Shown here: in pieces, positions 1-64,000 of the stretch | Position numbering within the stretch: position 1 is the first letter of the stretch | Layout: each line of letters opens with the position of its first letter | Virus record (IMG/VR): IMGVR_UViG_3300044647_001784 | Span: 1-64,000 of that record | Strand: one strand, 5' to 3' | DNA from: a virus | DNA length: 64,000 nucleotides | Made by a program: the position numbers and the translations under genes | Notes under the pieces: model-generated | Seen by the model: only the letters and a program-made list of their open reading frames with translations | Databases searched by the model: none | What the model was told of the DNA's origin: nothing

Positions 1-252
1 GCCTAACTGTGCAATAACTTCAACACAGGTTTGTTTAAACATTTTCTTGCCGAGCTCTTCCCCATATAATTTTATTAGAGTAGACTCTTTGTAAATCTGA
101 GAGCTTCGCTCTATTAATGTATATTGATTTTCTGAAAGTGGTGGAAGACCTAGGTAGTCTGGGCTAGTTACAAATGTCTGTAGGTCTACTGGGCGCTCTT
201 CAAACTCTTCACCATCTAAAATTTCTATAAAATCTGAAAAATCAAGTGGCAT
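1..252 (-). CDS. terL: Terminase large subunit, N-terminal part (runs off window start)
   Basis: Not in the ORF track. Manual translation from ATG at 252 gives MPLDFSDFIEILDGEEFEERPVDLQTFVTSPDYLGLPPLSENQY...KQTCVEVIAQLG, ending where a terminase Walker A (xxxLGKGSGK-type) is expected. Lies downstream of the putative TerS. Confidence 0.75.
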   Translation of the reverse strand, partial: MPLDFSDFIEILDGEEFEERPVDLQTFVTSPDYLGLPPLSENQYTLIERSSQIYKESTLIKLYGEELGKKMFKQTCVEVIAQLG

Positions 253-841
253 AGTTAAACCCTTTTGGAACTTTTATTTTTTTAAAAATTTTATTTGAAT
301 GAAAATATCTTATATCGCTTTTTAATTCTTTGACTTCATGAAAGCATATATCTTCGGCGCTATGTATAATCAAATCTCCTTTTTTTGGGCTGTAGGATAC
401 TCCTTGATTGATATAGCTAATCTCTGCGCCATCGAAATCATTAAAGTACAATACAATACCAGCAACGGTATCTTCAGCTAAATCAAATTCTTCTAGATCT
501 TTTGCAATCTTGCTTGCTTCTCTTGCAGGCAAAGAGTCATGGTTATCGGAGTGCGGGGCCCCTCTGTATCCTTTTCTCATTACAGATACACCACGATCTG
601 AGCCGAGGTAGTATCCATCTTCAAGCAAGCTGATTACCCTGTTGTCTACCTCAATAATTTTTTCTAGCCAAACAACAGACCTTTCGTAGAATGTTATTGT
701 TTCATTTTTATTAGTCCACCAATTATCTTCTGATATACTTTCTGACTCTAACACTATTTGATTACAGTCATCATCAGATACAAAACCATGAAAAACATAT
801 GAGTCTTTACATAACTCCACGAAGCCACTCTTATCAAACAT
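242..841 (-). CDS. 2OG-Fe(II) oxygenase, prolyl-4-hydroxylase-like
   Basis: HxD (PHSDNH), LYFNDFDGAEI, PKKGDLIIH, distal His (FHEVKEL) and Arg (IRYF). Confidence 0.85.
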   Translation of the reverse strand: MFDKSGFVELCKDSYVFHGFVSDDDCNQIVLESESISEDNWWTNKNETITFYERSVVWLEKIIEVDNRVISLLEDGYYLGSDRGVSVMRKGYRGAPHSDNHDSLPAREASKIAKDLEEFDLAEDTVAGIVLYFNDFDGAEISYINQGVSYSPKKGDLIIHSAEDICFHEVKELKSDIRYFHSNKIFKKIKVPKGFNYAT

Positions 842-1373
842 CTGAAGTTTTTTCTAAAATTATAATTGGCTCTACAATACCAGTTATTTGAGAAAGCCTT
901 TTTGCTACTTCTATTTTACAATGGTTGCAGCTTGAAGTAACTTCTTTTAATATGCCAACAAGCATCTCTTGCTTTCTTTCTGTTTCCAATATCTGAGATG
1001 CCATTTCATTATTTTCAAGTACGCCGACTGACTGAAGCATAGCAATTCTTTTTGTCTCTATGTCTGCAATAAGCTTAAGTGTTCCAGACTTAACGTTTAG
1101 TTGCCCTTGTGTATCTGCATCCTCAACCGTTTTCCATGCTTCTTTAATTAACATATCATAATGTTGATCTGCTCCCAGCAAAGCCTCTCTGGCCCTGTCC
1201 CTAACATTTGTATCATTATGGACAATAGACTTCCACTCATCTATATGCTCAAGAACTTCTTTACGGGTAAGCCCAGTAATAGATGCTATTTGGGTGGCAG
1301 AATTACCCTTTAATAGCTCAGAAACGACTCTGTTCATTTTGTCGAATTGTACTGCTGGCTCTATTTCGCTCAT
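834..1373 (-). CDS. Putative terminase small subunit (N-terminal HTH)
   Basis: HTH-like LLKGNSATQIASITGLTRKEV followed by a helical body; lies upstream of terL with one inserted gene between. Confidence 0.55.
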   Translation of the reverse strand: MSEIEPAVQFDKMNRVVSELLKGNSATQIASITGLTRKEVLEHIDEWKSIVHNDTNVRDRAREALLGADQHYDMLIKEAWKTVEDADTQGQLNVKSGTLKLIADIETKRIAMLQSVGVLENNEMASQILETERKQEMLVGILKEVTSSCNHCKIEVAKRLSQITGIVEPIIILEKTSDV

Positions 1374-1379
1374 AAAATA

Positions 1380-1408
1380 ATTATACTTCTAGTCAACTAA
1401 AAAGTCAA
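1380..1408 (-). promoter_or_regulatory. Sigma70/SigA-type promoter, leaderless
   Basis: TTGACT-17nt-TATAAT, then 6 nt to the ATG at 1373. Confidence 0.8.
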
Positions 1409-1555
1409 TTAGCGTTTGATCTTTAGTTTAAATTTATCTATATATCTCTGTATAGTCATGTGTGACACAGAGCACTCTGTGGCTATTTCGACTATTGTTT
1501 TTTTCTGTACAACGTATCTATTGTATAGCCAGTCTTTATTTTGGTATAATTTCAT
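1409..1555 (-). CDS. Small HTH DNA-binding protein (48 aa)
   Basis: Not in the track. MKLYQNKDWLYNRYVVQKKTIVEIATECSVSHMTIQRYIDKFKLKIKR; ATGA overlap with the RuvC-like gene stop; HTH pattern. Confidence 0.75.
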   Translation of the reverse strand: MKLYQNKDWLYNRYVVQKKTIVEIATECSVSHMTIQRYIDKFKLKIKR

Positions 1556-2118
1556 CTTTTTGTTAGCACCTGATTTGAATAATGTGCAATACCAAATGCA
1601 TCTGCAACATCAAAATCATCTAATAAAATTGAATATTTTTTATTAAAGTAGTCTGCAGTTCTTTGCTTTCTCATATTCCTTAGCTGATTCTTGTACCAAG
1701 AGTCTGCGTAGCCTGGATTTTTTATTCTTATCCCAGCCTTTTCTTCTTTTGTAGGATTTTTATTTCCTATATAAGACTGCCAGGCACTTGGAGATATTGT
1801 TATAACTTCAGCACCAGTAGACATTAGCTCTGCAATAACAACACCATATACATATGAAAGCTTAATAACAGCATCCGCTGATCTAACAAGAACTGCACCC
1901 TCTACTACGATATAGTCTGCCTTGAGCTCATCAAGCATGGCTGAAGTCTTTACCTTGGCATCATATATCTTTTGATATATGTCGTTGCCAACAATATTAA
2001 ATTTTCCCCACTTTAGTGGTATGTCGTTTTCCATTAGGCAGAAGGCTACGGAGTTTGTAGACGCATCTATGCCTAATACCCTATTAGCTTTTGTTTTTAC
2101 AAGGCTAGCCAATGTCAT
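1552..2118 (-). CDS. ruvC: RuvC-like Holliday junction resolvase
   Basis: RVLGIDAST, IVVEG and DVADAFGIA match the RNase H-fold acidic triad pattern of RuvC. Confidence 0.85.
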   Translation of the reverse strand: MTLASLVKTKANRVLGIDASTNSVAFCLMENDIPLKWGKFNIVGNDIYQKIYDAKVKTSAMLDELKADYIVVEGAVLVRSADAVIKLSYVYGVVIAELMSTGAEVITISPSAWQSYIGNKNPTKEEKAGIRIKNPGYADSWYKNQLRNMRKQRTADYFNKKYSILLDDFDVADAFGIAHYSNQVLTKR

Positions 2119-2383
2119 CTATGATGCCCATCAAATCTTTTTTAAACTTTGAGTCCTTAGACTTTATACATTTGGCACAGTAAGGCTGGTCATTGTATCT
2201 ACTTAAAAAACCACTGCAGCCCTTGCATTTTCTGGGCGCACCATTTTTAATTGCTTTTTTTTCGTAATACTTTTCCATTATTCTTTTATTAGTTGACACT
2301 CTACAGCATTCATCTGAACAGTATTTTTGGTTATGAGTTTTTGCAATAAATTCTTTTTTACATTCTGAATTTAAACACACCAT
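2105..2383 (-). CDS. Cys-rich zinc-binding protein
   Basis: Likely start MVCLNSEC at 2383; CxxxxC, YCSDECC, CKGC and CAKC motifs. Confidence 0.7.
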   Translation of the reverse strand: MVCLNSECKKEFIAKTHNQKYCSDECCRVSTNKRIMEKYYEKKAIKNGAPRKCKGCSGFLSRYNDQPYCAKCIKSKDSKFKKDLMGIIDDIG

Positions 2384-3171
2384 TACTTTACTACCTTCAT
2401 TAGATCTATTGTTATGTCCCCAGGGTCTGATCCCTTTGCCCAGCATTCCTTTTTAACAGGACAATATGTGCAAGGTAGCTTGTACTTAGTTGCGCCTTCT
2501 GGTCTAGTAGGAAGAGATCCGTTTTGGAAATTATCCCAGACATCTCTCATCCACTGAAAAGCATCCTCAATAATCTTTTTGTTTTTATCGTTCATAGAAA
2601 TTGGTATTATTAATACCTCTTGGGTATTCTTATTTTCATACAAGAAGAAGCCTTCTTTGGCATTCTTCAGCTTCATATATGTAAGTAGCTGCAGCATATG
2701 GTTGGGGGAAGACTTCATCTCTGCTTGTCTTGTATCCCACACCTCTTGTTTAGCTGTTTTAATTTCACCTATAACGGTCTCACCATCATACTCCATAATC
2801 AAGTCTATAAATCCACGGATCGGAGGATACTCGTTAATTATTTCTTCTTCTTCTGCCCGCCATTCAGGCATAGTCTTAATTAAATTCTGTAATCTTTCAT
2901 GTGCTTGCGTTCCCTGTGCCATGTTGGCCACAGCAACTGCGTCATTATCATCAATAAAAACTGCACCAGTAAATGCCATGTACCAATATCTTGGACAGGT
3001 GCCATGGCCATATCCTAATGAGCTTGGACTAAAAGATTTCTTTGTGGTATCCCCATCTGGACGTTTAGTATTTCTGTATGACTCGTCAAGAAGTTGTGCA
3101 AATTTTTCTGGGTCAAAGAAGTTGCCGATATGCTTTTTAAATTTTAAATTCTTTACAATATCTCTAGCCAT
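2383..3171 (-). CDS. Cas4-like PD-(D/E)xK exonuclease
   Basis: CPRYWY, GTQAHE, RGFIDL, EIKT, QLLTYM and C-terminal CTYCPVKKEC (Fe-S cysteines). Confidence 0.85.
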   Translation of the reverse strand: MARDIVKNLKFKKHIGNFFDPEKFAQLLDESYRNTKRPDGDTTKKSFSPSSLGYGHGTCPRYWYMAFTGAVFIDDNDAVAVANMAQGTQAHERLQNLIKTMPEWRAEEEEIINEYPPIRGFIDLIMEYDGETVIGEIKTAKQEVWDTRQAEMKSSPNHMLQLLTYMKLKNAKEGFFLYENKNTQEVLIIPISMNDKNKKIIEDAFQWMRDVWDNFQNGSLPTRPEGATKYKLPCTYCPVKKECWAKGSDPGDITIDLMKVVK

Positions 3172-3567
3172 TTATGAATTGTACCTAACGACATACTTAA
3201 GTGCATCTACAAGTTTGTCTATGGACTCCTTTAATGAATAGTAAATATTCTTTTTATTATTGTTAGCTGTGCCAGCTTTATCTTTAGCAATAGTTGAATA
3301 AACGGAAGCAAGCACAGCAAATTTAGTTGACATTGCTTGCAGCTCCATAATTAAATGTGGTGCTTTTGCAGATGGTACATCTGGATTCATCAATAGCTTT
3401 ACTACTATAGCAAGGGCTTTATCTAGATGATCATCTTGCATAAAATCATGCAAGTCATTAAACTCAGTTATATCACTTATAAGCTGCAACGTATTTTTAT
3501 CTTCCACTTTATCCAACCATTCTTTATTATTAAAACCCAGCCCAGTGCTGATATTACTCGTTCTCAT
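3172..3567 (-). CDS. Hypothetical helical protein (start may be GTG near 3507)
   Basis: ORF tightly packed in the operon; no recognised motif. Confidence 0.65.
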   Translation of the reverse strand: MRTSNISTGLGFNNKEWLDKVEDKNTLQLISDITEFNDLHDFMQDDHLDKALAIVVKLLMNPDVPSAKAPHLIMELQAMSTKFAVLASVYSTIAKDKAGTANNNKKNIYYSLKESIDKLVDALKYVVRYNS

Positions 3568-4243
3568 ACTTTACGTGTAAATTTATGCTATCTACTTCGT
3601 GCTTGCCAATGCTCTCGCCCCTATGGTTTATTGCTTTTTTATACATTCTGGGTCTTATTCCTTGAGAGTTTAAATCCTTTAGGTATTCCATGTACTCTGT
3701 GCTATCTTGAATACTCTCAAATGGCCAAACTACATTTTTAATATTAATGACAGAATCCTGTATAGATGCAAGTGATATCGGGAGTATGCAAGCTATATTT
3801 GTTCCAGCTGGCACAAAATATTCTTTATCTGGCGTGTCAAGCTTCCAAACAACAGAAAATGTTCCAGTAAATACAGAGGTAGAAAGTATTGTGCTTAGAA
3901 CCTCTGCACCTTCTATTTTTTCATTTGGCACAGTCATTGTTACTATGCTTGTGTTCTCATCTGTTTTTAAAATAAGATTTGTTACAAAGCTTACTGTGCC
4001 CTCTCCTCTGCCAACCCATATGCTTTCTTCACCTATAATCCCTCTTGCCCCATCTTCTCTTGATCCATCCCAAATAAAAGATATGTCGTGATCAAAATAT
4101 ATTCCATACCCTAAAGTATTTGCCATGCCGATTGGGTGGCAGTTATATGTATAAGAATGCATCCAATCTCTTTTGATTGGAAGTGGTCTTATTTTTGCCG
4201 TTGGCTTTAATGGATTGTCTATGTAAGCATCTATGTTATGCAT
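3554..4243 (-). CDS. DUF6065-like protein
   Basis: KRDWM...YNCHPIGMANTLGYGI motif; clear paralog of 50587..51333. Confidence 0.65.
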   Translation of the reverse strand: MHNIDAYIDNPLKPTAKIRPLPIKRDWMHSYTYNCHPIGMANTLGYGIYFDHDISFIWDGSREDGARGIIGEESIWVGRGEGTVSFVTNLILKTDENTSIVTMTVPNEKIEGAEVLSTILSTSVFTGTFSVVWKLDTPDKEYFVPAGTNIACILPISLASIQDSVINIKNVVWPFESIQDSTEYMEYLKDLNSQGIRPRMYKKAINHRGESIGKHEVDSINLHVKYENE

Positions 4244-4541
4244 TATTGTCCTCCCAGAATCTAATGAGCTCTTCTAAAACTGCCCACTCTATTATACCAA
4301 GCCTTACTTTACTTTCTGATCCTATAATTATTTTTAGTGCTGGGTGCATGTCTCTATTTACCTTAAAGGTATCAGTGCATATTTTTGCCCAAACATCTTT
4401 GTTTAAAGTAAATGTAGAGCCAGCCTCTTTATAATCAACAAGGAATTGCTTCCATTGAGCATCACCTTTCTGATAGTCCCCTCTTCCACTGTTCTTTTGA
4501 GCCTTTGCTCCATCTCTTTTTACTTCAGATCTTTCTGACAT
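4236..4541 (-). CDS. Small PD-(D/E)xK nuclease, Hjc-like resolvase
   Basis: SE...NSGRG...KGDA...LVDYKE pattern in ~100 aa. Confidence 0.65.
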   Translation of the reverse strand: MSERSEVKRDGAKAQKNSGRGDYQKGDAQWKQFLVDYKEAGSTFTLNKDVWAKICTDTFKVNRDMHPALKIIIGSESKVRLGIIEWAVLEELIRFWEDNNA

Positions 4542-4542
4542 A

Positions 4543-5379
4543 TTATTCCTTTACTTCTATTACATTAGATGGTATAGAAAGCTTTATAGTCTGCAAGTCT
4601 TTTTCAACATAAGATTCTTCTGTAGTAACATTAAGAAGGTGGTCCGACAACTCATACTTTTTTGTCCATTCAACTTCACCAGAAACCTCAGAGTCAATAA
4701 ATGCTCTTAGGAAGTATCTATCCGATTTACTAAATGGCTTTACCCCATGATAAAATGGCTCAGTTGAAGGCATAATTACTGCGTCGCCAGGCATTGGCTT
4801 ATACATATATGTATTGTTTGAAATTGAATCGTAAACACATATCTCTCCGCCATCATATTCATCGTTTAAATAAAAGTTAACTGTTGCAACGTGCCTATTT
4901 ATTTTGGTTTCTCCAGGAACTGGAAGTTCATCTACATGATACTCCATTATCAGACCAGAAGGATTAACCTTGCCTTGAGCTTTTACATCATATCTAAAAA
5001 AATCAATCCAGTATTTTTTATTAACATCTTTAAGTAAGCCCCAGTCTTTTATAAATGATGGCCAAATACCATTTTTTTCATCGAAATCACTTAAATAGTC
5101 TTCTCTTATAAATTTCATGCACCTGTTAATCTCAAGGATGTACTCTTTTTCTTTGTTAAGAAATACATCTGTTCCAGGGTCTATGCTTTCCAACAATGCG
5201 AAGTCTGCATCTCTTCTGTAACCTTGGCCGTACCAATCTCTCCAGTTATTAAAAAATGAAGGGTCTCTGTTTTCTTTAAGCAGATCTATTATTTCTTTGC
5301 TGTGTTTAAATATGTTTTTATATATAACAATTTGTGGAGCCACAATTATTTTTTTTACATCTTGAAATTCTAAATTCAT
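4543..5379 (-). CDS. 2OG-Fe(II) oxygenase, P4H-like
   Basis: MEYHVD, FYLNDEYDGGEI, PSTEPFYHGVK, DRYFLR; closely resembles 49114..49932. Likely start MNLEFQ at 5379. Confidence 0.88.
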   Translation of the reverse strand: MNLEFQDVKKIIVAPQIVIYKNIFKHSKEIIDLLKENRDPSFFNNWRDWYGQGYRRDADFALLESIDPGTDVFLNKEKEYILEINRCMKFIREDYLSDFDEKNGIWPSFIKDWGLLKDVNKKYWIDFFRYDVKAQGKVNPSGLIMEYHVDELPVPGETKINRHVATVNFYLNDEYDGGEICVYDSISNNTYMYKPMPGDAVIMPSTEPFYHGVKPFSKSDRYFLRAFIDSEVSGEVEWTKKYELSDHLLNVTTEESYVEKDLQTIKLSIPSNVIEVKE

Positions 5380-5380
5380 T

Positions 5381-5569
5381 TTAACCAACCTTTACTTCGT
5401 TAAGGTGTCCATCTGGACACTCCCAAGCAAGCACCATAGACTCTGAATCCCAAAACGACTCTTCAGAATTTTTATCGCATTTGAAACATGGCTTAGAGCC
5501 AACTATTACCTCTAAATTATTTTTTTTAGGCTGCTCTGGCTTATTAAAAAATTCATTAAGATTTGGCAT
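5381..5569 (-). CDS. Small zinc-ribbon protein
   Basis: CFKC...WECPDGH; overlaps the recA stop. Confidence 0.65.
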   Translation of the reverse strand: MPNLNEFFNKPEQPKKNNLEVIVGSKPCFKCDKNSEESFWDSESMVLAWECPDGHLNEVKVG

Positions 5570-6560
5570 TTATTTCCTGAATAAGCTTTCCAGATACTTC
5601 TGGATTTTCTCTAAGGTATGCAACTGCTTTTGCTCTACCCTGGAATCTCTCACCATTAATTGTATACCATGCTCCGCCCTTTTCTATTAGGCCATACATC
5701 TCTGCAACATCTAAAGTTTCTCCTATGCGATCAACGCCTAGGTTCTCTCCTTGGTAATAGAAGTCGTATTGTCCTGAAAGATTAGGGGGGCCGAGCTTGT
5801 TGTAATCAATAATCCAATTGACTGGCCTGCCAACTCTTTGTTCAATGATTTTGTCACCAACCGCAACACCAGCTTTAATAGCATTAGCTTCAGCTTCCGA
5901 AGACCATAACTTAATGACTGTGGAAGAGAAGAACTTAACTGCCATTCCTCCTGTCGGAATGTGGGAGGCATGCATAGATCCAAATTGATTTCTTTGCTGT
6001 GAGATGAGAACCAGTAATGTATTTTTGTTTGCATAGTTTAACATTTTGACTGCATGAGTCATATCCTTTGCTTCTGCACCGATTTGCTTAGTGTCTTGCA
6101 AATCTTTCATTTCATTTCCGTCTTTTTCAAAATATATTCCAGGAAGTAAGGCTGAGATAGAATCTACAACAATAACATCCACTCCTGCTTCCATTAATTT
6201 AACGCCAACGTCTACCATATCATTAACAGTCTTAGCCTGAGAATAAATAAGAGAAGATGAATCTACTCCAAGCTGCTCTGCCCACTTCTGATCATAAGAT
6301 GCTTCTGCATCAATCCAGGCACACGTCTTTCCTTCTTGTTGAGCCAATGCTATCATTTGTAGACAGAATGAAGATTTACCAGCAGACTTGTTTCCCCATA
6401 CAAGGACCTGTCTACCGTACCCAAGACCACCTTTTAGTGCTACGTTTAGACCGATGCTTGGTGTCAATTGCTTGTGTACTTTTACATTTTGAGCCGATTG
6501 AACTCTTGCACGGGTCTTTGGGTCTAGCTTTGCCATTATATCTTCTAATGAAATAGTCAT
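5556..6560 (-). CDS. recA: RecA/UvsX-like recombinase
   Basis: Walker A GNKSAGKS, CAWIDAE, IVVDSISAL, ISQQR, TGGMAVKFFSS, GAWY, FQGR. Confidence 0.95.
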   Translation of the reverse strand: MTISLEDIMAKLDPKTRARVQSAQNVKVHKQLTPSIGLNVALKGGLGYGRQVLVWGNKSAGKSSFCLQMIALAQQEGKTCAWIDAEASYDQKWAEQLGVDSSSLIYSQAKTVNDMVDVGVKLMEAGVDVIVVDSISALLPGIYFEKDGNEMKDLQDTKQIGAEAKDMTHAVKMLNYANKNTLLVLISQQRNQFGSMHASHIPTGGMAVKFFSSTVIKLWSSEAEANAIKAGVAVGDKIIEQRVGRPVNWIIDYNKLGPPNLSGQYDFYYQGENLGVDRIGETLDVAEMYGLIEKGGAWYTINGERFQGRAKAVAYLRENPEVSGKLIQEINAKS

Positions 6561-6617
6561 ATTTAATCTTTCTTCTCTCTAATAGTATAGCATTAAAATA
6601 AAGCTTTGTGAATCCTT

Positions 6618-6815
6618 TTAATCTTTTATTTTTAACTTAAATGTGAATGATTGACTTGTTTCGTCATAATCAACTTGCAATTCTTTGTCTTCATTTTCTG
6701 CGTTTACTACTGTCATTATTGGTATAGATATCTCCCCTAATGTTTCTAGGGCAGCAACTAAAATTCTTGAAACATTTAGCTGTGCAAATACATCTTCAAT
6801 TTTTGCTTCTGTCAT
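6618..6815 (-). CDS. Hypothetical protein
   Basis: ATGA overlap with the dnaE stop. Confidence 0.65.
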   Translation of the reverse strand: MTEAKIEDVFAQLNVSRILVAALETLGEISIPIMTVVNAENEDKELQVDYDETSQSFTFKLKIKD

Positions 6816-9800
6816 TTTATTTCCTTTACGTTTAATGTTCCATCATCTAGTTTTGATAGAACCACCTTACATTTCATACCCTCACGCATTTTTGCTAAAG
6901 TCATCTTGTACATTGTTGGAAATGCAATTGCTCTAGTTAAAACTTTGTTCCTGTCAGAAAGAACTATGTGGCTCATTGTTTTCCCAGCCTTTGTTGTGTA
7001 TGGGGTAAAATTAACTACAATATATTCATCTTCTTCTAGGTCATATTCTTTTCTATATAAATAGTCTACAAACATATCGTTAGACGACGGGTCAATTTCT
7101 GACACCTTAATGTATCTAGCAATTCTATTATCTCCAACTAAAATAAAATACATCTGGCCAACTTCAATTTGAGTTTGTTCATTGTGAAATAGACCAATAG
7201 ATCCAGTCTCATCGACAATCTCTACTCGTGCCCATCCAGTACCACGCTTGATACCCTTTACCATTCCAAACATAACAAATGAACCAAGGTCGTCAAACTC
7301 TTCAATCGGCCTAGCCTGAGCCTTTACTCTTGGTGGGATCCCCTCTAAGTTAAATGTAGGTATGCCCAGATACTCATAGTAGTTATCTTTTTCATTTCCG
7401 TTTCTTAAGTTATCTTTAAATGCTGCTGCTCCAATTGCATTTAGTGAACTTATTGCTCTGCTATTTATACCACTGCCTTTAGCAGAAGCAATTGAAATAA
7501 AGTGTTCATAGCTCTTATAAGGCCTATGATCAATAATCTTATTTGAAATATTATCTGATATAAATTTAACTTCAGAAAGCCCAAAGCGTATAGCGTTGTC
7601 TTGAAGAGAAAAATAAAGCTCTGATTCATTGATGTGCGGCAATAAAACTTTTAATCCAAGTCTCTTCGACTCAATTAAATATTCCGTCCTAGCATCTTTA
7701 TCGTTTTCGTTTTTAAGAATCGAAAACATAAACTCAAGTGGGTAATAAAACTTAAGCCAAGCAGTATAATAACTAAGCATAGAGTAAGCAACAGCATGGG
7801 AACGGTTAAAAGAATAACCAGCATGCGCTTCAAAATCGTGCCATAGCGCTTCTGCTTTTTTCTTAGTAATGTGTTCTGAAGCCCCAGTAACAAACCTATC
7901 TTTGAACTGGTCAAATTCTTTTGCATCTTTTTTCTTTCCAATAATCTTGCGGACCTTATCAGCCTCTGCCCAAGTCATTCCACCCAAGTGTACGCATGCC
8001 TGCATAACTTGCTCTTGATATATAATAACACCATAAGTGTTCTCGGTAAATGGCTTCATGATTGTGTGCATATAATCTACAGCTTCATTGCCTTGCTTAC
8101 GCTTGATATAGGCAGCCCCTACGGTATTCATGGCACCTGGCCTTACTAGTGCATTAGATGCAACTAGATCTTCAAACTTGTCTGTTCCCATCTTAATAAG
8201 AAGGTTAGTGTATGGTGTTGCTTCAGCTTGGAATACTCCCTTAGTAAAGCCTTCGCTAAGCATCTTGTAAACTTCTGGATCATCAAGAGTTAAATCAGAC
8301 AGCACTATATCCTTGCCAGTTCTAGATTTTATTGATTTAAGTGTATCTGAAATAACGGATAGAGTTTTTAGTCCCAACGCATCTAGCTTGATGAGACCAA
8401 TATCCGCAACAGTATCCATATCATAGGCAACTACAGGAATTCTTCCTGAAACTTTATCCTGTGCATCTTCTCTTGATTCAACGGGAGCAAACTTTCTAAG
8501 GTCATCTTTAGCTACAACAACTCCAGCTGCATGCACTCCAACAGATCTAATTCTTCCACGCAATCTATCTGCAAGCCAAACAACTTCTGGGTACTTGGCT
8601 CTAAACTCTTTTGTGTTTGGTGAAGAAACAAAGTCTTCAAAGGTGTCAATTGATTTCATTGCACGATTAACTTCTTGCAGTGGAACCATAAAAATTCGTG
8701 CTGCATCTCGGATTACACCTTTATCTTTAAAATAAGTGTAAGTTGAAATAGAAGCAACGTGTTTAAATTTTTTCTTAAGGTATTCCTTTACCTCTTTACG
8801 ACGACGATCTTCAAAGTCTGTATCGATATCTGGAAAGTCATTACGCTCTGGATTAATAAATCTAAAAAACAAAAGGTCATATTTAATTGGATCTACATCA
8901 GTTATTCCTAATGCGTAACAAACTAAAGATCCTGCGGCAGAGCCACGGCCTGGACCCACACGGATATCGTTTGTTTTAGCCCAATCAATCATGTCTGCAA
9001 TCACTAAAAAATACGATGCAAAACTCTTAGATGCAATAACCGAAAGCTCTTCTTCTACTCTATCGATATATGCCTGATTATTTGAGAATCCAAGCTTATC
9101 TATTCCAGAATATGCCATCTCACGAAGCTTGTCGTCTGCATCTGTTTTTGGAACTGGAAGCAGATCAAGTCCTTGATGGAAGTCGTAGTCTTCAATCTTA
9201 TCTGCAATCTCCATTGTGTTTTCATATATGTCTGTGCGAGAAATTCCAGCAGCATTAAAGTCTGCTTCAATCTCTTCTCTAGACTGAATGAAAAGGTTGT
9301 AATCCTGAAAAGAAATTCTGCGGTCTGGATATAGATAATTAAATCTTTCCATCATGTCTTTAATGTTACGAGACATTTCAAAGTCTGATTCCTTATCAAT
9401 CTTTGGAGATGTAGAAAGGATAAGTAGCGCTTCTTCTAACACCCTATCTTCTTCTTTAGCAAAGTGGGCATCTCCTGTTGCCACCGCCTTAATTTTTAAT
9501 TCATCTGCCAACTCTAAGAGCTTGGCGTTTATTTCTGGCGGGTTGTGAGATTGAACCTCAATATAAAAATCTTCATTAAAAGTTTGTTTAAAATCTTTGA
9601 GTACAAGTTTTGCTTCTGAGAATTCTCCACGCTCAATAGCTTTGCTAATAAGGCCGTTGAGGCATCCAGACAAAACGATAACACCTTCAGCATATTCTTT
9701 TAAAACCTCTCTGTCGATACGTGGCTTGTGATAAAATCCCTCATTCCAAGCAAGCTCCTGAAGAATATTAATATTCTCCAACCCCTTTTTATTTTTCGCT

Positions 9801-10081
9801 AGCAAAATAATATGGTTATAGGCTTGGATAGATTTATCTGTTTTTGAAGATCTATCAAACCTATCGGTTGGAGAAATGTACGCCTCAACACCAAGAATCG
9901 GCTTAATGCCAATTTCCTTTGCGGCAATCTGCATATCTCTGTGTGACGAGAGAGTACCATGGTCTGTGATTGCAATCGCAGTCTGCCCAGCATCTAACGC
10001 TGCTTGACATAATTCTTTAGGTGAATTTAGTCCATCCATTAATGAATAATAGGAGTGAACATGTAGGTGTGTAAAACTCAT
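6812..10081 (-). CDS. dnaE: DNA polymerase III alpha subunit (family C)
   Basis: PHP domain HLHVHSYYSLMDG; GPGRGSAAGSLV; PDIDTDF; KLDALGL; GYSFNRSHA. Likely start MSFTHL at 10081. Confidence 0.97.
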   Translation of the reverse strand: MSFTHLHVHSYYSLMDGLNSPKELCQAALDAGQTAIAITDHGTLSSHRDMQIAAKEIGIKPILGVEAYISPTDRFDRSSKTDKSIQAYNHIILLAKNKKGLENINILQELAWNEGFYHKPRIDREVLKEYAEGVIVLSGCLNGLISKAIERGEFSEAKLVLKDFKQTFNEDFYIEVQSHNPPEINAKLLELADELKIKAVATGDAHFAKEEDRVLEEALLILSTSPKIDKESDFEMSRNIKDMMERFNYLYPDRRISFQDYNLFIQSREEIEADFNAAGISRTDIYENTMEIADKIEDYDFHQGLDLLPVPKTDADDKLREMAYSGIDKLGFSNNQAYIDRVEEELSVIASKSFASYFLVIADMIDWAKTNDIRVGPGRGSAAGSLVCYALGITDVDPIKYDLLFFRFINPERNDFPDIDTDFEDRRRKEVKEYLKKKFKHVASISTYTYFKDKGVIRDAARIFMVPLQEVNRAMKSIDTFEDFVSSPNTKEFRAKYPEVVWLADRLRGRIRSVGVHAAGVVVAKDDLRKFAPVESREDAQDKVSGRIPVVAYDMDTVADIGLIKLDALGLKTLSVISDTLKSIKSRTGKDIVLSDLTLDDPEVYKMLSEGFTKGVFQAEATPYTNLLIKMGTDKFEDLVASNALVRPGAMNTVGAAYIKRKQGNEAVDYMHTIMKPFTENTYGVIIYQEQVMQACVHLGGMTWAEADKVRKIIGKKKDAKEFDQFKDRFVTGASEHITKKKAEALWHDFEAHAGYSFNRSHAVAYSMLSYYTAWLKFYYPLEFMFSILKNENDKDARTEYLIESKRLGLKVLLPHINESELYFSLQDNAIRFGLSEVKFISDNISNKIIDHRPYKSYEHFISIASAKGSGINSRAISSLNAIGAAAFKDNLRNGNEKDNYYEYLGIPTFNLEGIPPRVKAQARPIEEFDDLGSFVMFGMVKGIKRGTGWARVEIVDETGSIGLFHNEQTQIEVGQMYFILVGDNRIARYIKVSEIDPSSNDMFVDYLYRKEYDLEEDEYIVVNFTPYTTKAGKTMSHIVLSDRNKVLTRAIAFPTMYKMTLAKMREGMKCKVVLSKLDDGTLNVKEIK

Positions 10082-10287
10082 TAGTATCCGCCACAACATT
10101 CATTTCTAGTATGATAAAGTCTAATCTTTGTCAATGTTTTTTTATTTGGTGCGTAAAGATCTTCTTTGCAACAACCACATTTCATATGCCATTCTTTAGC
10201 AAAGAAATCGTAGACAGCGCCTACATAATTTTTGTACTTGTTATATACAAAAGTTTCAAACGGGTCTGGTATTTCGTAAGAAATCAT
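10081..10287 (-). CDS. Small Cys/His-rich hypothetical protein
   Basis: KCGCC...HTRNECC; preceded by TAAAAT-6nt-ATG. Confidence 0.65.
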   Translation of the reverse strand: MISYEIPDPFETFVYNKYKNYVGAVYDFFAKEWHMKCGCCKEDLYAPNKKTLTKIRLYHTRNECCGGY

Positions 10288-10309
10288 ATTGCTATTTTAC
10301 TAAATAATG

Positions 10310-10335
10310 CAGGGGCAGTCAATAGACTGCCCCTG
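10310..10335 (-). terminator. Stem-loop after the SSB gene
   Basis: CAGGGGCAGTC-AATA-GACTGCCCCTG, an 11-bp perfect stem; U-tract is weak. Confidence 0.7.
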
Positions 10336-10346
10336 ACAATAAATAG

Positions 10347-11024
10347 TTACCAGACTAGGCTGCTGTCTGAGTCTGAAGAAGACGAAGACTCTTGACTTCC
10401 GCCTTCTCCGTTAAAGAACGCTTCTTGCTCTGTGTATGGCAGGTCACGGATTGCAGTTGTTTCTAAATCGTACAACTCAAGTGCTGATGAGTCGAATGGT
10501 GTTTCATCCTTAGCTAAAGGAATGATTGTGTAGCTTGTGTCTGTCTTAGTTCCAGTACGCTTAATGCGCCACATAAGATTTGTAATTGAGCCCATTTCTC
10601 CAGCATACTCAATTAGGGTTGGAGTAATAGTCTTTCCACTTGAACCCTGAGAAAGAATAGCTACGTAAGGCTCTTCTTTCCCGTCATCAATTAAGACATT
10701 CATGTAAAGTCTTGAACGACCCTTCCAGCCCGCCTTATAATCTTTGCGGTGTTGTTCGCAACCGTAGCATTTGCCTTGATCTTCCATTGAGCAAAGTGCC
10801 TTGCGCTTGTAATCTTTAGGGTTAGTGTGCTCTACGGCAATAAATCCCAAACCTTTTGACTCGTCATATGTAGGTGAGTCTGGGTCAAGCTCTTGCAAGA
10901 AACGAACCTTTACGCTCTCTGCATCTTCTAGCTTTGCCCAACGTGCTTTTGTTCCATCGCTTTCGCTATACGAAGGCTTATCCATTACTTGATTTAATCC
11001 TTTTAGTCCTTTTACAATACCCAC
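10347..11024 (-). CDS. Single-stranded DNA-binding protein (gp32-like phage SSB)
   Basis: VKVRFL, His/Cys zinc motif (EH...C...CYGC), KRTGTKTDTSY and an acidic/Ser-rich tail; lies between primase and polymerase. Confidence 0.7.
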   Translation of the reverse strand: MGIVKGLKGLNQVMDKPSYSESDGTKARWAKLEDAESVKVRFLQELDPDSPTYDESKGLGFIAVEHTNPKDYKRKALCSMEDQGKCYGCEQHRKDYKAGWKGRSRLYMNVLIDDGKEEPYVAILSQGSSGKTITPTLIEYAGEMGSITNLMWRIKRTGTKTDTSYTIIPLAKDETPFDSSALELYDLETTAIRDLPYTEQEAFFNGEGGSQESSSSSDSDSSLVW

Positions 11025-11079
11025 CTGTATCCTCTTTTCTTATAGTTGATGGTATAGATCCATCTGTCTGTTTAGTATA

Positions 11080-12075
11080 TCATATCCAAGAACGATATTC
11101 AATATCTGATACTGAATTTTTTACGCATGCTTTTATTTCTTCTTCAGTTAAATCACCAGCATCTTTGGCTTTATTTGGATAAATTTCTTTATACCCAAAT
11201 GAGGCCCAAGAAATATCTTTATTCCGTAACTTAGATGATATAGACCTGCCTAGTTCTCTTCCAGCCTCATCTGCATCTGTCATTATAATTATCTTGTTAA
11301 AGTATCTATTCAATAAAGACTGCTGTTCATTTGAGAGAAATCCTCCTAGCGTAGCAACAACGTTAGGAAATCCAGCCTGATGAATTCTTATTGCATCAAA
11401 ATTAGATTCACATACTATTACCTGCTGGCCAATTTTTTTAGCCCTATGAATATTAAAAAGTGTTTTGCTCTTTGGCAAGTTGGTACTATTTTTAAAAGTC
11501 TTTCCCTCAATAGATCTTCCAACTATACCAATAGGGATTGCATCTGGGCTATGAACAGGAGTGACTACCATATTCATTGATGAAGAATATCCAAGATTAA
11601 AATGTTTCATAGAGTCTATGTTAATTCCTCTAGACTCAAGGTAGCTTCTAGCAATAGCACTGGATCCGAGATCTGAGTGAAGTCTATCTAGTGTCTCTTG
11701 AGAAAATTCTTGAAACACTGGCTTGTCAGAAAGTATATCTTCCATCATCTCGTCAAAATTATTAAGTGCTTCTGTTTCTTTATTTGCAATTAACCTTAGT
11801 GATTGAAAATCATTCTTGTGCATGGTTCTCTTAATTAATTCAATTAGTGTTCCAGTTTCTCCGCATGCTGGATTAAAGCAAATAAATGCACCAGATGTTT
11901 GACTTACGCTAAAGCTAGATGTATGTCTGTTGGAATGAAATGGGCAGTAGCATAGGAAGTCATTACCTGTCTCACCAACAATGTTCAATCCAATTTCTTT
12001 TAGGATTGATTTGATATGACTTGGGGCATATTCCGTGGTATCAATTTGCTTTGAGTTATACCCTCTGATTGCCAT
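11080..12075 (-). CDS. dnaG: DNA primase (CHC2 zinc finger + TOPRIM)
   Basis: CPFH...CFNPAC, GRSI, VIVCESNFDAI, MTDADEAG, KDAGD. Likely start MAIRG at 12075. Confidence 0.92.
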   Translation of the reverse strand: MAIRGYNSKQIDTTEYAPSHIKSILKEIGLNIVGETGNDFLCYCPFHSNRHTSSFSVSQTSGAFICFNPACGETGTLIELIKRTMHKNDFQSLRLIANKETEALNNFDEMMEDILSDKPVFQEFSQETLDRLHSDLGSSAIARSYLESRGINIDSMKHFNLGYSSSMNMVVTPVHSPDAIPIGIVGRSIEGKTFKNSTNLPKSKTLFNIHRAKKIGQQVIVCESNFDAIRIHQAGFPNVVATLGGFLSNEQQSLLNRYFNKIIIMTDADEAGRELGRSISSKLRNKDISWASFGYKEIYPNKAKDAGDLTEEEIKACVKNSVSDIEYRSWI

Positions 12076-12308
12076 GCCTTCCTCTTTCCTACATATACGC
12101 CATGGAGTGTCATTAGGAACTTCCATGTTTCACCAGTAAATTCAATTGAAAATGCTGGGTCTATATCTAAAACTCTTACGTAACCTTTGCCACGCATGTC
12201 CTGTATAAGAAGATTTTCATATTGTGGTTTTAGACTTATGAGCTGTGCGTTGTCATAAAACTCAACTTCAATCTGAAATCTTTTAATTCTTTTGTGCGTC
12301 ATTTTCAA
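12000..12308 (-). CDS. Hypothetical protein
   Basis: ORF bridging helicase and primase, overlapping both. Confidence 0.65.
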   Translation of the reverse strand: MKMTHKRIKRFQIEVEFYDNAQLISLKPQYENLLIQDMRGKGYVRVLDIDPAFSIEFTGETWKFLMTLHGVYVGKRKAWQSEGITQSKLIPRNMPQVISNQS

Positions 12309-13530
12309 ACGGGTTTTCGTAAATCTCCTTAACGATACCTCTATTGATATCCCAGTCTAAGAATACTCCAAAGTCGTGGCCGTGTCTATTCTTTCTAGAT
12401 ACAACCTCGATCATATCCGTGCCCTTGTACTTATGAATAGCCATAGCCATATCAGCATCGTATTCAATTGCTTTTGACCATGCCACTTGACTCATCATTG
12501 GCGGATTATCCTGATCTGTAATATCATCTGCAGTTGCAGCAGTAATATCAATAATAGGAATATTATTTCTGACCGCCAAGTTTTTAAACTCACGAGAGAT
12601 ATTCATATTACGCTCAGTAGGAGCTTTTGAATTATTATTGTCTGTAAACAACTGGTGATAATCTAAGATAACAATGTCTGGCTTATGCTGATCAATCTTT
12701 GCCTGAATAGCATTGGGAGTTACATTACCAGAGCCTTCATTAGAAACTAGAATAAACTTGTTCTTGTCCGCAAACTTTTTGCCAGACCAACTTCTGAAAT
12801 CATCAATGTTAATATCTCCCTTTGCAAAGTCACTGGCTTTAAATAAACCAGACCCAAGCATAGTATAAATTCTGTCACGCATATTTTCTGGTGTCATTTC
12901 AAGAGAGACAATCATGGGCTTAAATCCCTGCTCCCAGGCCTTACAGGCTAGGTAAGAGGTGAACCATGTCTTACCCTTTCCTGGCCAGCCAATAGCGACT
13001 ATAAGGTGCCCTGGAGCCATTCCAGTGGGGTATGCAAGGTCGATTGACTGAAAGCCAGTCTTAATCCCTGGAGATCCCCCCATCTCGGCTGTACGGACCT
13101 TCAGGGCCTCTAAATGCTTAATTGCGTTATCAGCATCTGTCACATCTAAGTCACGGACATTATTAGTATATTTATTTAAGCTAGCAAGCTGTGACTGCAA
13201 TTCGTTAATAACTCTGGAAGCAACATCTTCTTTTAGCATTGATCCACCACGAATTAAAATGCTCTTTAGCTTGCTAGATAAAAATTCATTCTTAAGATTA
13301 TCTAAATAGTAGGCAGTCTCAGCTGTTACATTTAGGTCTGGCTCGAAGTCTTTGAACTTCTCTTGCAGTATTCCTACTTCTGGAATACCCTTAAATTTGC
13401 TGTAATATGACTTTAAGCCTTCCCAAACATCTCCGTGTGAAGTAAATAGCTCATCTACATTTTCAGCCATAACAACGCTGATGTCTTTATTCTTACAGAT
13501 AGCAGAAATTAATGTTGCTTCGGTATTCAT
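12283..13530 (-). CDS. dnaB: DnaB-like replicative helicase
   Basis: GWPGKGKT Walker A, SLEM, ILDYHQL, IEYDAD, KNRHG. Confidence 0.93.
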   Translation of the reverse strand: MNTEATLISAICKNKDISVVMAENVDELFTSHGDVWEGLKSYYSKFKGIPEVGILQEKFKDFEPDLNVTAETAYYLDNLKNEFLSSKLKSILIRGGSMLKEDVASRVINELQSQLASLNKYTNNVRDLDVTDADNAIKHLEALKVRTAEMGGSPGIKTGFQSIDLAYPTGMAPGHLIVAIGWPGKGKTWFTSYLACKAWEQGFKPMIVSLEMTPENMRDRIYTMLGSGLFKASDFAKGDINIDDFRSWSGKKFADKNKFILVSNEGSGNVTPNAIQAKIDQHKPDIVILDYHQLFTDNNNSKAPTERNMNISREFKNLAVRNNIPIIDITAATADDITDQDNPPMMSQVAWSKAIEYDADMAMAIHKYKGTDMIEVVSRKNRHGHDFGVFLDWDINRGIVKEIYENPFENDAQKN

Positions 13531-13847
13531 AGTCCGCCTTCCTCCACCATCTTCTTGGTATTCTCTCTCAATAAACGACGTGTCTCGATATCTTTTTGCA
13601 ATTCAATTCTGGTTTGTTCCATTTTGTCAAAGTTATAATAGAAGAACTGCAATGGGTGACCAAACTTTTCTAAAGAAAAATAATAGTTCATTAGATCAAT
13701 TGCCTTATCCATTCCAACGCTATCTATGACATCTTGCATGGCCCACTTTTCTCTAAACTTATTTATGGTTGCAGGCTTCTTATACTTTTCAGTGTAAAGG
13801 TTTTGGTAAAGACTCATCAAAACATATGGCTCTTTATTATTTGCCAT
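13527..13847 (-). CDS. Hypothetical protein (possible helicase partner)
   Basis: Overlaps the helicase start; no recognised motif. Confidence 0.65.
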   Translation of the reverse strand: MANNKEPYVLMSLYQNLYTEKYKKPATINKFREKWAMQDVIDSVGMDKAIDLMNYYFSLEKFGHPLQFFYYNFDKMEQTRIELQKDIETRRLLRENTKKMVEEGGL

Positions 13848-14040
13848 TCTTAAGCTCTTCTTCTACCTCAGCAGTTTTTTGAATTAACTTTCCCTCAACA
13901 AATGCGTAAACTCTTTCTGTGGCAGCATCGACTGTCTCTCCCTGCCTAACATCATCTTCAACCCCTACGCCAATTTTAATGCTCTCGTAGTTACCTAGAT
14001 TTCTGGTAAAAGAAAGATCCACCTTGACCCTTGTTGTCAT
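13837..14040 (-). CDS. Hypothetical phage protein
   Basis: TRNLGNYESIKI motif; AAGGAG RBS upstream. Confidence 0.7.
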   Translation of the reverse strand: MTTRVKVDLSFTRNLGNYESIKIGVGVEDDVRQGETVDAATERVYAFVEGKLIQKTAEVEEELKNGK

Positions 14041-14147
14041 TTGTTGTGCTCCTTAATATGTCTATTCAATGTAAAGTGTGCAAAACCAGATCTTACCTCT
14101 ATGTCTTTTTTACATATAGGACAAAAAATAGTTCTGTTGCTTGCCAT
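14037..14147 (-). CDS. 36-aa C2H2-type zinc-finger miniprotein
   Basis: Not in the track. MASNRTIFCPICKKDIEVRSGFAHFTLNRHIKEHNK; overlaps both neighbours (TAATG, ATGA). Confidence 0.65.
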   Translation of the reverse strand: MASNRTIFCPICKKDIEVRSGFAHFTLNRHIKEHNK

Positions 14148-14629
14148 TAATCCGCCTTCCAAACTGGTACGAACCCGCTATCTGTCTTAGTATACAATAC
14201 AAAGCTGTGTTTGAGAAGAGCCAATAATTCTGCCTTTGATGGCATATTATTAGAATGACCAGAGTCTAAAATATATTGATGTAAATCTAATATATCTTCT
14301 TCGCTAAACATATACTTAGACCAGCCTTCTTTAGAAAGGCTTCCTATTGGATATATTTTTTGAGGTGTCTTAATCTTTTCCTCTAATATATAATCCTGTA
14401 TTGTCACTCTGTGCTTATTCAACATCTCTGCAACTTGTACAACGCTGTATGCGTTGCCCATATGCTTATTGACTTCTGAGTAAGGATACAGAACCCGTTT
14501 TGCATCTGGATAGCACCAAGCAATTACTTGGTCTTTGGCTCTTGATGAGCTAATGACCTTATGTATTTTCCCGTTTAAGAAGAAATACCGTATCGCTTTA
14601 ATTGATCTTCCTCTATCTTTTCCAGCCAT
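14147..14629 (-). CDS. HTH (MerR/excisionase-like) DNA-binding protein
   Basis: YSVVQVAEMLNKHRVTIQDY...FSEEDI. Confidence 0.65.
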   Translation of the reverse strand: MAGKDRGRSIKAIRYFFLNGKIHKVISSSRAKDQVIAWCYPDAKRVLYPYSEVNKHMGNAYSVVQVAEMLNKHRVTIQDYILEEKIKTPQKIYPIGSLSKEGWSKYMFSEEDILDLHQYILDSGHSNNMPSKAELLALLKHSFVLYTKTDSGFVPVWKAD

Positions 14630-14763
14630 TTGCCCAACTTGTTTGTATTTTTATTCATCATCCAGCGCTTGCCGCACATGATGCAAAACAATTCCATATG
14701 TAGCTTCTGAGAAAAAACTCTATCTATAAATACTCTTCCGTTACATTTATTACATGTTATCAT
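14575..14763 (-). CDS. Small zinc-ribbon protein
   Basis: CNKCNGRVFIDR...CIMCGKRW; likely start MITCNK at 14763. Confidence 0.7.
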   Translation of the reverse strand: MITCNKCNGRVFIDRVFSQKLHMELFCIMCGKRWMMNKNTNKLGKWLEKIEEDQLKRYGISS

Positions 14764-15560
14764 ACTTGAAATAACTTTCCATCCACAACGCATGAGTAAT
14801 CTGGTGAAACATGTATCATTTGAATATGAGGATAATCATTAACAATATGTGCGATGGCAAATCCTTTTTGCCAATCGTGATGTTGAGTGTACTTCATTCC
14901 TGGACCCTTTTCATCACACATGTGACCAATTTCATATCCACGAAGAGTTTCTCCCTCTCCATTATTTCTAAGCTCATAAGTTACCATATGGGAAGCAATT
15001 CTATGAGAGTGCCCACGAATCAAAGATACCTGCATATCTTCCATGTCTTTTCTAGCGGATCCAGTTGCTGCAATTGAAAGACCATGATGAACGTGAATAT
15101 CTCCGAAGCGGCGTTTAGGAAGCTCGTCATAATAAATATATTCATATCCAAGTGAGTCTAGAGACCACAGAGCCTCTGGAGTTACTTCATTAATATAATC
15201 TGGAAGCTTAGCATCAACATAATTAAAGATACGTATATCGTGATTGCCTAAAGCAGAAAATAGCTGGGCGTTAGGAAGCATCTCTCTTGTCTTAGCATAA
15301 AAATCTCTAGCGCCTTTTGCCTCATGTCTCATCATCGGCACGATTAAATCTCTACTATCATTCTTGTGAAGTTGCATAAACTCTGCTGAGCGGCCTTCTG
15401 TATACTTGCTATAACATGCTTGATCATCTGTATCACCAAGGTAGTCAACGACATCTGGCTTAAACCATTTCATTACCTTAAACCAAAGCTCGATCATCTT
15501 GTCATCTTGATAAGGGAATTGCTGGTCCGAAGATAGCATCCACTTTAAATCGTTTGTCAT
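14760..15560 (-). CDS. Calcineurin-like metallophosphoesterase
   Basis: SDQQ, LGD, GNHD, HHG and GHSHR motifs. Confidence 0.88.
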   Translation of the reverse strand: MTNDLKWMLSSDQQFPYQDDKMIELWFKVMKWFKPDVVDYLGDTDDQACYSKYTEGRSAEFMQLHKNDSRDLIVPMMRHEAKGARDFYAKTREMLPNAQLFSALGNHDIRIFNYVDAKLPDYINEVTPEALWSLDSLGYEYIYYDELPKRRFGDIHVHHGLSIAATGSARKDMEDMQVSLIRGHSHRIASHMVTYELRNNGEGETLRGYEIGHMCDEKGPGMKYTQHHDWQKGFAIAHIVNDYPHIQMIHVSPDYSCVVDGKLFQV

Positions 15561-15579
15561 TATTTACCCTAATGTTAGT

Positions 15580-15601
15580 AGGCCATGAATATTCATGGCC
15601 T
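15580..15601. promoter_or_regulatory. Perfect 22-bp palindrome in the leader of the replication operon
   Basis: AGGCCATGAATATTCATGGCCT, with no flanking U-tract. Confidence 0.6.
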
Positions 15602-15615
15602 TAGCGCTACATCAA

Positions 15616-15643
15616 ATTGTAGCATTATGTGTTATATTGTCAA
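15616..15643 (-). promoter_or_regulatory. Promoter of the replication operon
   Basis: TTGACA-16nt-TACAAT with extended TG (TGCTACAAT). Confidence 0.75.
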
Positions 15644-15646
15644 TAC

Positions 15647-16120
15647 TTATTCTATGAGTGATGGGTTACCGCCACCACCAGATCTTTGATAGCCTTGAGT
15701 TTGTGGTGCATCTACGGCAATCCATTGAACATAAACTTTTCCATTTCTTGTTGCGCCTACTGGCATCATTCTTACAGTAAACTCTGTTGCGCTTGCTGAT
15801 GTTACAACTGGCATATATTTATGTGTTAAAAAGTTTTCCCCGCTTGGCTGCCACACTGTACATGTTATGTTAGGTCTTGCAGAAAAAGTCTTTTTAAAAG
15901 GAATTGTGAGTTCTCCAGTGCCTGCTGTATTACAAGGAACTGAGGGTCTACCAGAATCAATTACTTGGCTTGCTCCAGGGGCTCCAGGGGCTCCAGGGGT
16001 TCCAGTAGTGCTACCTGCCATAGCATTAATTAGATTAATGTTTTCGGCCATAGCTTGAAGTAACTCTGATGTAATTGGATCACCAGGGTTAACATTCATA
16101 TTTTTTAATTTTTCTGCCAT
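15647..16120 (-). CDS. Virion-associated protein with H-type-lectin-like C-terminal domain
   Basis: FKKTFSARPNITCTV...ATEFTVR...VQWIAV; short GTPGAPGAPGA linker. Confidence 0.55.
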   Translation of the reverse strand: MAEKLKNMNVNPGDPITSELLQAMAENINLINAMAGSTTGTPGAPGAPGASQVIDSGRPSVPCNTAGTGELTIPFKKTFSARPNITCTVWQPSGENFLTHKYMPVVTSASATEFTVRMMPVGATRNGKVYVQWIAVDAPQTQGYQRSGGGGNPSLIE

Positions 16121-16121
16121 T

Positions 16122-16268
16122 TTACTTCTCCTCTGACTCCTCAGTCATTTGTTCTTTTTGAAGCTGTGTTATTTCTGCACGAAGAATTGCAATATGCGTC
16201 TCATATTGTGAGACTAGGTCCCCAATTCTTTGCTGTAGTGCTGCTATTACCAATTCTGCTTTATCCAT
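16122..16268 (-). CDS. Small coiled-coil protein (48 aa)
   Basis: Not in the track. MDKAELVIAALQQRIGDLVSQYETHIAILRAEITQLQKEQMTEESEEK; AAGGAG RBS and TGGTATACT upstream. Confidence 0.75.
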   Translation of the reverse strand: MDKAELVIAALQQRIGDLVSQYETHIAILRAEITQLQKEQMTEESEEK

Positions 16269-16299
16269 TATATCTCCTTGATAGATTTACAGTATACCA

Positions 16300-16503
16300 T
16301 TATGGTGTATTTGTGTCTAGCCCGTGAAGCTGTATATATGACTCGGTTGTCATGTCTTCCATTGTTACTCCAGGGTGTCTTGTAAAGCTTTCAATTAGGC
16401 TAGCACCGCAATCTGGACATGTGCCATAAGCATTATTGGCATCAATTCTTTCTGCATACATTTCTTTATCATCTATACAGATTACGCAAAAAAACTTAAT
16501 CAT
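16300..16503 (-). CDS. Small CxxC...CxxC protein
   Basis: CVIC and CPDC; ATGA overlap with the upstream fibre gene. Confidence 0.6.
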   Translation of the reverse strand: MIKFFCVICIDDKEMYAERIDANNAYGTCPDCGASLIESFTRHPGVTMEDMTTESYIQLHGLDTNTP

Positions 16504-19268
16504 CTTGACTCCAATTCAAGAACTTTAGACTGAAGAGACACTATTTCTTGCTTCATTTCTTTAACTAACGGTATTAATAAAGCTGATATAAACCACGGAT
16601 CTTTTAAGGATGTGGGTTGGCCATTTAAATTTCTTTGAACAAAATATCCAAGTCCAGCATCTTCTAGGTCCTCCACAATAAAACCAAACATCTGTGTTCC
16701 CTTAATAAGGTCATCAACTTCATCAGAATCAGTTTTATAGTTATAAAATGCTGGAGAAATATCTAGCACTCTATCATAGTATCTCTTTGGTGTATATGCT
16801 ATGTTTTCTTTGAATCTTCTTGATGAGCTGTCAATAGTTCCGTTTCTAATCCATCTAACATCTCTTGCTCTTAAATCGTTAGTAATTTCTGCAGCATATA
16901 CTAAATTTCTGCTTGTATCTACAGCAATTCTGTTTACGTCATCCTTAGTGTTAACTCTAAATGATGCATTGGCTGACCCGTATGGGTTTCCAATTCTCAT
17001 TCCGTAGTCCCCGCTAGTTCCTCCAAGATCAATTGATCCAATCAAAACCTTGTTACCAAAAATAAGTCTTGGGTTTACGTCTAGCTTTGCAGTAAAATCT
17101 GTACCACCTGTTAGTGTAAAGCCACCAATAACTCCAGACGTTGCAGTTACTGCTCCAGTAAATGATCCTGTTGCTGCACTAAGCGTTCCAGCAAATGTCG
17201 CGGTTCCATCTGATAAAATTGAGAATGTTGGTACGCTGTTCTTGTATCCAAAAAGTCCAGTGCCAGTAAATTTTAATCCGCTATTTGCGGAACCACTAAA
17301 TATTTCAAGTCCAGTTGCGTTTGCTGTAATTTTATTATCTACTGCGTTTTGAACTATCAATGAAGATGCATTTAATTTAGTTCCCAGATCAGTTGTTTTT
17401 GCAAATGTCGTATCTCTTCTAGATGTCCAAGAGGATCCTGTCCATGTTTTTAATTCATTTCCGCTTGCTGTAGATGTATCTATCCATATGTCTCCAACTC
17501 TATTAGCAGTAGGTGCGGTAGTTCCAACAAAAGTTGTGTTCTTTGTAGCTAAACCAGTAGATATAGTTCCAACGCTATTAGATAATGTTGTGACGCTTGT
17601 GTTCAATGTTGAAACAGTGCCTTCTGCTGTAGTAAGCCTTGTATTTATTCCAGTTGTTGTTGCGGTGGTTGCATATCCGTCTACAGTTGTATTCGATCCA
17701 AGCACAGCACCAGCTGCATATAGCGTTCCATCTACTCCTACTCTAAACTTAGCATTTGCATCTGGAGTGTTGTTTCCTGCCCACATAACAAAACTTCCAG
17801 AAGATTTCAGATAAACACTTTGAGCTGCTGTTGATCCAACTTGAATTTGTCCAGCACTATCTAGTATTATGTTATTTTTAGATAAGGTTGTATTTGTTAT
17901 ATTCCAGCTACCTATGCTTCCTGCATTTGCTGTAATTGTTCCGTTTGCTGCAGACAAAGTCACTGAGTTGGTGCCATTTGCAACTTTAAGACCAGTTGAG
18001 TTTAGTGCAAATCCGTTGCCAGTTAGATTACCAGTGGCTGTATCAATTGTTCCGCTATATATTGCTGAGCCTTTCCCTCCACTTGGATTAGACATAAATA
18101 TGTTTCCGCTAAATGTTCCGCCTTTTGCATTAATATCTCCATCTATAGTTAGCTTAGCCCCGTCCCACAAAAGATAATTTGAAGTTGGTCCACCAACTTT
18201 AAATAAAGCAGATTGGTTAGAGTCTATGTGCCAGTAGTTACTTGCATTAAATAATAGTCCTCGTTTGCCAGTTTCTATTCCATATCCAAATTTAAAGGCA
18301 GTTGAATCTGCATCGCCAGCATTTGCTTTTGCTCTAAAAAATCCACTGACATCTACTGTGCTTGCAATATAAGGGGTTCCACCAACAGTAACATTTGTTC
18401 CAGCAACATAGCTAGACGATGTGTTGTTGTATTCATCATATGTTGCAACTGCTATTTCATAAACCAAACCTGCACCTAATCCCGCAAGCCTGTATGAAGT
18501 TCCAGTTCCAGGAGAGTCCGCATATGAGTAGCTTGACTCTGGAGTAGTTATTGGCCTAAATCTTATTCTATATCCACGGATTCCACCTCCAGTAACTGCT
18601 GGCCATGATATGTTTGCGTATCCGTTAAATCCTACAATTCCTGTGGTGTCTAGTCCGCCAGATGTGTTTACAGAATCAACGTTTCCTGGACCAGTTACAT
18701 CTACTACAATTGGGTCAGTTGCTTTAAATGGACCAGAGATAACGCTTTTTTTTCGATAGTCTTGATCTCTAGTATCTACACGTATCCATCTATTATTTGT
18801 ATCAGATACTAATATTGTTGCAGAGTTACCATTTCCATTCCAAACTAAATATTCTTCTCCTGCAAATGCTCCAGTTAAGCTTTCGTATATTTGTATATCA
18901 ATTAGCCATTTATTTTCAGGTAATGATTTATCAATTAGATCCCACTTAACTCCATAAGATAATAGTCCAGGTGTTACAACTAAATTTGTGACTGGTCTAG
19001 TTAAATCAGGTGTCGCCAAAGTAAAAGTAAAGTTTGGAGAACTTGGTCCAACTATTGTCTCTGAAGTGTTATCTGGATCTTCATACAAGTACGCAAAGGC
19101 CATCTTATAGACCGCACCTTGGACAACATTGAATCCTGATTTTTGTACTGTGAATGAGCCTGGAGTTTTTTTATTTGCATTTGCTGCTGCATCCGCATCT
19201 GATCTCTCTTGGTCTGCTGGTATAGTCTCTCCGCCGCCATCATGAGCCTGAATCCATCTGAATGACAT
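16500..19268 (-). CDS. Tail fibre/spike with FN3 domains and C-terminal intramolecular chaperone (peptidase S74-like)
   Basis: FN3 signatures (ISWPAV...YRIRFRP...LGAGLVYEIAV), Gly/Thr beta-rich body, SSRRFKENI, GFIVEDL and a terminal coiled coil. Confidence 0.8.
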   Translation of the reverse strand: MSFRWIQAHDGGGETIPADQERSDADAAANANKKTPGSFTVQKSGFNVVQGAVYKMAFAYLYEDPDNTSETIVGPSSPNFTFTLATPDLTRPVTNLVVTPGLLSYGVKWDLIDKSLPENKWLIDIQIYESLTGAFAGEEYLVWNGNGNSATILVSDTNNRWIRVDTRDQDYRKKSVISGPFKATDPIVVDVTGPGNVDSVNTSGGLDTTGIVGFNGYANISWPAVTGGGIRGYRIRFRPITTPESSYSYADSPGTGTSYRLAGLGAGLVYEIAVATYDEYNNTSSSYVAGTNVTVGGTPYIASTVDVSGFFRAKANAGDADSTAFKFGYGIETGKRGLLFNASNYWHIDSNQSALFKVGGPTSNYLLWDGAKLTIDGDINAKGGTFSGNIFMSNPSGGKGSAIYSGTIDTATGNLTGNGFALNSTGLKVANGTNSVTLSAANGTITANAGSIGSWNITNTTLSKNNIILDSAGQIQVGSTAAQSVYLKSSGSFVMWAGNNTPDANAKFRVGVDGTLYAAGAVLGSNTTVDGYATTATTTGINTRLTTAEGTVSTLNTSVTTLSNSVGTISTGLATKNTTFVGTTAPTANRVGDIWIDTSTASGNELKTWTGSSWTSRRDTTFAKTTDLGTKLNASSLIVQNAVDNKITANATGLEIFSGSANSGLKFTGTGLFGYKNSVPTFSILSDGTATFAGTLSAATGSFTGAVTATSGVIGGFTLTGGTDFTAKLDVNPRLIFGNKVLIGSIDLGGTSGDYGMRIGNPYGSANASFRVNTKDDVNRIAVDTSRNLVYAAEITNDLRARDVRWIRNGTIDSSSRRFKENIAYTPKRYYDRVLDISPAFYNYKTDSDEVDDLIKGTQMFGFIVEDLEDAGLGYFVQRNLNGQPTSLKDPWFISALLIPLVKEMKQEIVSLQSKVLELESR

Positions 19269-20155
19269 TATAGAAACCCTAAATTGATTTTATATTCTAT
19301 GTCCATCTCTACTCCCAAAACCTTTACTATTGGGCTAGAAAGAACTGATCTGCTTATAAGTCCATACTGCGGATTATATCTATCGTCATCATTAAGTCTT
19401 AGTCCATCTAAAAGCACTGTCGTAGAGACAGAAGTTTTGGCTTTTGCTCCAACCTCAATCTTTATTATGTTAGCAAAGTCTGTTGTTCCAGCTGAAGTAA
19501 ATGCTGAGTTAAAAAGATTTGACAACTTAGTGGTTAATACCTTATGCCCAATAGACGTGGCTCCAGCAAATCTAACCTCTTTGTAATTAGAGGCGGAGCT
19601 ATAAAATCTTGCGTAAACATAATCTAAGTTTAAATCAGATTGGTAAAATGCAAAACTTATGCTGTCATCTACACCGTATCCAGAAATATCAAATATAGTA
19701 TCTAGGCTATACGATTTAGACCCACCGCTAACAGCAGATACGGTAAAAAATGAAGATCCTATTTTTGGAGTTGGAATTGAAACTGTTGTTGGTGGGTTAC
19801 CAGCACTGTCAAGCCAAGAAGATGCATTCTCAAATGAAGATATATATTTTGAAGAGTAGTCTGTGTTTTGAGCAAAGGCTGTAGGAAAGATTCCAATTTC
19901 TGAAATAATGCCTTCTGTATCTGTTGGTAAAGTAGACTTATACACTACAGCATAAGTTGTTTGGCCAGTAGAGGTATTTGTCTGTATGTCTATGCTTCCT
20001 AAACTTACTCCAGTTCTATAAAATTCAAATTCCAAGTCTGTGTCGTTTACGGTTGCTGGTGTTGAGCCTATGCCTATTGCAATATCTTTTTGATTAAAGT
20101 TAAGGCCATTTGCTAAGTAAGAAGTAATAAATCTTTTACCAAATTTTGTTATCAT
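19268..20155 (-). CDS. Minor tail/baseplate protein
   Basis: MITKFG...IAIGIG...DTDLEFE...ISEIGIF pattern; located in the tail-tip cluster. Confidence 0.65.
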   Translation of the reverse strand: MITKFGKRFITSYLANGLNFNQKDIAIGIGSTPATVNDTDLEFEFYRTGVSLGSIDIQTNTSTGQTTYAVVYKSTLPTDTEGIISEIGIFPTAFAQNTDYSSKYISSFENASSWLDSAGNPPTTVSIPTPKIGSSFFTVSAVSGGSKSYSLDTIFDISGYGVDDSISFAFYQSDLNLDYVYARFYSSASNYKEVRFAGATSIGHKVLTTKLSNLFNSAFTSAGTTDFANIIKIEVGAKAKTSVSTTVLLDGLRLNDDDRYNPQYGLISRSVLSSPIVKVLGVEMDIEYKINLGFL

Positions 20156-20532
20156 ATTATAATAGCCCCTTTTACAATATCTCCTACGCTGTTTTTTACT
20201 TCAAAGGTGACTCTGAGAAACCTATTGTTGTTTGAGTCATAGTATATTTCTGGGTCAGTAATTATTGATCCAGAAGAATATCGTTTGCCTGTTTTACCTA
20301 TAAGAGTAATGTCTTCTAGATTTGGAGCCAGAACTGGTTCTGGCGGTGGCTCTGGAGGTCCATCAGAACCTTCTTCTGGAACATAAGTCTTATCTACCTG
20401 GTTTGTATATAGATTTACAAGATCGTATTGATCTGTTTTTAATATACCAATTAGGGGTGAGTCTAGTGGTAGCTGGACTTTGATTCCACCAGCTATTTGA
20501 GATTTTCCTATTTTAGGATTTTTTCTAACCAT
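20152..20532 (-). CDS. Minor tail-region protein with Pro-rich linker
   Basis: GPPEPPPEPVLAP; own TGGTAGAAT-6nt-ATG promoter. Confidence 0.6.
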   Translation of the reverse strand: MVRKNPKIGKSQIAGGIKVQLPLDSPLIGILKTDQYDLVNLYTNQVDKTYVPEEGSDGPPEPPPEPVLAPNLEDITLIGKTGKRYSSGSIITDPEIYYDSNNNRFLRVTFEVKNSVGDIVKGAIII

Positions 20533-20552
20533 ATAAAGATTCTACCATTTCA

Positions 20553-23500
20553 TTAAACATAAATCGACCTGCATGTTATTCTTGTAGATGGGTCAGAGCT
20601 ATAGGCCTGCTCTATGTCCAAAACTATATACTTACCTGCCGTTTTGCCTGTATCCTCTGTAGAATATACTAAGTTATTAGGATAAGATATTTCGACAATA
20701 TCTCCTATTTCAAGTATTGGGTTGGGGAAAATATCAAGGGTCAGAACAATCTGTTGCTTTGACCACTGGGTTCTCATCCATTCAGATAATTTTTTTGCCT
20801 CTTCTTCTCTTTGTATCCATGTAGACTCAAAGGCTACTTGCTCATCATTTTTAGTTGAAGAAAAGTCTGGGTCTATGTACTCAAATGGATCCAGTGTTGT
20901 TATTGTTTCTCCGACAACAATAAAGCTTTTTTCTCCTCCGTCTGCTATATCAACAAATGCTCCTGTGTTATTTAATATGTAGGCATCTATTCCAAACGAG
21001 GTTGCATCGTGCCCTATAAGTGTAACGTTTGGATTTAAAATTATTTGAGGATATTTAACAAGACCTGGCCTTGTTGAATATTTAGTCGATATTTTTTTTA
21101 TCTCTCTTGCCACTGGCCCAAATTCTTTTATCCATGGGGCTTTATAGGAAGATTCGGCACCAGAAAAAACAAAATCTCCAAATAAGTTCTGCAAAGAGTT
21201 TGATGCTGAAATATATGAGCCATAGTTATCGTACGAGTTAGAAGAGTTAAATTCATTTTTAGTTAAAGAAGAGCAGTATGCATAGTCAAAGGCTGCCTCT
21301 CCTTCAATTCCAATAAGTGAGATCTTTGAGTTTATTGCTATAGGGGATTCATCAGTTGCCGTAATGAGTTGATTATTAAATTTAATTTTAAATATTTTTT
21401 TACCAGTTGTGGCCTTAGACACCTTAACGTCTATTCTATAAAATCTTCCTCCAGAAACTCCAGTAATTGAATTGTCTTCAGCTGTTTGTGTGTCTGTTAC
21501 TTTTGATTCTTTACCGTCTACAAGTTTCCAAAGTTGCACATCTCTGTATCCCAATCCTTTGGTTGCAACGTTCTGTGAAGTTGAAATTTTTAATATGTAG
21601 CCATTTAAATTACTAGCGTCCAGCCCTATGCCTAGTGCAGCAGATACCGCTTGCTCTCCAGTTACTCTTCCAAAAGAATTTCTTGCAAGCTTGAAAAACA
21701 ATGCTGTTCCTACTGAAAAATATTCTTCTGTAGACATGTTAACGGTATCTGGAGTAATTGATGCACAATAATATTCTTTAGATGCTGGGGGGACAACAAT
21801 GTGAAGTAGTGATCTTGACACTTCTACTTCTTTTACTATTGGGCCCTCTGATTGCTTTTCCTTCTGCTTTAATGTAAATACTGATTGATCTGCAACATTT
21901 GTTTTTGCAGAAAGATTTAACCTAGATCCAAACCATTCATTTTTTAACTTATCAATCTCTACTTTGTGCTCTTCTCCAACACCAACTCCCTTACCAGTAG
22001 CATTGAATGAATTTCTTTCTTTGATTCTATATCTTAGAGTTGATTTAAAAGAACCCAGTACGCTTTCTCCCAACCACTTTGCTATATCTGAATCAGAAGT
22101 TATCCATTTATACTTGATTGTATTTGGCGCAGAAATTGGTTCATACTGAAATTCAATTGCATCGTATTTAATTATTTCATTATTTATTAAAAAATATCCA
22201 GACTTATTATAAAAAGATGTGTCGGCCAAAGAACTGTACACGCTTATTGGTGCAAGTGATACCACTCCTAATGGGGTGTCTTCTGTAACAGGTGGTGTTG
22301 CTAATAAAGTATTCTGTAAGGCGGCTGCACCAATTGCAGAAGGTGGAGAGACATAAAGGTTGTCTGAAGAACCAGAGTAGTTTGTACTTATTATTGGTGA
22401 GTAAATTACTTTAACTGCTTTAACTGAAGGCACAGTTTCTTTATTCATAGAAATTATATTAGGCAGATTTAATAATTTTTTTTCGCTTCTAAACTTAAAA
22501 CTAGCTTCTCTTGTTTTATCAAATAGGTAGTCTCTGGGATAGAACTGAAGTATGTCGTTGTTATCAAATGTAGCTATCATTTGAGTGTCTCTGCATAAAT
22601 CCTGTATATGTTCCCAGACTGTCTTTGTGTCTTCTGTATACCAAAATAAAGGGACTATGGTAGCTGTATCGGCTAAGTCTGTGCTATCTTTATTATATGT
22701 ATTAAAATTATATGAATTAAATCCTATGCCGTCTAATAGCCTTCTAATAATAGCTTGTGATGGAGCATTTTGAATTACAATATCTGGAGCTAATATTTCT
22801 TGTAAAAATTTAGCTCCGTCTAGGCCTTGTATATCAATATCTCCAAACTCAGATAACATGAAGGAGTCCATATAAAATACTCCCTGAAAAATCATGTCTG
22901 ATCCTATTTTATTAAATGGCATTATCTTAACGTTTTTATACAAATTAATATTGTTTTTATTAAATGCCAAAGTTTTATCATACTCTACTCCCTTTTTATC
23001 AAATCCCTCCAGGGATAATGACAAAGCATTTGCTGTTACTGATCCTACTGGAACAATTCCAGATGAGTCGTCGGAAGACATTTTTGAAGCCTGAAAAGAA
23101 ATTACTCTGTCAGAAACATCCTGTATGTATCTTGCTCCTATTTCAATAACTCCTAGGTATGAGTTTGCCTTGCTAATTGTGTTTACTGTTACAGTAATGT
23201 TCTTAATATCTACTGGAACTGATGGCGTTGTAAATTTTGTAGTTGACCATGAAGATGGGCTTGACCATAGTCCTCCGTTATAATAAAGTTGAAATACTCC
23301 TGTATCACTACTCGATACAACTGTATTTGTAAATATAGTGGCTTCTACATCCTGATGGTTTTTTATTTTAATTGACCAACTGACTGGCTTTGAGTATGAA
23401 GTCTCAAATTTAACAACTATAGTATTTGCTACAGCTGTTTTTACTACTGGATACTCTACAGTAATATTACAGTTAGGTAGAGAAAGGTTTTCTGCTGGGC

Positions 23501-23885
23501 CAGCCAAAAAGTATTTATACTGATTCTTTGCACTAGCAAAATAAAGTCTGGAAGGTAGCTCCTTTGAAACATTATATTTTGGTATGGCAACTGGTACCAT
23601 TTTGTTTAATAAAAAATAGCCTATGCCTGCAGAAGAAGGTCTTCTTGGATCTATTATATTTGTTAGCGGAAATAGTTTTTTATATGGGTAATATTCTTTT
23701 CCAGAAGTAGTAGTTTGTTTTATTTTAAGATCGCCTTCTGGATTTTCATCGGTTCCATTTGGCCCTCTTACTTTAGCACCTAAAATCAAATCGTTCATAT
23801 TATATTCTAGCCAGCATCCGCCCGACATTGAATAGGATACAGACTGATTAATTAAATTTAAGGTTGATGGGCTTACGGTTTGCAT
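20553..23885 (-). CDS. Large minor tail (tail tip/hub) protein
   Basis: About 1110 aa, second gene after the tape measure; GVFYMD and C-terminal PILEIGDIVEI. Likely start MQTVS at 23885. Confidence 0.75.
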   Translation of the reverse strand: MQTVSPSTLNLINQSVSYSMSGGCWLEYNMNDLILGAKVRGPNGTDENPEGDLKIKQTTTSGKEYYPYKKLFPLTNIIDPRRPSSAGIGYFLLNKMVPVAIPKYNVSKELPSRLYFASAKNQYKYFLAGPAENLSLPNCNITVEYPVVKTAVANTIVVKFETSYSKPVSWSIKIKNHQDVEATIFTNTVVSSSDTGVFQLYYNGGLWSSPSSWSTTKFTTPSVPVDIKNITVTVNTISKANSYLGVIEIGARYIQDVSDRVISFQASKMSSDDSSGIVPVGSVTANALSLSLEGFDKKGVEYDKTLAFNKNNINLYKNVKIMPFNKIGSDMIFQGVFYMDSFMLSEFGDIDIQGLDGAKFLQEILAPDIVIQNAPSQAIIRRLLDGIGFNSYNFNTYNKDSTDLADTATIVPLFWYTEDTKTVWEHIQDLCRDTQMIATFDNNDILQFYPRDYLFDKTREASFKFRSEKKLLNLPNIISMNKETVPSVKAVKVIYSPIISTNYSGSSDNLYVSPPSAIGAAALQNTLLATPPVTEDTPLGVVSLAPISVYSSLADTSFYNKSGYFLINNEIIKYDAIEFQYEPISAPNTIKYKWITSDSDIAKWLGESVLGSFKSTLRYRIKERNSFNATGKGVGVGEEHKVEIDKLKNEWFGSRLNLSAKTNVADQSVFTLKQKEKQSEGPIVKEVEVSRSLLHIVVPPASKEYYCASITPDTVNMSTEEYFSVGTALFFKLARNSFGRVTGEQAVSAALGIGLDASNLNGYILKISTSQNVATKGLGYRDVQLWKLVDGKESKVTDTQTAEDNSITGVSGGRFYRIDVKVSKATTGKKIFKIKFNNQLITATDESPIAINSKISLIGIEGEAAFDYAYCSSLTKNEFNSSNSYDNYGSYISASNSLQNLFGDFVFSGAESSYKAPWIKEFGPVAREIKKISTKYSTRPGLVKYPQIILNPNVTLIGHDATSFGIDAYILNNTGAFVDIADGGEKSFIVVGETITTLDPFEYIDPDFSSTKNDEQVAFESTWIQREEEAKKLSEWMRTQWSKQQIVLTLDIFPNPILEIGDIVEISYPNNLVYSTEDTGKTAGKYIVLDIEQAYSSDPSTRITCRSIYV

Positions 23886-24337
23886 TATACTTCTTCCAGT
23901 GCGATAGATAGGTCCCAAAATGCTTGTGCAGTGTCCGCCGCATTTTCTTTAACATTTCTTCTTACCATAGTTGCTGAGCATGAAGTAAATGAGGCAAGGA
24001 AAGTTTCTGTTCTTGTAGAATTATATGCAATTTTTACATTAAATGTGCCTTGTCCATGAGCACTTAAATAAAAGTTTTTTATATCTTCTGCTCCCCAGTA
24101 TCCATCTACGGTCATAGAGGTGTATGAAGGGACCATGCTCCAGGAGGTAGAGACTGTCTTCTTATCGGCTATAAACAGCTTTCTAAGGCTTCCATTGGCC
24201 ATCCTAGAAGTCTTCTCGAACCTTTGTGTTTCTACTACTATGGGGCTTCTGTTATGTTCAGTTAATGAATGGAAAACGCCAGCAGCGTCTTGCACAAACA
24301 AAGCTGCTCCTGCTGGTAAAACTAAAGCCGTTGCCAT
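23885..24337 (-). CDS. Distal tail-like protein
   Basis: Directly follows the tape measure; RMANGSLRK...WSMVP pattern. Confidence 0.65.
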   Translation of the reverse strand: MATALVLPAGAALFVQDAAGVFHSLTEHNRSPIVVETQRFEKTSRMANGSLRKLFIADKKTVSTSWSMVPSYTSMTVDGYWGAEDIKNFYLSAHGQGTFNVKIAYNSTRTETFLASFTSCSATMVRRNVKENAADTAQAFWDLSIALEEV

Positions 24338-27300
24338 TATATATTCTTCCCCTGTCCAACCATTTTAACATTAACCTTAGCCTTTTGTCCAATAACTGCT
24401 TCTGCTTTGCGAACAATTATATTGGATAGGGCCTCTACATCCATTCCATCAGATGCGTATATGTTTTGGTTAACAGTATAAGATGCTCCAGATGAACCTT
24501 CCCCTCTTATGCCAAATGAAGGTCTATCAAAATTATATCTAGGCATTGCCGCCTCTGGATTAAATGGATTCATTGTAGCAGGTATTATAGACTCATTTTT
24601 ATGAATCAGAGCTAACATATCTTGTGGAACTACATTAATTCCATCTTTAAATTTAGGAACATTTAGTTTTCCATTACTAATATATCCGCCTGTAGCAGCG
24701 GATGTTGAATTATGTATAGCTGGCCAGATTCCTTCTAGCAGTGGTTTAAAAGATTTTCCATATTTTTCATACTGCTCTATAAATCTTTCAAGAGTAGAAG
24801 GCAAAAATTCATCAAGAACTCCATGGGTTTTTATAAGTTCTGATTTTGGCAATATATTTTTTAATAGCTTTATACGGTTTTCTGGGTCTAGCGTGGCAAC
24901 AACGGCATGGAATGTGTCGGAATTTGTTAGCTTTCCGCCAGTATGAACAATGGTGTCCATTAACCATTTTGGACCACCTTTGCCATTTACGGCAAATGCT
25001 TCGTTTAAATATTCTCCCTGGAATAATGATAGCCTGTCTATTAACGCTTTGCTAAGCCTTGCTACGCCTGGGACCCTTTCTCCAGCTAGCATATCCCTTG
25101 CTTCTTCTCTTGACATTTTTAAAACATCAATAAAATATTTTTCTACAGCCGCATAACCCTTTTTGTTTTGTGACCATAGAGAAGGAGCTCCGCCTCGCAT
25201 GTCCCATACCTTTGACATGTCTTCTGGGACTCTAAATAAAGTTTTCCATAACGATCCGCCTTTTTCTGCATTTTTACCTACTGCATACTCTCTTGCCATT
25301 ATTTTTTCTACAGTAGCAAATAAATCAAAATTAAATATGTTTCCGCTTAAAGAAACATTTTTAGAAGATGGAGTTAGTCTATTTAAAAGATCTTCTGGTA
25401 AGTTTCCTCCATGATAAAAATCTTGTTTAAAAAGTTCTTCTAATGAAAGGTCTAGCCCTAGGCCTGTGTCGGCTGTAGTTTTGCTCATATTCATCTTTTT
25501 TGCTGATCTTAGTGCTTGAATACTTCCTACGGGGGTATATCTGTAAAGAAAATCAGATATCATTTTTGGTGAAAATTTTAAAAGTTTCTGTGAGATATTT
25601 TCTTTTGAGAACATTGAAGTTAATTTACCAACTCCATTTTTTAATGGAGTCATGACTGGGTTTATAAATTTATTTTTCATTGCTGCTGCGGCCTCTCCCA
25701 ATGCTTGCATGGGATGGAGTTTAGATGGAGGCAAGTTTGTAAACCAATCATCATCATTTGCAGGCCCTGGTGGAGCACCTGATCCGCTTCGCCTTGGTGG
25801 AGGTGGCCTATTAACTATATCTTCAAAATAAGACTTTCCAGTTGTTGATGTATAGTCAAAAGCATTTTTAAACTTGCGAATTAGACCTTCTGGTTTAAGG
25901 CCTATTGCTTTATATAAATTATTTTGAAGTGGCTTTACTTTACCTAAAGTGTTCCAGGTGACTAATTTTAACAGATCCTTTCCAAGAGACGGTATTTTGC
26001 TAAGCGCTCTAATTAAAGGTGCGCCAAGTGAAGATGACTGTTTTGCTACATTTGCTGTCGGATTTGCAAGTGCCGATCTGGCAGACCCCATTCCAAGAAA
26101 GTTGAGTGGGAAAAGTATTGAACTTAGAGTATCTCCTGATTCAGCCTGTCCAGCCATTTTTCTTAATATTGATCCAGCACCAAGAGCGTCTGCTTTGTTG
26201 TTTGATGTCATGAAAGATGGAAGCATTCCTGCTGCTTCTTTTTGAGATTTTGTTAGCTCTGATACATATCTTTGGAACCAATTTTGTTTTTCTGGAAGAT
26301 TTCTTCCGTGCCTATGCCCAACTGGTCCACCCTTGTGGAACAACAGTGGGCCAAACCCATATGCACCGTTTCCAGAAAAGCCCATAGAGGCTCCAGATCC
26401 TGCTAAACGCATTGGATCTTTATCAATACCCATTCCTGGACCACGATATTTACTTGGCTGCTCAGCCATCTGATGCCAGTAATCTGATTGTTGTGGTGTC
26501 TTTCCAGTAAATTTAAGTCCTGGAATTTCTGTTCCGCCCCAGATGTCTTTACCCTTTGAAGGATTGTATCTTAGCTCTCCCCACCTTCCAGTGCGTGGAT
26601 CTCCAGTTGGCTTTCCGTTGCTCCAGTAATCTGGAAGATCAGGACGCCATGGGAAAAATGGAAGCTGCTGTTTTTGAGGCTTCTGTTTACCTACTGGGCC
26701 ACCTTCTGCTCTTCTAAGGGCTTTGTGCAAAGAATCTACGGCGTCTGGTCCACCAGCTGCATCTACAGCCTTTGCACTAAATACATATTCTCCATCTGAA
26801 AGCATTGCTGGAATTGAATCTGATGTTGCGGTACCTGGACCAGATACTTTTCCGCCTTCATGTAAAGCGGGGCCCTTTGGAGCTGGCCCAGTCCAAATTG
26901 GAGTTCCGCCAGTAGTATTTTGTCTATATCTTTGGCCATCAACTATAAATGTTTCTCCTGGCTGAAGGTCAAGTCTCTTTCTAATAGCGTCACGAGCTTG
27001 TGCATTCAGAACTTGTACTTTTTTGCCATCATACTCTTTAGTTTCTTTGCTGTCAGAATAATCACCAGTTACCTTAATGTTTTCTCTTAGTGCAGGTTTT
27101 CCATTTATTCCCTTGACTGCATCAACAACATCTTTTAGAGTTGCTCCGTCACCTAATGCTTTTACAAGAGCCGTATTTACTCCTGTAGCAGCACCAGATT
27201 TTGCTAGAAGCTCTAATGCGTTTTCATATGGGGCAATTGGAACCTTTTCTGTAACCAACATGCTGCCATTATAATATGTTCTTTCTTTATACTTTGGCAT

Positions 27301-30300
27301 CGCTGCGCCAGTAGCAGCTTGCATTGCAGCTACAAATCCAGCAGACGCTTCTTTATTTTTCTTTGCGTAAGCCTCAACCGTTAATCCTGCTGCTGCAGCA
27401 TTTCCATATAAAGCAGTCATAGAATCATTTACTTTTTTAATTGCTGCTTGTTGCTTATCGTATCTATCTTTTAACTTATCTAAACTTTCTGCAGCAATTG
27501 CTGCTGCGTCTCCAAGCTTTTCTTGCTTGTTTGAAATAGCATCGGCGGCGGCCTTTAAAGGCTTAATTGCGGCTTCGGCAGCGGTATCTATTGCCTTCAT
27601 CTGGGCATCTGTTTGCTGCTGTGAAGTTAGTGACTCTAAATCAATTCTTAGACTTTGTGCCTTTTCCGTATCTCCGACTGCCTCTGCATTTTGTATCTCA
27701 AGTCTAACCTTTTCAATTTGTCTTCCAAGGTTTGCGTCCTCTTGTGCGGCAGATAATGCTTTCTTTCTTGCCTCTGCAAGCTTATTTATAGCCTCTATTT
27801 GTTTATTAAGTGCTTTTAGTCTATCTCTATCAGATATTTGTTCTGCAACTGATTGTCCCTTAAGAGCTTTTGTATAATTCTTAATTTGCTTTTCTAGTTT
27901 ATCAAGTGATGCGTACTGATCTTTTAATATTCCAACTCTGTTTTTTGCAACCACAGCATCAGATATTGCTGCAAACGAATCTGCAATAAGCTTTGTTTGA
28001 GCAGCATTTAATTGAGAAAGATCTCCATTAAATCCTTGGGCCTGTAATCTAATCTTTTGCCATACGCTTACTACAGTATCAGATCCATTAATCATCTTCT
28101 TTACTTCTGGATTTGCTTTTGCCATTTCATCAACTGTTTCTTGAGTAATGGCTGTGCGAGCCTCGCCAGACCTGTTAATTTTGTCTAGCATTATCTTTTC
28201 GGCTTCTGCGTATGTTAGAAGCTCTTTTTTACCACTTACATCTTTTGCTACTTCTCTTGCTCTCTTGGCCATCAAATCATTTATAGCAGTTTCAGTTGCA
28301 GTCAAAGCTGTGTTTAGTGACATAGCTCTTTCTTTGCTGCCCTGATCTCTTGTGTCCGCTCCAAAACTTGTTACAGCAGAAACTGCAGCACTTTGTGGAT
28401 CTGTAATATTTTTAAACTTTGCATTACCAATTGTTGCAGTAATTGATTGATCTTTTTTATTTGAAAGCTGAAGCATGGTGAAAACCTTTTTAGTTGCTTC
28501 ATCTGCAGACATGCCAGCTGCAATTAAAGACTCTTTAATTCTACGAACAGCATCTGGAACTTTTTCTGAAGGCTGTCTATCTAGAACTGCTATTTGCTCT
28601 GCAAATGTTTCTTTGACTTCCTTCTTAAGCTTTTTATACTCTGCAATTGTCATCTGGAATGGGGTTCCGCCATCCTTCATACTTTCATATACAAGCTTAT
28701 TTGCAGCAGCTAGATCTTCTGAGTCCTGAATAGTATCTTTTATCTTTGACCCGAAATCAGTAAATCTAAGACCAGCTTTTTTAGCAGCCTCTGCGGTTAA
28801 ACCAAAACTTTGTATGTTAAGTTCTTGTCCTCGTTTATAGTGTCCCCACATTTTGTATGCAGCATATCCTGCTGCAGCAACTGCAGCTAATGGCGCAACC
28901 AAGCCTGCTACTCCAGCGGCTGTTGCTGCAAGTCCTGCTTTTACAGCTCCTGCTGCAACTGCTTTACCAGCCATTGATGTAACTAATTTTCCAGCGCCTT
29001 GCATAATAGCTGGACCAGCCATCGACCCAACCATTGAGCCCATCATCATTCCATTTTGTCCACCAACAGCATTTCCTATTGCTCCACCTGCTGCCATTCC
29101 GCCGATTGTTCCAACTAGCATTCCGCCAGCGCCACTACCAAAAGGTCTATCTGGATCTGCTCCCATTCCCTTGCTCTTTAGGAATTGCAATGGGTGCATC
29201 ATTGCTGCAGTTGTATATTTTGCATTTGTTGAAAATGCTGTGCCTGCTCGTTTTGCTTTGCTTACACCTGAATCTTCTCCGAACGCAGCTGGTCCATATG
29301 ATTGCCCAACTCCAGCTGCGAGTGAGCCAGGAACACCATATGCTAATATTTGAGATCCGCCAGGGCTGTAAGTAGAAGTAAATCTTCTTACTGTCGAAGC
29401 AATTGAAGTTGAAGCTGCTGTAGATGTTGTTTTAATTGATGTTCCAAGTTTTTGAATACTTCCAGTTAATGCCATCATTGATGAATTAATTTCTGAGCCC
29501 ATCATTCTGGCTCTAACAACTAATTTGTCGGATGAAATCTTTAGCCTACTAGCAATAGATCCTATTGCAGAATCTATAGCCTGGTTTGCTCTTTGAAGAG
29601 GCACTGATGGGACATAAGGCAATGATCCTTGAATAGTTGGAACGTTTGTTCTTACCCCTCCATTTCCAATTATTGTTGTTGTTCCAACAGATAGTGGGCC
29701 AGGCTTAGGTGGTGTTCCAACAACTGGCATTGGAGTTCTAGATGCAGCAAGGTTATTTAAATAGAGCTGTCCCATAGCTCTTTGGCTTGGGTCTCCTGAT
29801 TTTAAAAGACGCTTTGCATGCTCTTTAGATGTAATCTGACTAACATCAGTAATCTTTTCACCATAAAAATCTTTACTTCGCTTAATTAATCCACCAAGTG
29901 CAAACTGTGGGATTATGTTGCCGCTTTGTAGCGGACTAAATATTTCTGGACCCTTTTCTCCAACTAAATAACTTTGACCTGGAGATACTGGTCCGCCCAT
30001 TTCTCTTTCTCCGTCAATGCCGAATATCTTTTTCTTAAGCTCAGCTGTGATTGGAGTATCTTTTTTAGAGTCCCAATTTAAATATCTTCTTTTAAGTATG
30101 TCTCTATCAATTGGTGACAGCTGCTTAAAAGCAGATCTGTCTGAAATTAAGTCGCTTGCGGCTTTTCTAATAACAGCATCTAGTGAACTTGGCTCAAGCG
30201 CATTTCTTAAAGATCCGTCTGGACCCTTAACATATCCGTAAGGCTTTTCTTTAGCTAATGCTGCAGCGAATTTGTCATATAGAAGTTTTTGTGAATACGG

Positions 30301-33300
30301 TCTTAGTCCAGTACTTGCAAATAAAGTCTCTGCTGCTTTAATAGATAAAGAGCTAACTCCCCATGGAGCTGACTCATACATGCTAGGCTTTGGTGCACCT
30401 GTTGGCCCAAACCCTGCACCAATTCTTCTCATTGCTAATGACTTTAGAACATTTATTATTCCTCCGCCATTAAATCCATTAAGCGGAGTTTTAAATGAAT
30501 TGTCGCTAAGAGATATAGCATGACCTCTCTGGCGTATTCTTAGCTCTGCTTCGTCTTTTAATTTCTTTAATGCTGCTGGTGTTAGTGCTTTAGGAGGAGA
30601 AACTTTTACAGCAGAGTGAATTCCATGAAACTCTTCCCAATTTACTCTTCTTCCTTCCTCTAATCTTTTTATCATTGCAGCATAAACTGCTGCCTCTGTT
30701 GGATTTAGGTCGCCAAACTTAGCAATTGTTTCTTTTAGTTTTGGAAGTACTTCATCAATTTCATCAATCATTTTTTGATGATACTGTTGTGGCGTCATGC
30801 CTTTTGGAATATTAAGAGTTGCTTCTGCAAAGAATCTCTTAGCTCCGCCTTTTACTCCAAGTAAATTGATCCGTGCCATCTCTTGCATAGACGGCATTTT
30901 GTCGATCCATTCTCCATCTTTCCATTCTCCATGGAATCTTCTCTTTCCAGAAGCTCTATCGTATACTCCATCTGTTCCTGTATCATTAACGTTTCTTCCA
31001 GATATGTTGTCTCTACTTAAATCTTTATCTCCTCTTAGGTTGGCAGCAACCAATTGTTTAAAGTAAGCTTTTTCATCAAACACCCCACTTTGAGTAGCAA
31101 AGGCTTTATCGTAAGGAGATTCAAGAACAATAAGTTTTCTTCTGCCAGCTGGATCTGTAGGGTCAATCATTGTTCTAATTTCTTGTGTAGGAGAGTGCAT
31201 TTCATGCCCACCCCTTACAATCATTGTCGCACGTTGTTGTGAAAGGGCTGCGTCTTCATCCATTACTGGCTTAACAAATACTTTTGATCCGTCTGGCTTT
31301 ATATATACTCCACCAATTCCTTCTACTGGGAAACTATGTCCAGTTGTAGGAGTATCAAGCTTACCGAAATTAGTTGGTGGCATTGTTGAATATTTACCAG
31401 TTCTAACTCCAGCATCAATTTCTTCCATAGTAAGTCTAGCTTGTCTTTGTTTTTCTACCTGCTTAATACTTCTAGGCATTCCGAGGAATAATCTTCCGTA
31501 GTTAAACTTTCCAGGCTTTACTTTTCCTCCGACAATTCCGCCTGAATTTTTTCTCTCTACTACATTTCTTTGTAATTCTTTTAGTTTCGCAGCAGATCCT
31601 CCTGCTGAAACTATACTTGAATCAATAAGCGGTATAAATGAATCAAAGGTTATGTCTCCCTTTTCATCTCCAATTTTCTTTGACTCTTTGCCCCTAAGAA
31701 TAGCTTTAATCTTTTGGTCAATTTCTTTTTCTGTATCTGCCCATTTTTCTTGAGGAACTCCAGATTTACGCATCAGCCTATCGTACTTGCCAGTTCGACC
31801 CATGTTTCTATCTAAAAAGTCTTTAGCTAAAAGTGTGCCTTGGTTTGCCTGCAAGTTAGATTGAGCGTCATAGTCAACAGTGTATTTGCTAACATATCTC
31901 TTTCCATTTATTACAACCGCTCTTGTTAAATGTGTTGCATGTATAATCTTGTTAAGGTCAAGAGGAGGTAATTCATTCTCAGCTAGTTTTTTAGCTAGTG
32001 CTCCTTTATTAGACTCTAGGTGTCCTGCTTCTATTGCAAATGCGTCCCTTCCTCTTGGTGCACCTCTTTCAGCAGCTTTTTTTGTAGTTTCTATAGAAGC
32101 AGAAAATTCTTCTATAACTTTTGCTGCTTTTCTTCTTTCAGATGGAGATAATGATCTCATGTAGTCATCTATAGCTGCATTTGTTGATGCGCCTCTAGTG
32201 ACCCAAGTTCTTCCTCCATATGATCCTATAATTTGCGTATCTCTTCCACGTGGATCTAGTCTTGTTTTATTTTTTTGCTCTGCAAGTTCAGCTACTCGTT
32301 TTCTATATTCAGATATCTTATCTTTAAAAAGTGGTCTTATAGTAAGTGCAGGAACTCCATAACTAGATCTAGACAGCTTAATTTTTCCTCCAGCTGCATG
32401 CTGTGGAAGAGGAACTCCATTATTTGCTGCATCTACTGCTCTGAAAAGTTCTGGGTTATCTTGAATGCCTGGACCAAATACTGTTTCTTTTGGTGTAAGT
32501 AAAGCAGTTATGTTGCTTCCAGAATTATCATATGTAGATGGTGCAGCTGCAACCAGTGGAGCATTTCTTGGATCCATTGATGCAGATTGGTTTAATACAT
32601 ATCCTCCTAGTGGAACATCTCCCATTCTGTCATCATATGTTATAGATGCTGGACCAGTAACCTGAGTTTTATTTGGGCCAAACGATTCTATTTTTCCGCC
32701 AGTATTAAATCTAGGCTTTGTTGTATGAATACTATATCCAGCACCAGAAGTTCTAACTCCCAAACCTCTTGCAATTGCATCCACCATTTTTGCAGTTTCT
32801 GTTTTGTGGAAAAGCTCTTTCATATTAGACTTTCCAGTTGCGCTTACAACTGGCTGGCTAGTTAATGGTACTGTAGTTAAGCTAATAGTTCTTGCTTGAG
32901 CGGCGGCAACACCTTGTGCTGTTTGAACCATCATTGCTTCAACCTGAGCATTTAATGCAAATATTTTAGCTCTTGCGGCTTCTACAGTAATCTTTCCAGC
33001 CTGCAGTTGTTGAACTATCAATGCTGTTTCATCTGCAGCAAGGGTAGTTATTCTTGTCATTTGTGGTAGAAGTGCCTGGTAAGAATCTGCAAGCGATGCT
33101 GTTATTGTTCCTGTTGCAGCAACTTCTGTCTTAAGTATTGCTAATTCTGCCTTTGATTGCATAGCAATTGCTGCAGTCATTGAGTGCCACTTGGCAGCTT
33201 CTGATGCAACTATTCCATTAGAAACTCCATTGACTGCAGTAACTCCATGAATTCTTGGAAGATCCTCGTGCATATATGTTTGTGGTGAATTTGAAAGTCT

Positions 33301-35415
33301 TAGATTTACTGGCTTAGGACCAGGAACTGTAGAGAATATTGTTTCATCTGCTCTTTGTTGAGGAGTCTTAGATCCAGTTGGTATAACATGTGACATGTCT
33401 CTTGAGTATGGCCTACCTACAAGAGGATTGTCTTTGTCTACAATTCTTCCGCCGCCCGAAAGCACTGTGCTTCCTCCAACTGTAGAAATTCCATTGGATG
33501 TCGCAACTGTTGCGCTCATAGCACTTGCTTTTAATCTATCAAATGAGGCTGCTAAAGTAAGTACTGCATCTGAGAATGTAGCAGCCGCCTTAGTATCGCT
33601 ATAGAATGACTGCTCTACAGTTTTAGCAGCAGCAGATGCTGCCATTAATTCTGGTGTTAATAATTTAAATCCAGTTCCGCCCTTACCAATATTTTTAAGA
33701 GCTAATACTCCCTTAATTATGTATCCAAAGAAGTTTGCAAGCACACCAGTAAGCATGATGATAGGACCAGCAATTGCTGTAAGCCCGCCAATAAATCCTA
33801 GTACTGCTTTAATTGGTGCTGGTAGATTCCCAATAAACTTTAAAATGCCATCAATAGCATTTAATACAAATGCACCAATTTTTAAGAACTGATCTCCAAC
33901 TACAGCCAGTTCTGCCTTAACAGATTCGAGTGCTCTTCTGTATTTACCAGATGCAGACTCTGTAAGCGCTGTTAATTCTCGTGCTGAAATTGCAGCTAAG
34001 TCTTGTGTACTTGCTTTCATCAAGTCTAAGACTTGAAGAGTCTGGCTTCCTTCTTTACCTAAGTTTTCGAATAAAGCATTTATTCTAGCAAACTGGAACT
34101 TTCCAAATAGCTGCTCAATTGCTCTTGCTCTTTGTAATGGCTCAAGTGAATCTAATGAATCCTTTAATGCCATTATTGTGCCAGTTAAATTTCCAGCATT
34201 TTTATTTACAATGCCAGATAAGTCTATGCCAAACCCCATGAACATTTCTTTTGCAACCTTTGTGGGGTTGATAACAGATGCTAAAGCAGACTTTAATGCG
34301 TTAGCACCTTCTGATGCATTAATTCCACCTTCACGCATAGCAGTTAAATAAAGTGCAAGGTCTTGTACATCTCCGCCCAAAGCCTGAACAACTGGTCCTG
34401 CTTTTGGAATAGCAGTTACTAAGTCATCTAGAGTAGTAGACGTCTGGTTTTCAACTGCGTTCAAGAAGTCAATAGACTCAGCAAGCTCCATCGTATTTTG
34501 ACCGAAGGCTGTCTGAATTGCAAGTGTGGCCTTCATGGCTTCTTGTCTATCTACTTCACCAAGAATTGCAAGTCTAGTTGTTTGTCTTGTAGAGTCTATA
34601 AGATCTGCGCCTTGTTTTCCAGTTGCAGCAATATCTGCTGCTAAAGCGATAGTCTCTGTAAAGTTTGCTCCTAGTCCAGAAGCTAATTCTCTAGAAACTG
34701 CCATAACATCTTTGCGAACTTGAAGAAGATCAGCGCTTGATGTTGCAGTTAATCCTCCGTAAACTTTTGTTAAGCGAGTTAATTCTTGATCTGCTTCTTT
34801 AAATGCTTTTGCTGCAGCCATACCAAATGCTGCTAAAGGAACTGTAAGACCAACTGTTAGCTGTCTACCAGCCCACTGTGTATTCTTACCCCAGTTAATT
34901 AGCTGATTAGATCCATCCATCATAACCTTATTCATGATGGCTAGCTCTTGTCTTAGAAGCGCTGACTTATTCTTTGTAACGTCTAGTCCAGATTGAACCA
35001 TTACGTTGTATTGCATTAATCCTTGTGCATTTTTACCAATAGGCTGAATTATTGCATTCTCAAGCATAACCTGCTGCTTGGCTAAATCTCTAACTAGTGA
35101 GCTAGTCTTTTGTGTATGACCTTGCCAAGTTCTAAAGTATTGGCCAAGCTTCATTCTTCCGCTATCTAGGTTTTGACCAAACTTAGATACGTCTGAAGTT
35201 AATGTTACAAAGTGTCTAGAGAACTGACCAGTGGAGCGCATGGTTTCGTCAAACTGACGATTCATGACTCCAACCTGGCTAGTCAGATTCTTATTTAAAC
35301 CAATTGTTGTAGCTTGGAGTTTTAAGAGTTGCTGAGTAACCGCTTGTAACTGCGCTGTTAGGCTAGAAAAATTAGCCGTCGCAGTTATGTTGGTTACTAT
35401 ATTTTGATCTGCCAA
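24337..35415 (-). CDS. Tape measure protein with extra modular domains (3692 aa, TTG start)
   Basis: N-terminal TMP core (GRQLTVGLTVPL...ENQTSTTLDDL...EGANALKS), follows the tail chaperones; AGGAG RBS. Confidence 0.92.
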   Translation of the reverse strand: MADQNIVTNITATANFSSLTAQLQAVTQQLLKLQATTIGLNKNLTSQVGVMNRQFDETMRSTGQFSRHFVTLTSDVSKFGQNLDSGRMKLGQYFRTWQGHTQKTSSLVRDLAKQQVMLENAIIQPIGKNAQGLMQYNVMVQSGLDVTKNKSALLRQELAIMNKVMMDGSNQLINWGKNTQWAGRQLTVGLTVPLAAFGMAAAKAFKEADQELTRLTKVYGGLTATSSADLLQVRKDVMAVSRELASGLGANFTETIALAADIAATGKQGADLIDSTRQTTRLAILGEVDRQEAMKATLAIQTAFGQNTMELAESIDFLNAVENQTSTTLDDLVTAIPKAGPVVQALGGDVQDLALYLTAMREGGINASEGANALKSALASVINPTKVAKEMFMGFGIDLSGIVNKNAGNLTGTIMALKDSLDSLEPLQRARAIEQLFGKFQFARINALFENLGKEGSQTLQVLDLMKASTQDLAAISARELTALTESASGKYRRALESVKAELAVVGDQFLKIGAFVLNAIDGILKFIGNLPAPIKAVLGFIGGLTAIAGPIIMLTGVLANFFGYIIKGVLALKNIGKGGTGFKLLTPELMAASAAAKTVEQSFYSDTKAAATFSDAVLTLAASFDRLKASAMSATVATSNGISTVGGSTVLSGGGRIVDKDNPLVGRPYSRDMSHVIPTGSKTPQQRADETIFSTVPGPKPVNLRLSNSPQTYMHEDLPRIHGVTAVNGVSNGIVASEAAKWHSMTAAIAMQSKAELAILKTEVAATGTITASLADSYQALLPQMTRITTLAADETALIVQQLQAGKITVEAARAKIFALNAQVEAMMVQTAQGVAAAQARTISLTTVPLTSQPVVSATGKSNMKELFHKTETAKMVDAIARGLGVRTSGAGYSIHTTKPRFNTGGKIESFGPNKTQVTGPASITYDDRMGDVPLGGYVLNQSASMDPRNAPLVAAAPSTYDNSGSNITALLTPKETVFGPGIQDNPELFRAVDAANNGVPLPQHAAGGKIKLSRSSYGVPALTIRPLFKDKISEYRKRVAELAEQKNKTRLDPRGRDTQIIGSYGGRTWVTRGASTNAAIDDYMRSLSPSERRKAAKVIEEFSASIETTKKAAERGAPRGRDAFAIEAGHLESNKGALAKKLAENELPPLDLNKIIHATHLTRAVVINGKRYVSKYTVDYDAQSNLQANQGTLLAKDFLDRNMGRTGKYDRLMRKSGVPQEKWADTEKEIDQKIKAILRGKESKKIGDEKGDITFDSFIPLIDSSIVSAGGSAAKLKELQRNVVERKNSGGIVGGKVKPGKFNYGRLFLGMPRSIKQVEKQRQARLTMEEIDAGVRTGKYSTMPPTNFGKLDTPTTGHSFPVEGIGGVYIKPDGSKVFVKPVMDEDAALSQQRATMIVRGGHEMHSPTQEIRTMIDPTDPAGRRKLIVLESPYDKAFATQSGVFDEKAYFKQLVAANLRGDKDLSRDNISGRNVNDTGTDGVYDRASGKRRFHGEWKDGEWIDKMPSMQEMARINLLGVKGGAKRFFAEATLNIPKGMTPQQYHQKMIDEIDEVLPKLKETIAKFGDLNPTEAAVYAAMIKRLEEGRRVNWEEFHGIHSAVKVSPPKALTPAALKKLKDEAELRIRQRGHAISLSDNSFKTPLNGFNGGGIINVLKSLAMRRIGAGFGPTGAPKPSMYESAPWGVSSLSIKAAETLFASTGLRPYSQKLLYDKFAAALAKEKPYGYVKGPDGSLRNALEPSSLDAVIRKAASDLISDRSAFKQLSPIDRDILKRRYLNWDSKKDTPITAELKKKIFGIDGEREMGGPVSPGQSYLVGEKGPEIFSPLQSGNIIPQFALGGLIKRSKDFYGEKITDVSQITSKEHAKRLLKSGDPSQRAMGQLYLNNLAASRTPMPVVGTPPKPGPLSVGTTTIIGNGGVRTNVPTIQGSLPYVPSVPLQRANQAIDSAIGSIASRLKISSDKLVVRARMMGSEINSSMMALTGSIQKLGTSIKTTSTAASTSIASTVRRFTSTYSPGGSQILAYGVPGSLAAGVGQSYGPAAFGEDSGVSKAKRAGTAFSTNAKYTTAAMMHPLQFLKSKGMGADPDRPFGSGAGGMLVGTIGGMAAGGAIGNAVGGQNGMMMGSMVGSMAGPAIMQGAGKLVTSMAGKAVAAGAVKAGLAATAAGVAGLVAPLAAVAAAGYAAYKMWGHYKRGQELNIQSFGLTAEAAKKAGLRFTDFGSKIKDTIQDSEDLAAANKLVYESMKDGGTPFQMTIAEYKKLKKEVKETFAEQIAVLDRQPSEKVPDAVRRIKESLIAAGMSADEATKKVFTMLQLSNKKDQSITATIGNAKFKNITDPQSAAVSAVTSFGADTRDQGSKERAMSLNTALTATETAINDLMAKRAREVAKDVSGKKELLTYAEAEKIMLDKINRSGEARTAITQETVDEMAKANPEVKKMINGSDTVVSVWQKIRLQAQGFNGDLSQLNAAQTKLIADSFAAISDAVVAKNRVGILKDQYASLDKLEKQIKNYTKALKGQSVAEQISDRDRLKALNKQIEAINKLAEARKKALSAAQEDANLGRQIEKVRLEIQNAEAVGDTEKAQSLRIDLESLTSQQQTDAQMKAIDTAAEAAIKPLKAAADAISNKQEKLGDAAAIAAESLDKLKDRYDKQQAAIKKVNDSMTALYGNAAAAGLTVEAYAKKNKEASAGFVAAMQAATGAAMPKYKERTYYNGSMLVTEKVPIAPYENALELLAKSGAATGVNTALVKALGDGATLKDVVDAVKGINGKPALRENIKVTGDYSDSKETKEYDGKKVQVLNAQARDAIRKRLDLQPGETFIVDGQRYRQNTTGGTPIWTGPAPKGPALHEGGKVSGPGTATSDSIPAMLSDGEYVFSAKAVDAAGGPDAVDSLHKALRRAEGGPVGKQKPQKQQLPFFPWRPDLPDYWSNGKPTGDPRTGRWGELRYNPSKGKDIWGGTEIPGLKFTGKTPQQSDYWHQMAEQPSKYRGPGMGIDKDPMRLAGSGASMGFSGNGAYGFGPLLFHKGGPVGHRHGRNLPEKQNWFQRYVSELTKSQKEAAGMLPSFMTSNNKADALGAGSILRKMAGQAESGDTLSSILFPLNFLGMGSARSALANPTANVAKQSSSLGAPLIRALSKIPSLGKDLLKLVTWNTLGKVKPLQNNLYKAIGLKPEGLIRKFKNAFDYTSTTGKSYFEDIVNRPPPPRRSGSGAPPGPANDDDWFTNLPPSKLHPMQALGEAAAAMKNKFINPVMTPLKNGVGKLTSMFSKENISQKLLKFSPKMISDFLYRYTPVGSIQALRSAKKMNMSKTTADTGLGLDLSLEELFKQDFYHGGNLPEDLLNRLTPSSKNVSLSGNIFNFDLFATVEKIMAREYAVGKNAEKGGSLWKTLFRVPEDMSKVWDMRGGAPSLWSQNKKGYAAVEKYFIDVLKMSREEARDMLAGERVPGVARLSKALIDRLSLFQGEYLNEAFAVNGKGGPKWLMDTIVHTGGKLTNSDTFHAVVATLDPENRIKLLKNILPKSELIKTHGVLDEFLPSTLERFIEQYEKYGKSFKPLLEGIWPAIHNSTSAATGGYISNGKLNVPKFKDGINVVPQDMLALIHKNESIIPATMNPFNPEAAMPRYNFDRPSFGIRGEGSSGASYTVNQNIYASDGMDVEALSNIIVRKAEAVIGQKAKVNVKMVGQGKNI

Positions 35416-35418
35416 CTC

Positions 35419-35784
35419 TTACTCCTTTTTGTATCCGAGGCCAGCTCCGATACCAAATCCTGCGTCTGATGCAAACTGACCTTGTAGCGAAACAACATCT
35501 GATGCATCTGCAGTAATTCCAAGTGCTTTTCTTTTTACATCTTCAAAGCTCTTGGGTCTTTCTTCTTCGCCGCCATCAAGGTCTACACCTTGTATTGCAG
35601 CTAAGAACTTTCTTTTTTCTGACTCAGACTTTTGCATAGATGTAAAAGTTTGAATCAGTTCTGGCATTGAAAGATTATCTTCCAATTCCTCGTAATTCTT
35701 ATAGTTTCCTATTAGAAATACTTCTCCTTCTAAGGCAGCTAGATCTAGTTCTGACCAGCTAGAACCGCTGCTGCTAGCAAATTT
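35419..35784 (-). CDS. Tail assembly chaperone, -1 frameshift extension (gpGT-like)
   Basis: The -1 frame is open from the slippery site: FASSSGSSWSELDLAALEGEVFLIGNYKNYEELEDNLSMPEL... Confidence 0.75.
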   Translation of the reverse strand, partial: KFASSSGSSWSELDLAALEGEVFLIGNYKNYEELEDNLSMPELIQTFTSMQKSESEKRKFLAAIQGVDLDGGEEERPKSFEDVKRKALGITADASDVVSLQGQFASDAGFGIGAGLGYKKE

Positions 35785-36077
35785 GGATCGTCCATCTTAA
35801 TGCCGCCGCATACTTCAAGGATACGATTAATTGTTGGTACATCTAATACGTCCTCGAATGCGTCTCTATCTGCAACTAATTCTGGAAGCTGCTTTTCTAG
35901 TGCTACTGCACAAGCATCAATAAGAATTGTTAAAGTTTCATCTTCTGTAGTTACTTCTGCTGTCTTACTAATAGCAGCCATAAACTTTCTAAGCTCTTTA
36001 ATTGTTAAAGGCTTTAGCTTTACGTTTGCCCCGTTTTGTAGCTGAATTTCTTCTACATCATATACTGTTGTTGCCAA
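35745..36077 (-). CDS. Tail assembly chaperone (gpG-like, TTG start)
   Basis: Lies between major tail and tape measure; LKPLTIKELRKF; AGGAGG RBS. Confidence 0.8.
   Translation of the reverse strand: MATTVYDVEEIQLQNGANVKLKPLTIKELRKFMAAISKTAEVTTEDETLTILIDACAVALEKQLPELVADRDAFEDVLDVPTINRILEVCGGIKMDDPNLLAAAVLAGQN
35778..35784 (-). other. Programmed -1 frameshift heptamer A AAT TTG
   Basis: In-frame XXXYYYZ within CCA AAT TTG near the chaperone end; connects to the open -1 frame. Confidence 0.7.
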
Positions 36078-36139
36078 TTTAAATCCTCCTAGGATCTCGT
36101 CTTAATTATTGTATCATATCAGAAATACCAATACAATAG

Positions 36140-36169
36140 CAAAACCCCCTAATTTCTTAGGGGGTTTTG
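36140..36169 (-). terminator. Rho-independent terminator after major tail gene
   Basis: CAAAACCCCCTAA-TTTC-TTAGGGGGTTTTG. Confidence 0.85.
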
Positions 36170-36186
36170 TAATTAATTATTATTAA

Positions 36187-36951
36187 TTATACTGCTAGAA
36201 CGCGGTCTACGATGAAACCATATTCTTGGCCGACCTTTGCGCCGTCTGGTAGCAAACGGAATGTAACTGGGAATGTTGATGCTGCGTTACGAGCCAAAGA
36301 GAACTGTGACTGTTGTACAGAAAGAACACGACGTGCATAGTATACACGCTCAGTTAGAGTTGCTTCAGATGTTGGTGCCTGACCTACTGCAATAAGTTGA
36401 CGCTCTGTTGGCTGCTCACCAAGAGCTCCACCTGCAAGTCCAAGCTTGTCCTCTGCTGCTAAACCAGTAGCAACAGTCTGTCCTGTCATCTTAGGTACTA
36501 ATGTGCTTGAACGCTGACCGAATACTGCTAGAACGTTCTCAAGAGTACCTTCTGCCATTTCTGTTGCGATCATAACTTCCATTGACTCCTTGAAAAGCTT
36601 TGCTGTATCAAGAAGCTGATCTACTGTTACTGAACCGTATGATGGGTTGTATGTAACCTGAAGACCGTTATTTGTAAAACCTACGTTGCGATAAAATGCA
36701 CCCTTGTCATCAAGAGCTGGTGCTGTTGCGCCAGTTGCTGATGTTGCTACATCTACTGCATTCAAAGAATCAATGTATGATGTTGCTGACTTAAATGCTG
36801 GTACTGTCTTGTTCTTGTTTGCTGCAAAAGCATTAAGAACTCCTGCTTCAGCATTTGGGACGTAATCTGAATCGGTAACATCTGTCACTGAAAGAAACAG
36901 TGGTGATGCACCAACAAGTATGTTTTTTGCATTACCTGTAATTTGTGCCAT
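36187..36951 (-). CDS. Major tail tube protein
   Basis: NILVGA...VGFTNNGLQVTYNP...VDQL...FPVTFRLLP; strong RBS, own terminator, expected position. Confidence 0.85.
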   Translation of the reverse strand: MAQITGNAKNILVGASPLFLSVTDVTDSDYVPNAEAGVLNAFAANKNKTVPAFKSATSYIDSLNAVDVATSATGATAPALDDKGAFYRNVGFTNNGLQVTYNPSYGSVTVDQLLDTAKLFKESMEVMIATEMAEGTLENVLAVFGQRSSTLVPKMTGQTVATGLAAEDKLGLAGGALGEQPTERQLIAVGQAPTSEATLTERVYYARRVLSVQQSQFSLARNAASTFPVTFRLLPDGAKVGQEYGFIVDRVLAV

Positions 36952-37071
36952 GTTGTAAAACCTCCATTAAATAAATATATATATATTGACTTGCTGTATA
37001 ACTTTAAATTAAGCTGGCTAGGCTCTTTTCCTCTTGGTATAATTTTATCTTACAATCAACTAAAAGGCAAA

Positions 37072-37578
37072 CTAGTCAAATCTACCCTTTGGGCCAACTG
37101 TCCTAGAGTATTTGACCTCTATAATAACATCTGCCGCCAAGAAGCCTGCTAGCTCTGTAGATGGCTCTGTTGGGGACATCTCTAGTATAAGGGTGTTGTG
37201 GAATATGATCTTGTCTGTTGATCTTGATTTATTTAGGTCTCTGGCTGAATCGTCCATTCTTCTAAAAACATCCATCATCATGTTTCTGATTATATTGATT
37301 TCGGCAAAGTCCACTGAGTATATTGTAAAGGATATCTTCTCACAGCATATAAGCCAATTTTCTTCATAGGTGCTTCCAATCTTGTCATAAACAATATGGG
37401 TCTTGCCGCTTAAGAATTGATTCATTTCTGGAGCCTGCTGAACTGGAATAATTGGAATTATAGATTCGCCAAGATTATCGCTATAGTAAGCATTTTGATC
37501 AATTATGTTATTTGACAAAAGCTCTTGCCAAAGATGTTTTCTTATCTCGTACATGGCGTCTATTCCATAATTAGTCAT
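37072..37578 (-). CDS. Tail terminator-like protein
   Basis: Size and position immediately upstream of the major tail gene. Confidence 0.6.
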   Translation of the reverse strand: MTNYGIDAMYEIRKHLWQELLSNNIIDQNAYYSDNLGESIIPIIPVQQAPEMNQFLSGKTHIVYDKIGSTYEENWLICCEKISFTIYSVDFAEINIIRNMMMDVFRRMDDSARDLNKSRSTDKIIFHNTLILEMSPTEPSTELAGFLAADVIIEVKYSRTVGPKGRFD

Positions 37579-38372
37579 TAAAATACTCCTCCGAATTTTT
37601 CTGTTAGTGCCGCCTCGGCCTGTAGTCTAATTGTACCTGGACTAAAGGAATAACGCACCTTGGCAATAGATGAAGGAACTTTCATCGCTCTTTCAAATTT
37701 AGCTCCGAATAGGTTCTGAAATCCAGACATCTTTATTGAGTTGCTAACCATTGGTCCGCTAAAATATCTACTATATGTTAAATCGAATTGATTTGTTGAT
37801 GCTCTGCCTCCAGGGCTCTTTACTGTAACTGACTTACCCTTTGGCATAAAAACCTTTTCTCCATCAATTTCAAAAACTAATCTCTCAGCAGATTTTGGTC
37901 TAATTACAACTGGCATTCCTTTTTCCATAACAGCTGCTTTTCTTTCAAAAACATATCTACTTGTCTGCTCTCTATTTTTAGATGGGACCGAAGATTTTGA
38001 AATCTTAAACTCATAGTTAATTCTAAATGATAGCCCAACTCCGTCTAGCTGGTTTAATTTAAAAAGACGAGCAGTTGCTTGTCCTGTCTTATTCCACTCA
38101 TATACATGATGTAATGACTTTGGCTTTGTTCTGGCTTGCGAATCAATAAACAAACCAAAATCTTTTTCTATCTGATTAAATATTGTTGTCTTAAATAGTC
38201 TTTGAAATGCCTTATTGGATTCTAGTCTGGCTGCAACATTAGCCTGATAGTAAAGAAATGCAGATATCTGTGCCACATTGCTATCTCTTAAAACTCCTGC
38301 TTGAGGTGCACCTACCATCAATCTCTCTAGACCAGAAGAAGCTTGAAGTAATGCTACTCCACTAGTCTCCAA
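37578..38372 (-). CDS. Neck/tail completion protein
   Basis: Position in the head-tail cluster; LHHVYEW motif. Confidence 0.55.
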   Translation of the reverse strand: METSGVALLQASSGLERLMVGAPQAGVLRDSNVAQISAFLYYQANVAARLESNKAFQRLFKTTIFNQIEKDFGLFIDSQARTKPKSLHHVYEWNKTGQATARLFKLNQLDGVGLSFRINYEFKISKSSVPSKNREQTSRYVFERKAAVMEKGMPVVIRPKSAERLVFEIDGEKVFMPKGKSVTVKSPGGRASTNQFDLTYSRYFSGPMVSNSIKMSGFQNLFGAKFERAMKVPSSIAKVRYSFSPGTIRLQAEAALTEKFGGVF

Positions 38373-38790
38373 TTAACTGGCTCTCTGATCTTTTAGCAAT
38401 TGAGTTGTAAGCCATTAAATTACCAAATGGGTCTGTTATTGGTGTTGAGCTTGTTATTTCAAATACTGTTGGAGTATCGTTTGGATAGTTCAATTCTATC
38501 CAAATTGGATTATTTGAGTTGTCTCTGATATTAGTTACTTTTTCTCTGTATGTCAATCTTGTTTCTGTTCTAATCTCAATAGTTTGATTGTCTACATACT
38601 TAACAGAGATTGCTCTATTGTCCCCGCCTCTGCTTGTAGCAGAGTTTGTTATTATTCCTTTTGCAAAACAAGGTATAGTTCTTTGATATATCCAAGACTT
38701 TTTAATTGCACCAGTGTTTGGATCCTGATAATCATCTTGAGCATAAACATCTATTTTCATGCTAAGAATAGAGTCTACGAGTCTGTTCAT
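38362..38790 (-). CDS. Head closure (stopper) protein
   Basis: QDPNTGAIKKSW...IPCFAKG pattern; follows the adaptor. Confidence 0.6.
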   Translation of the reverse strand: MNRLVDSILSMKIDVYAQDDYQDPNTGAIKKSWIYQRTIPCFAKGIITNSATSRGGDNRAISVKYVDNQTIEIRTETRLTYREKVTNIRDNSNNPIWIELNYPNDTPTVFEITSSTPITDPFGNLMAYNSIAKRSESQLIGD

Positions 38791-39770
38791 TATATCAAAA
38801 CCATAGTGCTTAAGACATACTCAGACAGAAGCTGATCAGCGTAATTGTTTCCAGTTCCGCTAAATGTTGCAGTGTCATATTCAAACTGCCAGTCAAATGT
38901 CTGTATGCTCTTTAAGTACTTGTTTCTCCAGTCTTTATCTTTAGAGAAGAAGTCTTTCATTAACTCTATGGTAGCTAACTCAACTTCATACGGTACTTGA
39001 TCCCAGCCATATCTTCCTTCAATTCTATAAGCTCCACCATTTACAAAAGACCCATTATTGTAGTCATTAATACTTGGAGGGACCATTCCGTTTGCTGTGT
39101 AAACTACATTATCTAATAAGCCAGACTTATTTACTTTTATTCCAAATCCACTAGAAGATATTTCTACTGGGACATTCCAATTATCAATATTATTTATTCT
39201 ATCAATAAGAAGTATGTCGTTTAGATGTATGGAATGTATCTCATTTATTTTGTGTGGCAATGGGAGAATTTCTGATCCAGTTGCGTATATCACATTTACA
39301 TCATCATATAGATAAAACTCTTGTCCAGTGTAGCTTTCAATAAGTTTTCTTGCATATCTTTCTGCTGCTGCTAAATCTACAAATGTTTTGTAGTTGGGAT
39401 CAGATTGATCAAAGCCAAACCCTAAAGCATCTGCAGCATTTGTTAAATCAACATATGGCTTTACAACATCAAGAAGATGCTCTTTAACTACACTTTCTTC
39501 ATCTACTTCATATTCCCAAACTAGCCTCAATGTCCTTGGTCTATTCGTTAAGGATATTGGAGGGTATACCAAATATACGCCTCTATCTGTTTCTGCCTCT
39601 TCGGCAGTTTGGGTTAGAAGTAAAGTGTTTGGATTTATAGAAGGCTCTATTGATGGATCATTTGTTACATCATAAAATTTAACAGTAGGCAAAGAGTCTG
39701 CTTGAGCTATCCCGCCCTTCCAAAATACTCTTTGCTTTACTGGTGAGTTTGTTCCTACTATAATTTCCAT
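38790..39770 (-). CDS. Head-to-tail adaptor
   Basis: ARKLIESYTGQEF...YGWDQVPYEVELAT...DQLLSEY. Confidence 0.75.
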   Translation of the reverse strand: MEIIVGTNSPVKQRVFWKGGIAQADSLPTVKFYDVTNDPSIEPSINPNTLLLTQTAEEAETDRGVYLVYPPISLTNRPRTLRLVWEYEVDEESVVKEHLLDVVKPYVDLTNAADALGFGFDQSDPNYKTFVDLAAAERYARKLIESYTGQEFYLYDDVNVIYATGSEILPLPHKINEIHSIHLNDILLIDRINNIDNWNVPVEISSSGFGIKVNKSGLLDNVVYTANGMVPPSINDYNNGSFVNGGAYRIEGRYGWDQVPYEVELATIELMKDFFSKDKDWRNKYLKSIQTFDWQFEYDTATFSGTGNNYADQLLSEYVLSTMVLI

Positions 39771-39785
39771 TTGTTGCGTTTAAGC

Positions 39786-40181
39786 TTAGCCGTAATATTC
39801 CTGAACTTCCTTTGGTGTGGCTAAACGAAAACCCTCCTCTTTATCAAAAATTTGTTGAGCTGAATCTTTGTGCATTGCTACAAACGGATGGGTCTGAGTA
39901 AATGTATGTCCCATAATATCATATCTATGGTTTGCTCTTGTCATCATAACTAATACTGTATCCTCTGTGCGCTCTGCCTTTGGATCAAATACTGGTAGGA
40001 CCTCAACCTCTTCTTTTGCATCTTCTACATCTTTAAGTGTTTTTTCATATACTGCATATGTAACACCTTCTTCTGCTAGTGCTGCAATTATATCCTGCTT
40101 GTTCTTAAGCCCGTCTGTTTCAACTGCAAACTCTTCTGCAATTGCCTTTAGATCCGCGACCTTTAATGTGTCAAAAGACAT
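39786..40181 (-). CDS. Head-region protein with Rho-N/HeH-like N-terminus
   Basis: LKVADLKAIAEEFAV...KQDIIAAL; follows the capsid gene. Confidence 0.6.
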   Translation of the reverse strand: MSFDTLKVADLKAIAEEFAVETDGLKNKQDIIAALAEEGVTYAVYEKTLKDVEDAKEEVEVLPVFDPKAERTEDTVLVMMTRANHRYDIMGHTFTQTHPFVAMHKDSAQQIFDKEEGFRLATPKEVQEYYG

Positions 40182-40232
40182 TTAATACTCCTTTTTCTAG
40201 GTAAAACCATTATAGCATTGTATAATTAAAAT

Positions 40233-40264
40233 GAAAAGCCCCCAAATTTAATTGGGGGCTTTTC
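40233..40264 (-). terminator. Rho-independent terminator after major capsid gene
   Basis: GAAAAGCCCCCAA...TTGGGGGCTTTTC. Confidence 0.85.
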
Positions 40265-40280
40265 TGTGATTAATTCCTAA

Positions 40281-41330
40281 TTAGGAAGCAACCTTAACGT
40301 TCTTTACAACGACCCAAGCGTCTGCCTGCTCGATTTGAACGCCAACACGAGTATACATTGTGTACTCGATTGAGTCCTTGCGTGGCCAGAAGAATCGGTA
40401 AACAGTTACGTCACGCTTAACACCAACAACAACGTTGTTAGGGAATGTTAAGTGAACATCTCCGTGTGATCCTGTAGCCTGTGCGTAATCGCCAGTCTGT
40501 GTCTCTGGAAGAAGTGGAACTTCAACGATTGGAATACCGAAAGCGTATGGAGCTACGTATCCTGCTGGTCCACCTAGAGGAGCTACATCTCCACGGATGA
40601 TGCCTGAAGCAATATCCTGTGGGTTAACATTCTGGATGTTTTGTGATGTTGCGTATAGGTAATCCTGGATCAAGTTAGATCCTGCAAGGAAGCGTAGGTC
40701 TGTGCGACGCTGCTTGTACTTACGTGGAAGTGCCTTAAGTGCTGAGTTAAATACAGCACGAGAAAGTCCTGCACCTGCTGCGTCTACGACGTGTGCATTT
40801 GCCTTGGCCTTCTTTACAACACCGTCAAATGCCTTGTAAAGAGCATCTGATGAAAGTGCTGTGTTACCGTTAAGTAGAACGTCTTCAATATCGTTACCAG
40901 CCTGAGTTGCCATCATACGTGCGATGTGGTCTTCTAGATCTGGACCTTCGATATTGTCTTCTAGTGACTCTGTTGAGAGCTCCCAGTCAAGACGTAGCTT
41001 CTTTGTTGTGAGAGAGATCTTTGAGAATGTGACTGCTGCGTTTGTGCCAGTGTTGTCACCTTCTGTTGCGAGCTTCATAAGCTTCTCGCCTACTCCGACT
41101 CTATCAATTTCTGTTGTGTCAGACTTCATTCTAACTGTACGTGCGACTTTTCCGATTACGGTTGCGTCGAACATATAGTCTAGGAAACGAGCTGATTGCT
41201 CTGGGTTGAGAAGACCACCATTGCCATTTTCAGACGCAGTGTGAATTCCATCTCCACCAGTTGTTGATGCGAAAGTACCTGTAGCTGTTGTACCAGCTGC
41301 GATTGCTTTCTCTAATGTTTCATTACTCAT
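40281..41330 (-). CDS. Major capsid protein (HK97 fold)
   Basis: GGLLNPEQSARF, ELSTESLEDNIEG, NDIEDVLLNG, FGIPIVEVP; follows the protease. Confidence 0.92.
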   Translation of the reverse strand: MSNETLEKAIAAGTTATGTFASTTGGDGIHTASENGNGGLLNPEQSARFLDYMFDATVIGKVARTVRMKSDTTEIDRVGVGEKLMKLATEGDNTGTNAAVTFSKISLTTKKLRLDWELSTESLEDNIEGPDLEDHIARMMATQAGNDIEDVLLNGNTALSSDALYKAFDGVVKKAKANAHVVDAAGAGLSRAVFNSALKALPRKYKQRRTDLRFLAGSNLIQDYLYATSQNIQNVNPQDIASGIIRGDVAPLGGPAGYVAPYAFGIPIVEVPLLPETQTGDYAQATGSHGDVHLTFPNNVVVGVKRDVTVYRFFWPRKDSIEYTMYTRVGVQIEQADAWVVVKNVKVAS

Positions 41331-41345
41331 ATTATTTCACCTACC

Positions 41346-42713
41346 CTAGTTAAATATTTCGTTTACGGAACCGAGGAAAGAACCGTTCCATTTTGATTTG
41401 TTTACTGCTTGTACCGCAGACCCGCCGAGGTCTGAGGACTTCTTAATTGCTGTATCGCCTTCTACGGCATCTACACGCTTTTGAACACCATCAATGGTGC
41501 CCTTTATTTCTGTTACAGCTGCACTAAGTGCGCTGTGCTTTTCTGCTAATTCTGTGATTTGAGCATTTAAGCCCTTGCTAAAAGTCTCTACAGTTTCTTT
41601 GATTTCAGAAACCTGTAATGCATTTGCCTCTGTAGCCTTGCTAAGAGTATCTGCAAAGAATCCCTTTAGGTCTACTAACATTTTTGCAAAATCAGGCTCT
41701 TGTCCTTCAACTGCAGCTGACGCATCTGCGTCTACTGACTTAAAGACATCTACAGAAGCAGAGTCTGCATCTTCTGCTTTAGCAGCTGGTGCATCTTCGA
41801 CGGCCTTGACGTTAGTCTCAACCATGGTCTCTTCAACGACGACAACTTCTTCAGCAGCTGGTGCTTCTGCAACTGGTGCTTCTGCAACTACTGGATCTGT
41901 ACCGTGTACGTTTAGTTTTTCCACTTCATTACCTCCTTGTGCGTTTGCCTGTTTTGCTATTGTTTGTGTTGCAGGCAACGTAACTCTTGACTTCTTGAAT
42001 GAAGCAAGAACTTTATCTATCTCTTTTGATTTGTTTATGTCTGAGCTTTCAACCCATCCAATTAGCGTAGCCTCTTTACCAGTAACTGGAGATGAGTATG
42101 TCTTGTCTGTCGAGATGAAAACAGAGTCGCTATCTTCGCAATAAAAAATATTTTCTGTGACAACATCTGCTGCCATTCCTTTAAAAATAAGTTGACCATT
42201 CATTTTTTCTATTGAAATAATATTGCACATTTCATTTGCTGGTGAATCTACAATTGAAAGTTCTACTAAGTCATATTCTTTAATAAAACGAACAGACTCT
42301 CCTGTTGCCTTATTTATTTCATTATCTGAATCTTTAATCTTTCCGCCAATTGAAAAACCAGAAAGAGTTCCATCAAGAACCTTCTCCCAAGTATCCTGTG
42401 CGCCCTTTGATATGTATGAAGTTACATAAACTCCATTATAAAATTCTTTTGATTTTTGATCGTAGTAAGTCTCTGGCTTAAATGAAACTACTTTGCCAAC
42501 TGCAAGTGGCTGATGCATCTCTCTAAGATTTCCTCTAAATGCTTCAAATGCCTTTAGGCTTGCTTCTGCTGTTACGACGTCACCAGTTTGATCTACATTA
42601 TCTAGAGTTGCAAATCCAGACACGGTTCTATTCTCCCTGTTTACTTTTGTAAAAGGAACAGATAAATGAAGGTTTTGGCCGTCAGAAGACCACTGACTTT
42701 TTTCTATGTTCAT
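41346..42713 (-). CDS. Prohead protease fused to scaffold-like region
   Basis: VSGFAT...LREMH...GFSIGG...ELSIVDSPAN; acidic Ala/Glu linker and C-terminal coiled coil. Confidence 0.9.
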   Translation of the reverse strand: MNIEKSQWSSDGQNLHLSVPFTKVNRENRTVSGFATLDNVDQTGDVVTAEASLKAFEAFRGNLREMHQPLAVGKVVSFKPETYYDQKSKEFYNGVYVTSYISKGAQDTWEKVLDGTLSGFSIGGKIKDSDNEINKATGESVRFIKEYDLVELSIVDSPANEMCNIISIEKMNGQLIFKGMAADVVTENIFYCEDSDSVFISTDKTYSSPVTGKEATLIGWVESSDINKSKEIDKVLASFKKSRVTLPATQTIAKQANAQGGNEVEKLNVHGTDPVVAEAPVAEAPAAEEVVVVEETMVETNVKAVEDAPAAKAEDADSASVDVFKSVDADASAAVEGQEPDFAKMLVDLKGFFADTLSKATEANALQVSEIKETVETFSKGLNAQITELAEKHSALSAAVTEIKGTIDGVQKRVDAVEGDTAIKKSSDLGGSAVQAVNKSKWNGSFLGSVNEIFN

Positions 42714-42766
42714 ATGCTTAATTTTATACTTATCTATCTAAAAAGGCAAATCGCAGTTGATTGGAT

Positions 42767-44350
42767 TTAGTCAACTCTGCTTCCGTCGCCTTTTGCATTT
42801 CTTCCTTCTCCGACTTTATCGGAAGAGGCTGCGGATCTTTCTGAATCTCTGGCTCTAGTTTTCCCAGCCGTTGCTTTTTGGTCAGCTGCCTGCTGAGGCC
42901 TTAGATCTACCATTTCATCTCCGCCTTCCACTGGAATCATACCTTTTTTAATTCTAACTTCATTAGGGGTAATTACCTGCATTCTAAGATATCTTTCATC
43001 TATTTGAGATTGCGTGTCTTCATCAGTTAATGTCAGCTCTTCGAATTTAATTTTTAGGGCGTCAGTCTTTTCTTCAATTATTGCATTAATTCTTTTTTCT
43101 AGTCTCATTTGTGCTGGACGACAAACCTGCTCTTTAAATGTTTTGTCTGCGTCTCTTGCAACCGCTAAATTAACTCCTTCTGGAGTTCCAATTTTATTAA
43201 TTGGCACACGGTGAGCCAATAGTATTTCATCTCTATTAGATTGTCGATAAATATTAAATGATGATTCTTGAGCTCCAGCTTCAACTGGCTCCATTTTAAA
43301 TTCAACCTTGTTGTCTGGAGTATCCGCTGGAAGCGGGATATAAAGTGATCTATGGTTTTTCCCCTTTAGTCCAACCTGGAAAAATTCTAGCAACTTTCTT
43401 TCTGACTCTGGAGAAAGTTTTGCTCCCTTTACTGTAATAATATATCTTGGTACCGCTTTATTCTCAAAGTAATCTAGGTTATATCTTCCAGCAAATTCAT
43501 TGCCAGCCAATGACATTTGTGCAGCAACAATATCTGGTATTCCATAATAGTTGTTCATCGGAGTATACTTCTTTAGATGAATGATTTCATTTGGACGATC
43601 CTCAACATCACCAATTGGGTTGGGTGTATCTAAATCTCCAAAGTTTCTAAAAAATACAGCCTTGCCATAAAGCAGCTGCATGAATCCATCACGAAGTCTT
43701 CTTACTCTCATTGTCTTTGCTGGGATATGTCCAATATATCCTATATCTCCTGCTGTTGTTCTTCCAATTTCAATATAGCCATTACCTGTAGCTTCTAAAT
43801 CAGTGTAAACTTTTATTAAAGTTTCAGTAAATGTATCTTCATCGTTAGTAGTGTCGAGCCACTCTTGTAGGTCCTGCTTTAACTTATTAAGCTTACGTCT
43901 AGCTCTTTCTAATTGCTTTGTATCTGTTATTGCGTCTATAGCATCATTAGTTTTTCTAGTTTCAGTAAATGAGTACCCTAGTCCAACTATATTTGCTACC
44001 TTTGCATTGATTGCAGCATAGTTATAAGTTGATACCTCATAAATTTGAGACAAATACTCTAGGTTATATACTGGCTGCACAAGGTCGAACATAGCATATC
44101 CAGTTACAGCCTGCTGAAGAAGATTCTGTTGTGTTGCTGCACCATCTTTACCAGTAAATGATTTTGCAAAATCTCTGTTTACTTTTCTTTTAAAATTGGT
44201 GCCGAGCCCTCTTACTTTTTTAAGTTCATCTATTCCAATTGCAAACGGGTCAACATGCTCTTTTTCTTTCTTAAATGAAAAAAGATCTGAGCTATTTTTT
44301 ACTGATACCTCATATGTATCTTCTGGGCCATCTTCTAAGAATTGTGTCAT
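42767..44350 (-). CDS. Portal protein
   Basis: DLEATGNGYIE, EIIHLK, YYGIP, YFENKAVP, ILLAHRVP, ITPNEVR. Confidence 0.93.
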   Translation of the reverse strand: MTQFLEDGPEDTYEVSVKNSSDLFSFKKEKEHVDPFAIGIDELKKVRGLGTNFKRKVNRDFAKSFTGKDGAATQQNLLQQAVTGYAMFDLVQPVYNLEYLSQIYEVSTYNYAAINAKVANIVGLGYSFTETRKTNDAIDAITDTKQLERARRKLNKLKQDLQEWLDTTNDEDTFTETLIKVYTDLEATGNGYIEIGRTTAGDIGYIGHIPAKTMRVRRLRDGFMQLLYGKAVFFRNFGDLDTPNPIGDVEDRPNEIIHLKKYTPMNNYYGIPDIVAAQMSLAGNEFAGRYNLDYFENKAVPRYIITVKGAKLSPESERKLLEFFQVGLKGKNHRSLYIPLPADTPDNKVEFKMEPVEAGAQESSFNIYRQSNRDEILLAHRVPINKIGTPEGVNLAVARDADKTFKEQVCRPAQMRLEKRINAIIEEKTDALKIKFEELTLTDEDTQSQIDERYLRMQVITPNEVRIKKGMIPVEGGDEMVDLRPQQAADQKATAGKTRARDSERSAASSDKVGEGRNAKGDGSRVD

Positions 44351-44685
44351 GTTACTGATCCCCCTCGCAATACTGAATCTTTGTATTCGCCTATGTCAAG
44401 CGGGTCTGGTGTAAGTCCCCACTTAAGTCTTTGGTTTTGATATTCAAACTCTTCATCATCAATTTTTCTTCTTCCAGACAAAAACTTAGGCTGTCCCTCA
44501 TAAATTCCATAGTGTCTTACTGCATCCGCCAGCAAAGCCATGCGGGCACGATTTCCTTTTTTAGAAGTTATTGAAAGAAAGTTGCCATCGTCGTCACCAA
44601 TCCAGCGTCCGTCTGGCATTTCCCATACGTATATTCCGAGAGTGGTTTCCTCGATTACCTGGCTTTTTTGGTTTAAGATGTCCAT
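44347..44685 (-). CDS. Hypothetical protein upstream of portal
   Basis: ORF overlapping the portal start; own TGATAAACT promoter. Confidence 0.7.
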   Translation of the reverse strand: MDILNQKSQVIEETTLGIYVWEMPDGRWIGDDDGNFLSITSKKGNRARMALLADAVRHYGIYEGQPKFLSGRRKIDDEEFEYQNQRLKWGLTPDPLDIGEYKDSVLRGGSVT

Positions 44686-44770
44686 ATGTTAAACAGTTTA
44701 TCATTATTCTTAGTAAAAGTCCAGTCTTGATGCCAGCCTGATACACTTTTGTTGCAAATTGTGCACCCTA

Positions 44771-46573
44771 CTAGTCAAATTGCCTTATGAAATATGGTGT
44801 TCCATCCTGACCATGGACACTTTCAGATATAGTTACTCCTGGGTCAGTTATAACCTTTGAGTTATCTGAGCAATAAAGCCTGTAGTTAGTTATTGCTTCT
44901 GCGGATGTAAATGCTTTCTCGTAAAAAGCTATGTTGTTATATAGGTTTGAAGTTCCATATTCTGTATCTAATTGATTTTGATTAAACTTAATATTTAAGG
45001 CTGGCTGATTTAATACAATTATAATATGATGGGCAACATCATTTAGCAAAAATGTCGATACATTAGTCTCTGATGTCCTATTTATACCATTTACGTATAT
45101 GGCAGAAATTCCAGCTTTTGTTATTAATCCGTTAGCCGCCCATTTAATTGATGAGGATGCTGAAGAAAATAATACATTTTGTCCACCCCTTGGAGTAAAA
45201 AACATCTCTATTGTTCTTGGCTGAATAGAAAGATCTACAGAAAACCCATGGCCAGAATGCATTGACAGTCCGTTGTATTTATTTTGCATTCTTACTGGGT
45301 AATTGTATTGTCCTACTGCATAGTCGTATGCTGAGTATATTTTTGATCCAGAATTATCTGCATAAAAATCTTTATTTGAATACATATCAATTTCTAACTT
45401 ATCAAAATAAGGTAGGTCAAAGGATGAATCTTGTGTAGTCATTGTTACCCTTATATCTAGTATTGGGCTTCCTGAGTTCTGGTTTTTGTTGTAGTATGGC
45501 ATCGGAGAATTATTTTTGCAAACTACCCATGGCTGATTTGGGATTTGTATTTCAACCAAAATATTATCTACATCCTGCCCATAGCAAATTCTAGAAGAAA
45601 CAATATCTTCTGGATTTGATATATACAGTCTTTCTTGAAAAGAAAATGTTTTTGTTTCTACGGCATCTGTTTCTTCAAACTCAATTCTGTTATATTCTGA
45701 GTTATAATATGCATCTCCAGAAGCAAGTTCTTCTAGTGCTTTTATTCCAGGATACCTATATGAAATGTCTGGTCTTACTGATGCCGAGTTTAATGAAAAA
45801 AGAATTCCATTATTTGAATAAACAATTTGTGAGTACTTTGTCTCTTTGTATCCCGACAGATAATGATTTAATATTTTTGCTTCTTCTAGCTCATAGGCAT
45901 ATATTGCTGCTGAATCAACAATAAATTTTTTGCCTGAGTTGGCTGGTCCCAAGGATAGGTTTAAGCTTGAATTAGTAAATTTAAAGCTATCTACAACTGG
46001 ACTTTCAGAAACAATTTTTCCATCGACATAAAGTGAAATTGTATCTTTAGAAAACATACCTACAACATGCATAGCTTTATTTTTTGTAATCTTATGCCAA
46101 ACCATCTGTGTTGGACTACATTTAAAAATAATATTTTCATTTTTATAGAATAGACCAATTGAATTGGCAGCATCTCCTAGAATAATATATTCGGCATTGT
46201 CATCTTTGGCTGGACTAAACCATATTTCAAATGAGAATGGGCCATCTGGATTTCTATTCATACCAAGTCCTAGGGCTTTTAGGCTTATCTGTGCATTTTC
46301 ATTTATCTCTGTTCCTCTTACTCCCGCCCCAATAATAGGAAGAACTTCCATATCTGAGGTATTAATTGCATAGCCCTCCATTGAATTTCCAGTGTAATCA
46401 ATTATTGGTAGCCCGCTTACAGCAGCATATGATACGCCATTATCTTTTAAATCTTGATATGTTGAATATAGAGTTGTTAAATTGCTGTATACGCCAACTT
46501 CTCCAGAACGAACTTCATCTAGTAAAAAAAATGCAACTGGATTATCTTTTAAGACAGTATATTTATATGACAT
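44771..46573 (-). CDS. LamG/concanavalin-A-like virion protein
   Basis: VLKDNPVAFFLLDE, FSFEIWF, HVVG...LYVDG, and a second LamG-like repeat (HHIIIV). Confidence 0.75.
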   Translation of the reverse strand: MSYKYTVLKDNPVAFFLLDEVRSGEVGVYSNLTTLYSTYQDLKDNGVSYAAVSGLPIIDYTGNSMEGYAINTSDMEVLPIIGAGVRGTEINENAQISLKALGLGMNRNPDGPFSFEIWFSPAKDDNAEYIILGDAANSIGLFYKNENIIFKCSPTQMVWHKITKNKAMHVVGMFSKDTISLYVDGKIVSESPVVDSFKFTNSSLNLSLGPANSGKKFIVDSAAIYAYELEEAKILNHYLSGYKETKYSQIVYSNNGILFSLNSASVRPDISYRYPGIKALEELASGDAYYNSEYNRIEFEETDAVETKTFSFQERLYISNPEDIVSSRICYGQDVDNILVEIQIPNQPWVVCKNNSPMPYYNKNQNSGSPILDIRVTMTTQDSSFDLPYFDKLEIDMYSNKDFYADNSGSKIYSAYDYAVGQYNYPVRMQNKYNGLSMHSGHGFSVDLSIQPRTIEMFFTPRGGQNVLFSSASSSIKWAANGLITKAGISAIYVNGINRTSETNVSTFLLNDVAHHIIIVLNQPALNIKFNQNQLDTEYGTSNLYNNIAFYEKAFTSAEAITNYRLYCSDNSKVITDPGVTISESVHGQDGTPYFIRQFD

Positions 46574-46576
46574 GTC

Positions 46577-47689
46577 TTAAATCTCTTCTAGTGCTTTAAC
46601 TCTCGCTGTAAGCTCTTGTACTGCTTTAATTAATGGTGAAATAAATTGATCGTATCTTAATCCTTGCATAGAATCTTCTTCAGACATATCAATCTTTACC
46701 CAGCCAGCAAAGTCTTCTACTCCAGATTCATCTAAAGCTTCTTTTACTTGCTGAGCTATAAGTCCATAATGAGTTCTTGTTCCAGGAAGTGAAACTAAGT
46801 CTCCATCTACTAATTCTTTCCCGCCCTCAATAAATTTATATTTTACTGGATTTAAATTGTTTATAAAATCTAATCCTAAGTCGGAAGAAAAAATATCTGT
46901 CTTTAGTCTTTCATCAGAAGTATTTATTGTTCCAGTGTTAGAGTATATAGTTTTCCAAAATCTATTTGATGCTACACCAGCACCCGCATCTATTGGCTGT
47001 CCTATTGAGTACAAGTTATTTGCAAGTGGGTACCAGTTTGAGTTTACTCCATATCCAGACGTTGTTGGAATATTTAATGAAATAGTTGTAGGTACTGGAT
47101 CAATAGTTGCACTAGATCCAGGGATTCCTTGTGGGCCTTGTGCTCCAGTTAATCCAGTTGCGCCTCTAGGTATTGTAAAAGCAAATACAGCATTTGTAGC
47201 GGTTCCAGTATTTGTGACAGAAGCATTTGTTCCAGCTGCACCAGTTGTTGTTGTTCCAATTGCTAGTGTAGTTGGCCCTGGTATTCCTTGTGGTCCTGCT
47301 GGGCCAACAGGCCCTTGTGGTAAAACAAGATTTAAAGTTTGTGAGGGACTTGTGCCAGATATAGTTGCATCTGCATTTACACCAGACTCAACAGTTCCTA
47401 TTGAAAGAACATTAGATGGTCCTGGGCCTCCAATTATTCCATCTACACCTCTAGGTAATGTTAAGTTTAATATTGCTGCTTCTGGTGTTCCTACATTTAC
47501 TACTGACGCTGGAGTTGATGCGCTAACAGTTGTTACAGAGCCTATCGTTAAAGTCCCTGAAGGCCCTTGTGGGCCAGGATGAGCATCTAGATAAGCATCT
47601 ACATCAGCAGCAAGGTACCCTAGGTCTCTAGGGACGTCTGGCGTGTCTGTATACTGCGGGTACCTAAACCCTTTTCCTGTTGTGCTCAT
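46577..47689 (-). CDS. Collagen-like fibre protein with C-terminal S74-like chaperone
   Basis: Gly-X-Y runs (GPQGPSG; GPVGPAGPQGIPG; GATGLTGAQGPQGIPG); TSDERLKTDI, GLIAQQV, LIKAVQEL. Confidence 0.85.
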   Translation of the reverse strand: MSTTGKGFRYPQYTDTPDVPRDLGYLAADVDAYLDAHPGPQGPSGTLTIGSVTTVSASTPASVVNVGTPEAAILNLTLPRGVDGIIGGPGPSNVLSIGTVESGVNADATISGTSPSQTLNLVLPQGPVGPAGPQGIPGPTTLAIGTTTTGAAGTNASVTNTGTATNAVFAFTIPRGATGLTGAQGPQGIPGSSATIDPVPTTISLNIPTTSGYGVNSNWYPLANNLYSIGQPIDAGAGVASNRFWKTIYSNTGTINTSDERLKTDIFSSDLGLDFINNLNPVKYKFIEGGKELVDGDLVSLPGTRTHYGLIAQQVKEALDESGVEDFAGWVKIDMSEEDSMQGLRYDQFISPLIKAVQELTARVKALEEI

Positions 47690-47709
47690 TTTTTTATTAT
47701 ACCACCTAT

Positions 47710-48360
47710 TTACTTAATATATACATGTGCTGGGCTCATGTATCTTGTCCCAGAAGTGATTGGCATAACTTCATGTACATAAGGCTGCTGTGATGGGAAC
47801 ATAATTAGACTTCCAGCCTTTGGCTTAATTGTAATGTTTTGATTAGGAAAATGAATTTCTCCGCCTTCATAATCGTCATTTACATAGGCTACCAAAGAAA
47901 ATGCTAGAGTTGAATCTCCATCTTGCCCATCAAAATGTGGGCCCATGGACTGGCCCTGGTTCCACTTTTTAATTGGAACTTGGTTTAGCTCTAAATTATA
48001 TCTATTTTTATCCAGGTTATTTCCAGCTAAATATCTATCGGAACACATTTCAAATGCCATCAAAAAGCTATTTGCTATGTAAAGAGTTTTTTTATCAATT
48101 GCATCAGACCCAGTAGATTTTTTTAGATTAGATGAAAATATATTTTTTGTAGCCCCGTACACTATAGATTCATTATCGCTTGCTGTCCAGTTTTCCCACT
48201 TTGAAATTCTACTAAATGATGATGGCTCTAAATCTATCTCTTCTATAAAGTCCTTTAAGTACTCTGGAAAACTAAGTGCATTCTCCCAGTACCATATATT
48301 TTTTTCTACAATCTGCAAATTAAACATTGTAAATTGCTTGAATATTGGCTCGCCTTCCAT
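47710..48360 (-). CDS. 2OG-Fe(II) oxygenase, P4H-like
   Basis: MGPHFD, YVNDDYEGGEI, YVHEV, GTRYMS. Confidence 0.9.
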   Translation of the reverse strand: MEGEPIFKQFTMFNLQIVEKNIWYWENALSFPEYLKDFIEEIDLEPSSFSRISKWENWTASDNESIVYGATKNIFSSNLKKSTGSDAIDKKTLYIANSFLMAFEMCSDRYLAGNNLDKNRYNLELNQVPIKKWNQGQSMGPHFDGQDGDSTLAFSLVAYVNDDYEGGEIHFPNQNITIKPKAGSLIMFPSQQPYVHEVMPITSGTRYMSPAHVYIK

Positions 48361-48361
48361 A

Positions 48362-49114
48362 TTAGCCCTCTACTTCTGATGCTGGATAAACTTCTCCACG
48401 TGGAGTTATTCTTAAACCTTTATTTCTATAGTCTTCCCATTCAATGGCTTCATCTGCCTGCATTGCTCTAACTTTAGCAAGCTCTTCAGCCCAGGCATCT
48501 CTAACCTCTTGTGGGTAGTCACTCTCTTCTCTGTCATCCCAGAATGAGCCAAGTGTGTACCTGATTGATTTCTTAACTGTAGTAACTTCGTGCATATTGT
48601 GGAATCCTCCAGCAAAAGTGACTAAGGTTCCAGTTTTCGGAACAATTGTAAGCCCATGCTTAAAGTTTAAAACTCCATCTTCAAAGTCATCATTTAAATA
48701 AAGAAATGTTGCATATCTGCTTCTAGTAAATGCTCCTGAAACTCCATCATTAGATGTATTGTCAGAATGCATATTGGCAAAAGCTCCTGGGGCCCATCTT
48801 TGAGAATGCCAGCTAATTTGTGACATTTGTGCAGGATCTTTTCCAGCCATATCTGCTGTAACGTCAACTACTCTTTGTTTTAGAACTTGAAAAAAATCTC
48901 CTGGGAGCCCATTAGCAATTGTATCTGGATCATTTAGCTCTGGAGTTCCTGATGAGTATGACTCATAGAATGAAATTGGCATCCATCTTAATTGATCTTT
49001 TTCCATTTTAATTGCCAAAACTTTAATTATTGCTTGACATTCTTCTGGAGTAAGAAAGTTTTCATACTCAACTATATCCTCTTTATGTCTTTTAACAATC
49101 ATATTTCTTTCCAT
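48362..49114 (-). CDS. 2OG-Fe(II) oxygenase, P4H-like
   Basis: MHSDN, LYLNDDFEDG, MHEV, IRYTLGSFW. Confidence 0.9.
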   Translation of the reverse strand: MERNMIVKRHKEDIVEYENFLTPEECQAIIKVLAIKMEKDQLRWMPISFYESYSSGTPELNDPDTIANGLPGDFFQVLKQRVVDVTADMAGKDPAQMSQISWHSQRWAPGAFANMHSDNTSNDGVSGAFTRSRYATFLYLNDDFEDGVLNFKHGLTIVPKTGTLVTFAGGFHNMHEVTTVKKSIRYTLGSFWDDREESDYPQEVRDAWAEELAKVRAMQADEAIEWEDYRNKGLRITPRGEVYPASEVEG

Positions 49115-49932
49115 TAGTACATTTCTCCATCTTCTGTTGGATTGTAAACCTCATACGGAACCTGAACTCCATCTTTAAAATAAATCATATTTCTTTTGTT
49201 TTCGTAATTAGTTCTTTCCATTTCCATCTTAGCCCATCTAAATGCACCAAATTTTCTTTGGTTGGCAAGCCACTCCTCTGTTCCGTTATGAGGAACCATT
49301 ATAAAGTTTCTTACAAAAAACTTCTCATTGGTGTTAATTGTTTTAACGCCATGGTAGTATGGCTCAGTAGAAGGGAATACTAAAATATCTCCTGCAGCTG
49401 GCTTATGGTTTATAAACTTGCCGTCTACGTAAAATTCTATGTCTCCGCCGTCATAATCATCATTGATATACATAGTACATGTAAGGTAAAATTTGCTTCC
49501 AGGCATATCTTTTTCTGAAGTAATATGGTCTGTATGATACTGCATTGTCATCTTATTTGATAGAGTATCTATTTTAGCGTTATACTTTGAGTAAGAACAT
49601 CCACTAAAATGCCAGCCTTCTGGAAGATCAACACCATGTCTTTCTACATAGTCTAAAAGAACTTTATTATAAGCTGCCTCTACTTCTTCAACAAACTTTT
49701 TCTCTTTGATAAACATTTCGTCAGACAAAACTTCTGTAGAAACTTCTCGCATGTCTTTCTTTTGTGTGTATGTGCCAAAATGTGCCCAAGGATCCCACGT
49801 CTTCAAAAAGTACTTCCCATCTGATGTTTTTTCAGACTCATTCATTGTTTGATACAGTTCTTGTGGATTAGATAGAACGTTTCTGTAGACATCAATTTTA
49901 GGATGTAGCTCTATGTACTCTAAATTACTCAT
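49114..49932 (-). CDS. 2OG-Fe(II) oxygenase, P4H-like
   Basis: MQYHTD, YINDDYDGGDI, PSTEPYYHGVK. Likely start MSNLEY at 49932. Confidence 0.88.
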   Translation of the reverse strand: MSNLEYIELHPKIDVYRNVLSNPQELYQTMNESEKTSDGKYFLKTWDPWAHFGTYTQKKDMREVSTEVLSDEMFIKEKKFVEEVEAAYNKVLLDYVERHGVDLPEGWHFSGCSYSKYNAKIDTLSNKMTMQYHTDHITSEKDMPGSKFYLTCTMYINDDYDGGDIEFYVDGKFINHKPAAGDILVFPSTEPYYHGVKTINTNEKFFVRNFIMVPHNGTEEWLANQRKFGAFRWAKMEMERTNYENKRNMIYFKDGVQVPYEVYNPTEDGEMY

Positions 49933-50603
49933 GGCTGTTTTTCTCCTGTATGTTTTCTTATCGTCCAAAAAAATGGCGAAGTAAATCTATTTCCAGATTT
50001 TACTGGTCTTACCCCGTGAGTATAATTCATATCTCCTGGGAAAAAATATGCTGCTCCAGCAACAGGCTGGAACTCAATTCCATGTTGTGGGAAGTAAAGC
50101 TCTCCACCTTCATAATCATCGTTAAAGTAAAACAGTCCAGCTAAATCGTACCATGGGAAATTATTTGGTCTACCTTTTTCTGGGCCAGAGTGAAATTCTT
50201 TGTCTGCATGAGGCTCTTGTCTTGCACCTACTGGCCAGCGAACAATAGCTGGACCAGTTTCTTGTGCATCTACGCTAAAAAATTTATCTACTTCTATTTT
50301 TAATCTTGCTATCATGCTATAGATTAAATCTAATATTTCTGGATCAGAAGCCATAAGAGATGCATAGGTACAAACTCTATCTTCCCATACTGTGTGATCA
50401 TATAGCACAAGGCCGTCTGCATCTCTGCGTGTTTCAGTTATATCCCAAATTTTATTATTTTTTGCAAAGTCCATGAGTCTTTTTCTCTCATCTTCTGATA
50501 AGAAATTTCTTAGCTCTACAATGTTGTCTGAAGAGTTGCCAAAAAAACCAGAAGGTGTAATAGATTTAGGTGCATTGTTTTCCCAGTTATCTGCTAATTT
50601 CAT
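49929..50603 (-). CDS. 2OG-Fe(II) oxygenase, P4H-like
   Basis: PHADK, YFNDDYEGGEL, YTHGV, NRFTSPFFW. Likely start MKLADN at 50603 (GGAG RBS). Confidence 0.9.
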   Translation of the reverse strand: MKLADNWENNAPKSITPSGFFGNSSDNIVELRNFLSEDERKRLMDFAKNNKIWDITETRRDADGLVLYDHTVWEDRVCTYASLMASDPEILDLIYSMIARLKIEVDKFFSVDAQETGPAIVRWPVGARQEPHADKEFHSGPEKGRPNNFPWYDLAGLFYFNDDYEGGELYFPQHGIEFQPVAGAAYFFPGDMNYTHGVRPVKSGNRFTSPFFWTIRKHTGEKQP

Positions 50604-51333
50604 CTTTATCTCCATAATTAATTATATCATTGCTTACCTTAAGCCTTATTGATTTTACCTGGTGAGAGCCTATTTTTCTCTTTAAATGATCAACTGCATC
50701 CCTATAAAAATTTGACCAATCTCCAGAATTATTTAACCCTTTTATTGTTTCCCTGTATTCATTTGGGTCAAATACATCATTGTATGGATTTTGGGGAAAT
50801 TTTGAAATATCCTGAAAAACCATTTCAGAATTATTTAATGAGCTTAAATCTATTGGTAGTACTGCTACTACTGGGGTTCCTGCCTTAATGGTTATTACTT
50901 CATTTGGCTTTGTTATCATCCAGGCAATAGGGAGTGGGCCAGTAAAAAAAGAACTACTCATAATTGTAGTAAACGGAACTGCACCATCAATAAATAAATT
51001 TGGAACTGGCATTGAAAGCAAGCTTAAGTTTGTATCTGTTTTAAAAACTAATCCGCTATTAAAACTAATAGTTCCATTTGCTCTTCCAGAATATGCATAT
51101 TTTTGTCCAGACAATATTTTTACGTGATCTGGGCTGCTATCAGAAATTCCATCCCATATAAAAGATATGTCTTCTGGAAAAGATATTCCCCAGCCAAGCT
51201 GGTTACTTAAACTAACTGGAAAGCATTTGTATGCATGAGATTCAAATGTGTTGTCCATCCACTCTCTTTTTGCAGATAATGGCTCAAGTATACCAAGTCC
51301 TTCTTTAGTTATAAATACTTCTATTTTATCCAT
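50587..51333 (-). CDS. DUF6065-like protein
   Basis: KREWMD...HAYKCFPVSLSNQLGWGI...AGTPV...PI...FYRDAVD. Confidence 0.7.
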   Translation of the reverse strand: MDKIEVFITKEGLGILEPLSAKREWMDNTFESHAYKCFPVSLSNQLGWGISFPEDISFIWDGISDSSPDHVKILSGQKYAYSGRANGTISFNSGLVFKTDTNLSLLSMPVPNLFIDGAVPFTTIMSSSFFTGPLPIAWMITKPNEVITIKAGTPVVAVLPIDLSSLNNSEMVFQDISKFPQNPYNDVFDPNEYRETIKGLNNSGDWSNFYRDAVDHLKRKIGSHQVKSIRLKVSNDIINYGDKDEISR

Positions 51334-52030
51334 TTTGGTTTTTGCCAGTTGACAAATCTTCTTCTACCCATTTTGACCTCATTTGCATAAACTCTTGTCT
51401 ATGAGCATGGTCATTGTAATCTAACATGGTTACTATTGAAAATTTCATTCCAGATTCAACTGGCATGGCTCTATGTGAAAATAAATATGTAGATGGGAAT
51501 ATATATAGGTCTCCAGCTTTAGGCTTAATGTCTAAGTTTAATTTAGGAAAATATAGGTTCCCTCCCTCATAGTCATCGTTTACATAAGCTACAAGAGATA
51601 CTGTGGCGCTGTATGAAAACCCATGATCAGCATGCTCTTGAAAATGCTGTCCTTTGCCATATCTAATACAATTCATTACTTCCCAGTAATTCATTTTTAC
51701 GTTATACATATTACAATAATCTTCTACTGCTGGTAACTGATGCTGCTTTAAATCCTGCCATAAATCTGAAACCAATGATTGTGTTTTAGATTGTGGATTA
51801 GATATTTCTCCTACCTTAATATCTTCACAATCTCTGTAAGATGGTCTTTTTTCGCTATAACCAACAAATCCAAATGTCCATTCATATCTAGACTCTTTGT
51901 CTTCAATTGCAGACTGACCTATTACATTTAACCTATTTATTACGTCAATTTCTTTTTTAATTACATCTCTATACACCCAAACTCCTGGGAAAAGCTGTTC
52001 TTTAGAAGAAAAATTATATATGTTATTCAT
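51326..52030 (-). CDS. 2OG-Fe(II) oxygenase, P4H-like
   Basis: FQEHADH, YVNDDYEGGNL, FPSTYLFSHRA, KFSIV. Confidence 0.9.
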   Translation of the reverse strand: MNNIYNFSSKEQLFPGVWVYRDVIKKEIDVINRLNVIGQSAIEDKESRYEWTFGFVGYSEKRPSYRDCEDIKVGEISNPQSKTQSLVSDLWQDLKQHQLPAVEDYCNMYNVKMNYWEVMNCIRYGKGQHFQEHADHGFSYSATVSLVAYVNDDYEGGNLYFPKLNLDIKPKAGDLYIFPSTYLFSHRAMPVESGMKFSIVTMLDYNDHAHRQEFMQMRSKWVEEDLSTGKNQNG

Positions 52031-52037
52031 ACTATGA

Positions 52038-52067
52038 AGTATAGCATTTTTTAATTAGTAAAGTCAA
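52038..52067 (-). promoter_or_regulatory. Leaderless promoter of the oxygenase operon
   Basis: TTGACT-18nt-TATACT (extended TG), then 7 nt to the ATG at 52030. Confidence 0.75.
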
Positions 52068-52101
52068 TAAAGGACGGGAGATTTCTCTCCCGTCCTTTAT
52101 T
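52066..52101 (-). terminator. Rho-independent terminator after FFAPP-repeat gene 1
   Basis: AATAAAGGACGGGAGA-TTTC-TCTCCCGTCCTTTATT. Confidence 0.85.
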
Positions 52102-52112
52102 TGTGTTTTATA

Positions 52113-52946
52113 TTAAACTGCAAAGACTCCTGGTGCTCCGAATCCTGGCGGTGAGAAGAATCCTGGCGGTGCGAAGAATGCTGGCGGTGCGAAGAATCCT
52201 GGCGGTGCGAAGAATGCTGGCGGTGCGAAGAATCCTGGCGGTGCGAAGAATCCTGGCGGTGCGAAGAATCCTGGCGGTGCGAAGAAACTTGGCGGTGCGA
52301 AGAATGCTGGAGGGAAGAATGGTGGTGCAAAGAATGACGGTGCTAATGTCGTAACAGTATTTGTGTTATTTGATGCTGCTGATCTTCCATTAGCATTATC
52401 TGCATAAACATTGTAGTACTGAGATGTACTAGCTGTATCTGATATTGATATAGATAAGTTAGTTGTATTTCCAGTTGTTCCATCATTACCTTGAACAAAG
52501 TAGTTGGTTATTGGCTTTCCACCTGTTGCAGGTGCTCCCCAGCTAACCGTATTTGCATTAACTCCAGCAGTTGCAGATGCGCTTGTTGGTGCAGCTGGCT
52601 TTGTTGTTGCTGTTGCTGATGCTGAATTAGAATCTGCTGATGTTCCATAAAGGTCAACTGCTTTTACTGTATAAGAGTAAGAAGTTCCACCAACTAGTCC
52701 AGTATTAGAGAAGGTAGTAGTAGGAGCACTTACTGTTCCTACCTCTACTCCACTTCTAAATATTTTGTATTGAGTTGGTGCATTTCCTGTTGCTGGTGCT
52801 GTCCATGACAGATTAATCATTCCATCGTTAAAGTTTCGTTGGTTATTAACGCCGTTCAAATGATCTGCTGCGGTTAGCCCAGTTGGTGCATTTGGGCCAA
52901 TGAAGTTGTCTTGAGCTGATGCTCTTCTGCCTATATTTTTTGACAT
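52113..52946 (-). CDS. Two-FN3-domain protein with C-terminal (G/A/S)FFAPP repeats
   Basis: PNAPTGL...LSWTAP...YKIFR...YSYTVKAV; PAAP...VSWGAP...GRSAAS; about 11 FFxPP units. Confidence 0.85.
   Translation of the reverse strand: MSKNIGRRASAQDNFIGPNAPTGLTAADHLNGVNNQRNFNDGMINLSWTAPATGNAPTQYKIFRSGVEVGTVSAPTTTFSNTGLVGGTSYSYTVKAVDLYGTSADSNSASATATTKPAAPTSASATAGVNANTVSWGAPATGGKPITNYFVQGNDGTTGNTTNLSISISDTASTSQYYNVYADNANGRSAASNNTNTVTTLAPSFFAPPFFPPAFFAPPSFFAPPGFFAPPGFFAPPGFFAPPAFFAPPGFFAPPAFFAPPGFFSPPGFGAPGVFAV
52125..52340 (-). repeat. 18-bp coding tandem repeat (xFFAPP)n
   Basis: Plus-strand unit GAAGAATCCTGGCGGTGC and variants, about 10 copies. Confidence 0.95.
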
Positions 52947-52966
52947 TTTATTCTCCTATTCCCCAA

Positions 52967-55258
52967 TTATGCTTTCAAGTCTCCAGCAAGTAACCATGTA
53001 TCTGTTGCTACCTTGGTTATTGTTGCTGATGAATATAATGCTCTTAGCTTTAGTCCTGGAGTTCTCAATATTGTAACTCCAGATGCTTCTGCAAATACTG
53101 CGTCTGCTCCAGCTGACTGGTAGAAGCTTATTGAAGTTCCTATTGGATAAGCTGTAGTTGCATTTGTAGGAACTGTAATTGTGTGTGCTCCAGAAACTGG
53201 AATTAACTGATCTCTTAGCGCTAATCCACCTGTTGATAGATTGTATGCTCCAGCAATTGCTGTTCCAATTACAGTCCGTGAAGGAACGCCTTCCTTTGTC
53301 TGAGTTCCATCTGTAAACGCTACACCTGCTGCTGCAACCGTTACTGTTCCAGTAAATGTTGGTGAAGCAATTGGTGCTTTAGATGCAAGACTGGTAGTGA
53401 CTGTTGTTGCAAAGTTTGCATCGTCACCTAGTGCTGCAGCAAGCTCATCAAGGGTGTTAAGGGCTGCTGGGGCTGCTGCAATTACTGCATTTACCTGAGC
53501 TGTTGCATCTGCAATTGCTTCTGACTTAGCAGTTGCTATTGCTGAAGCCTGTGCTGTGGATACTGGCTTTGATGCATCTGATGTATTATCAACATTTGCA
53601 AGGCCTACTGAAGACTTTGTAAGTGCTGCTACTGCATTTGCAACCTTTGTGTCTGCTGCTAATCCTGCTGCTGTAATTGCATCTGCTTCTGCAGTGTCTG
53701 CATAAGACTTTGTTGCAAGAAGTGCTGTATCTGCAATTCCATGAACATCAGTTGTATCTGATGCGTGATTTGAAAGAGCTGTTGCAGCTGATCCAAACTG
53801 TGTTTGAATTGAAGATGTAACTCCATTTAGGTAAGTTATTTCTGTTGAATCAACATTACCTATGGTTGTTGACTCTGGCAAAACAACTAGACCTGCAAAT
53901 GTTGGTCCACTTAGTGGTGCTTTGGCATCTAGTGCGTCTCCTAGTCCAGCAATCTTGGACTGTGCAATTTCTGCACCGTCAACAATTTTTGCATTTGTAA
54001 TAGACTGAGCAGCAATCTTAGATTCTGTAACTGCATTGTTTGCAATTTTTGTTTCTGTTATGGCACCGTCTGCGATTTTACCATTAACTACTGCATTGTC
54101 TTGAATTTTTTCGCTAGTTACTGAATCAACAGCTAACTTTACATCAGTTACAGAGCCAGTTGCAATTTTGTCAGTTGAGATAGAACTATCTGCAACTTTA
54201 TCGTTTGTTACTGAGTTGGTTGCCAATTTTTGTTCTGTTACAGAGCTATTTGCAATTTTTTGTGTTACCACAGCGTTTGCTGCAAGCTTTTCTTCTGTTA
54301 CTCCTTGACTTTCAATTTTATCAGTTGTAACTGCACCGTTTGCAATTGAAGCAGATATAATTGATGAGACTGGAACATCAAGTGTTCCAGTAAATTCTGC
54401 GTTATTTATTGTTGCGCTAGATGTTGCTTCCAATCTTCCAAGGGCTAGTGTGTCTAAGGATCCTTGAGCAAAATTAACTACAGTGGTTGGAGTATCTGTA
54501 ACTCCTTTGAAAAGCTTCCACTTGTCTGCTGATGCATCACGAACTAGTCCAGTGTGGTTTGCTACTCCAGTGTTATGGTTAGCAACAAATCCTAAGTCTA
54601 AAATGTTTGTTGTATTGTCTTTTCCAATTGATAGAAGTGCATCTTCAAAAGCAACATTTTGGGTATCAATAGTTGTGGTTGTTCCGCTTACAATTAAGCT
54701 ACCATTAATAACTACGTTTTGAGCTGTTAGATCTCCCTCTGTTGAAATATGTGTTGTTAGGCCTGTTAGTTTTAGTTGAGCTTCTGGAACTTTAACGTTT
54801 CCATCAAGTGAAGCAACTCCGTTTGCTATGCCTCTGTCACCTGTCTCTAGGTATCCTGACAATGAGCTATTTACTCCATTTACAGCAGCATCTGTGTAAC
54901 CTTCTGCTGCTGAAATAGCTGCTTCTCTAGCTGCTGATGCTTCTGATGTTGCAAACGCTTTTGTAGAAATAACATTTGTATCTACAGTTATTGTTATTGT
55001 GTTTGATCCATCATTATAGGTCTTTGTAAGACCTGCTCCCATTGAAAGAGCCTGATCTATAGCATCTTGTGAAATTTCACCAATTGCTGCTGTGTCGGCT
55101 GCTGCATATGAAAGAGCGGTCCATGTAGATGAACCATTACCGAATTTAAATTTATTAGTGTTTGTTTCAACACCCATTTCACCTGCAGCTAATACTGGAT
55201 TTGCTGCGGTCCATTCTGAAGATAAACCTCTACGTACTTGAATTCTTACTGTTGACAT
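52967..55258 (-). CDS. Fibre-like protein with Mtd-N/hyaluronidase-type N-terminus and 10-aa repeats
   Basis: IQVRRG...EWTAANPVLAAGEMGVETNTNKFKFGNG; IAxxAVTxxK repeats; C-terminal DTWLLAGDL. Confidence 0.75.
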   Translation of the reverse strand: MSTVRIQVRRGLSSEWTAANPVLAAGEMGVETNTNKFKFGNGSSTWTALSYAAADTAAIGEISQDAIDQALSMGAGLTKTYNDGSNTITITVDTNVISTKAFATSEASAAREAAISAAEGYTDAAVNGVNSSLSGYLETGDRGIANGVASLDGNVKVPEAQLKLTGLTTHISTEGDLTAQNVVINGSLIVSGTTTTIDTQNVAFEDALLSIGKDNTTNILDLGFVANHNTGVANHTGLVRDASADKWKLFKGVTDTPTTVVNFAQGSLDTLALGRLEATSSATINNAEFTGTLDVPVSSIISASIANGAVTTDKIESQGVTEEKLAANAVVTQKIANSSVTEQKLATNSVTNDKVADSSISTDKIATGSVTDVKLAVDSVTSEKIQDNAVVNGKIADGAITETKIANNAVTESKIAAQSITNAKIVDGAEIAQSKIAGLGDALDAKAPLSGPTFAGLVVLPESTTIGNVDSTEITYLNGVTSSIQTQFGSAATALSNHASDTTDVHGIADTALLATKSYADTAEADAITAAGLAADTKVANAVAALTKSSVGLANVDNTSDASKPVSTAQASAIATAKSEAIADATAQVNAVIAAAPAALNTLDELAAALGDDANFATTVTTSLASKAPIASPTFTGTVTVAAAGVAFTDGTQTKEGVPSRTVIGTAIAGAYNLSTGGLALRDQLIPVSGAHTITVPTNATTAYPIGTSISFYQSAGADAVFAEASGVTILRTPGLKLRALYSSATITKVATDTWLLAGDLKA
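53950..54345 (-). repeat. 10-residue protein repeat (I/L)AxxSVTxxK, about 13 copies
   Basis: IANGAVTTDK IESQGVTEEK LAANAVVTQK IANSSVTEQK ... Confidence 0.85.
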
Positions 55259-55319
55259 TATGCCACCCCTTTAATTTGATATATTGAAATTATAGCATTA
55301 AAACGATTATACTTGAGCA

Positions 55320-55682
55320 TCATGCTACTAACGCTCCTGAATCAAAAGTTATTCCGAATTCAGATGTTGATGGCTCTCCGCCAGATATGAACTTGTTTGT
55401 TCCTGTTGGAGTTACACCGTTTGCCTGAATTATATATGTTGGTTGACCATCGTAATCAATAGCCAATCCTACGTCCATAAATGTAAGCATGTTAGCTTCA
55501 TTTGGAATCTCTGAATATAAAGCAATAGGCTGCCAAGTTCCATCTATCTGAACCTTGAGCCTATTTGTTGTTGTATCAAAAGATATTGGGGCTGACCCTA
55601 AAACTATGTCTGTGTCAAACGTCGCAGTGCCTGCTACATTTAACCCGTTCTTTACTCTAAAATTTTTATTTACTGTTGCCAT
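55320..55682 (-). CDS. Small virion-type protein
   Basis: N-terminus MATVNKNFRVKNGL is shared with 55752..57158. Confidence 0.7.
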   Translation of the reverse strand: MATVNKNFRVKNGLNVAGTATFDTDIVLGSAPISFDTTTNRLKVQIDGTWQPIALYSEIPNEANMLTFMDVGLAIDYDGQPTYIIQANGVTPTGTNKFISGGEPSTSEFGITFDSGALVA

Positions 55683-55712
55683 TTAAGTTCACATATCCCC
55701 TAATTGTTATTG

Positions 55713-55737
55713 TGGGGGATTTTTAAGGAATCCCCCA
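55713..55737 (-). terminator. Stem-loop after the Ala-rich fibre gene
   Basis: TGGGGGATT-7nt-AATCCCCCA; no clear minus-strand U-tract. Confidence 0.6.
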
Positions 55738-55751
55738 AAACCTTTATTTAA

Positions 55752-57158
55752 TTATTTAAGAAGTGTTCCAGTTACTTTGATTGTTGAATCATTTACTGGA
55801 TCTACTCTTAGCTGAACATTTGCACCAGATACTGATGCTGTAATTGTGCCTCGTGCTCCATTAGTTCCAACGATTGCATACTCTGTAATTGCTACGTTGT
55901 CTGATGAATCTAGAGTTACTAGAATTTCTGATATTTCGTTGTGTGTTCCGTTGTCAATCTTAACAACAAACTTTCCTGAGCGGTAAGCCGCCTTTGGCCA
56001 CTCGTATGCAGTTACAACAACTGATCCAAGTGATGTTGATGATGCTGCAATTTGCTTAGCCTCATCATTAATGTTTAATGCTGTGAATGCTGTAGTTCCA
56101 TCTTGCTGTGCTGTATTAGCTGCTGCTGCTGTTGCTTCTGCTGCTGCTTGAGCGTCGTTAGCCTTAGATGTTGCATCTGCTGATGCAGTAGCTTCTGCTG
56201 CTGCTTGGGCTGCGTTAGCCTTAGATGTTGCATCTGCTGATGCTGTGGCTTCTGCTGCAGCCTGTGCTGCGTTAGCCTTAGATGTTGCATCTGCTGATGC
56301 TGTGGCTTCTGCTGCAGCCTGTGCTGCGTTAGCCTTAGATGTAGCGTCTGCTGATGCATTTGAAGCGGCAGTTGCAAGACTTGCAGTTACATCTGCTGAA
56401 TTAGCCTTTGTTGCTAATGCTGATGTAAGAGTTGTTGTGTAATTAGCGTCGTCATTTATTGCTGCTGCCAATTCATTTAATGTGTTAAGAAGAGCTGGTG
56501 CTCCATCTACTAATGAATCTACTGCATTTGAAATTGCTGTATTGCGGTTTGAAACCTCTGTTGATATTGCAGATGAAAGAGCTGATGCTGCAGTTGCTTC
56601 TGCTGCTGCTTGAGCGGCGTTAGCTTTTGTAGTAGCATCTGCTGCTGCTGCAGAGATTGCTGCAGACTGTGCTGCATTGGCCTTTGATGTTGCATCTGCT
56701 GATGCTGTAGCTTCTGCTGCTGCTTGAGCGGCGTTAGCCTTAGATGTTGCATCTGCTGCTGCAGTTGAAACTGAAGCTGCATCGCCTGATACTCTAAGTG
56801 CTGCTTCTGCGGCTACCTTAGTTGTAGCATCAGTTGCTGCTGCTGTAATTGCAGCTGACTGTGCATTTGAAGCTTTTGTGCTTGCATCAGTTGCTGCTGC
56901 AGAAATTGCTGCTGCTTCAGCTGCTGAAGCGGAACCGTATGAGTCAAATGTATTAGCATTTACTGTAAGGTTACCTGAACCATCTACAGAAAATACTCCT
57001 GTATCTACTGACTTTACAAGTGTAGCTCCACCAACGAGGTTGAGAATATAGGAATCTCCACCTGTTTCTGTAAGTATATTTTGACCACCGATTGTACCTG
57101 TGTTACCTTCTACAATGAGGCCTGATTTAATTCTAAAGTTTTTTACTACTGTTGCCAT
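55752..57158 (-). CDS. Ala-rich coiled-coil fibre-like protein
   Basis: 19-aa ADATSKANAAQAAAEATAS repeats, APALLNTLNELA motif and a beta-rich C-terminal domain. Confidence 0.75.
   Translation of the reverse strand: MATVVKNFRIKSGLIVEGNTGTIGGQNILTETGGDSYILNLVGGATLVKSVDTGVFSVDGSGNLTVNANTFDSYGSASAAEAAAISAAATDASTKASNAQSAAITAAATDATTKVAAEAALRVSGDAASVSTAAADATSKANAAQAAAEATASADATSKANAAQSAAISAAAADATTKANAAQAAAEATAASALSSAISTEVSNRNTAISNAVDSLVDGAPALLNTLNELAAAINDDANYTTTLTSALATKANSADVTASLATAASNASADATSKANAAQAAAEATASADATSKANAAQAAAEATASADATSKANAAQAAAEATASADATSKANDAQAAAEATAAAANTAQQDGTTAFTALNINDEAKQIAASSTSLGSVVVTAYEWPKAAYRSGKFVVKIDNGTHNEISEILVTLDSSDNVAITEYAIVGTNGARGTITASVSGANVQLRVDPVNDSTIKVTGTLLK
56130..56790 (-). 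repeat. 57-bp coding repeats (19 aa) in two clusters
   Basis: Near-identical GTTAGCCTTAGATGTTGCATCTGCTGATGC... units at 57-nt spacing (56130-56360), with a second cluster at ~56590-56790. Confidence 0.9.
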
Positions 57159-57187
57159 TTATATGACTCCTCTTACTGCTTTTTTTG

Positions 57188-57745
57188 TTATGCCTTTAAT
57201 GCTGTTCTTACAAATCTTACTGCGATTTCACCAGAAACAGGGGTGACTCTTAAACTAATTATACCTGAATTTTCTTCAAAGGTATAAGTAAATAGGCTAT
57301 TGTTTGTGTTTGATATGATGTTAGACTCTGATACTAGCATGTCTGATCCAGATTGTGTTGCCGTGATCTCAGATGCATAAACATCTGCTCCCCTTGTAAC
57401 CTGAAGATTATATCTTACTGTTTTCCATGTATTTTTTGCAAATGAATCTACATTAGTTGCATTTTCAATTCCATAAACTGCAAGGTCGTTATTACCTTCT
57501 AGGCCAAGTAGCTCTATTACATTGTCTGTGCTGTTATCTAGGTCTCCTAGAATAGAAACTATATCGTTAATTTTATAGGTTAAAGAATCTGGATCTTGTG
57601 ACCCATCTATTCCTACCTTTATTTGAAGAGCTTCAATTGCATCATTTGCATTTGCATGTTGCTCTGAATGTGATGGCGCTGATAATTGATCAGTGCCGTT
57701 TGGATTAATTAATTCGTCTAGATTGTTTGGATAATTGGTGGCCAT
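57188..57745 (-). CDS. Virion-type protein
   Basis: MATNYPNNLD...HANANDAIEALQ; C-terminal domain resembles that of 55752..57158. Confidence 0.7.
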   Translation of the reverse strand: MATNYPNNLDELINPNGTDQLSAPSHSEQHANANDAIEALQIKVGIDGSQDPDSLTYKINDIVSILGDLDNSTDNVIELLGLEGNNDLAVYGIENATNVDSFAKNTWKTVRYNLQVTRGADVYASEITATQSGSDMLVSESNIISNTNNSLFTYTFEENSGIISLRVTPVSGEIAVRFVRTALKA

Positions 57746-57815
57746 TGGCTACCCCCTTGTGTAAGTCTTGTTACTTAGTCAATTATATCCTACAAATATT
57801 TATAATCCACCAAAT

Positions 57816-58052
57816 TTACCATTTATTTATAGGGCATTGAGCAGCAGAAAGCTTGGTTTTTAACTTCATTATACATCCGCATTTTTTGCATTGTGTAGTT
57901 AAGTCAATGAACTCTGGACAAGACCTACACACGCTATACCTTTGTTCTTGCAATTCATTTGGTGCAAAATCTGTGTTGGGGTTTAACAAATCCCAAGGCC
58001 TAGTGTCACCTAAGTTTTCTTTGTATTTTTCCCATGCACTTTTTTCTGTCAT
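57816..58052 (-). CDS. Small Cys-rich protein (DUF6171-like)
   Basis: RYSVCRSC...QCKKCGC.MKLKT...CPINKW. Confidence 0.7.
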   Translation of the reverse strand: MTEKSAWEKYKENLGDTRPWDLLNPNTDFAPNELQEQRYSVCRSCPEFIDLTTQCKKCGCIMKLKTKLSAAQCPINKW

Positions 58053-58087
58053 AGTTTAACTTTCTAGTGTTGTAAGCTTGTATTATA

Positions 58088-58117
58088 ATTTTAACATAAT
58101 TTACATTAATATGTCAA
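58088..58117 (-). promoter_or_regulatory. Promoter for the Cys-rich gene
   Basis: TTGACA-18nt-TAAAAT with extended TG. Confidence 0.65.
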
Positions 58118-58135
58118 TGTAAGTTTTATATTTGT

Positions 58136-60535
58136 TTATACAGCAAATACTCCTGGTGCTCCGAATGCTGGCGGTGCGAAGAACTCTGGTGGCGCAAAGA
58201 CTGGGTCTGGGTCTGGTTCTGGGAATGCTGGTGGTGTAAAGACTGGTTCTGGATCTGGATCTGGAAATGCTGGTGGTGAAAAGAATCCTGGTGGCGCAAA
58301 GAATGATGGTGGTGCAAATACAGCTGGTGCACATCCTGCTTGGGCTGCGGCTGCTAAAGCGGCAGAAGATGTTGATCGGTATCTCAATACTTCTCGTGCA
58401 CTACTTGGACCTGAAATTACATCTGTTGGAATTGATGAAGCAGTATAAGGACCACTAACAGATGGACTTGAGCCATAATTTCCAGAGTTATTGTTACACA
58501 AAGAATATCCTATATAATAAGTTACTGTTACTGGTGGTGTACATTCCTGAGTTTGTGTTTCAGTATATGCAGTGCATGATCCAGCATGATAGTTTGTTCT
58601 TGTTTTAGTTTGTGTTCCTTCAGAAGAACATGTGCTCCATGCGCTCCATGCACTTGGTGTTGGACATGAAATAAAATCACCGCAGCATTGCTGTCCAACG
58701 CTTATTGCATAAGTTGTAGAGTTACCAAGTAACTGTCTTCCAAGCTCAGCACAGGTATATGCTGCTGCATTTGTTATAGTTCCTGGACATGCTGGTTTTT
58801 CTTGTGGTGGTGGGAAATCTGGGGATGCTTGATACGTAAACTTATTTACTGTAATTGTAGGTATTGGAGATGAATTTACAATAGTTCCAGCAGCGGGGGA
58901 TTGTGAAGAAACTAGTCCTTCTTTTGTATAATCAGTGGTGCCAACTGCTGTTCCTGCTGCAATGTTGTAACTTGATGTGCTAGAAGGATTATATGTTCCA
59001 ACTAGGTTTGGGATTGTATATGTTGTGGGTACGCAAACTGGGGTTCTAGATACTCCTCCAGCAACCTGATTATTTATTCCTGGCTCATCAGCGTTGCAAG
59101 CTGCATTTAATCCTGTAAGAGCTGCGCTGCTATTTGCATAAGTTCCAGTTACTCCAGCCCCATTGCCGCAACAGGCCCAATATTGAACTGGTGAAGTAGG
59201 CTCTTCTGCTTCTTTTGTTGTAGATGCAACTGAGTTACTGCTATATGTTTTTGAGGTAGTATTTAAATCGGTAGTCAATACATAAACAGAAGATGTTATT
59301 GACTTGTTGTCATATTGAGTTGTGTCGCCTAGGCTTAATGTACTTCCAATTCCAAATGGTATGTTGACCCCATCCGCATACCATTCATGAATATAAGAAT
59401 AAATTGAAGAAGAATTACTCCATGTTCCATTTGTTGATGTAAATGATCTTCCAGTTCCAGAAACTGTTGGTGCAACTTGATTTACTGGTAAAGGAACTGA
59501 TGGATATACTATAGGTAATCCTGGGAAAGAAGACCATGATGTTTCAGTAAATCTTGGAGCGGTTCCAGTTACAGTAATTGTGTATGATCCATATGTTGTT
59601 CCGCCAACCCCTATTCTTTCAATCCAATATGAGGTTTGAGAAGGACCTCCAGAAAAATATGAACTAGACTCCATATTACCGTTGTTATATACAATCCATT
59701 CTGTTGGCTGTATTAAATTTAAAGACCAAGACAGGGTTCCTCCATTTGAGCTTGAAGACATAGTCGTTGTAACTCCAGGCTTATTTGGCTTTACATCAGA
59801 AACTGATGCATTAGCACCAATACCTTGAACTGTAGTTCCGCTAATATTAGATGTATTTAGTGGTCTTACTAATAACAAAAGTCCGCCGCTTCCATTTCCA
59901 GTATCTATCTCATATGTATTTACATCTCCAGTAAGCTGTATTTCTCCAGAAGCGGCACCTGAATATTGTATATAAAAATCATTTGCTCCAATTGGCTTTG
60001 TCCAATCTACTTTTATTACTCCATTTGATACTACAGATGCAGATACAACAGAAAGTTTTTGTGGACCTATTAATGGGCTCGGTAAAGTATAGACATCTGG
60101 ATCATTATCTCCAGCAGCATTTGTAGCTGTTACCTTACACCTTACAACATACCCAACATACTTTAAAGTTCTAGTAGAATTCCATTCGTCTTCATCTAAT
60201 TGAAGTGTATTTGATGTCTTGCCTGTAATGTTTGACCAATTATATGAAGACCCAGTCCATGCTGCTTTTTGCCATTGATATTTAAATGAAGTTGGAGAAT
60301 TTTCCCAGACACCGTTTGAAACAGAAACAGTTTCTTGTGCTGCATACCAGAAAGCTCCTCCTTGCAATGAAAGTATAGGAAGCTCTGTGTTTTTTGGTTT
60401 TAAGTCAAGTAGGGATTTCCATTCAGAACCATCCCATATATATGCCGCTTTAGATTCATTCCATGTGCTTCCATCATGAATCTGTACTTTTTTTAAAGGA
60501 TTCCAACTGGAACCGTCAAAAATATTTAGCGGCAT
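58136..60535 (-). CDS. Multidomain surface protein (Ig/FN3-like, PASTA-like, TSP1-like) with C-terminal FAPP repeats
   Basis: GVWENSPTSFKYQWQ and PVNQVAPTVSG...NGTW Ig-like units; IPNLVG...GLVSSQSPAAG; WSAWSTCS; ends FGAPGVFAV. Confidence 0.8.
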   Translation of the reverse strand: MPLNIFDGSSWNPLKKVQIHDGSTWNESKAAYIWDGSEWKSLLDLKPKNTELPILSLQGGAFWYAAQETVSVSNGVWENSPTSFKYQWQKAAWTGSSYNWSNITGKTSNTLQLDEDEWNSTRTLKYVGYVVRCKVTATNAAGDNDPDVYTLPSPLIGPQKLSVVSASVVSNGVIKVDWTKPIGANDFYIQYSGAASGEIQLTGDVNTYEIDTGNGSGGLLLLVRPLNTSNISGTTVQGIGANASVSDVKPNKPGVTTTMSSSSNGGTLSWSLNLIQPTEWIVYNNGNMESSSYFSGGPSQTSYWIERIGVGGTTYGSYTITVTGTAPRFTETSWSSFPGLPIVYPSVPLPVNQVAPTVSGTGRSFTSTNGTWSNSSSIYSYIHEWYADGVNIPFGIGSTLSLGDTTQYDNKSITSSVYVLTTDLNTTSKTYSSNSVASTTKEAEEPTSPVQYWACCGNGAGVTGTYANSSAALTGLNAACNADEPGINNQVAGGVSRTPVCVPTTYTIPNLVGTYNPSSTSSYNIAAGTAVGTTDYTKEGLVSSQSPAAGTIVNSSPIPTITVNKFTYQASPDFPPPQEKPACPGTITNAAAYTCAELGRQLLGNSTTYAISVGQQCCGDFISCPTPSAWSAWSTCSSEGTQTKTRTNYHAGSCTAYTETQTQECTPPVTVTYYIGYSLCNNNSGNYGSSPSVSGPYTASSIPTDVISGPSSAREVLRYRSTSSAALAAAAQAGCAPAVFAPPSFFAPPGFFSPPAFPDPDPEPVFTPPAFPEPDPDPVFAPPEFFAPPAFGAPGVFAV

Positions 60536-60544
60536 TTGGTCTCC

Positions 60545-62191
60545 TTAGTATTGAATGTAGATGTCTCCAGCAGAGTTTCCGCTTGAAGGTGGTGTTATAT
60601 CTGTTCCATAAGTAATTTTATTAATATTTGATCCTGATATACCATTTGTGTATCCAGTAACAACAGTTCCGCCAAGTGCTATCGCTGTTCCATTTATGGT
60701 AATTGAATTATTTTCAAGCATTGTATTTGATATTGCTGGCACAGCAGATGTTAATATCTTACCTGCTGAATCTAGACCAGCATACCCATTGCTTTGGTTT
60801 CTTTCATTTTCTGGCTGATATCCACCAAGTGAGTTTTCTATTCCTTCTATTGCCAAGTCAGTGTAATCATTAGCAGAGGCTAAAGTAGAAGCCAAACCTG
60901 AAGTTAGGTTGATAGCTGTTGCATATCCAGATATTAATGCCCCTGCTGGTATTGTAACTGTACCAGTAAATGTAGGAGAGGCAATTGGTGCAAACCCTGC
61001 AATACTTGCTCCTTCTGGAATTGTTACTGTACCAGTAAATGTAGGAGAAGCAATTGGTGCCTTTAATCCAATTAAAGATGTTAAAGAAGAAGCTGCAGTT
61101 TGATCTTGTGCAATATAATCTGAAATCTCTTTAAGAGTATCAAATGCAGTTGGTGCAGAAGCAATAACTCCTTCAATAGCAGAGACTAAATCTGAAGATC
61201 TTGCTATTGTTTGTGGTATAACAGATTCTAATACCTTGCTATTTGAGTCCAAACCAGCAATTCCACCAGAAGAATTTCTATCTGAAACTGGAATGTAATT
61301 TGTTAATTCTGAAATTGGGACATAATTTGTTAAGCTAGTATTAACTTCTGTTCTTAAATCATCGACTGCTGTTAATGCAGATACAAGCACAGCTGTTCTA
61401 GCATTGTTTGTGGCTGAAATTGCTCTAGCATTAGTAAAATATAAATTGCTGCCTTCTGGAACGTCTGAAGTAGAAGATATGTTTGATATAGGCGGGATAA
61501 AACCTGAAAGTGCTTCGTCTGTATATTCCTTGGCCCCAGCGACTTCTTGATCTACATAGCCTCTTGTTTGTGTAATAAGTGGATTTACTATGTTATTAAC
61601 TCTAGACTCTGTAAAATAAAGTCTTGTTCCTTCTTCTATATCAGATGTGCTTAAAGCATTTATTGATGCTACTGTAAATTCTTCAGCGTCTGCTTTAGCG
61701 GTAACAAGTGCGGCAGCAACTTTGTCTGTTGCATCTATTGCTGCAGCTAGTTTAGCTGCATTTACTTTTGTTGTAGAATCTTGTTTTGCTTCATCTAGTG
61801 CATCATCTGCAGATCCTATTGGGTCAAATAACCCTTGCACTGCATTGACTGCTCTAGGTTCTGAAAAATATAAATTTCCTGATTCTGTAATGTCATTTGT
61901 TGTAATAGAAGACAAAGCATTTTGTATTGCAAGCAGAGCTTCGGAGTCTAATGAAACTTGATCTGGAAGCTGGGATAAAGGAATTTTGCCATCTGAATTT
62001 AATGTAGCAACTCCGTTAGCCATTCCAGGTTTAAGGGCATAAGAAGTTATTGAGTTCCATCTTTGAGTTCCATTGCCTATTTTAAACTTAAGCGTGTCTG
62101 TTTCTATTCCTATTTCACCGTTCAAAAGCAATGGGTTATTTGCTGCCCAGTTTGCTGCAACATCTCTTCTTAATTGAATTTTATATGCCAT
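60545..62191 (-). CDS. Fibre-like protein with Mtd-N-type N-terminus
   Basis: IQLRRD...WAANNPLLLNGEIGIETDTLKFKIGNG; three T.D..EG.NLYF repeats; two APIASPTFTGTVT; ends GDIYIQY. Confidence 0.75.
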   Translation of the reverse strand: MAYKIQLRRDVAANWAANNPLLLNGEIGIETDTLKFKIGNGTQRWNSITSYALKPGMANGVATLNSDGKIPLSQLPDQVSLDSEALLAIQNALSSITTNDITESGNLYFSEPRAVNAVQGLFDPIGSADDALDEAKQDSTTKVNAAKLAAAIDATDKVAAALVTAKADAEEFTVASINALSTSDIEEGTRLYFTESRVNNIVNPLITQTRGYVDQEVAGAKEYTDEALSGFIPPISNISSTSDVPEGSNLYFTNARAISATNNARTAVLVSALTAVDDLRTEVNTSLTNYVPISELTNYIPVSDRNSSGGIAGLDSNSKVLESVIPQTIARSSDLVSAIEGVIASAPTAFDTLKEISDYIAQDQTAASSLTSLIGLKAPIASPTFTGTVTIPEGASIAGFAPIASPTFTGTVTIPAGALISGYATAINLTSGLASTLASANDYTDLAIEGIENSLGGYQPENERNQSNGYAGLDSAGKILTSAVPAISNTMLENNSITINGTAIALGGTVVTGYTNGISGSNINKITYGTDITPPSSGNSAGDIYIQY

Positions 62192-62646
62192 TATGAATTA
62201 CCTCCATCGAGTGATGGTGCATCAAAGTCTTCCGACCCTCCGCCTCCCAAAATCTCTTCCTCTACTACTGTTGTTCCATCAAAAAGACCTGCATCAAACA
62301 ATGTTTCTTCAACAAACGACGGGCTATTAAGATTACTACCAGGCAATCCTCCGTCATATCCAATTATCTCAGGTAAAACAAGTCCAGGAGTATTTGGATT
62401 ATCAAGATTCTTAAAGTCAATTTGATTCTGTATATCTATTGTATGTACATCTCCATCAAATGTGTGGGTGTGCATATAGAATGGAGTTGGATCTGTACTT
62501 GGAGGAGTAAGCTCTATCCAAGTAGTTCCATTGTGAACACGCAAGTTTTTTGTAGTAGTATTTATGTATACTTCTCCAACTTGCCCAAATGCTGGGTCTG
62601 TTGACAAGGCTAATAGCCTTAAAGGTACCAGCATCTGTCTAGACAT
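62191..62646 (-). CDS. Virion-type hypothetical protein
   Basis: DP...GEVYINTTT...HNGTTW module; HTHTFDG; acidic DGG motifs. Confidence 0.65.
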   Translation of the reverse strand: MSRQMLVPLRLLALSTDPAFGQVGEVYINTTTKNLRVHNGTTWIELTPPSTDPTPFYMHTHTFDGDVHTIDIQNQIDFKNLDNPNTPGLVLPEIIGYDGGLPGSNLNSPSFVEETLFDAGLFDGTTVVEEEILGGGGSEDFDAPSLDGGNS

Positions 62647-62648
62647 GA

Positions 62649-63620
62649 TTAGCCTACTACAACTACTCTGTATTCTCCAGCTGATGGAGCGGATGCAAAG
62701 TTGATTGTTACTGAATTAGCATTTGGCCTAAGAACATCTGCCTCAACTTGTGCATATGGTACGGCAGCTTCAAATATTTGAACTGTCACATCTGTTGTTC
62801 CTAAATTGTGTGTAATTGTATAAGATGTTGCAGATGCGCCTAAAGTCTGTGCGAACTTTCTTGCAATATCATGATAGTTTGATCCATTATTTGTTAATGT
62901 CCATTTATCGGATGTTTCGTTCCATAGTATTTCTACATCTGATTCTGTTCCACGCTCTACTACTACTCCAGCATCTGTTGTTGGAGTTCCAGTAAAATTG
63001 CTGTTAAGCTTTACTTTATTATCTTCAATGTTAATCTGTGTTGTATTTACAGAATTAACAGTTCCTATTACATTTAAATTTCCGCCAACTTGTAAGTTGC
63101 CAGCTATCTCAACATTGTCTGGCAAACCAATTGTTACTGCAGCATTATGTCCGCTATTTGGTGAAACAGTAACTTCATTTGCTGTTCCAACAATTGTTTC
63201 TACATAATCACCAGTTGTTTGTTCATCAAGTGGTATGATTAAGTCTACTTCGCCTGCGTTTGTAAGTCTACCTTGTGCATCTACTGTAAATGTAGGAACT
63301 TTCGTTGTTGATCCATAATCTCCAGCTGATACCGATGTATCATCTAAATCTATTGTTGTTGTGCCAGTTGAATCATTATAAGATTTTGTTAGACCAACTC
63401 CGCCATTTATATATGAACCAATAGCATCTTGAATGACTTCTAGTGAACCAGATGTAGAGATCCACTCTGTACCATTCCAGAAGTACATAATGTTGTCTTG
63501 AGAATTGTAATAAATTTGACCTGATACTGGACTCGATGGAGCAGAACCTAAGTTTTGAATTCTAGCATTGAGTAACTCATTCTTGTTTAGATCAACGCTA
63601 ACTAAAAATTTTCTTGCCAT
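62649..63620 (-). CDS. Virion fibre/decoration-type protein
   Basis: GQIYYN...WNGTEW; VDAQGRLT; VNTTQINIEDN; ITHNLGT...YRVVVVG. Confidence 0.7.
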   Translation of the reverse strand: MARKFLVSVDLNKNELLNARIQNLGSAPSSPVSGQIYYNSQDNIMYFWNGTEWISTSGSLEVIQDAIGSYINGGVGLTKSYNDSTGTTTIDLDDTSVSAGDYGSTTKVPTFTVDAQGRLTNAGEVDLIIPLDEQTTGDYVETIVGTANEVTVSPNSGHNAAVTIGLPDNVEIAGNLQVGGNLNVIGTVNSVNTTQINIEDNKVKLNSNFTGTPTTDAGVVVERGTESDVEILWNETSDKWTLTNNGSNYHDIARKFAQTLGASATSYTITHNLGTTDVTVQIFEAAVPYAQVEADVLRPNANSVTINFASAPSAGEYRVVVVG

Positions 63621-63634
63621 TTTTTATCTCCTTT

Positions 63635-64000
63635 TTAGGACAGGTATGCTGTCCCCGAAAATGGCTGAGCCATTGTCAATGTTATTTGGTTAATACTATT
63701 ATAGTCTATTCCAGTTTCTAACAAGTCACCTGAACTTGACTTAACAGAAACATTAGGGTGAAATTGTAAATTATGGGTAATTGATACAGAATATACTCCA
63801 TTTACTGGGCCAGATATTTGGCTCATTTCCCAAGAGTACATATAGGAAACTTGCTTGTCTAAAATAAAGCTGCTGTCCACATCCCAAGAATCTGAGTCCA
63901 ATGATTTTGGCCCCCAAAACCTTGTAGTTAATGTGTCAAAGTAAAAATCTCCTGGGGATCCTAATGAATTTGCTGGATTTCCTTCGCCACTTATTATTGT
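63635..64000 (-). CDS. Virion-type protein, C-terminal part (runs off window end)
   Basis: Frame is open to 64000: TIISGEGNPANSLGSPGDFYFDT...WGPK...ITHNLQFHPNV...FSGTAYLS. Confidence 0.75.
   Translation of the reverse strand, partial: TIISGEGNPANSLGSPGDFYFDTLTTRFWGPKSLDSDSWDVDSSFILDKQVSYMYSWEMSQISGPVNGVYSVSITHNLQFHPNVSVKSSSGDLLETGIDYNSINQITLTMAQPFSGTAYLS

What the first reader, a model, noticed from the sequence alone, without database searches (positions are those of the whole stretch)
47710..52946. Candidate phage post-translational modification system: FFAPP-repeat protein followed by five P4H-like oxygenases and a DUF6065-like gene
Seen: a 277-aa protein of two FN3 domains ends in about 11 (G/A/S)FF(A/S)PP units. 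It is followed directly by a six-gene, tightly packed operon with its own promoter: five divergent 2OG-Fe(II) oxygenases, all with intact HxD...H triads and the YxNDDY(E/D)GG motif, plus a DUF6065-like gene. A collagen-like gene lies on the other side. Established: this oxygenase class includes peptidyl-prolyl hydroxylases that act on polyproline-II, collagen and extensin-like repeats. Inference: the repeat is a dedicated substrate that several enzymes modify at different positions (Pro-1, Pro-2, Phe ring or beta-carbon), possibly before glycosylation or cross-linking. This would give an extensin- or RiPP-like decorated tail on the virion. I know of no characterised phage system of this kind.
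Basis: partly seen in the sequence, partly recalled or inferred. Interest (0 to 1): 0.9.

Follow-up and report, generated by a model that had tools for sequence, protein, structure and literature searches.

The report
Phage Phe-Pro stalk proteins beside hydroxylases
An uncultured lake phage ends two fibre-region proteins in a greasy Phe-Phe-x-Pro-Pro repeat and places five proline-hydroxylase-like enzymes plus a helper protein right next to one of them, which makes the repeat a testable, but unproven, target for a class of phage enzymes whose job has been unknown for twenty years.

Summary
52113-52946(-) encodes an FN3 protein ending in 11 FF(x)PP units. After a strong hairpin come five PF13640 oxygenases with intact HxD...H, and one DUF6065 gene. 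This operon runs straight into a collagen-like fibre gene.

New here:
- A second protein (58136-60535) carries the same repeat and the same 9-residue end.
- In relatives the repeat is capped by interchangeable modules: short tag, Hint/BIL domain, Peptidase_S74 chaperone or Cys-rich knot. It therefore looks like a fibre stalk, not a loose tail.
- Repeat and oxygenase cluster occur together in every related IMG/VR locus with enough flank, but that is one inherited gene order.
- The oxyE model matches only protein prolyl hydroxylases.
- DUF6065 has a dUTPase fold and is fused to this oxygenase type in bacteria.

Against a dedicated substrate: the genome holds four more such oxygenases, including a DUF6065 pair beside RecA. 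Bacteria and cyanophage Syn9 have the enzyme/partner module without any Phe-Pro repeat.

Tandem phage dioxygenase arrays with a dUTPase-fold cysteine protein were described in 2010 (PMC2938197).

Verdict: plausible virion-protein hydroxylation system, substrate unproven. This scan has already reported the same system on other genomes.

The parts
52113..52946 (-). FN3-FN3 protein ending in 11 FF(x)PP units and the end GFGAPGVFAV (the 'small stalk protein')
   Evidence: ORF and translation. Pfam fn3. Unit count. All 80 of 80 orthologues keep at least 8 units.
52140..52310 (-). 18-bp tandem DNA repeat that encodes the hexapeptide units
   Evidence: TRF: period 18, 9.5 copies, 93% matches, score 300.
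52066..52101 (.). GC-rich hairpin (terminator-like) between the repeat gene and the first oxygenase
   Evidence: -27.2 kcal/mol. A hairpin of -19 kcal/mol or stronger, with different sequences, stands at this place in 22 of 50 distinct intergenic regions of relatives.
52038..52067 (-). sigma-70-like promoter candidate (TTGACT-18-TATACT, with TG)
   Evidence: The number of such sites in the region is not above the shuffled expectation, so this is a candidate only.
51326..52030 (-). oxyE, a P4H-type 2OG/Fe(II) oxygenase
   Evidence: PF13640 53 bits. H133, D135, H186 and K196 are invariant in 19 orthologues. Model pLDDT 87.9. Foldseek hits are PHD2, PBCV-1 vCPH, CrP4H and BaP4H.
50587..51333 (-). 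DUF6065: dUTPase-fold protein with an invariant Cys37, likely partner of an oxygenase
   Evidence: PF19541 E 5.4e-28. Model pLDDT 87.5. dUTPase fold by Foldseek E 1.6e-4 and VIA Z 10.9. Fused to PF13640 in 5 of 10 long homologues.
49929..50615 (-). oxyD, a P4H-type oxygenase; closest of the window's paralogues to the oxygenase domain of 2 of 5 DUF6065 fusion proteins
   Evidence: PF13640 32.9 bits. H136, D138, H200 and R210 conserved. for the fusion comparison.
49114..49968 (-). oxyC, a P4H-type oxygenase
   Evidence: PF13640 35.2 bits. H145, D147, H206 and K216 conserved.
48362..49114 (-). oxyB, a P4H-type oxygenase
   Evidence: PF13640 32.8 bits. H116, D118, H175 and R185 conserved.
47710..48360 (-). 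oxyA, a P4H-type oxygenase
   Evidence: PF13640 48.9 bits. HFD at 142, about 90% conserved in a group that includes paralogues.
46577..47689 (-). Collagen-like fibre with a C-terminal Peptidase_S74 self-cleaving chaperone; starts 20 nt after oxyA and appears to belong to the same operon
   Evidence: Present in 38 of 71 relatives whose cluster could be read through.
44771..46573 (-). Laminin_G_3 (concanavalin-like) protein, 3 nt after the collagen-like gene
58136..60535 (-). Large (799 aa) fibre-region protein that ends in the same kind of FFxPP repeat and the identical end FGAPGVFAV
   Evidence: Translation. Within-genome matching of the two tails in relatives.
52967..55258 (-). Fibre protein with an Mtd_N domain; the gene just upstream of the small stalk protein (20-nt gap)
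   Evidence: Conserved position in relatives.
3554..4243 (-). Second DUF6065 copy, in the replication/recombination module
   Evidence: PF19541 E 9e-18.
4543..5388 (-). Sixth PF13640 oxygenase (oxyF), between the second DUF6065 and RecA (5556-6560)
   Evidence: PF13640 43.3 bits. RecA.

Best explanation
This is a conserved module of a large clade of uncultured lake siphophages. The portal is about 55% identical to that of Streptomyces phages of the Stanwilliamsviridae.

Shown:
- Two fibre-region proteins end in a charge-free (small-Phe-Phe-small-Pro-Pro)n tract. In different relatives the tract is capped by a short tag, a self-cleaving-type Hint/BIL domain, a Peptidase_S74 self-cleaving chaperone or a Cys-rich knot. 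That is the build of a fibre stalk with an assembly or tip module.
- Directly after the smaller protein, behind a hairpin, an operon encodes five divergent prolyl-4-hydroxylase-type 2OG/Fe(II) oxygenases with intact active sites, plus a dUTPase-fold DUF6065 protein. In this window the operon continues into a collagen-like fibre gene.

Inferred:
- The oxygenases hydroxylate the phage's own fibre proteins late in infection.
- The Pro-Pro(-Gly/Ser/Ala) sites of the Phe-Pro stalks are the leading candidate substrate. The collagen-like fibre is the second candidate.
- Hydroxylation would stiffen or stabilise a polyproline-II or collagen-like stalk, or make it adhesive.
- DUF6065 is fused in bacteria to this oxygenase type, and once to a sulfotransferase. 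It probably acts as a substrate-presenting or regulatory subunit rather than as a nucleotide hydrolase.
For: - P4H identity. All five exceed the PF13640 cut-off. The oxyE profile hits B. anthracis P4H at E 1.6e-8, LH3, and PBCV-1 P4H at E 0.037. All of the roughly 45 Foldseek hits listed for the oxyE model are protein prolyl hydroxylases, E 7.6e-10 and weaker, TM 0.5-0.65. A basic residue stands 10 positions after the distal His in all five. This is the collagen-P4H spacing as I recall it.
- Each paralogue is a separately conserved orthologue group. This argues for five distinct, selected specificities.
- Position. The operon is packed between fibre genes, and the collagen-like fibre and LamG genes follow with gaps of 20 and 3 nt.
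- Co-occurrence in the first locus set. All 80 of 80 orthologues keep 8 or more units. Of 76 loci with at least 1.5 kb downstream, 75 have an oxygenase next; the exception, L018, holds frameshifted fragments. All 71 loci that could be read through have 5-9 oxygenases.
- Co-occurrence in the second locus set. Among 78 further loci found by the repeat's DNA pattern, 68 hold oxygenases. The only 2 with neither oxygenase nor clade marker are fragments of 2.3 and 1.5 kb.
- A sub-lineage has a 122-150 aa repeat protein without FN3 that still abuts the oxygenases. The element kept next to the enzymes is therefore the repeat, not the FN3 part.
- The collagen-like fibre is present in only 38 of 71 loci. 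The repeat tracks the enzymes better.
- Stalk reading. The cap is Peptidase_S74 in L175 (39.6 bits against a cut-off of 22). It is Hint/BIL in many loci (profile against 2lwy E 2.1e-7; 16 of 28 score Intein_splicing below the cut-off). Spacing between units is 6 in 1009 of 1216 unit pairs, and every third residue is G/A/S at 90% or more in 46 of 109 tracts.
- DUF6065 as partner. 5 of 10 long homologues are DUF6065-PF13640 fusions, and one is a sulfotransferase fusion. 13 of 80 bacterial loci are fused or adjacent.
- Weak. Contigs of two freshwater RNA libraries from one study, at least 99% identical to the window, cover the fibre genes and pieces of all six cluster genes. DNA carry-over is not excluded.
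Against:
- The co-occurrence is one conserved gene order in one clade. The cultured outgroup lacks both parts. The data therefore fit a single joint gain and give no independent replicates.
- The genome has 9 PF13640 matches. One DUF6065/oxygenase pair sits beside RecA and nucleases, and two matches lie outside the window.
- The best cyanophage homologues also sit between UvsX and the helicase.
- DUF6065 with or without an oxygenase occurs in at least 599 bacterial stretches. None of the 80 loci examined has 3 or more FFxPP units.
- Three cyanomyoviruses with such oxygenases, plus Syn9, have no FFxPPxFF. The proteins around the Syn9 array are not Pro-rich.
- The number of oxygenases does not follow the number of repeat units: rho 0.16, p 0.28, 48 loci.
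- A hairpin separates the repeat gene from the enzymes.
- FFPP units break the three-residue period, and Gly is not kept, so a true collagen helix is unlikely.
- The chlorovirus P4H works on peptides in vitro, yet hydroxyproline was not found in its virions (passage in PMC7019647).
Confidence: 0.4

Rival explanations
1. The oxygenase/DUF6065 operon acts on something other than virion proteins. Candidates are host or phage non-structural proteins (for example translation factors, as bacterial P4Hs do), or small molecules or peptide metabolites, as proposed for cyanophage dioxygenase arrays. Its place beside the Phe-Pro stalk gene would then be inherited gene order only. The repeat would be an unmodified stalk or anchor cassette.
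For: - Four further PF13640 matches are scattered over the genome.
- A DUF6065/oxygenase pair lies in the RecA/nuclease/polymerase module, and homologues lie beside UvsX in P-SSM4 and S-RIM2.
- DUF6065/oxygenase fusions occur in Proteobacteria with 0 of 80 loci holding the repeat.
- Syn9 carries a tandem array plus a probable DUF6065-like gp43 (hhalign E 7e-4, 167 columns, probability only 26%). It has no Phe-Pro repeat and no Pro-rich neighbours.
- PMC2938197 (passages read) proposes secondary-metabolite synthesis for that array. PMC3037559 (passages read) proposes 2OG/N-stress or DNA-repair roles.
- Solved bacterial P4Hs among the fold hits act on EF-Tu, going by the titles of 4iw3 and 5v7y.
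- A hairpin stands between the repeat gene and the operon.
Against: - The operon is embedded in, and apparently co-transcribed with, fibre genes.
- No halogenase, NRPS or transporter was seen in the cluster.
- Five separately conserved paralogues are held at one fixed place next to the repeat gene in all relatives. This includes the lineage where the repeat protein has a different N-terminal part.
Confidence: 0.33
2. The collagen-like Peptidase_S74 fibre (46577-47689), not the Phe-Pro repeat, is the substrate. This would be a classical collagen/P4H pair within one operon.
For: - It starts 20 nt after oxyA.
- It has Gly-X-Y stretches with Pro.
- The nearest solved relative by sequence is the collagen-type P4H of B. 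anthracis.
Against: - The gene is absent from 33 of 71 relatives that keep 5-9 oxygenases.
- It has only a few short collagenous stretches, which would hardly need five enzymes.
Confidence: 0.1
3. The cluster modifies nucleotides or DNA. The dUTPase-fold DUF6065 would bind a (deoxy)nucleotide and the oxygenases would oxidise bases.
For: - DUF6065 has a dUTPase fold.
- A second pair sits in the replication module.
- PHROGs label the same domain 'DNA endonuclease'. This probably follows old cyanophage annotations such as those seen.
Against: - The oxygenases match the P4H families by sequence and fold, not AlkB or Tet/JBP.
- DUF6065 is 8-15% identical to dUTPases. I did not map the dUTPase motifs.
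- DUF6065 is also fused to a sulfotransferase.
- The main cluster lies among fibre genes.
Confidence: 0.07

Closest known systems
Chlorovirus PBCV-1 prolyl 4-hydroxylase (vCPH/A085R, PDB 5c5t)
   Same: It is a virus-encoded, small, P4H-type 2OG oxygenase. It is a fold hit of oxyE (rank 4, E 1.4e-9) and a profile hit at E 0.037. [quoted passage not shown] As I recall, the viral genome also encodes Pro-rich repeats.
   Different: PBCV-1 is a eukaryotic giant virus with a single enzyme, no DUF6065 partner and no Phe-Pro repeat. Its natural substrate is still unknown, and hydroxyproline was not detected in its virions (same passages).
Tandem dioxygenase array of cyanophage Syn9 (gp41-gp54), Iyer, Abhiman, de Souza and Aravind 2010 (PMC2938197; passages read)
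   Same: [quoted passage not shown] That wording fits DUF6065, which has an invariant Cys37 and a dUTPase fold. The array lies directly after tail-fibre genes. Syn9 gp43 aligns weakly with the DUF6065 profile (E 7e-4, probability 26%).
   Different: The Syn9 array includes tryptophan halogenases and a JmjC enzyme. Its authors proposed secondary-metabolite synthesis. The PF19541 model does not score in Syn9. Syn9 has no Phe-Pro repeat and no Pro-rich neighbour.
Bacillus anthracis prolyl 4-hydroxylase (PDB 3itq, 5hv0)
   Same: It is the best sequence-profile match of oxyE, E 1.6e-8 over the catalytic core, and a fold hit. As I recall, it is a bacterial enzyme that accepts collagen-like Gly-Pro-Pro peptides.
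   Different: It is a cellular enzyme, single copy, with no DUF6065. The title of 5v7y says it modifies EF-Tu, so even here the natural substrate is debated.
Self-cleaving C-terminal modules of fibres: Peptidase_S74 intramolecular chaperone, and bacterial intein-like (BIL) domain (PDB 2lwy)
   Same: In relatives the repeat is followed by Peptidase_S74 (L175) or by a Hint/BIL-type domain. The latter starts with Cys or Ser and, in some relatives, ends in His-Asn plus 1-5 residues. Both families are known for autoproteolysis. As I recall, S74 domains assist trimer assembly of fibres.
   Different: The window's own two proteins have neither module. They end in a 9-residue tag. I found no paper on a Hint domain at the extreme C-terminus of a phage fibre-region protein (search; the phage hits read concern terminase and reductase inteins).
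Multi-copy 2OG-Fe(II) oxygenases of marine cyanomyoviruses (Sullivan et al. 2010, PMC3037559; passages read)
   Same: They are the nearest homologues in cultured phages: 407 records, 27-31% identity for the listed hits. There are several copies per genome and their function is unknown. One copy lies beside the RecA-like gene, as in this window.
   Different: They belong to myoviruses of cyanobacteria. The copies are scattered or lie in variable regions. No Phe-Pro repeat was found in the four genomes tested.

Membership tests
Prolyl-4-hydroxylase-type 2OG/Fe(II) oxygenases (Pfam PF13640) | Match to the family model above the curated score | tested here: met
   All 5 of 5 cluster ORFs score 32.8-53.0 bits against a cut-off of 27.
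Prolyl-4-hydroxylase-type 2OG/Fe(II) oxygenases (Pfam PF13640) | HxD...H iron triad, and a basic residue for the 2OG carboxylate | tested here: met
   HxD is present in all five and 100% conserved in four groups, about 90% in oxyA. Distal His and K/R at +10: oxyE H186/K196, oxyD H200/R210, oxyC H206/K216, oxyB H175/R185, oxyA read from the sequence. The role of the +10 residue is recalled knowledge.
Prolyl-4-hydroxylase-type 2OG/Fe(II) oxygenases (Pfam PF13640) | P4H-like double-stranded beta-helix fold | tested here: met
   Tested for oxyE only. Model pLDDT 87.9. The listed Foldseek hits are all protein prolyl hydroxylases. The other four were not folded.
Prolyl-4-hydroxylase-type 2OG/Fe(II) oxygenases (Pfam PF13640) | Hydroxylation of peptidyl proline | not testable with these tools
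   This needs enzyme assays or mass spectrometry.
Collagen-like triple helix (for the Phe-Pro tract) | Gly at every third residue over the whole tract | tested here: not met
   Every third residue is G, A or S rather than Gly. 46 of 109 tracts reach 90% or more G/A/S in one phase, with a median of 0.83. FFPP units shift the phase.
Hint / bacterial intein-like domain (cap of the repeat) | Profile match to solved Hint/BIL domains; N-terminal Cys/Ser; C-terminal His-Asn | tested here: met
   Met for relatives only. The profile of 28 caps against 2lwy gives E 2.1e-7, plus several inteins. Cys or Ser stands at the start, and HN plus 1-5 residues at the end in a subset. Single-sequence Pfam scores stay below the cut-offs.
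Hint / bacterial intein-like domain (cap of the repeat) | Presence in the window's own proteins | tested here: not met
   Both window proteins stop 9-10 residues after the repeat.
DUF6065 (Pfam PF19541) | Match above the curated score | tested here: met
   98.5 bits against a cut-off of 26.6 for 50587-51333, and 65.1 bits for 3554-4243.
dUTPase superfamily (for DUF6065) | dUTPase beta-barrel fold | tested here: met
   Foldseek E 1.6e-4, target TM 0.70. VIA Z 10.9, with all 14 hits at Z 8 or more being dUTPases or dUTPase-like viral proteins.
dUTPase superfamily (for DUF6065) | The five catalytic dUTPase motifs | not tested
   Identity is 8-15%. I did not map the motifs, so I do not file DUF6065 as a dUTPase.
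Extensin-type hydroxyproline glycoprotein system | Glycosyltransferase encoded with the hydroxylases | tested here: inconclusive
   PF00535 has no match in the 86-kb record, which is about 80% complete. Other glycosyltransferase families were not searched.

The most novel reading that the evidence does not exclude
The phage makes a previously unknown kind of fibre stalk. It is a charge-free (small-Phe-Phe-small-Pro-Pro)n polyproline-type rod. The rod is folded with the help of interchangeable self-cleaving caps (Hint or S74). It is then matured by a dedicated battery of five position-specific hydroxylases. A dUTPase-fold DUF6065 subunit recruits these enzymes to their substrate. If so, this would reveal what the orphan 2OG oxygenases of aquatic phages do.
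Probability: 0.2. Interest if true: 0.85.

Novelty: new variant of a known kind. Interest (0 to 1): 0.62.

Why it matters
P4H-type 2OG oxygenases are among the commonest 'auxiliary' genes of aquatic phages. In the papers whose passages I read (2010) their roles are only guessed at: 2OG balance, DNA repair or metabolite synthesis.

This clade appears in lake metagenomes and, at 99% identity or more, in freshwater RNA libraries. It offers a concrete, cheap test. Express a 277-aa protein, or a repeat peptide, with six small genes and look for +16 Da.

- A positive result would give phages a virion-protein hydroxylation system, assign a function to DUF6065, and define a new fibrous repeat.
- A negative result would turn attention to host targets.

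The Hint- and S74-capped variants also suggest a new use of self-cleaving domains in fibre assembly.

Tried and rejected
- Cultured relatives. Megablast of the region, tblastn of DUF6065 and tblastn of the large stalk protein against 50,697 phage records found nothing. The small protein hit only FN3 parts of Listeria phages. BLAST's low-complexity filter may hide repeat matches.
- Context of distant DUF6065 homologues. P0048 gave two short viral contigs with the gene at the contig end, and neither oxygenase nor repeat downstream. P0057 gave none. Neighbours of bacterial DUF6065 genes in L131 and L090 were uninformative: a tRNA_edit domain, LysE, an ADH-type dehydrogenase.
- ORFs that relatives insert into the cluster (u179, u191) match nothing. 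u237 is a weak DUF6065-like match (hhalign 36%, E 3.7e-4).
- Host. No WhiB domain in the record.
- Dosage idea. Unit number against oxygenase number shows no correlation.
- Collagen reading of the repeat: rejected as strict collagen.
- RNA libraries. No contig bridges the hairpin at 52031-52112. Depth in X16 and X17 is higher over the fibre genes than over the oxygenases. Contig depth cannot rank genes, both runs are from one study and DNA carry-over is possible, so I draw no conclusion about termination or expression level. Runs X19 and X20 hold mostly 90-99% relatives.
- All 15 DNA runs that hold the stretch are flagged as possible sources. They are not independent support for habitat.
- Literature. 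No paper holds 'DUF6065'. 'FFAPP', 'GFFAPP' and 'FFAPPGFF' gave only unrelated strings. 'prolyl 4-hydroxylase' + 'bacteriophage' + '2OG-Fe' gave 2 papers, seen as a listing only. The listing was not read further. Supplementary files of papers are closed, and Figure 4 and the supplementary data of PMC2938197 could bear on which Syn9 gene is the dUTPase-fold protein.

Full report
WHAT IS THERE

The window is part of an 86,296-bp IMG/VR virus record, linear and about 80% complete. Almost all genes are on the minus strand.

Portal, protease, capsid-like protein and a 3,692-aa ORF mark a siphovirus-type structural module. The portal is 54-58% identical to portals of Streptomyces phages of the Stanwilliamsviridae. 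The stretch itself has no nucleotide match among 50,697 cultured phage records.

The finding's coordinates are correct. In transcription order the region reads:
- fibre-like genes: 55752-57158, 55320-55682, and 52967-55258 with an Mtd_N domain;
- the FN3 protein, 52113-52946;
- a hairpin;
- oxyE, 51326-52030;
- DUF6065, 50587-51333;
- oxyD, 49929-50615;
- oxyC, 49114-49968;
- oxyB, 48362-49114;
- oxyA, 47710-48360;
- a collagen-like Peptidase_S74 fibre, 46577-47689;
- a Laminin_G_3 protein, 44771-46573;
- a small ORF, then the portal.

From oxyE to the Laminin_G_3 gene, neighbouring genes overlap or lie 1-20 nt apart.

THE REPEAT

The FN3 protein ends in 11 units, 10 FFxPP and one FFPP, and then GFGAPGVFAV. 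In DNA this is an 18-bp tandem array: 9.5 copies, 93% matches.

Following a lead from an earlier first-stage note, I found a second carrier. The 799-aa protein at 58136-60535 ends in the same type of repeat and the identical last nine residues.

Across 109 distinct tracts from related phages:
- composition is 32% Pro, 31.5% Phe, 10% Ala, 10% Gly and 8% Ser;
- charged residues make up 1.3%;
- the spacing of units is 6 in 1009 of 1216 unit pairs;
- the positions before FF and between FF and PP are mostly G/S/A.

The tract is thus a (small-Phe-Phe)(small-Pro-Pro) hexad. Every third residue is small, as in collagen, but it is not consistently Gly, and FFPP units shift the phase. I therefore do not call it collagen.

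RELATIVES

A scan of IMG/VR with the FN3 protein found 230 relatives, and 80 loci were kept, at 43-89% identity. Findings across these loci:
- All 80 orthologues keep 8 or more units.
- 76 loci have at least 1.5 kb downstream. 75 of them carry an oxygenase next. The exception, L018, has frameshifted fragments of the same genes.
- 71 loci could be read through to the next structural gene. The number of oxygenases is 5 (41 loci), 6 (24), 7 (2), 8 (2) or 9 (2).
- Among those 71, DUF6065 is present once in 67 loci, twice in 2, and was not detected in 2.
- The collagen-like fibre is present in only 38 of the 71.

A second scan used the repeat's degenerate DNA pattern. I analysed 78 new loci from it:
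- 76 have an ORF with 3 or more units.
- 68 hold oxygenases.
- The only two with neither oxygenase nor a clade marker are fragments of 2.3 and 1.5 kb.

I therefore saw the repeat nowhere outside this phage clade. Within the clade, repeat and enzymes always go together.

This is one conserved gene order, not a set of independent events. The cultured outgroup has neither part:
- no Streptomyces phage appears among the 407 records matched by oxyE;
- BillNye has no FFxPPxFF;
- BillNye has no oxygenase annotated upstream of its portal.

The data fit one joint gain.

THE REPEAT IS A STALK WITH INTERCHANGEABLE CAPS

In many relatives the tract is followed by a 156-190-aa domain. This domain:
- begins with Cys or Ser;
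- has a Thr-x-x-His/Gln block;
- ends, in a subset, in His-Asn plus 1-5 residues.

A profile of 28 such domains matches a solved bacterial intein-like domain (2lwy, E 2.1e-7) and several inteins. 16 of 28 score Pfam Intein_splicing and 11 of 28 score Hint_2, all below the curated cut-offs.

Other caps occur as well:
- In L175 the cap is a Peptidase_S74 chaperone domain, 39.6 bits against a cut-off of 22.
- In others it is a Cys-rich knot or a short tag.

Within a genome the small and the large protein usually carry the same cap type. Examples are the window, L004-L010, L025, L026, L040, L058, L060, L078 and L080. Exceptions are L001, L002, L012, L014, L035, L043 and L077.

One sub-lineage, including a 162-kb contig, has a 122-150-aa repeat protein without FN3. 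It still sits between the Mtd_N fibre gene and the oxygenases.

A repeat tract with a variable, often self-cleaving, C-terminal module is how phage fibres are built. The window's own collagen-like gene shows the same plan with S74. I therefore read the tract as a stalk, not a free tail.

I found no paper on such a repeat, nor on a C-terminal Hint cap on a phage fibre-region protein.

THE ENZYMES

- All five exceed the PF13640 cut-off.
- HxD, the distal His and a K/R ten residues later are present in all five.
- Each paralogue forms its own orthologue group with many private conserved residues. Four groups have 28-53 positions conserved at 95% or more (oxyD and oxyE 28 each, oxyC 49, oxyB 53). 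The oxyA group, which includes paralogues, has only 5.
- The paralogues are only 23-50% identical to each other, over aligned stretches of 50-242 residues that mostly cover the core.
- An oxyE profile finds B. anthracis P4H (E 1.6e-8), PiuC-type hydroxylases, lysyl hydroxylase LH3 and the chlorovirus P4H.
- The oxyE model (pLDDT 87.9) matches only protein prolyl hydroxylases in the listed Foldseek hits: PHD2, PBCV-1 vCPH, Chlamydomonas P4H with its (Ser-Pro)5 peptide, B. anthracis P4H and Pseudomonas PPHD with EF-Tu.

'P4H-like' is therefore sound. The substrate cannot be read from this.

DUF6065

- The model (pLDDT 87.5) has a dUTPase-type barrel over residues 1-170 by two methods. Foldseek gives E 1.6e-4. 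VIA-align gives Z 10.9, with 14 hits at Z 8 or more, all dUTPases or dUTPase-like viral proteins.
- Identity to dUTPases is 8-15%. I did not map the dUTPase motifs.
- A profile search of 1.84 billion representatives found 1,385 relatives.
- Of ten long relatives, five are DUF6065-PF13640 fusions whose oxygenase half has the same LNDD(F/Y)EGG motif. One is a fusion to an Stf0 sulfotransferase.
- The fused oxygenase halves resemble oxyD (2 of 5) or oxyA (3 of 5) most. oxyD is the gene just after DUF6065.
- In bacterial genomes at least 599 stretches encode the family, mostly in Proteobacteria. Of the best 80 loci, 10 are fused to such an oxygenase, 3 are adjacent to one, and 67 have none within 8 kb by my phage-derived HMM. 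None has 3 or more Phe-Pro units.
- The window holds a second DUF6065 (3554-4243) next to a sixth oxygenase (4543-5388). This pair lies among RecA, nuclease and polymerase genes.

DUF6065 and this oxygenase type therefore work together as a general pair, independent of the repeat.

PRIOR ART

An earlier report of this scan pointed me to Iyer et al. 2010 (PMC2938197). I read its passages on phages. [quoted passage not shown] The authors proposed metabolite synthesis for this array. For some bacterial operons they proposed hydroxylation and sulfation of co-encoded collagen-like or tail-collar proteins.

My checks on Syn9:
- The array follows the tail-fibre genes.
- gp43 aligns weakly with the DUF6065 profile: E 7e-4, 167 columns, probability 26%. 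gp46 and gp61 do not.
- The Pfam model itself does not score.
- Syn9 has no FFxPPxFF, and none of 15 proteins in and around the array is Pro-rich.

Three more cyanomyoviruses with such oxygenases also lack the repeat. The pattern finds 9 sites in the window's own genome, which serves as the positive control. In P-SSM4 and S-RIM2 the best oxyE homologue lies between UvsX and the helicase. This mirrors the window's RecA-adjacent oxygenase.

Sullivan et al. 2010 (PMC3037559, passages) report several such genes in 14 of 16 cyanomyoviruses, with only guessed roles.

The chlorovirus P4H hydroxylates Pro peptides and is virion-associated. Hydroxyproline was nevertheless not found in its virions (PMC7019647, passages).

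TRANSCRIPTION AND HABITAT

- A hairpin of -27 kcal/mol follows the repeat gene. Hairpins of -19 kcal/mol or stronger, with different sequences, stand there in 22 of 50 distinct intergenic regions of relatives.
- This fits a strong structural transcript followed by a weaker enzyme operon, but it also decouples the two.
- The promoter-like site is not above chance.
- Contigs from two freshwater RNA libraries of one study, at least 99% identical to the window, cover the fibre genes and pieces of every cluster gene. This is weak evidence of expression in nature.

WEIGHING

For virion-protein hydroxylation:
- enzyme type;
- five separately conserved specificities;
- a fixed place within fibre genes;
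- apparent co-transcription with a collagen-like fibre;
- perfect co-occurrence with the repeat, which persists where the rest of the repeat protein differs.

Against a dedicated link:
- the co-occurrence has no independent replicates;
- further oxygenases, and a DUF6065 pair, lie in the replication module;
- the enzyme/partner module occurs without the repeat in bacteria and probably in Syn9;
- the number of units does not follow the number of enzymes: rho 0.16, p 0.28, 48 loci;
- no chemistry has been done.

My estimates:
- About 0.4 that the cluster hydroxylates the phage's own fibre proteins, with the Phe-Pro stalks as lead substrate.
- About 0.33 that it acts elsewhere and the adjacency is historical.
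- About 0.1 that the collagen-like fibre alone is the target.
- About 0.07 that nucleotides or DNA are the target.

NOVELTY

Viral P4Hs and phage tandem dioxygenase arrays with a dUTPase-fold partner are already in print. New are the Phe-Pro stalk cassette on two proteins, its Hint and S74 caps, and its fixed pairing with the array. These turn an old open question into a simple experiment.

This scan has already reported the same system on other genomes, with the same 'partly supported' verdict. I set my scores from my own tests.

Noticed in passing
window 4543-5388 and 5556-6560; L277 3962-4528; L278 3884-4453: A P4H-type 2OG oxygenase lies directly beside the RecA/UvsX gene in this siphophage and in the unrelated cyanomyoviruses P-SSM4 and S-RIM2. 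This recurring pairing hints at a replication- or recombination-linked role for that copy.
   Followed up: partly
protein P0104 (representative library): It is a fusion of an Stf0-type sulfotransferase with DUF6065. Together with the oxygenase fusions, this suggests that DUF6065 serves several tailoring enzymes.
   Followed up: no
L187 9367-10476: An AurF-like di-iron oxygenase (PF11583, 29.7 bits against a cut-off of 29.6) stands in the extended oxygenase cluster of the sub-lineage whose repeat proteins are short and lack FN3.
   Followed up: no
L015 13860-14573 and homologues in 37 loci: A 237-aa ORF just after DUF6065, absent from the window, aligns weakly with DUF6065 (hhalign 36%, E 3.7e-4). 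It may be a second, divergent partner protein.
   Followed up: partly
window 56120-56357 and 56582-56780: Two 57-bp tandem arrays (4.2 and 3.5 copies) lie inside the 468-aa fibre-like gene. They encode Ala-rich 19-residue repeats.
   Followed up: no
L001 1640-4150, L189 1069-1380, L235 1688-2548, L074 2243-3145: In some relatives the Phe-Pro tract ends in a Cys-rich segment of 20-50 residues instead of a tag or Hint domain. This may be a disulfide or metal knot at the fibre tip.
   Followed up: no
window 24337-35415: A single ORF of 3,692 aa (TTG start) lies in the tail module, presumably the tape measure. It was not examined.
   Followed up: no
G000 68941-69150 and 69745-69900 (+ strand, outside the window): Two further PF13640 matches lie on the opposite strand in the part of the genome beyond the window.
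   Followed up: no

Follow-up and report, generated by a model that had tools for sequence, protein, structure and literature searches.

Short C-terminal motifs on unrelated proteins of one genome are known from the LPXTG/sortase and PEP-CTERM sorting signals, in which a hydrophobic transmembrane stretch and then a basic cluster come after the motif and the protein also carries an N-terminal signal peptide. In phage tail-fibre clusters, conserved N-termini are joined to modular C-terminal tips that change rapidly, in a cassette-like manner, among close relatives. Prolyl 4-hydroxylase (P4H)-type 2OG-Fe(II) oxygenases adjoin Pro-rich repeat proteins in chlorovirus PBCV-1 (5c5t) and Bacillus anthracis (3itq/5hv0), and the substrates of the known P4H enzymes are PAPK or Gly-X-Y sequences. 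In collagens and phage fibres, oligomeric stalks are nucleated, aligned or terminated by devices that include C-propeptides, cystine knots and self-cleaving C-terminal chaperone domains. Bacterial intein-like (BIL) domains belong to the Hedgehog/intein (HINT) superfamily (e.g. 2lwy), and cleaved products are their main outcome (PMC7664689).

Here we describe a locus of an uncultured lake phage with likenesses to these systems, located in the first 64,000 nucleotides (hereafter the window) of IMG/VR record IMGVR_UViG_3300044647_001784. Like tail-fibre tips, the ends of the proteins concerned are exchanged among close relatives, but the exchanged piece can be as small as 9-13 residues, its carrier is a low-complexity tail with predicted disorder, and it is duplicated on two different proteins of one genome. 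As in PBCV-1 and B. anthracis, P4H-type enzymes are encoded beside Pro-rich repeat proteins. In contrast to those cases, there are five divergent paralogues together with a DUF6065 protein, the repeat unit is Phe-Phe-x-Pro-Pro, the genome is that of a bacteriophage and hydroxylation is predicted only.

According to the ORF list, two minus-strand genes of the window, encoding proteins of 277 and 799 amino acids, share the nine C-terminal residues FGAPGVFAV (Table 1). The codons are TTC GGA GCA CCA GGA GTC TTT GCA GTT TAA in the 277-aa gene and TTC GGA GCA CCA GGA GTA TTT GCT GTA TAA in the 799-aa gene; all three base differences are synonymous, as the initial annotation stated in describing a tag conserved at the protein level only. 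Its observations that SFFAPPGFF(A/S)PP occurs in both repeat tracts and that the larger protein contains acidic spacers (PDPDPEP/PEPDPDP) are likewise borne out. The residue preceding the tag is G in one protein and A in the other, so the identity extends over exactly nine residues. When the tag and its stop codon are written as a degenerate pattern, the phage's own 86,296-base record contains only two matches, namely in these genes, and the nine matches of the pattern FFxPPxFF are confined to the same two genes (eight in the 277-aa gene and one in the 799-aa gene). The match between the two proteins is not due to chance.

Table 1. Features of the tagged genes and their surroundings in the window.
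Feature	Position	Strand	Basis
Six-gene block directly downstream of the 277-aa gene	47710..52030	-	Pfam
Five prolyl-4-hydroxylase-type 2OG-Fe(II) oxygenases	47710-48360, 48362-49114, 49114-49968, 49929-50615, 51326-52030	-	PF13640, E 1e-7 to 7e-14
DUF6065	50587-51333	-	Pfam, E 5e-28
Promoter-like site TTGACT-18-TATACT	52067-52038	-	consensus scan only
Candidate hairpin with a stem of 16 bp, past the 277-aa gene and before the oxygenase block	52066..52101		consensus scan only
277-aa gene: conserved N-terminal peptide, two fn3/Ig-like domains, Phe/Pro repeat tail, tag	52113..52946	-	ORF, Pfam, AlphaFold2
Tag FGAPGVFAV of the 277-aa protein, residues 269-277 (stop codon 52113-52115)	52116..52142	-	tag pattern, codons
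Repeat tract of the 277-aa protein, residues 204-267: SFFAPP, FFPP, then nine xFFxPP units	52146..52337	-	translation
799-aa gene: conserved N-terminus, PASTA-like and TSP1-like Cys-rich middle, Phe/Pro tail with acidic spacers, tag	58136..60535	-	
Tag FGAPGVFAV of the 799-aa protein, residues 791-799 (stop codon 58136-58138)	58139..58165	-	tag pattern, codons
Repeat tract of the 799-aa protein, residues 739-789: VFAPP SFFAPP GFFSPP AFPDPDPEP VFTPP AFPEPDPDP VFAPP EFFAPP	58169..58321	-	

Both tagged proteins are encoded in a neighbourhood of tail-fibre genes, and alignments indicate that the N-termini are conserved within each family. The smaller is a fibronectin type III domain protein, as judged by a Pfam match to PF00041 (E 6.8e-10; 39.5 bits against a cut-off of 25) and by an AlphaFold2 model in which residues ~20-200 are predicted to form two strand-rich beta-sandwich domains (pLDDT >90). 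Its tail lacks secondary structure in the model and is predicted to be disordered (pLDDT 47-59). This protein has 175 homologues at E<=0.001. The 799-aa protein begins MPLNIFDGSSW..., a region that includes invariant columns in the family alignment (alignment A2), and shows Pfam similarity to TSP_1 (residues 628-666, E 0.0033) and PASTA (PF03793; residues 507-555, E 0.017, 15.5 bits), both under the curated cut-offs (23.2 bits for PASTA). The PASTA cut-off is reached by the orthologue in L035 (E 3.8e-5, 24.0 bits), and a mini-protein in L065 gives a PASTA match of 33.3 bits. In distant relatives the second tailed protein consists of just a PASTA domain and an F-rich tail, and the paired endings are alike (FSVFGFR and FSVFAFR); in these tiny proteins the tail could equally be the virion-anchoring end.

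The tail module appears to be specific to phages. The tag pattern was found in two other IMG/VR stretches, one being the orthologous tail in a close relative (L004), while the second match, in the high-GC phage L003, is a spurious frame. Of 12 stretches matched in the JGI metagenome collection, 11 could be placed in an ORF, and all of these matches are internal to unrelated high-GC ORFs, with none (0/11) at a C-terminus after repeats. Three consecutive FFxPP units occur in 34 stretches among 185,579 species genomes. Only L168 and L174, contigs binned into Bacteroidia/Bacteroidetes MAGs, contain family members; those of the remaining matches that fall in ORFs of at least 40 aa are spurious frames or low-complexity DNA, and thus no cellular family with this tail was found in these genomes. 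When only the tail (residues 205-277) served as query, 18 matches were obtained among proteins of 152-485 aa, 15 of them already known from the search with the whole protein, and no new kind of "head" on the Phe/Pro tail emerged; P0107, P0124 and P0125, the three sequences read, are fragments of the same tail families. Against cultured phages, in collections from which records of this genome or a very near one may be excluded, neither megablast of positions 52000-60600 nor tblastn of the 799-aa protein gave a match. The corresponding search with the 277-aa protein returned fn3 matches only (12 records from phages of Listeria, Bacillus and Stenotrophomonas, each aligned over less than 80% of the query). 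Among the records and abstract openings covered by literature searches, no publication on the FGAPGVFAV motif or system or on hydroxylation of phage fibres was found, and a freshwater-phage paper (PMC6802176) contains none of the terms sought in it.

In related phages the position of the tag is occupied by one of three interchangeable classes of cap: a short tag, a Cys-rich knot or a terminal, putatively self-cleaving BIL domain. The alternatives join the repeats at a single point, "PP-x-F-(G)", in the same phase, and the other short tags mostly conform to x-F-G...R-x-Y. The BIL domains start with an invariant Cys directly after the repeats (19/19 aligned domains), and although their single-sequence Pfam matches fall below threshold, a profile built from them matches inteins as well as 2lwy (E 5e-8), the structure of a bacterial intein-like domain. 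They differ from the canonical domain in that the Block-B His is replaced by Gln in most of them, and their cleavage is predicted only. The two proteins of the window contain no HINT/BIL domain (a Hint fold of ~140-170 aa with an N-terminal Cys/Ser nucleophile), as their tails stop nine residues past the repeats.

The initial annotation proposed that tails should be shared within genomes while differing between them, and the 34 distinct fn3/large-protein pairs compared, which come from contigs of related phages, share ancestry and are not independent, mostly agree with this, the same C-terminal module being present on both proteins in 21/34 pairs. Seven pairs possess an identical short tag, of which there are four variants (FGAPGVFAV, TFGGGFIRIY, TFGSRFIRSY and TFGSRFIRAY), and 14 possess the same subtype of BIL/Hint domain (eight of the "...VIA/AIA" type and six of the "DWFF..HNK" type). 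The other 13 pairs are unmatched (four combine a tag with a Cys knot, four have different tags, three combine a BIL domain with a Cys-rich end without repeats, one a tag with a BIL domain and one a tag with a Cys-rich end), and matching is therefore not obligatory. Caps can also change between proteins with near-identical N-domains: the fn3 N-domain of the window is 98% identical to that of L005 and 96% identical to that of L013, despite which these relatives carry the tags RFGGGGLRFY and RFGFTGLRAY. In a tree of the BIL domains, copies from the two genes mostly separate by gene within two deep clades, which indicates that many matches were inherited from few old events, and the large-protein copies of L098, L099 and L104 nest within the fn3 clade.

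At the nucleotide level, the paired tags of six genomes differ by 24 bases in total, all of them (24/24) synonymous, although only 25-29% of all single-base changes in these codons are silent. Together with the 21 matched pairs this supports the earlier claim that selection maintains a shared C-terminal element. In L009, L010 and L011 no residue distinguishes the paired tags, yet 5-7 of their 10 codons are different; the large-protein genes use TCT and ATA (and, in L009 and L010 only, AGA) and the fn3 genes TCA, ATC/ATT and CGT/CGA. At position -2, L008 and L011 have Ser in the products of both genes, whereas L009 and L010 have Ala in both. The amino acid change hence tracks the genome and codon usage tracks the gene, which is evidence against recent gene conversion, on a basis of ten codons and one clean parallel change. 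On these sequence comparisons, the cap is shown to be exchangeable and conserved at the protein level while synonymous sites drift.

The oxygenases follow a different pattern. Their nearest solved structures are B. anthracis P4H (3itq/5hv0, E 1.6e-7), PBCV-1 P4H (5c5t), P3H1 and PiuC, and the full set of five plus DUF6065 is present at 46/46 loci with Pro-Pro repeats and at 0/11 loci without, whatever the cap. The Pro-Pro repeats, and not the tag, are probably what these predicted prolyl-hydroxylase-like enzymes recognize and act on. Where genomes have a tag in common, all proteins compared are 88-100% identical, so that any tracking of tag type with oxygenase alleles is inseparable from kinship, and the 47-64 kb region contains no gene specific to tag-type genomes.

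Several known identities for the tailed proteins were considered and rejected. Although "PP-x-F-G" bears a loose likeness to the five-residue cleavage motif of sorting signals, the chain ends nine residues past the repeats, none of them basic, with neither a basic cluster nor a hydrophobic helix, a hydrophobic signal region is missing from both N-termini (MSKNIGRRASAQ... and MPLNIFDGSSW...), and no sortase-like gene is seen near the two genes in the ORF list or among Pfam and PHROG matches. The pairing of collagen with a neighbouring P4H-type enzyme finds a parallel in the five PF13640 genes, whose activity is predicted only, but the xFFxPP unit (x = G/A/S here and V/T/N/R/L in relatives) does not place Gly at every third residue, and FFPP units shift the phase, so the repeat is not a collagen-like triple helix. 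Neither protein has a Pfam or PHROG match to a self-cleaving C-terminal chaperone domain of the peptidase S74 type. An outer-membrane beta-signal, which has an alternating pattern at the end of the protein, was dropped; most tags end R-x-Y, and a Gram-positive host is suggested by the PASTA domains together with a major capsid protein that shares 59-63% identity with its Streptomyces phage counterparts.

The best reading, to which we would give an even chance, is that the two FGAPGVFAV ends form a matched terminal docking piece for a common partner, which may act in assembly or in receptor binding, the other two options of the initial annotation. The module consists of xFFxPP repeats, a last half-unit "PP-x-F" and a cap, here FGAPGVFAV, and is carried by two otherwise unrelated tail-fibre-cluster proteins, the fn3 protein and the PASTA/TSP1-like, putatively cell-wall-binding protein. 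Docking would probably involve a short terminal strand with a free carboxyl end, and the need for both tails to fit one and the same partner would be the reason that selection keeps their ends matched. Caps can, from the sequences, pass between the two genes by recombination in the DNA that encodes the repeats. Against this reading stand the 13 unmatched pairs, the shared ancestry of the pairs, the predicted disorder of the tail and the lack of a gene specific to tag-type genomes at 47-64 kb. Conserved N-termini, with caps swapped between near-identical N-domains as in receptor-binding tips, lead us to lean towards a partner that belongs to the host envelope and not to the virion; the host-facing orientation is suggested by analogy with tail fibres, and the presence of either protein in the virion by gene position. 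A complex prediction for two fn3 tails (residues 196-277) and one large-protein tail (730-799), run without controls, gave a score of 0.00, which weighs neither for nor against binding.

Among the alternatives, it is rather unlikely that the cap is an end-piece for folding or register, which would nucleate, align or terminate an oligomeric Phe/Pro stalk in which both proteins co-assemble and hence match. The three cap classes recall register and nucleation devices, every cap joins in the same phase past "PP-x-F", P4H-like enzymes adjoin the genes, and repeat type and cap are often both common to a genome's two proteins; against this, Gly does not recur at every third residue (x may also be V, T, N or R), 13/34 pairs are unmatched, and the rapid turnover of caps between near-identical N-domains is left without a reason. 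An unlikely explanation, also, is that there is no selection for sameness, the 3' ends being copied by repeat-seeded recombination or gene conversion and each tag being separately subject to purifying selection. The repeats are a good recombination substrate, since units are near-identical in DNA (period 18 bp, 9.5 copies and 93% matches at 52140-52310; periods 42 and 18 bp at 58186-58329 in the 799-aa gene). Transfers between genes are seen in the BIL tree for L098, L099 and L104, and the paired tags of L007, L092 and L008 are one base apart. Such copying does not, however, account for the divergent codons of L009, L010 and L011, for the tracking of Ser/Ala with the genome and of codon signature with the gene, or for the changes that tags undergo from genome to genome at comparable synonymous distances, and each tag would still need a function of its own.

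The part of the initial annotation that does not stand is its suggestion of a follower peptide for the modifying enzymes. A recognition peptide recruiting the adjacent oxygenases, or a multi-core precursor whose repeats are excised after modification, would fit an oxygenase block that begins 83 bases downstream of the tagged fn3 gene and co-occurs with repeat tails. Yet the cluster adjoins Pro-Pro tails with every cap, even with BIL domains that would remove themselves, which makes such a role very unlikely. Caps are also wholly different between genomes whose oxygenases are 74-93% identical, neither a protease nor a cyclase is found among the neighbours scanned, and the carriers are multidomain tail-fibre-cluster proteins with folded domains, in contrast to short RiPP-like precursors. 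It is equally improbable, if more far-reaching, that the caps represent different chemical routes by which a hydroxylated Phe/Pro stalk is fixed at its free end to the host cell wall. The PASTA domain would bring the fibre to peptidoglycan, and in BIL-type phages the invariant Cys would form a thioester that an amine of the wall resolves, leaving the fibre covalently attached to peptidoglycan, while in tag-type phages "PP-x-F-G" plus a short tail would be a non-covalent or enzyme-processed equivalent. If true, this would constitute a new irreversible mode of phage adsorption and a new kind of post-translationally modified virion fibre.

Two questions that had been merged are now separate, the oxygenases being associated with the Pro-Pro repeats and the tag with something else. 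A simple experimental handle is provided by the sharing of one tag between two proteins, its replacement in close relatives and the putatively self-cleaving intein-like domain found at the same position. Should both proteins be virion adhesins, the caps would represent a compact, swappable "end-piece code" on the fibres of uncultured Actinobacteria phages from lakes, a group that is large and abundant, and the adjoining oxygenases may be the first protein-hydroxylation system of a bacteriophage.

The fn3 protein (277 aa) and the large protein (799 aa) carry an identical nine-residue C-terminal tag (see the table), and inspection of the ORFs and codons confirmed, as noted in the initial annotation, that the two copies differ only synonymously (three third-position codon differences, 3/3); the residue preceding the tag is unlike (G versus A). 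The tag pattern occurs at two sites only in the whole phage record (86,296 bases, whose first 64 kb make up the window; completeness about 80% by CheckV estimate), both at these two genes, to which FFxPPxFF is also confined in that record. The fn3 protein has a Pfam fn3 match, and AlphaFold2 confidently models its residues from about 20 to 200 as two beta-sandwich domains (pLDDT above 90), followed by a tail (201-277) predicted without secondary structure (pLDDT 47-59). The large protein shows weak TSP_1 and PASTA matches, and its orthologue in the related phage locus L035 attains the PASTA cut-off.

Features of the window surrounding the two tagged genes
Feature	Position	Strand	Remarks
277-aa protein gene	52113..52946	-	ORF, C-terminus FGAPGVFAV
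799-aa protein gene	58136..60535	-	ORF, C-terminus FGAPGVFAV
Tail-fibre-like gene	52967-55258	-	PHROG match
Tail-fibre-like gene	55752-57158	-	PHROG match; 468 aa, coding tandem repeats with a 57-bp unit (Ala-rich, 19 aa)
57-bp repeats	56120-56357		4.2 copies at 92%
57-bp repeats	56582-56780		3.5 copies at 71%
Tail-fibre-like gene	60545-62191	-	PHROG match
Tail-fibre-like gene	62649-63620	-	PHROG match
Strong hairpin	52066-52101		just downstream of 277-aa gene, ahead of oxygenase genes
Oxygenase gene	51326-52030	-	PF13640
Oxygenase gene	49929-50615	-	PF13640
Gene overlap	49929-49968		40 bases, adjacent genes of tightly packed oxygenase block
Gene overlap	50587-50615		29 bases, same block
DUF6171 gene	57816-58052	-	small Cys-rich protein, Pfam E 2.4e-7; directly downstream of 799-aa gene; tblastn match in many related loci
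Strong promoter-like site	58117-58088		TTGACA-18-TAAAAT, ahead of DUF6171 gene
Portal, protease, capsid genes	40-44 kb
Very long ORF	24337-35415	-	3692 aa, TTG start, between tail genes and head genes

The 9-residue pattern has 12 occurrences in the JGI metagenome collection; the 11 that could be placed in an ORF are all internal, in unrelated high-GC frames, and none is C-terminal after repeats. In IMG/VR one match (L003) is a chance occurrence and another (L004) comes from a close relative, in the orthologous tail. The shared tag is therefore real and not due to chance. No cellular family with at least three FFxPP units was found among 185,579 species genomes. Full-text literature searches returned nothing on the motif or such a phage system in the result listings and opening lines of abstracts, and neither appeared in a term search of PMC6802176.

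With its counterparts in Streptomyces phages (e.g. Sham, Faust and Coruscant) the major capsid protein shares 59-63% identity, and the host is therefore probably a freshwater actinobacterium. Two family members (L168 and L174; GC 36% and 32%) come from contigs assigned to Bacteroidia/Bacteroidetes MAGs; either these are misbinned phage contigs, or they provide a host hint at odds with the actinobacterial signals.

A total of 175 homologues of the fn3 protein fall at E<=0.001. Common to the 120 listed are the fn3 part and a conserved peptide at the N-terminus, and their C-termini are unlike. Most contain xFFxPP/FFPP repeats followed by one of three caps: a short tag, a Cys-rich knot or a domain of 156-184 residues; in another group the repeats are rich in F/G/S/V and lack Pro-Pro. 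The short tags collected include 40 distinct ones; R-x-Y is the ending of 24, and FAV, as in the window, of only two. The first residue of the 156-184-residue domain, immediately behind the final PP-x-F(G), is a Cys, invariant in 19/19 aligned copies. Its profile matches the bacterial intein-like (BIL) structure 2lwy (E 5e-8) and several inteins; single-sequence Pfam matches to Intein_splicing, Hint_2 and PT-HINT were all below threshold. The products of BIL domains are mainly cleaved ones, according to an excerpt of PMC7664689. In many relatives (L027, L035, L043, L057, L098 and others) both tailed proteins end in an invariant-Cys BIL domain. Eight loci (L014, L017-L019, L032, L038, L039 and L059) encode a different C-terminal domain, which starts with ...KSVG... 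and has Ser at the Cys position. L005 and L013 have fn3 N-domains that share 98% and 96% identity, respectively, with that of the window, yet their tags are quite different, and the large proteins of both these loci end in a Cys knot, unlike that of the window. Caps thus also move separately from the remainder of the gene.

Loci with up to 10 kb of flank per side were retrieved for 80 of 502 relatives of the fn3 protein and 80 of 128 of the large protein. Both genes were recognised via their N-terminal parts in 58 loci; after exclusion of six with a cut ORF and of L048, whose "large" match is not an orthologue, and addition of the window, 52 pairs remained, of which 34 are distinct in the last 200 residues of both proteins. 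The proposal that tails are shared within genomes and differ between them held for 21 of these 34 pairs, which possess the same C-terminal module on both proteins, and failed for the 13 mismatched pairs, the 34 not being independent of one another. The common module is an identical tag in seven pairs (that of the window, TFGGGFIRIY in L007 and L092, TFGSRFIRSY in L008 and L011, and TFGSRFIRAY in L009 and L010), a BIL type ending ...VIA/AIA in eight and a BIL type ending DWFF..HNK in six. Mismatches comprise tag versus Cys knot (four pairs: L005, L013, L089, L107), two different tags (four: L015, L024, L123, L124), BIL versus a Cys-rich end without repeats (three: L021, L028, L062), tag versus BIL (L101) and tag versus Cys-rich end (L141). 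Each of the two BIL types found in both genes forms a deep clade in the tree built from 71 C-terminal domains. Inside these clades copies are mostly split by gene, with exceptions including the large-protein copies of L098, L099 and L104, which lie among fn3 copies; the pattern of matches therefore goes back to a handful of old between-gene transfers plus some later ones.

Selection for a shared C-terminal element, as originally suggested, is borne out by the paired tags of six genomes, in which all 24 base differences are synonymous and no residue differs, although only 25-29% of the single-base changes possible in these codons would be synonymous. A rival reading is that tag identity is a by-product of recombination. 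The tag pairs of L007, L092 and L008 differ at a single base, so recent exchange between the two genes also takes place, and the near-identical 18-bp repeat units of the tail-coding DNA (93% matches) are an obvious substrate for it. Paired tags differ at six of 10 codons in L009 and seven of 10 in L010. The large-protein tags are encoded with TCT and ATA in L009, L010 and L011, and AGA in L009 and L010, where the fn3 gene tags of these three loci have TCA, ATC/ATT and CGT/CGA. The synonymous signature thus tracks the gene, and residue -2 tracks the genome: each gene of the pair encodes Ser there in L008 and L011, and Ala in L009 and L010. This combination looks like parallel change under shared constraint and not recent conversion, though the argument draws on ten codons and a single event.

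Downstream of the fn3 gene and the hairpin are five PF13640 oxygenases and a DUF6065 gene, all on the minus strand. Two of the five (those tabulated) were compared with solved structures; their nearest relatives are the prolyl 4-hydroxylases (P4H) of Bacillus anthracis and chlorovirus PBCV-1, P3H1 and PiuC. A census of 57 loci (80 fn3 loci, less 12 duplicates and 11 with <6.5 kb downstream of the fn3 gene) revealed DUF6065 and 4-9 oxygenase-like ORFs in 46/46 loci with Pro-Pro repeats, whatever the cap, BIL included; the 11 loci without Pro-Pro have no DUF6065 (0/11) and 0-2 oxygenase ORFs. The option that the tag is a follower peptide for the modifying enzymes is not supported by this distribution; on the combined evidence the oxygenases are associated with the repeats rather than the tag. 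On the fn3 N-domain tree the Pro-Pro label needs four changes, at least three of them forced by well-supported branches; for example, L079 is placed among the oxygenase-rich loci L083, L084, L077 and L080. Tail and oxygenase block, being physically adjacent, could be transferred as a unit. Genomes with the same tag share 88-100% identity across all proteins compared, which makes tracking of oxygenase alleles by tag inseparable from kinship.

Among known systems, those that come closest are viral and bacterial P4H paired with Pro-rich repeat proteins, modular tail-fibre tips, BIL/Hedgehog-type autoprocessing domains and C-terminal sorting signals. The features that define collagen-like helices, RiPP precursors, sortase-type signals and HINT domains are missing from the window's two proteins. 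A further rival reading is that the cap might be a folding or register device.

For this cap, which the comparisons show to be shared, selected, exchangeable and independent of the oxygenases, and for the tail that bears it, we infer a function in which both tails would end alike because of one common partner. Most tags consist of a Gly-rich linker, five or six strand-prone residues and a free carboxyl end, a form that suggests docking by a terminal strand. Within 47-64 kb, no gene is confined to genomes of the tag type. In two distant relatives the second tailed protein consists only of one PASTA domain plus an F/G/S/V-rich tail (L065:3169-3708, 179 aa, Pfam E 4.6e-8; L066:2906-3232, 108 aa, E 1e-4); each locus also encodes an fn3 protein with a similar tail, lacks DUF6065 and contains no more than two oxygenase ORFs. 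Such mini-proteins would have little but the tail left for holding on a particle, which counts against a partner on the host side. Nevertheless, we lean towards a host-side partner, because the N-termini conserved in both the fn3 and large-protein families and the rapid turnover of caps resemble tail fibres; by this likeness the proteins would be fixed to the particle by the N-terminus, with the variable C-terminus meeting the host.
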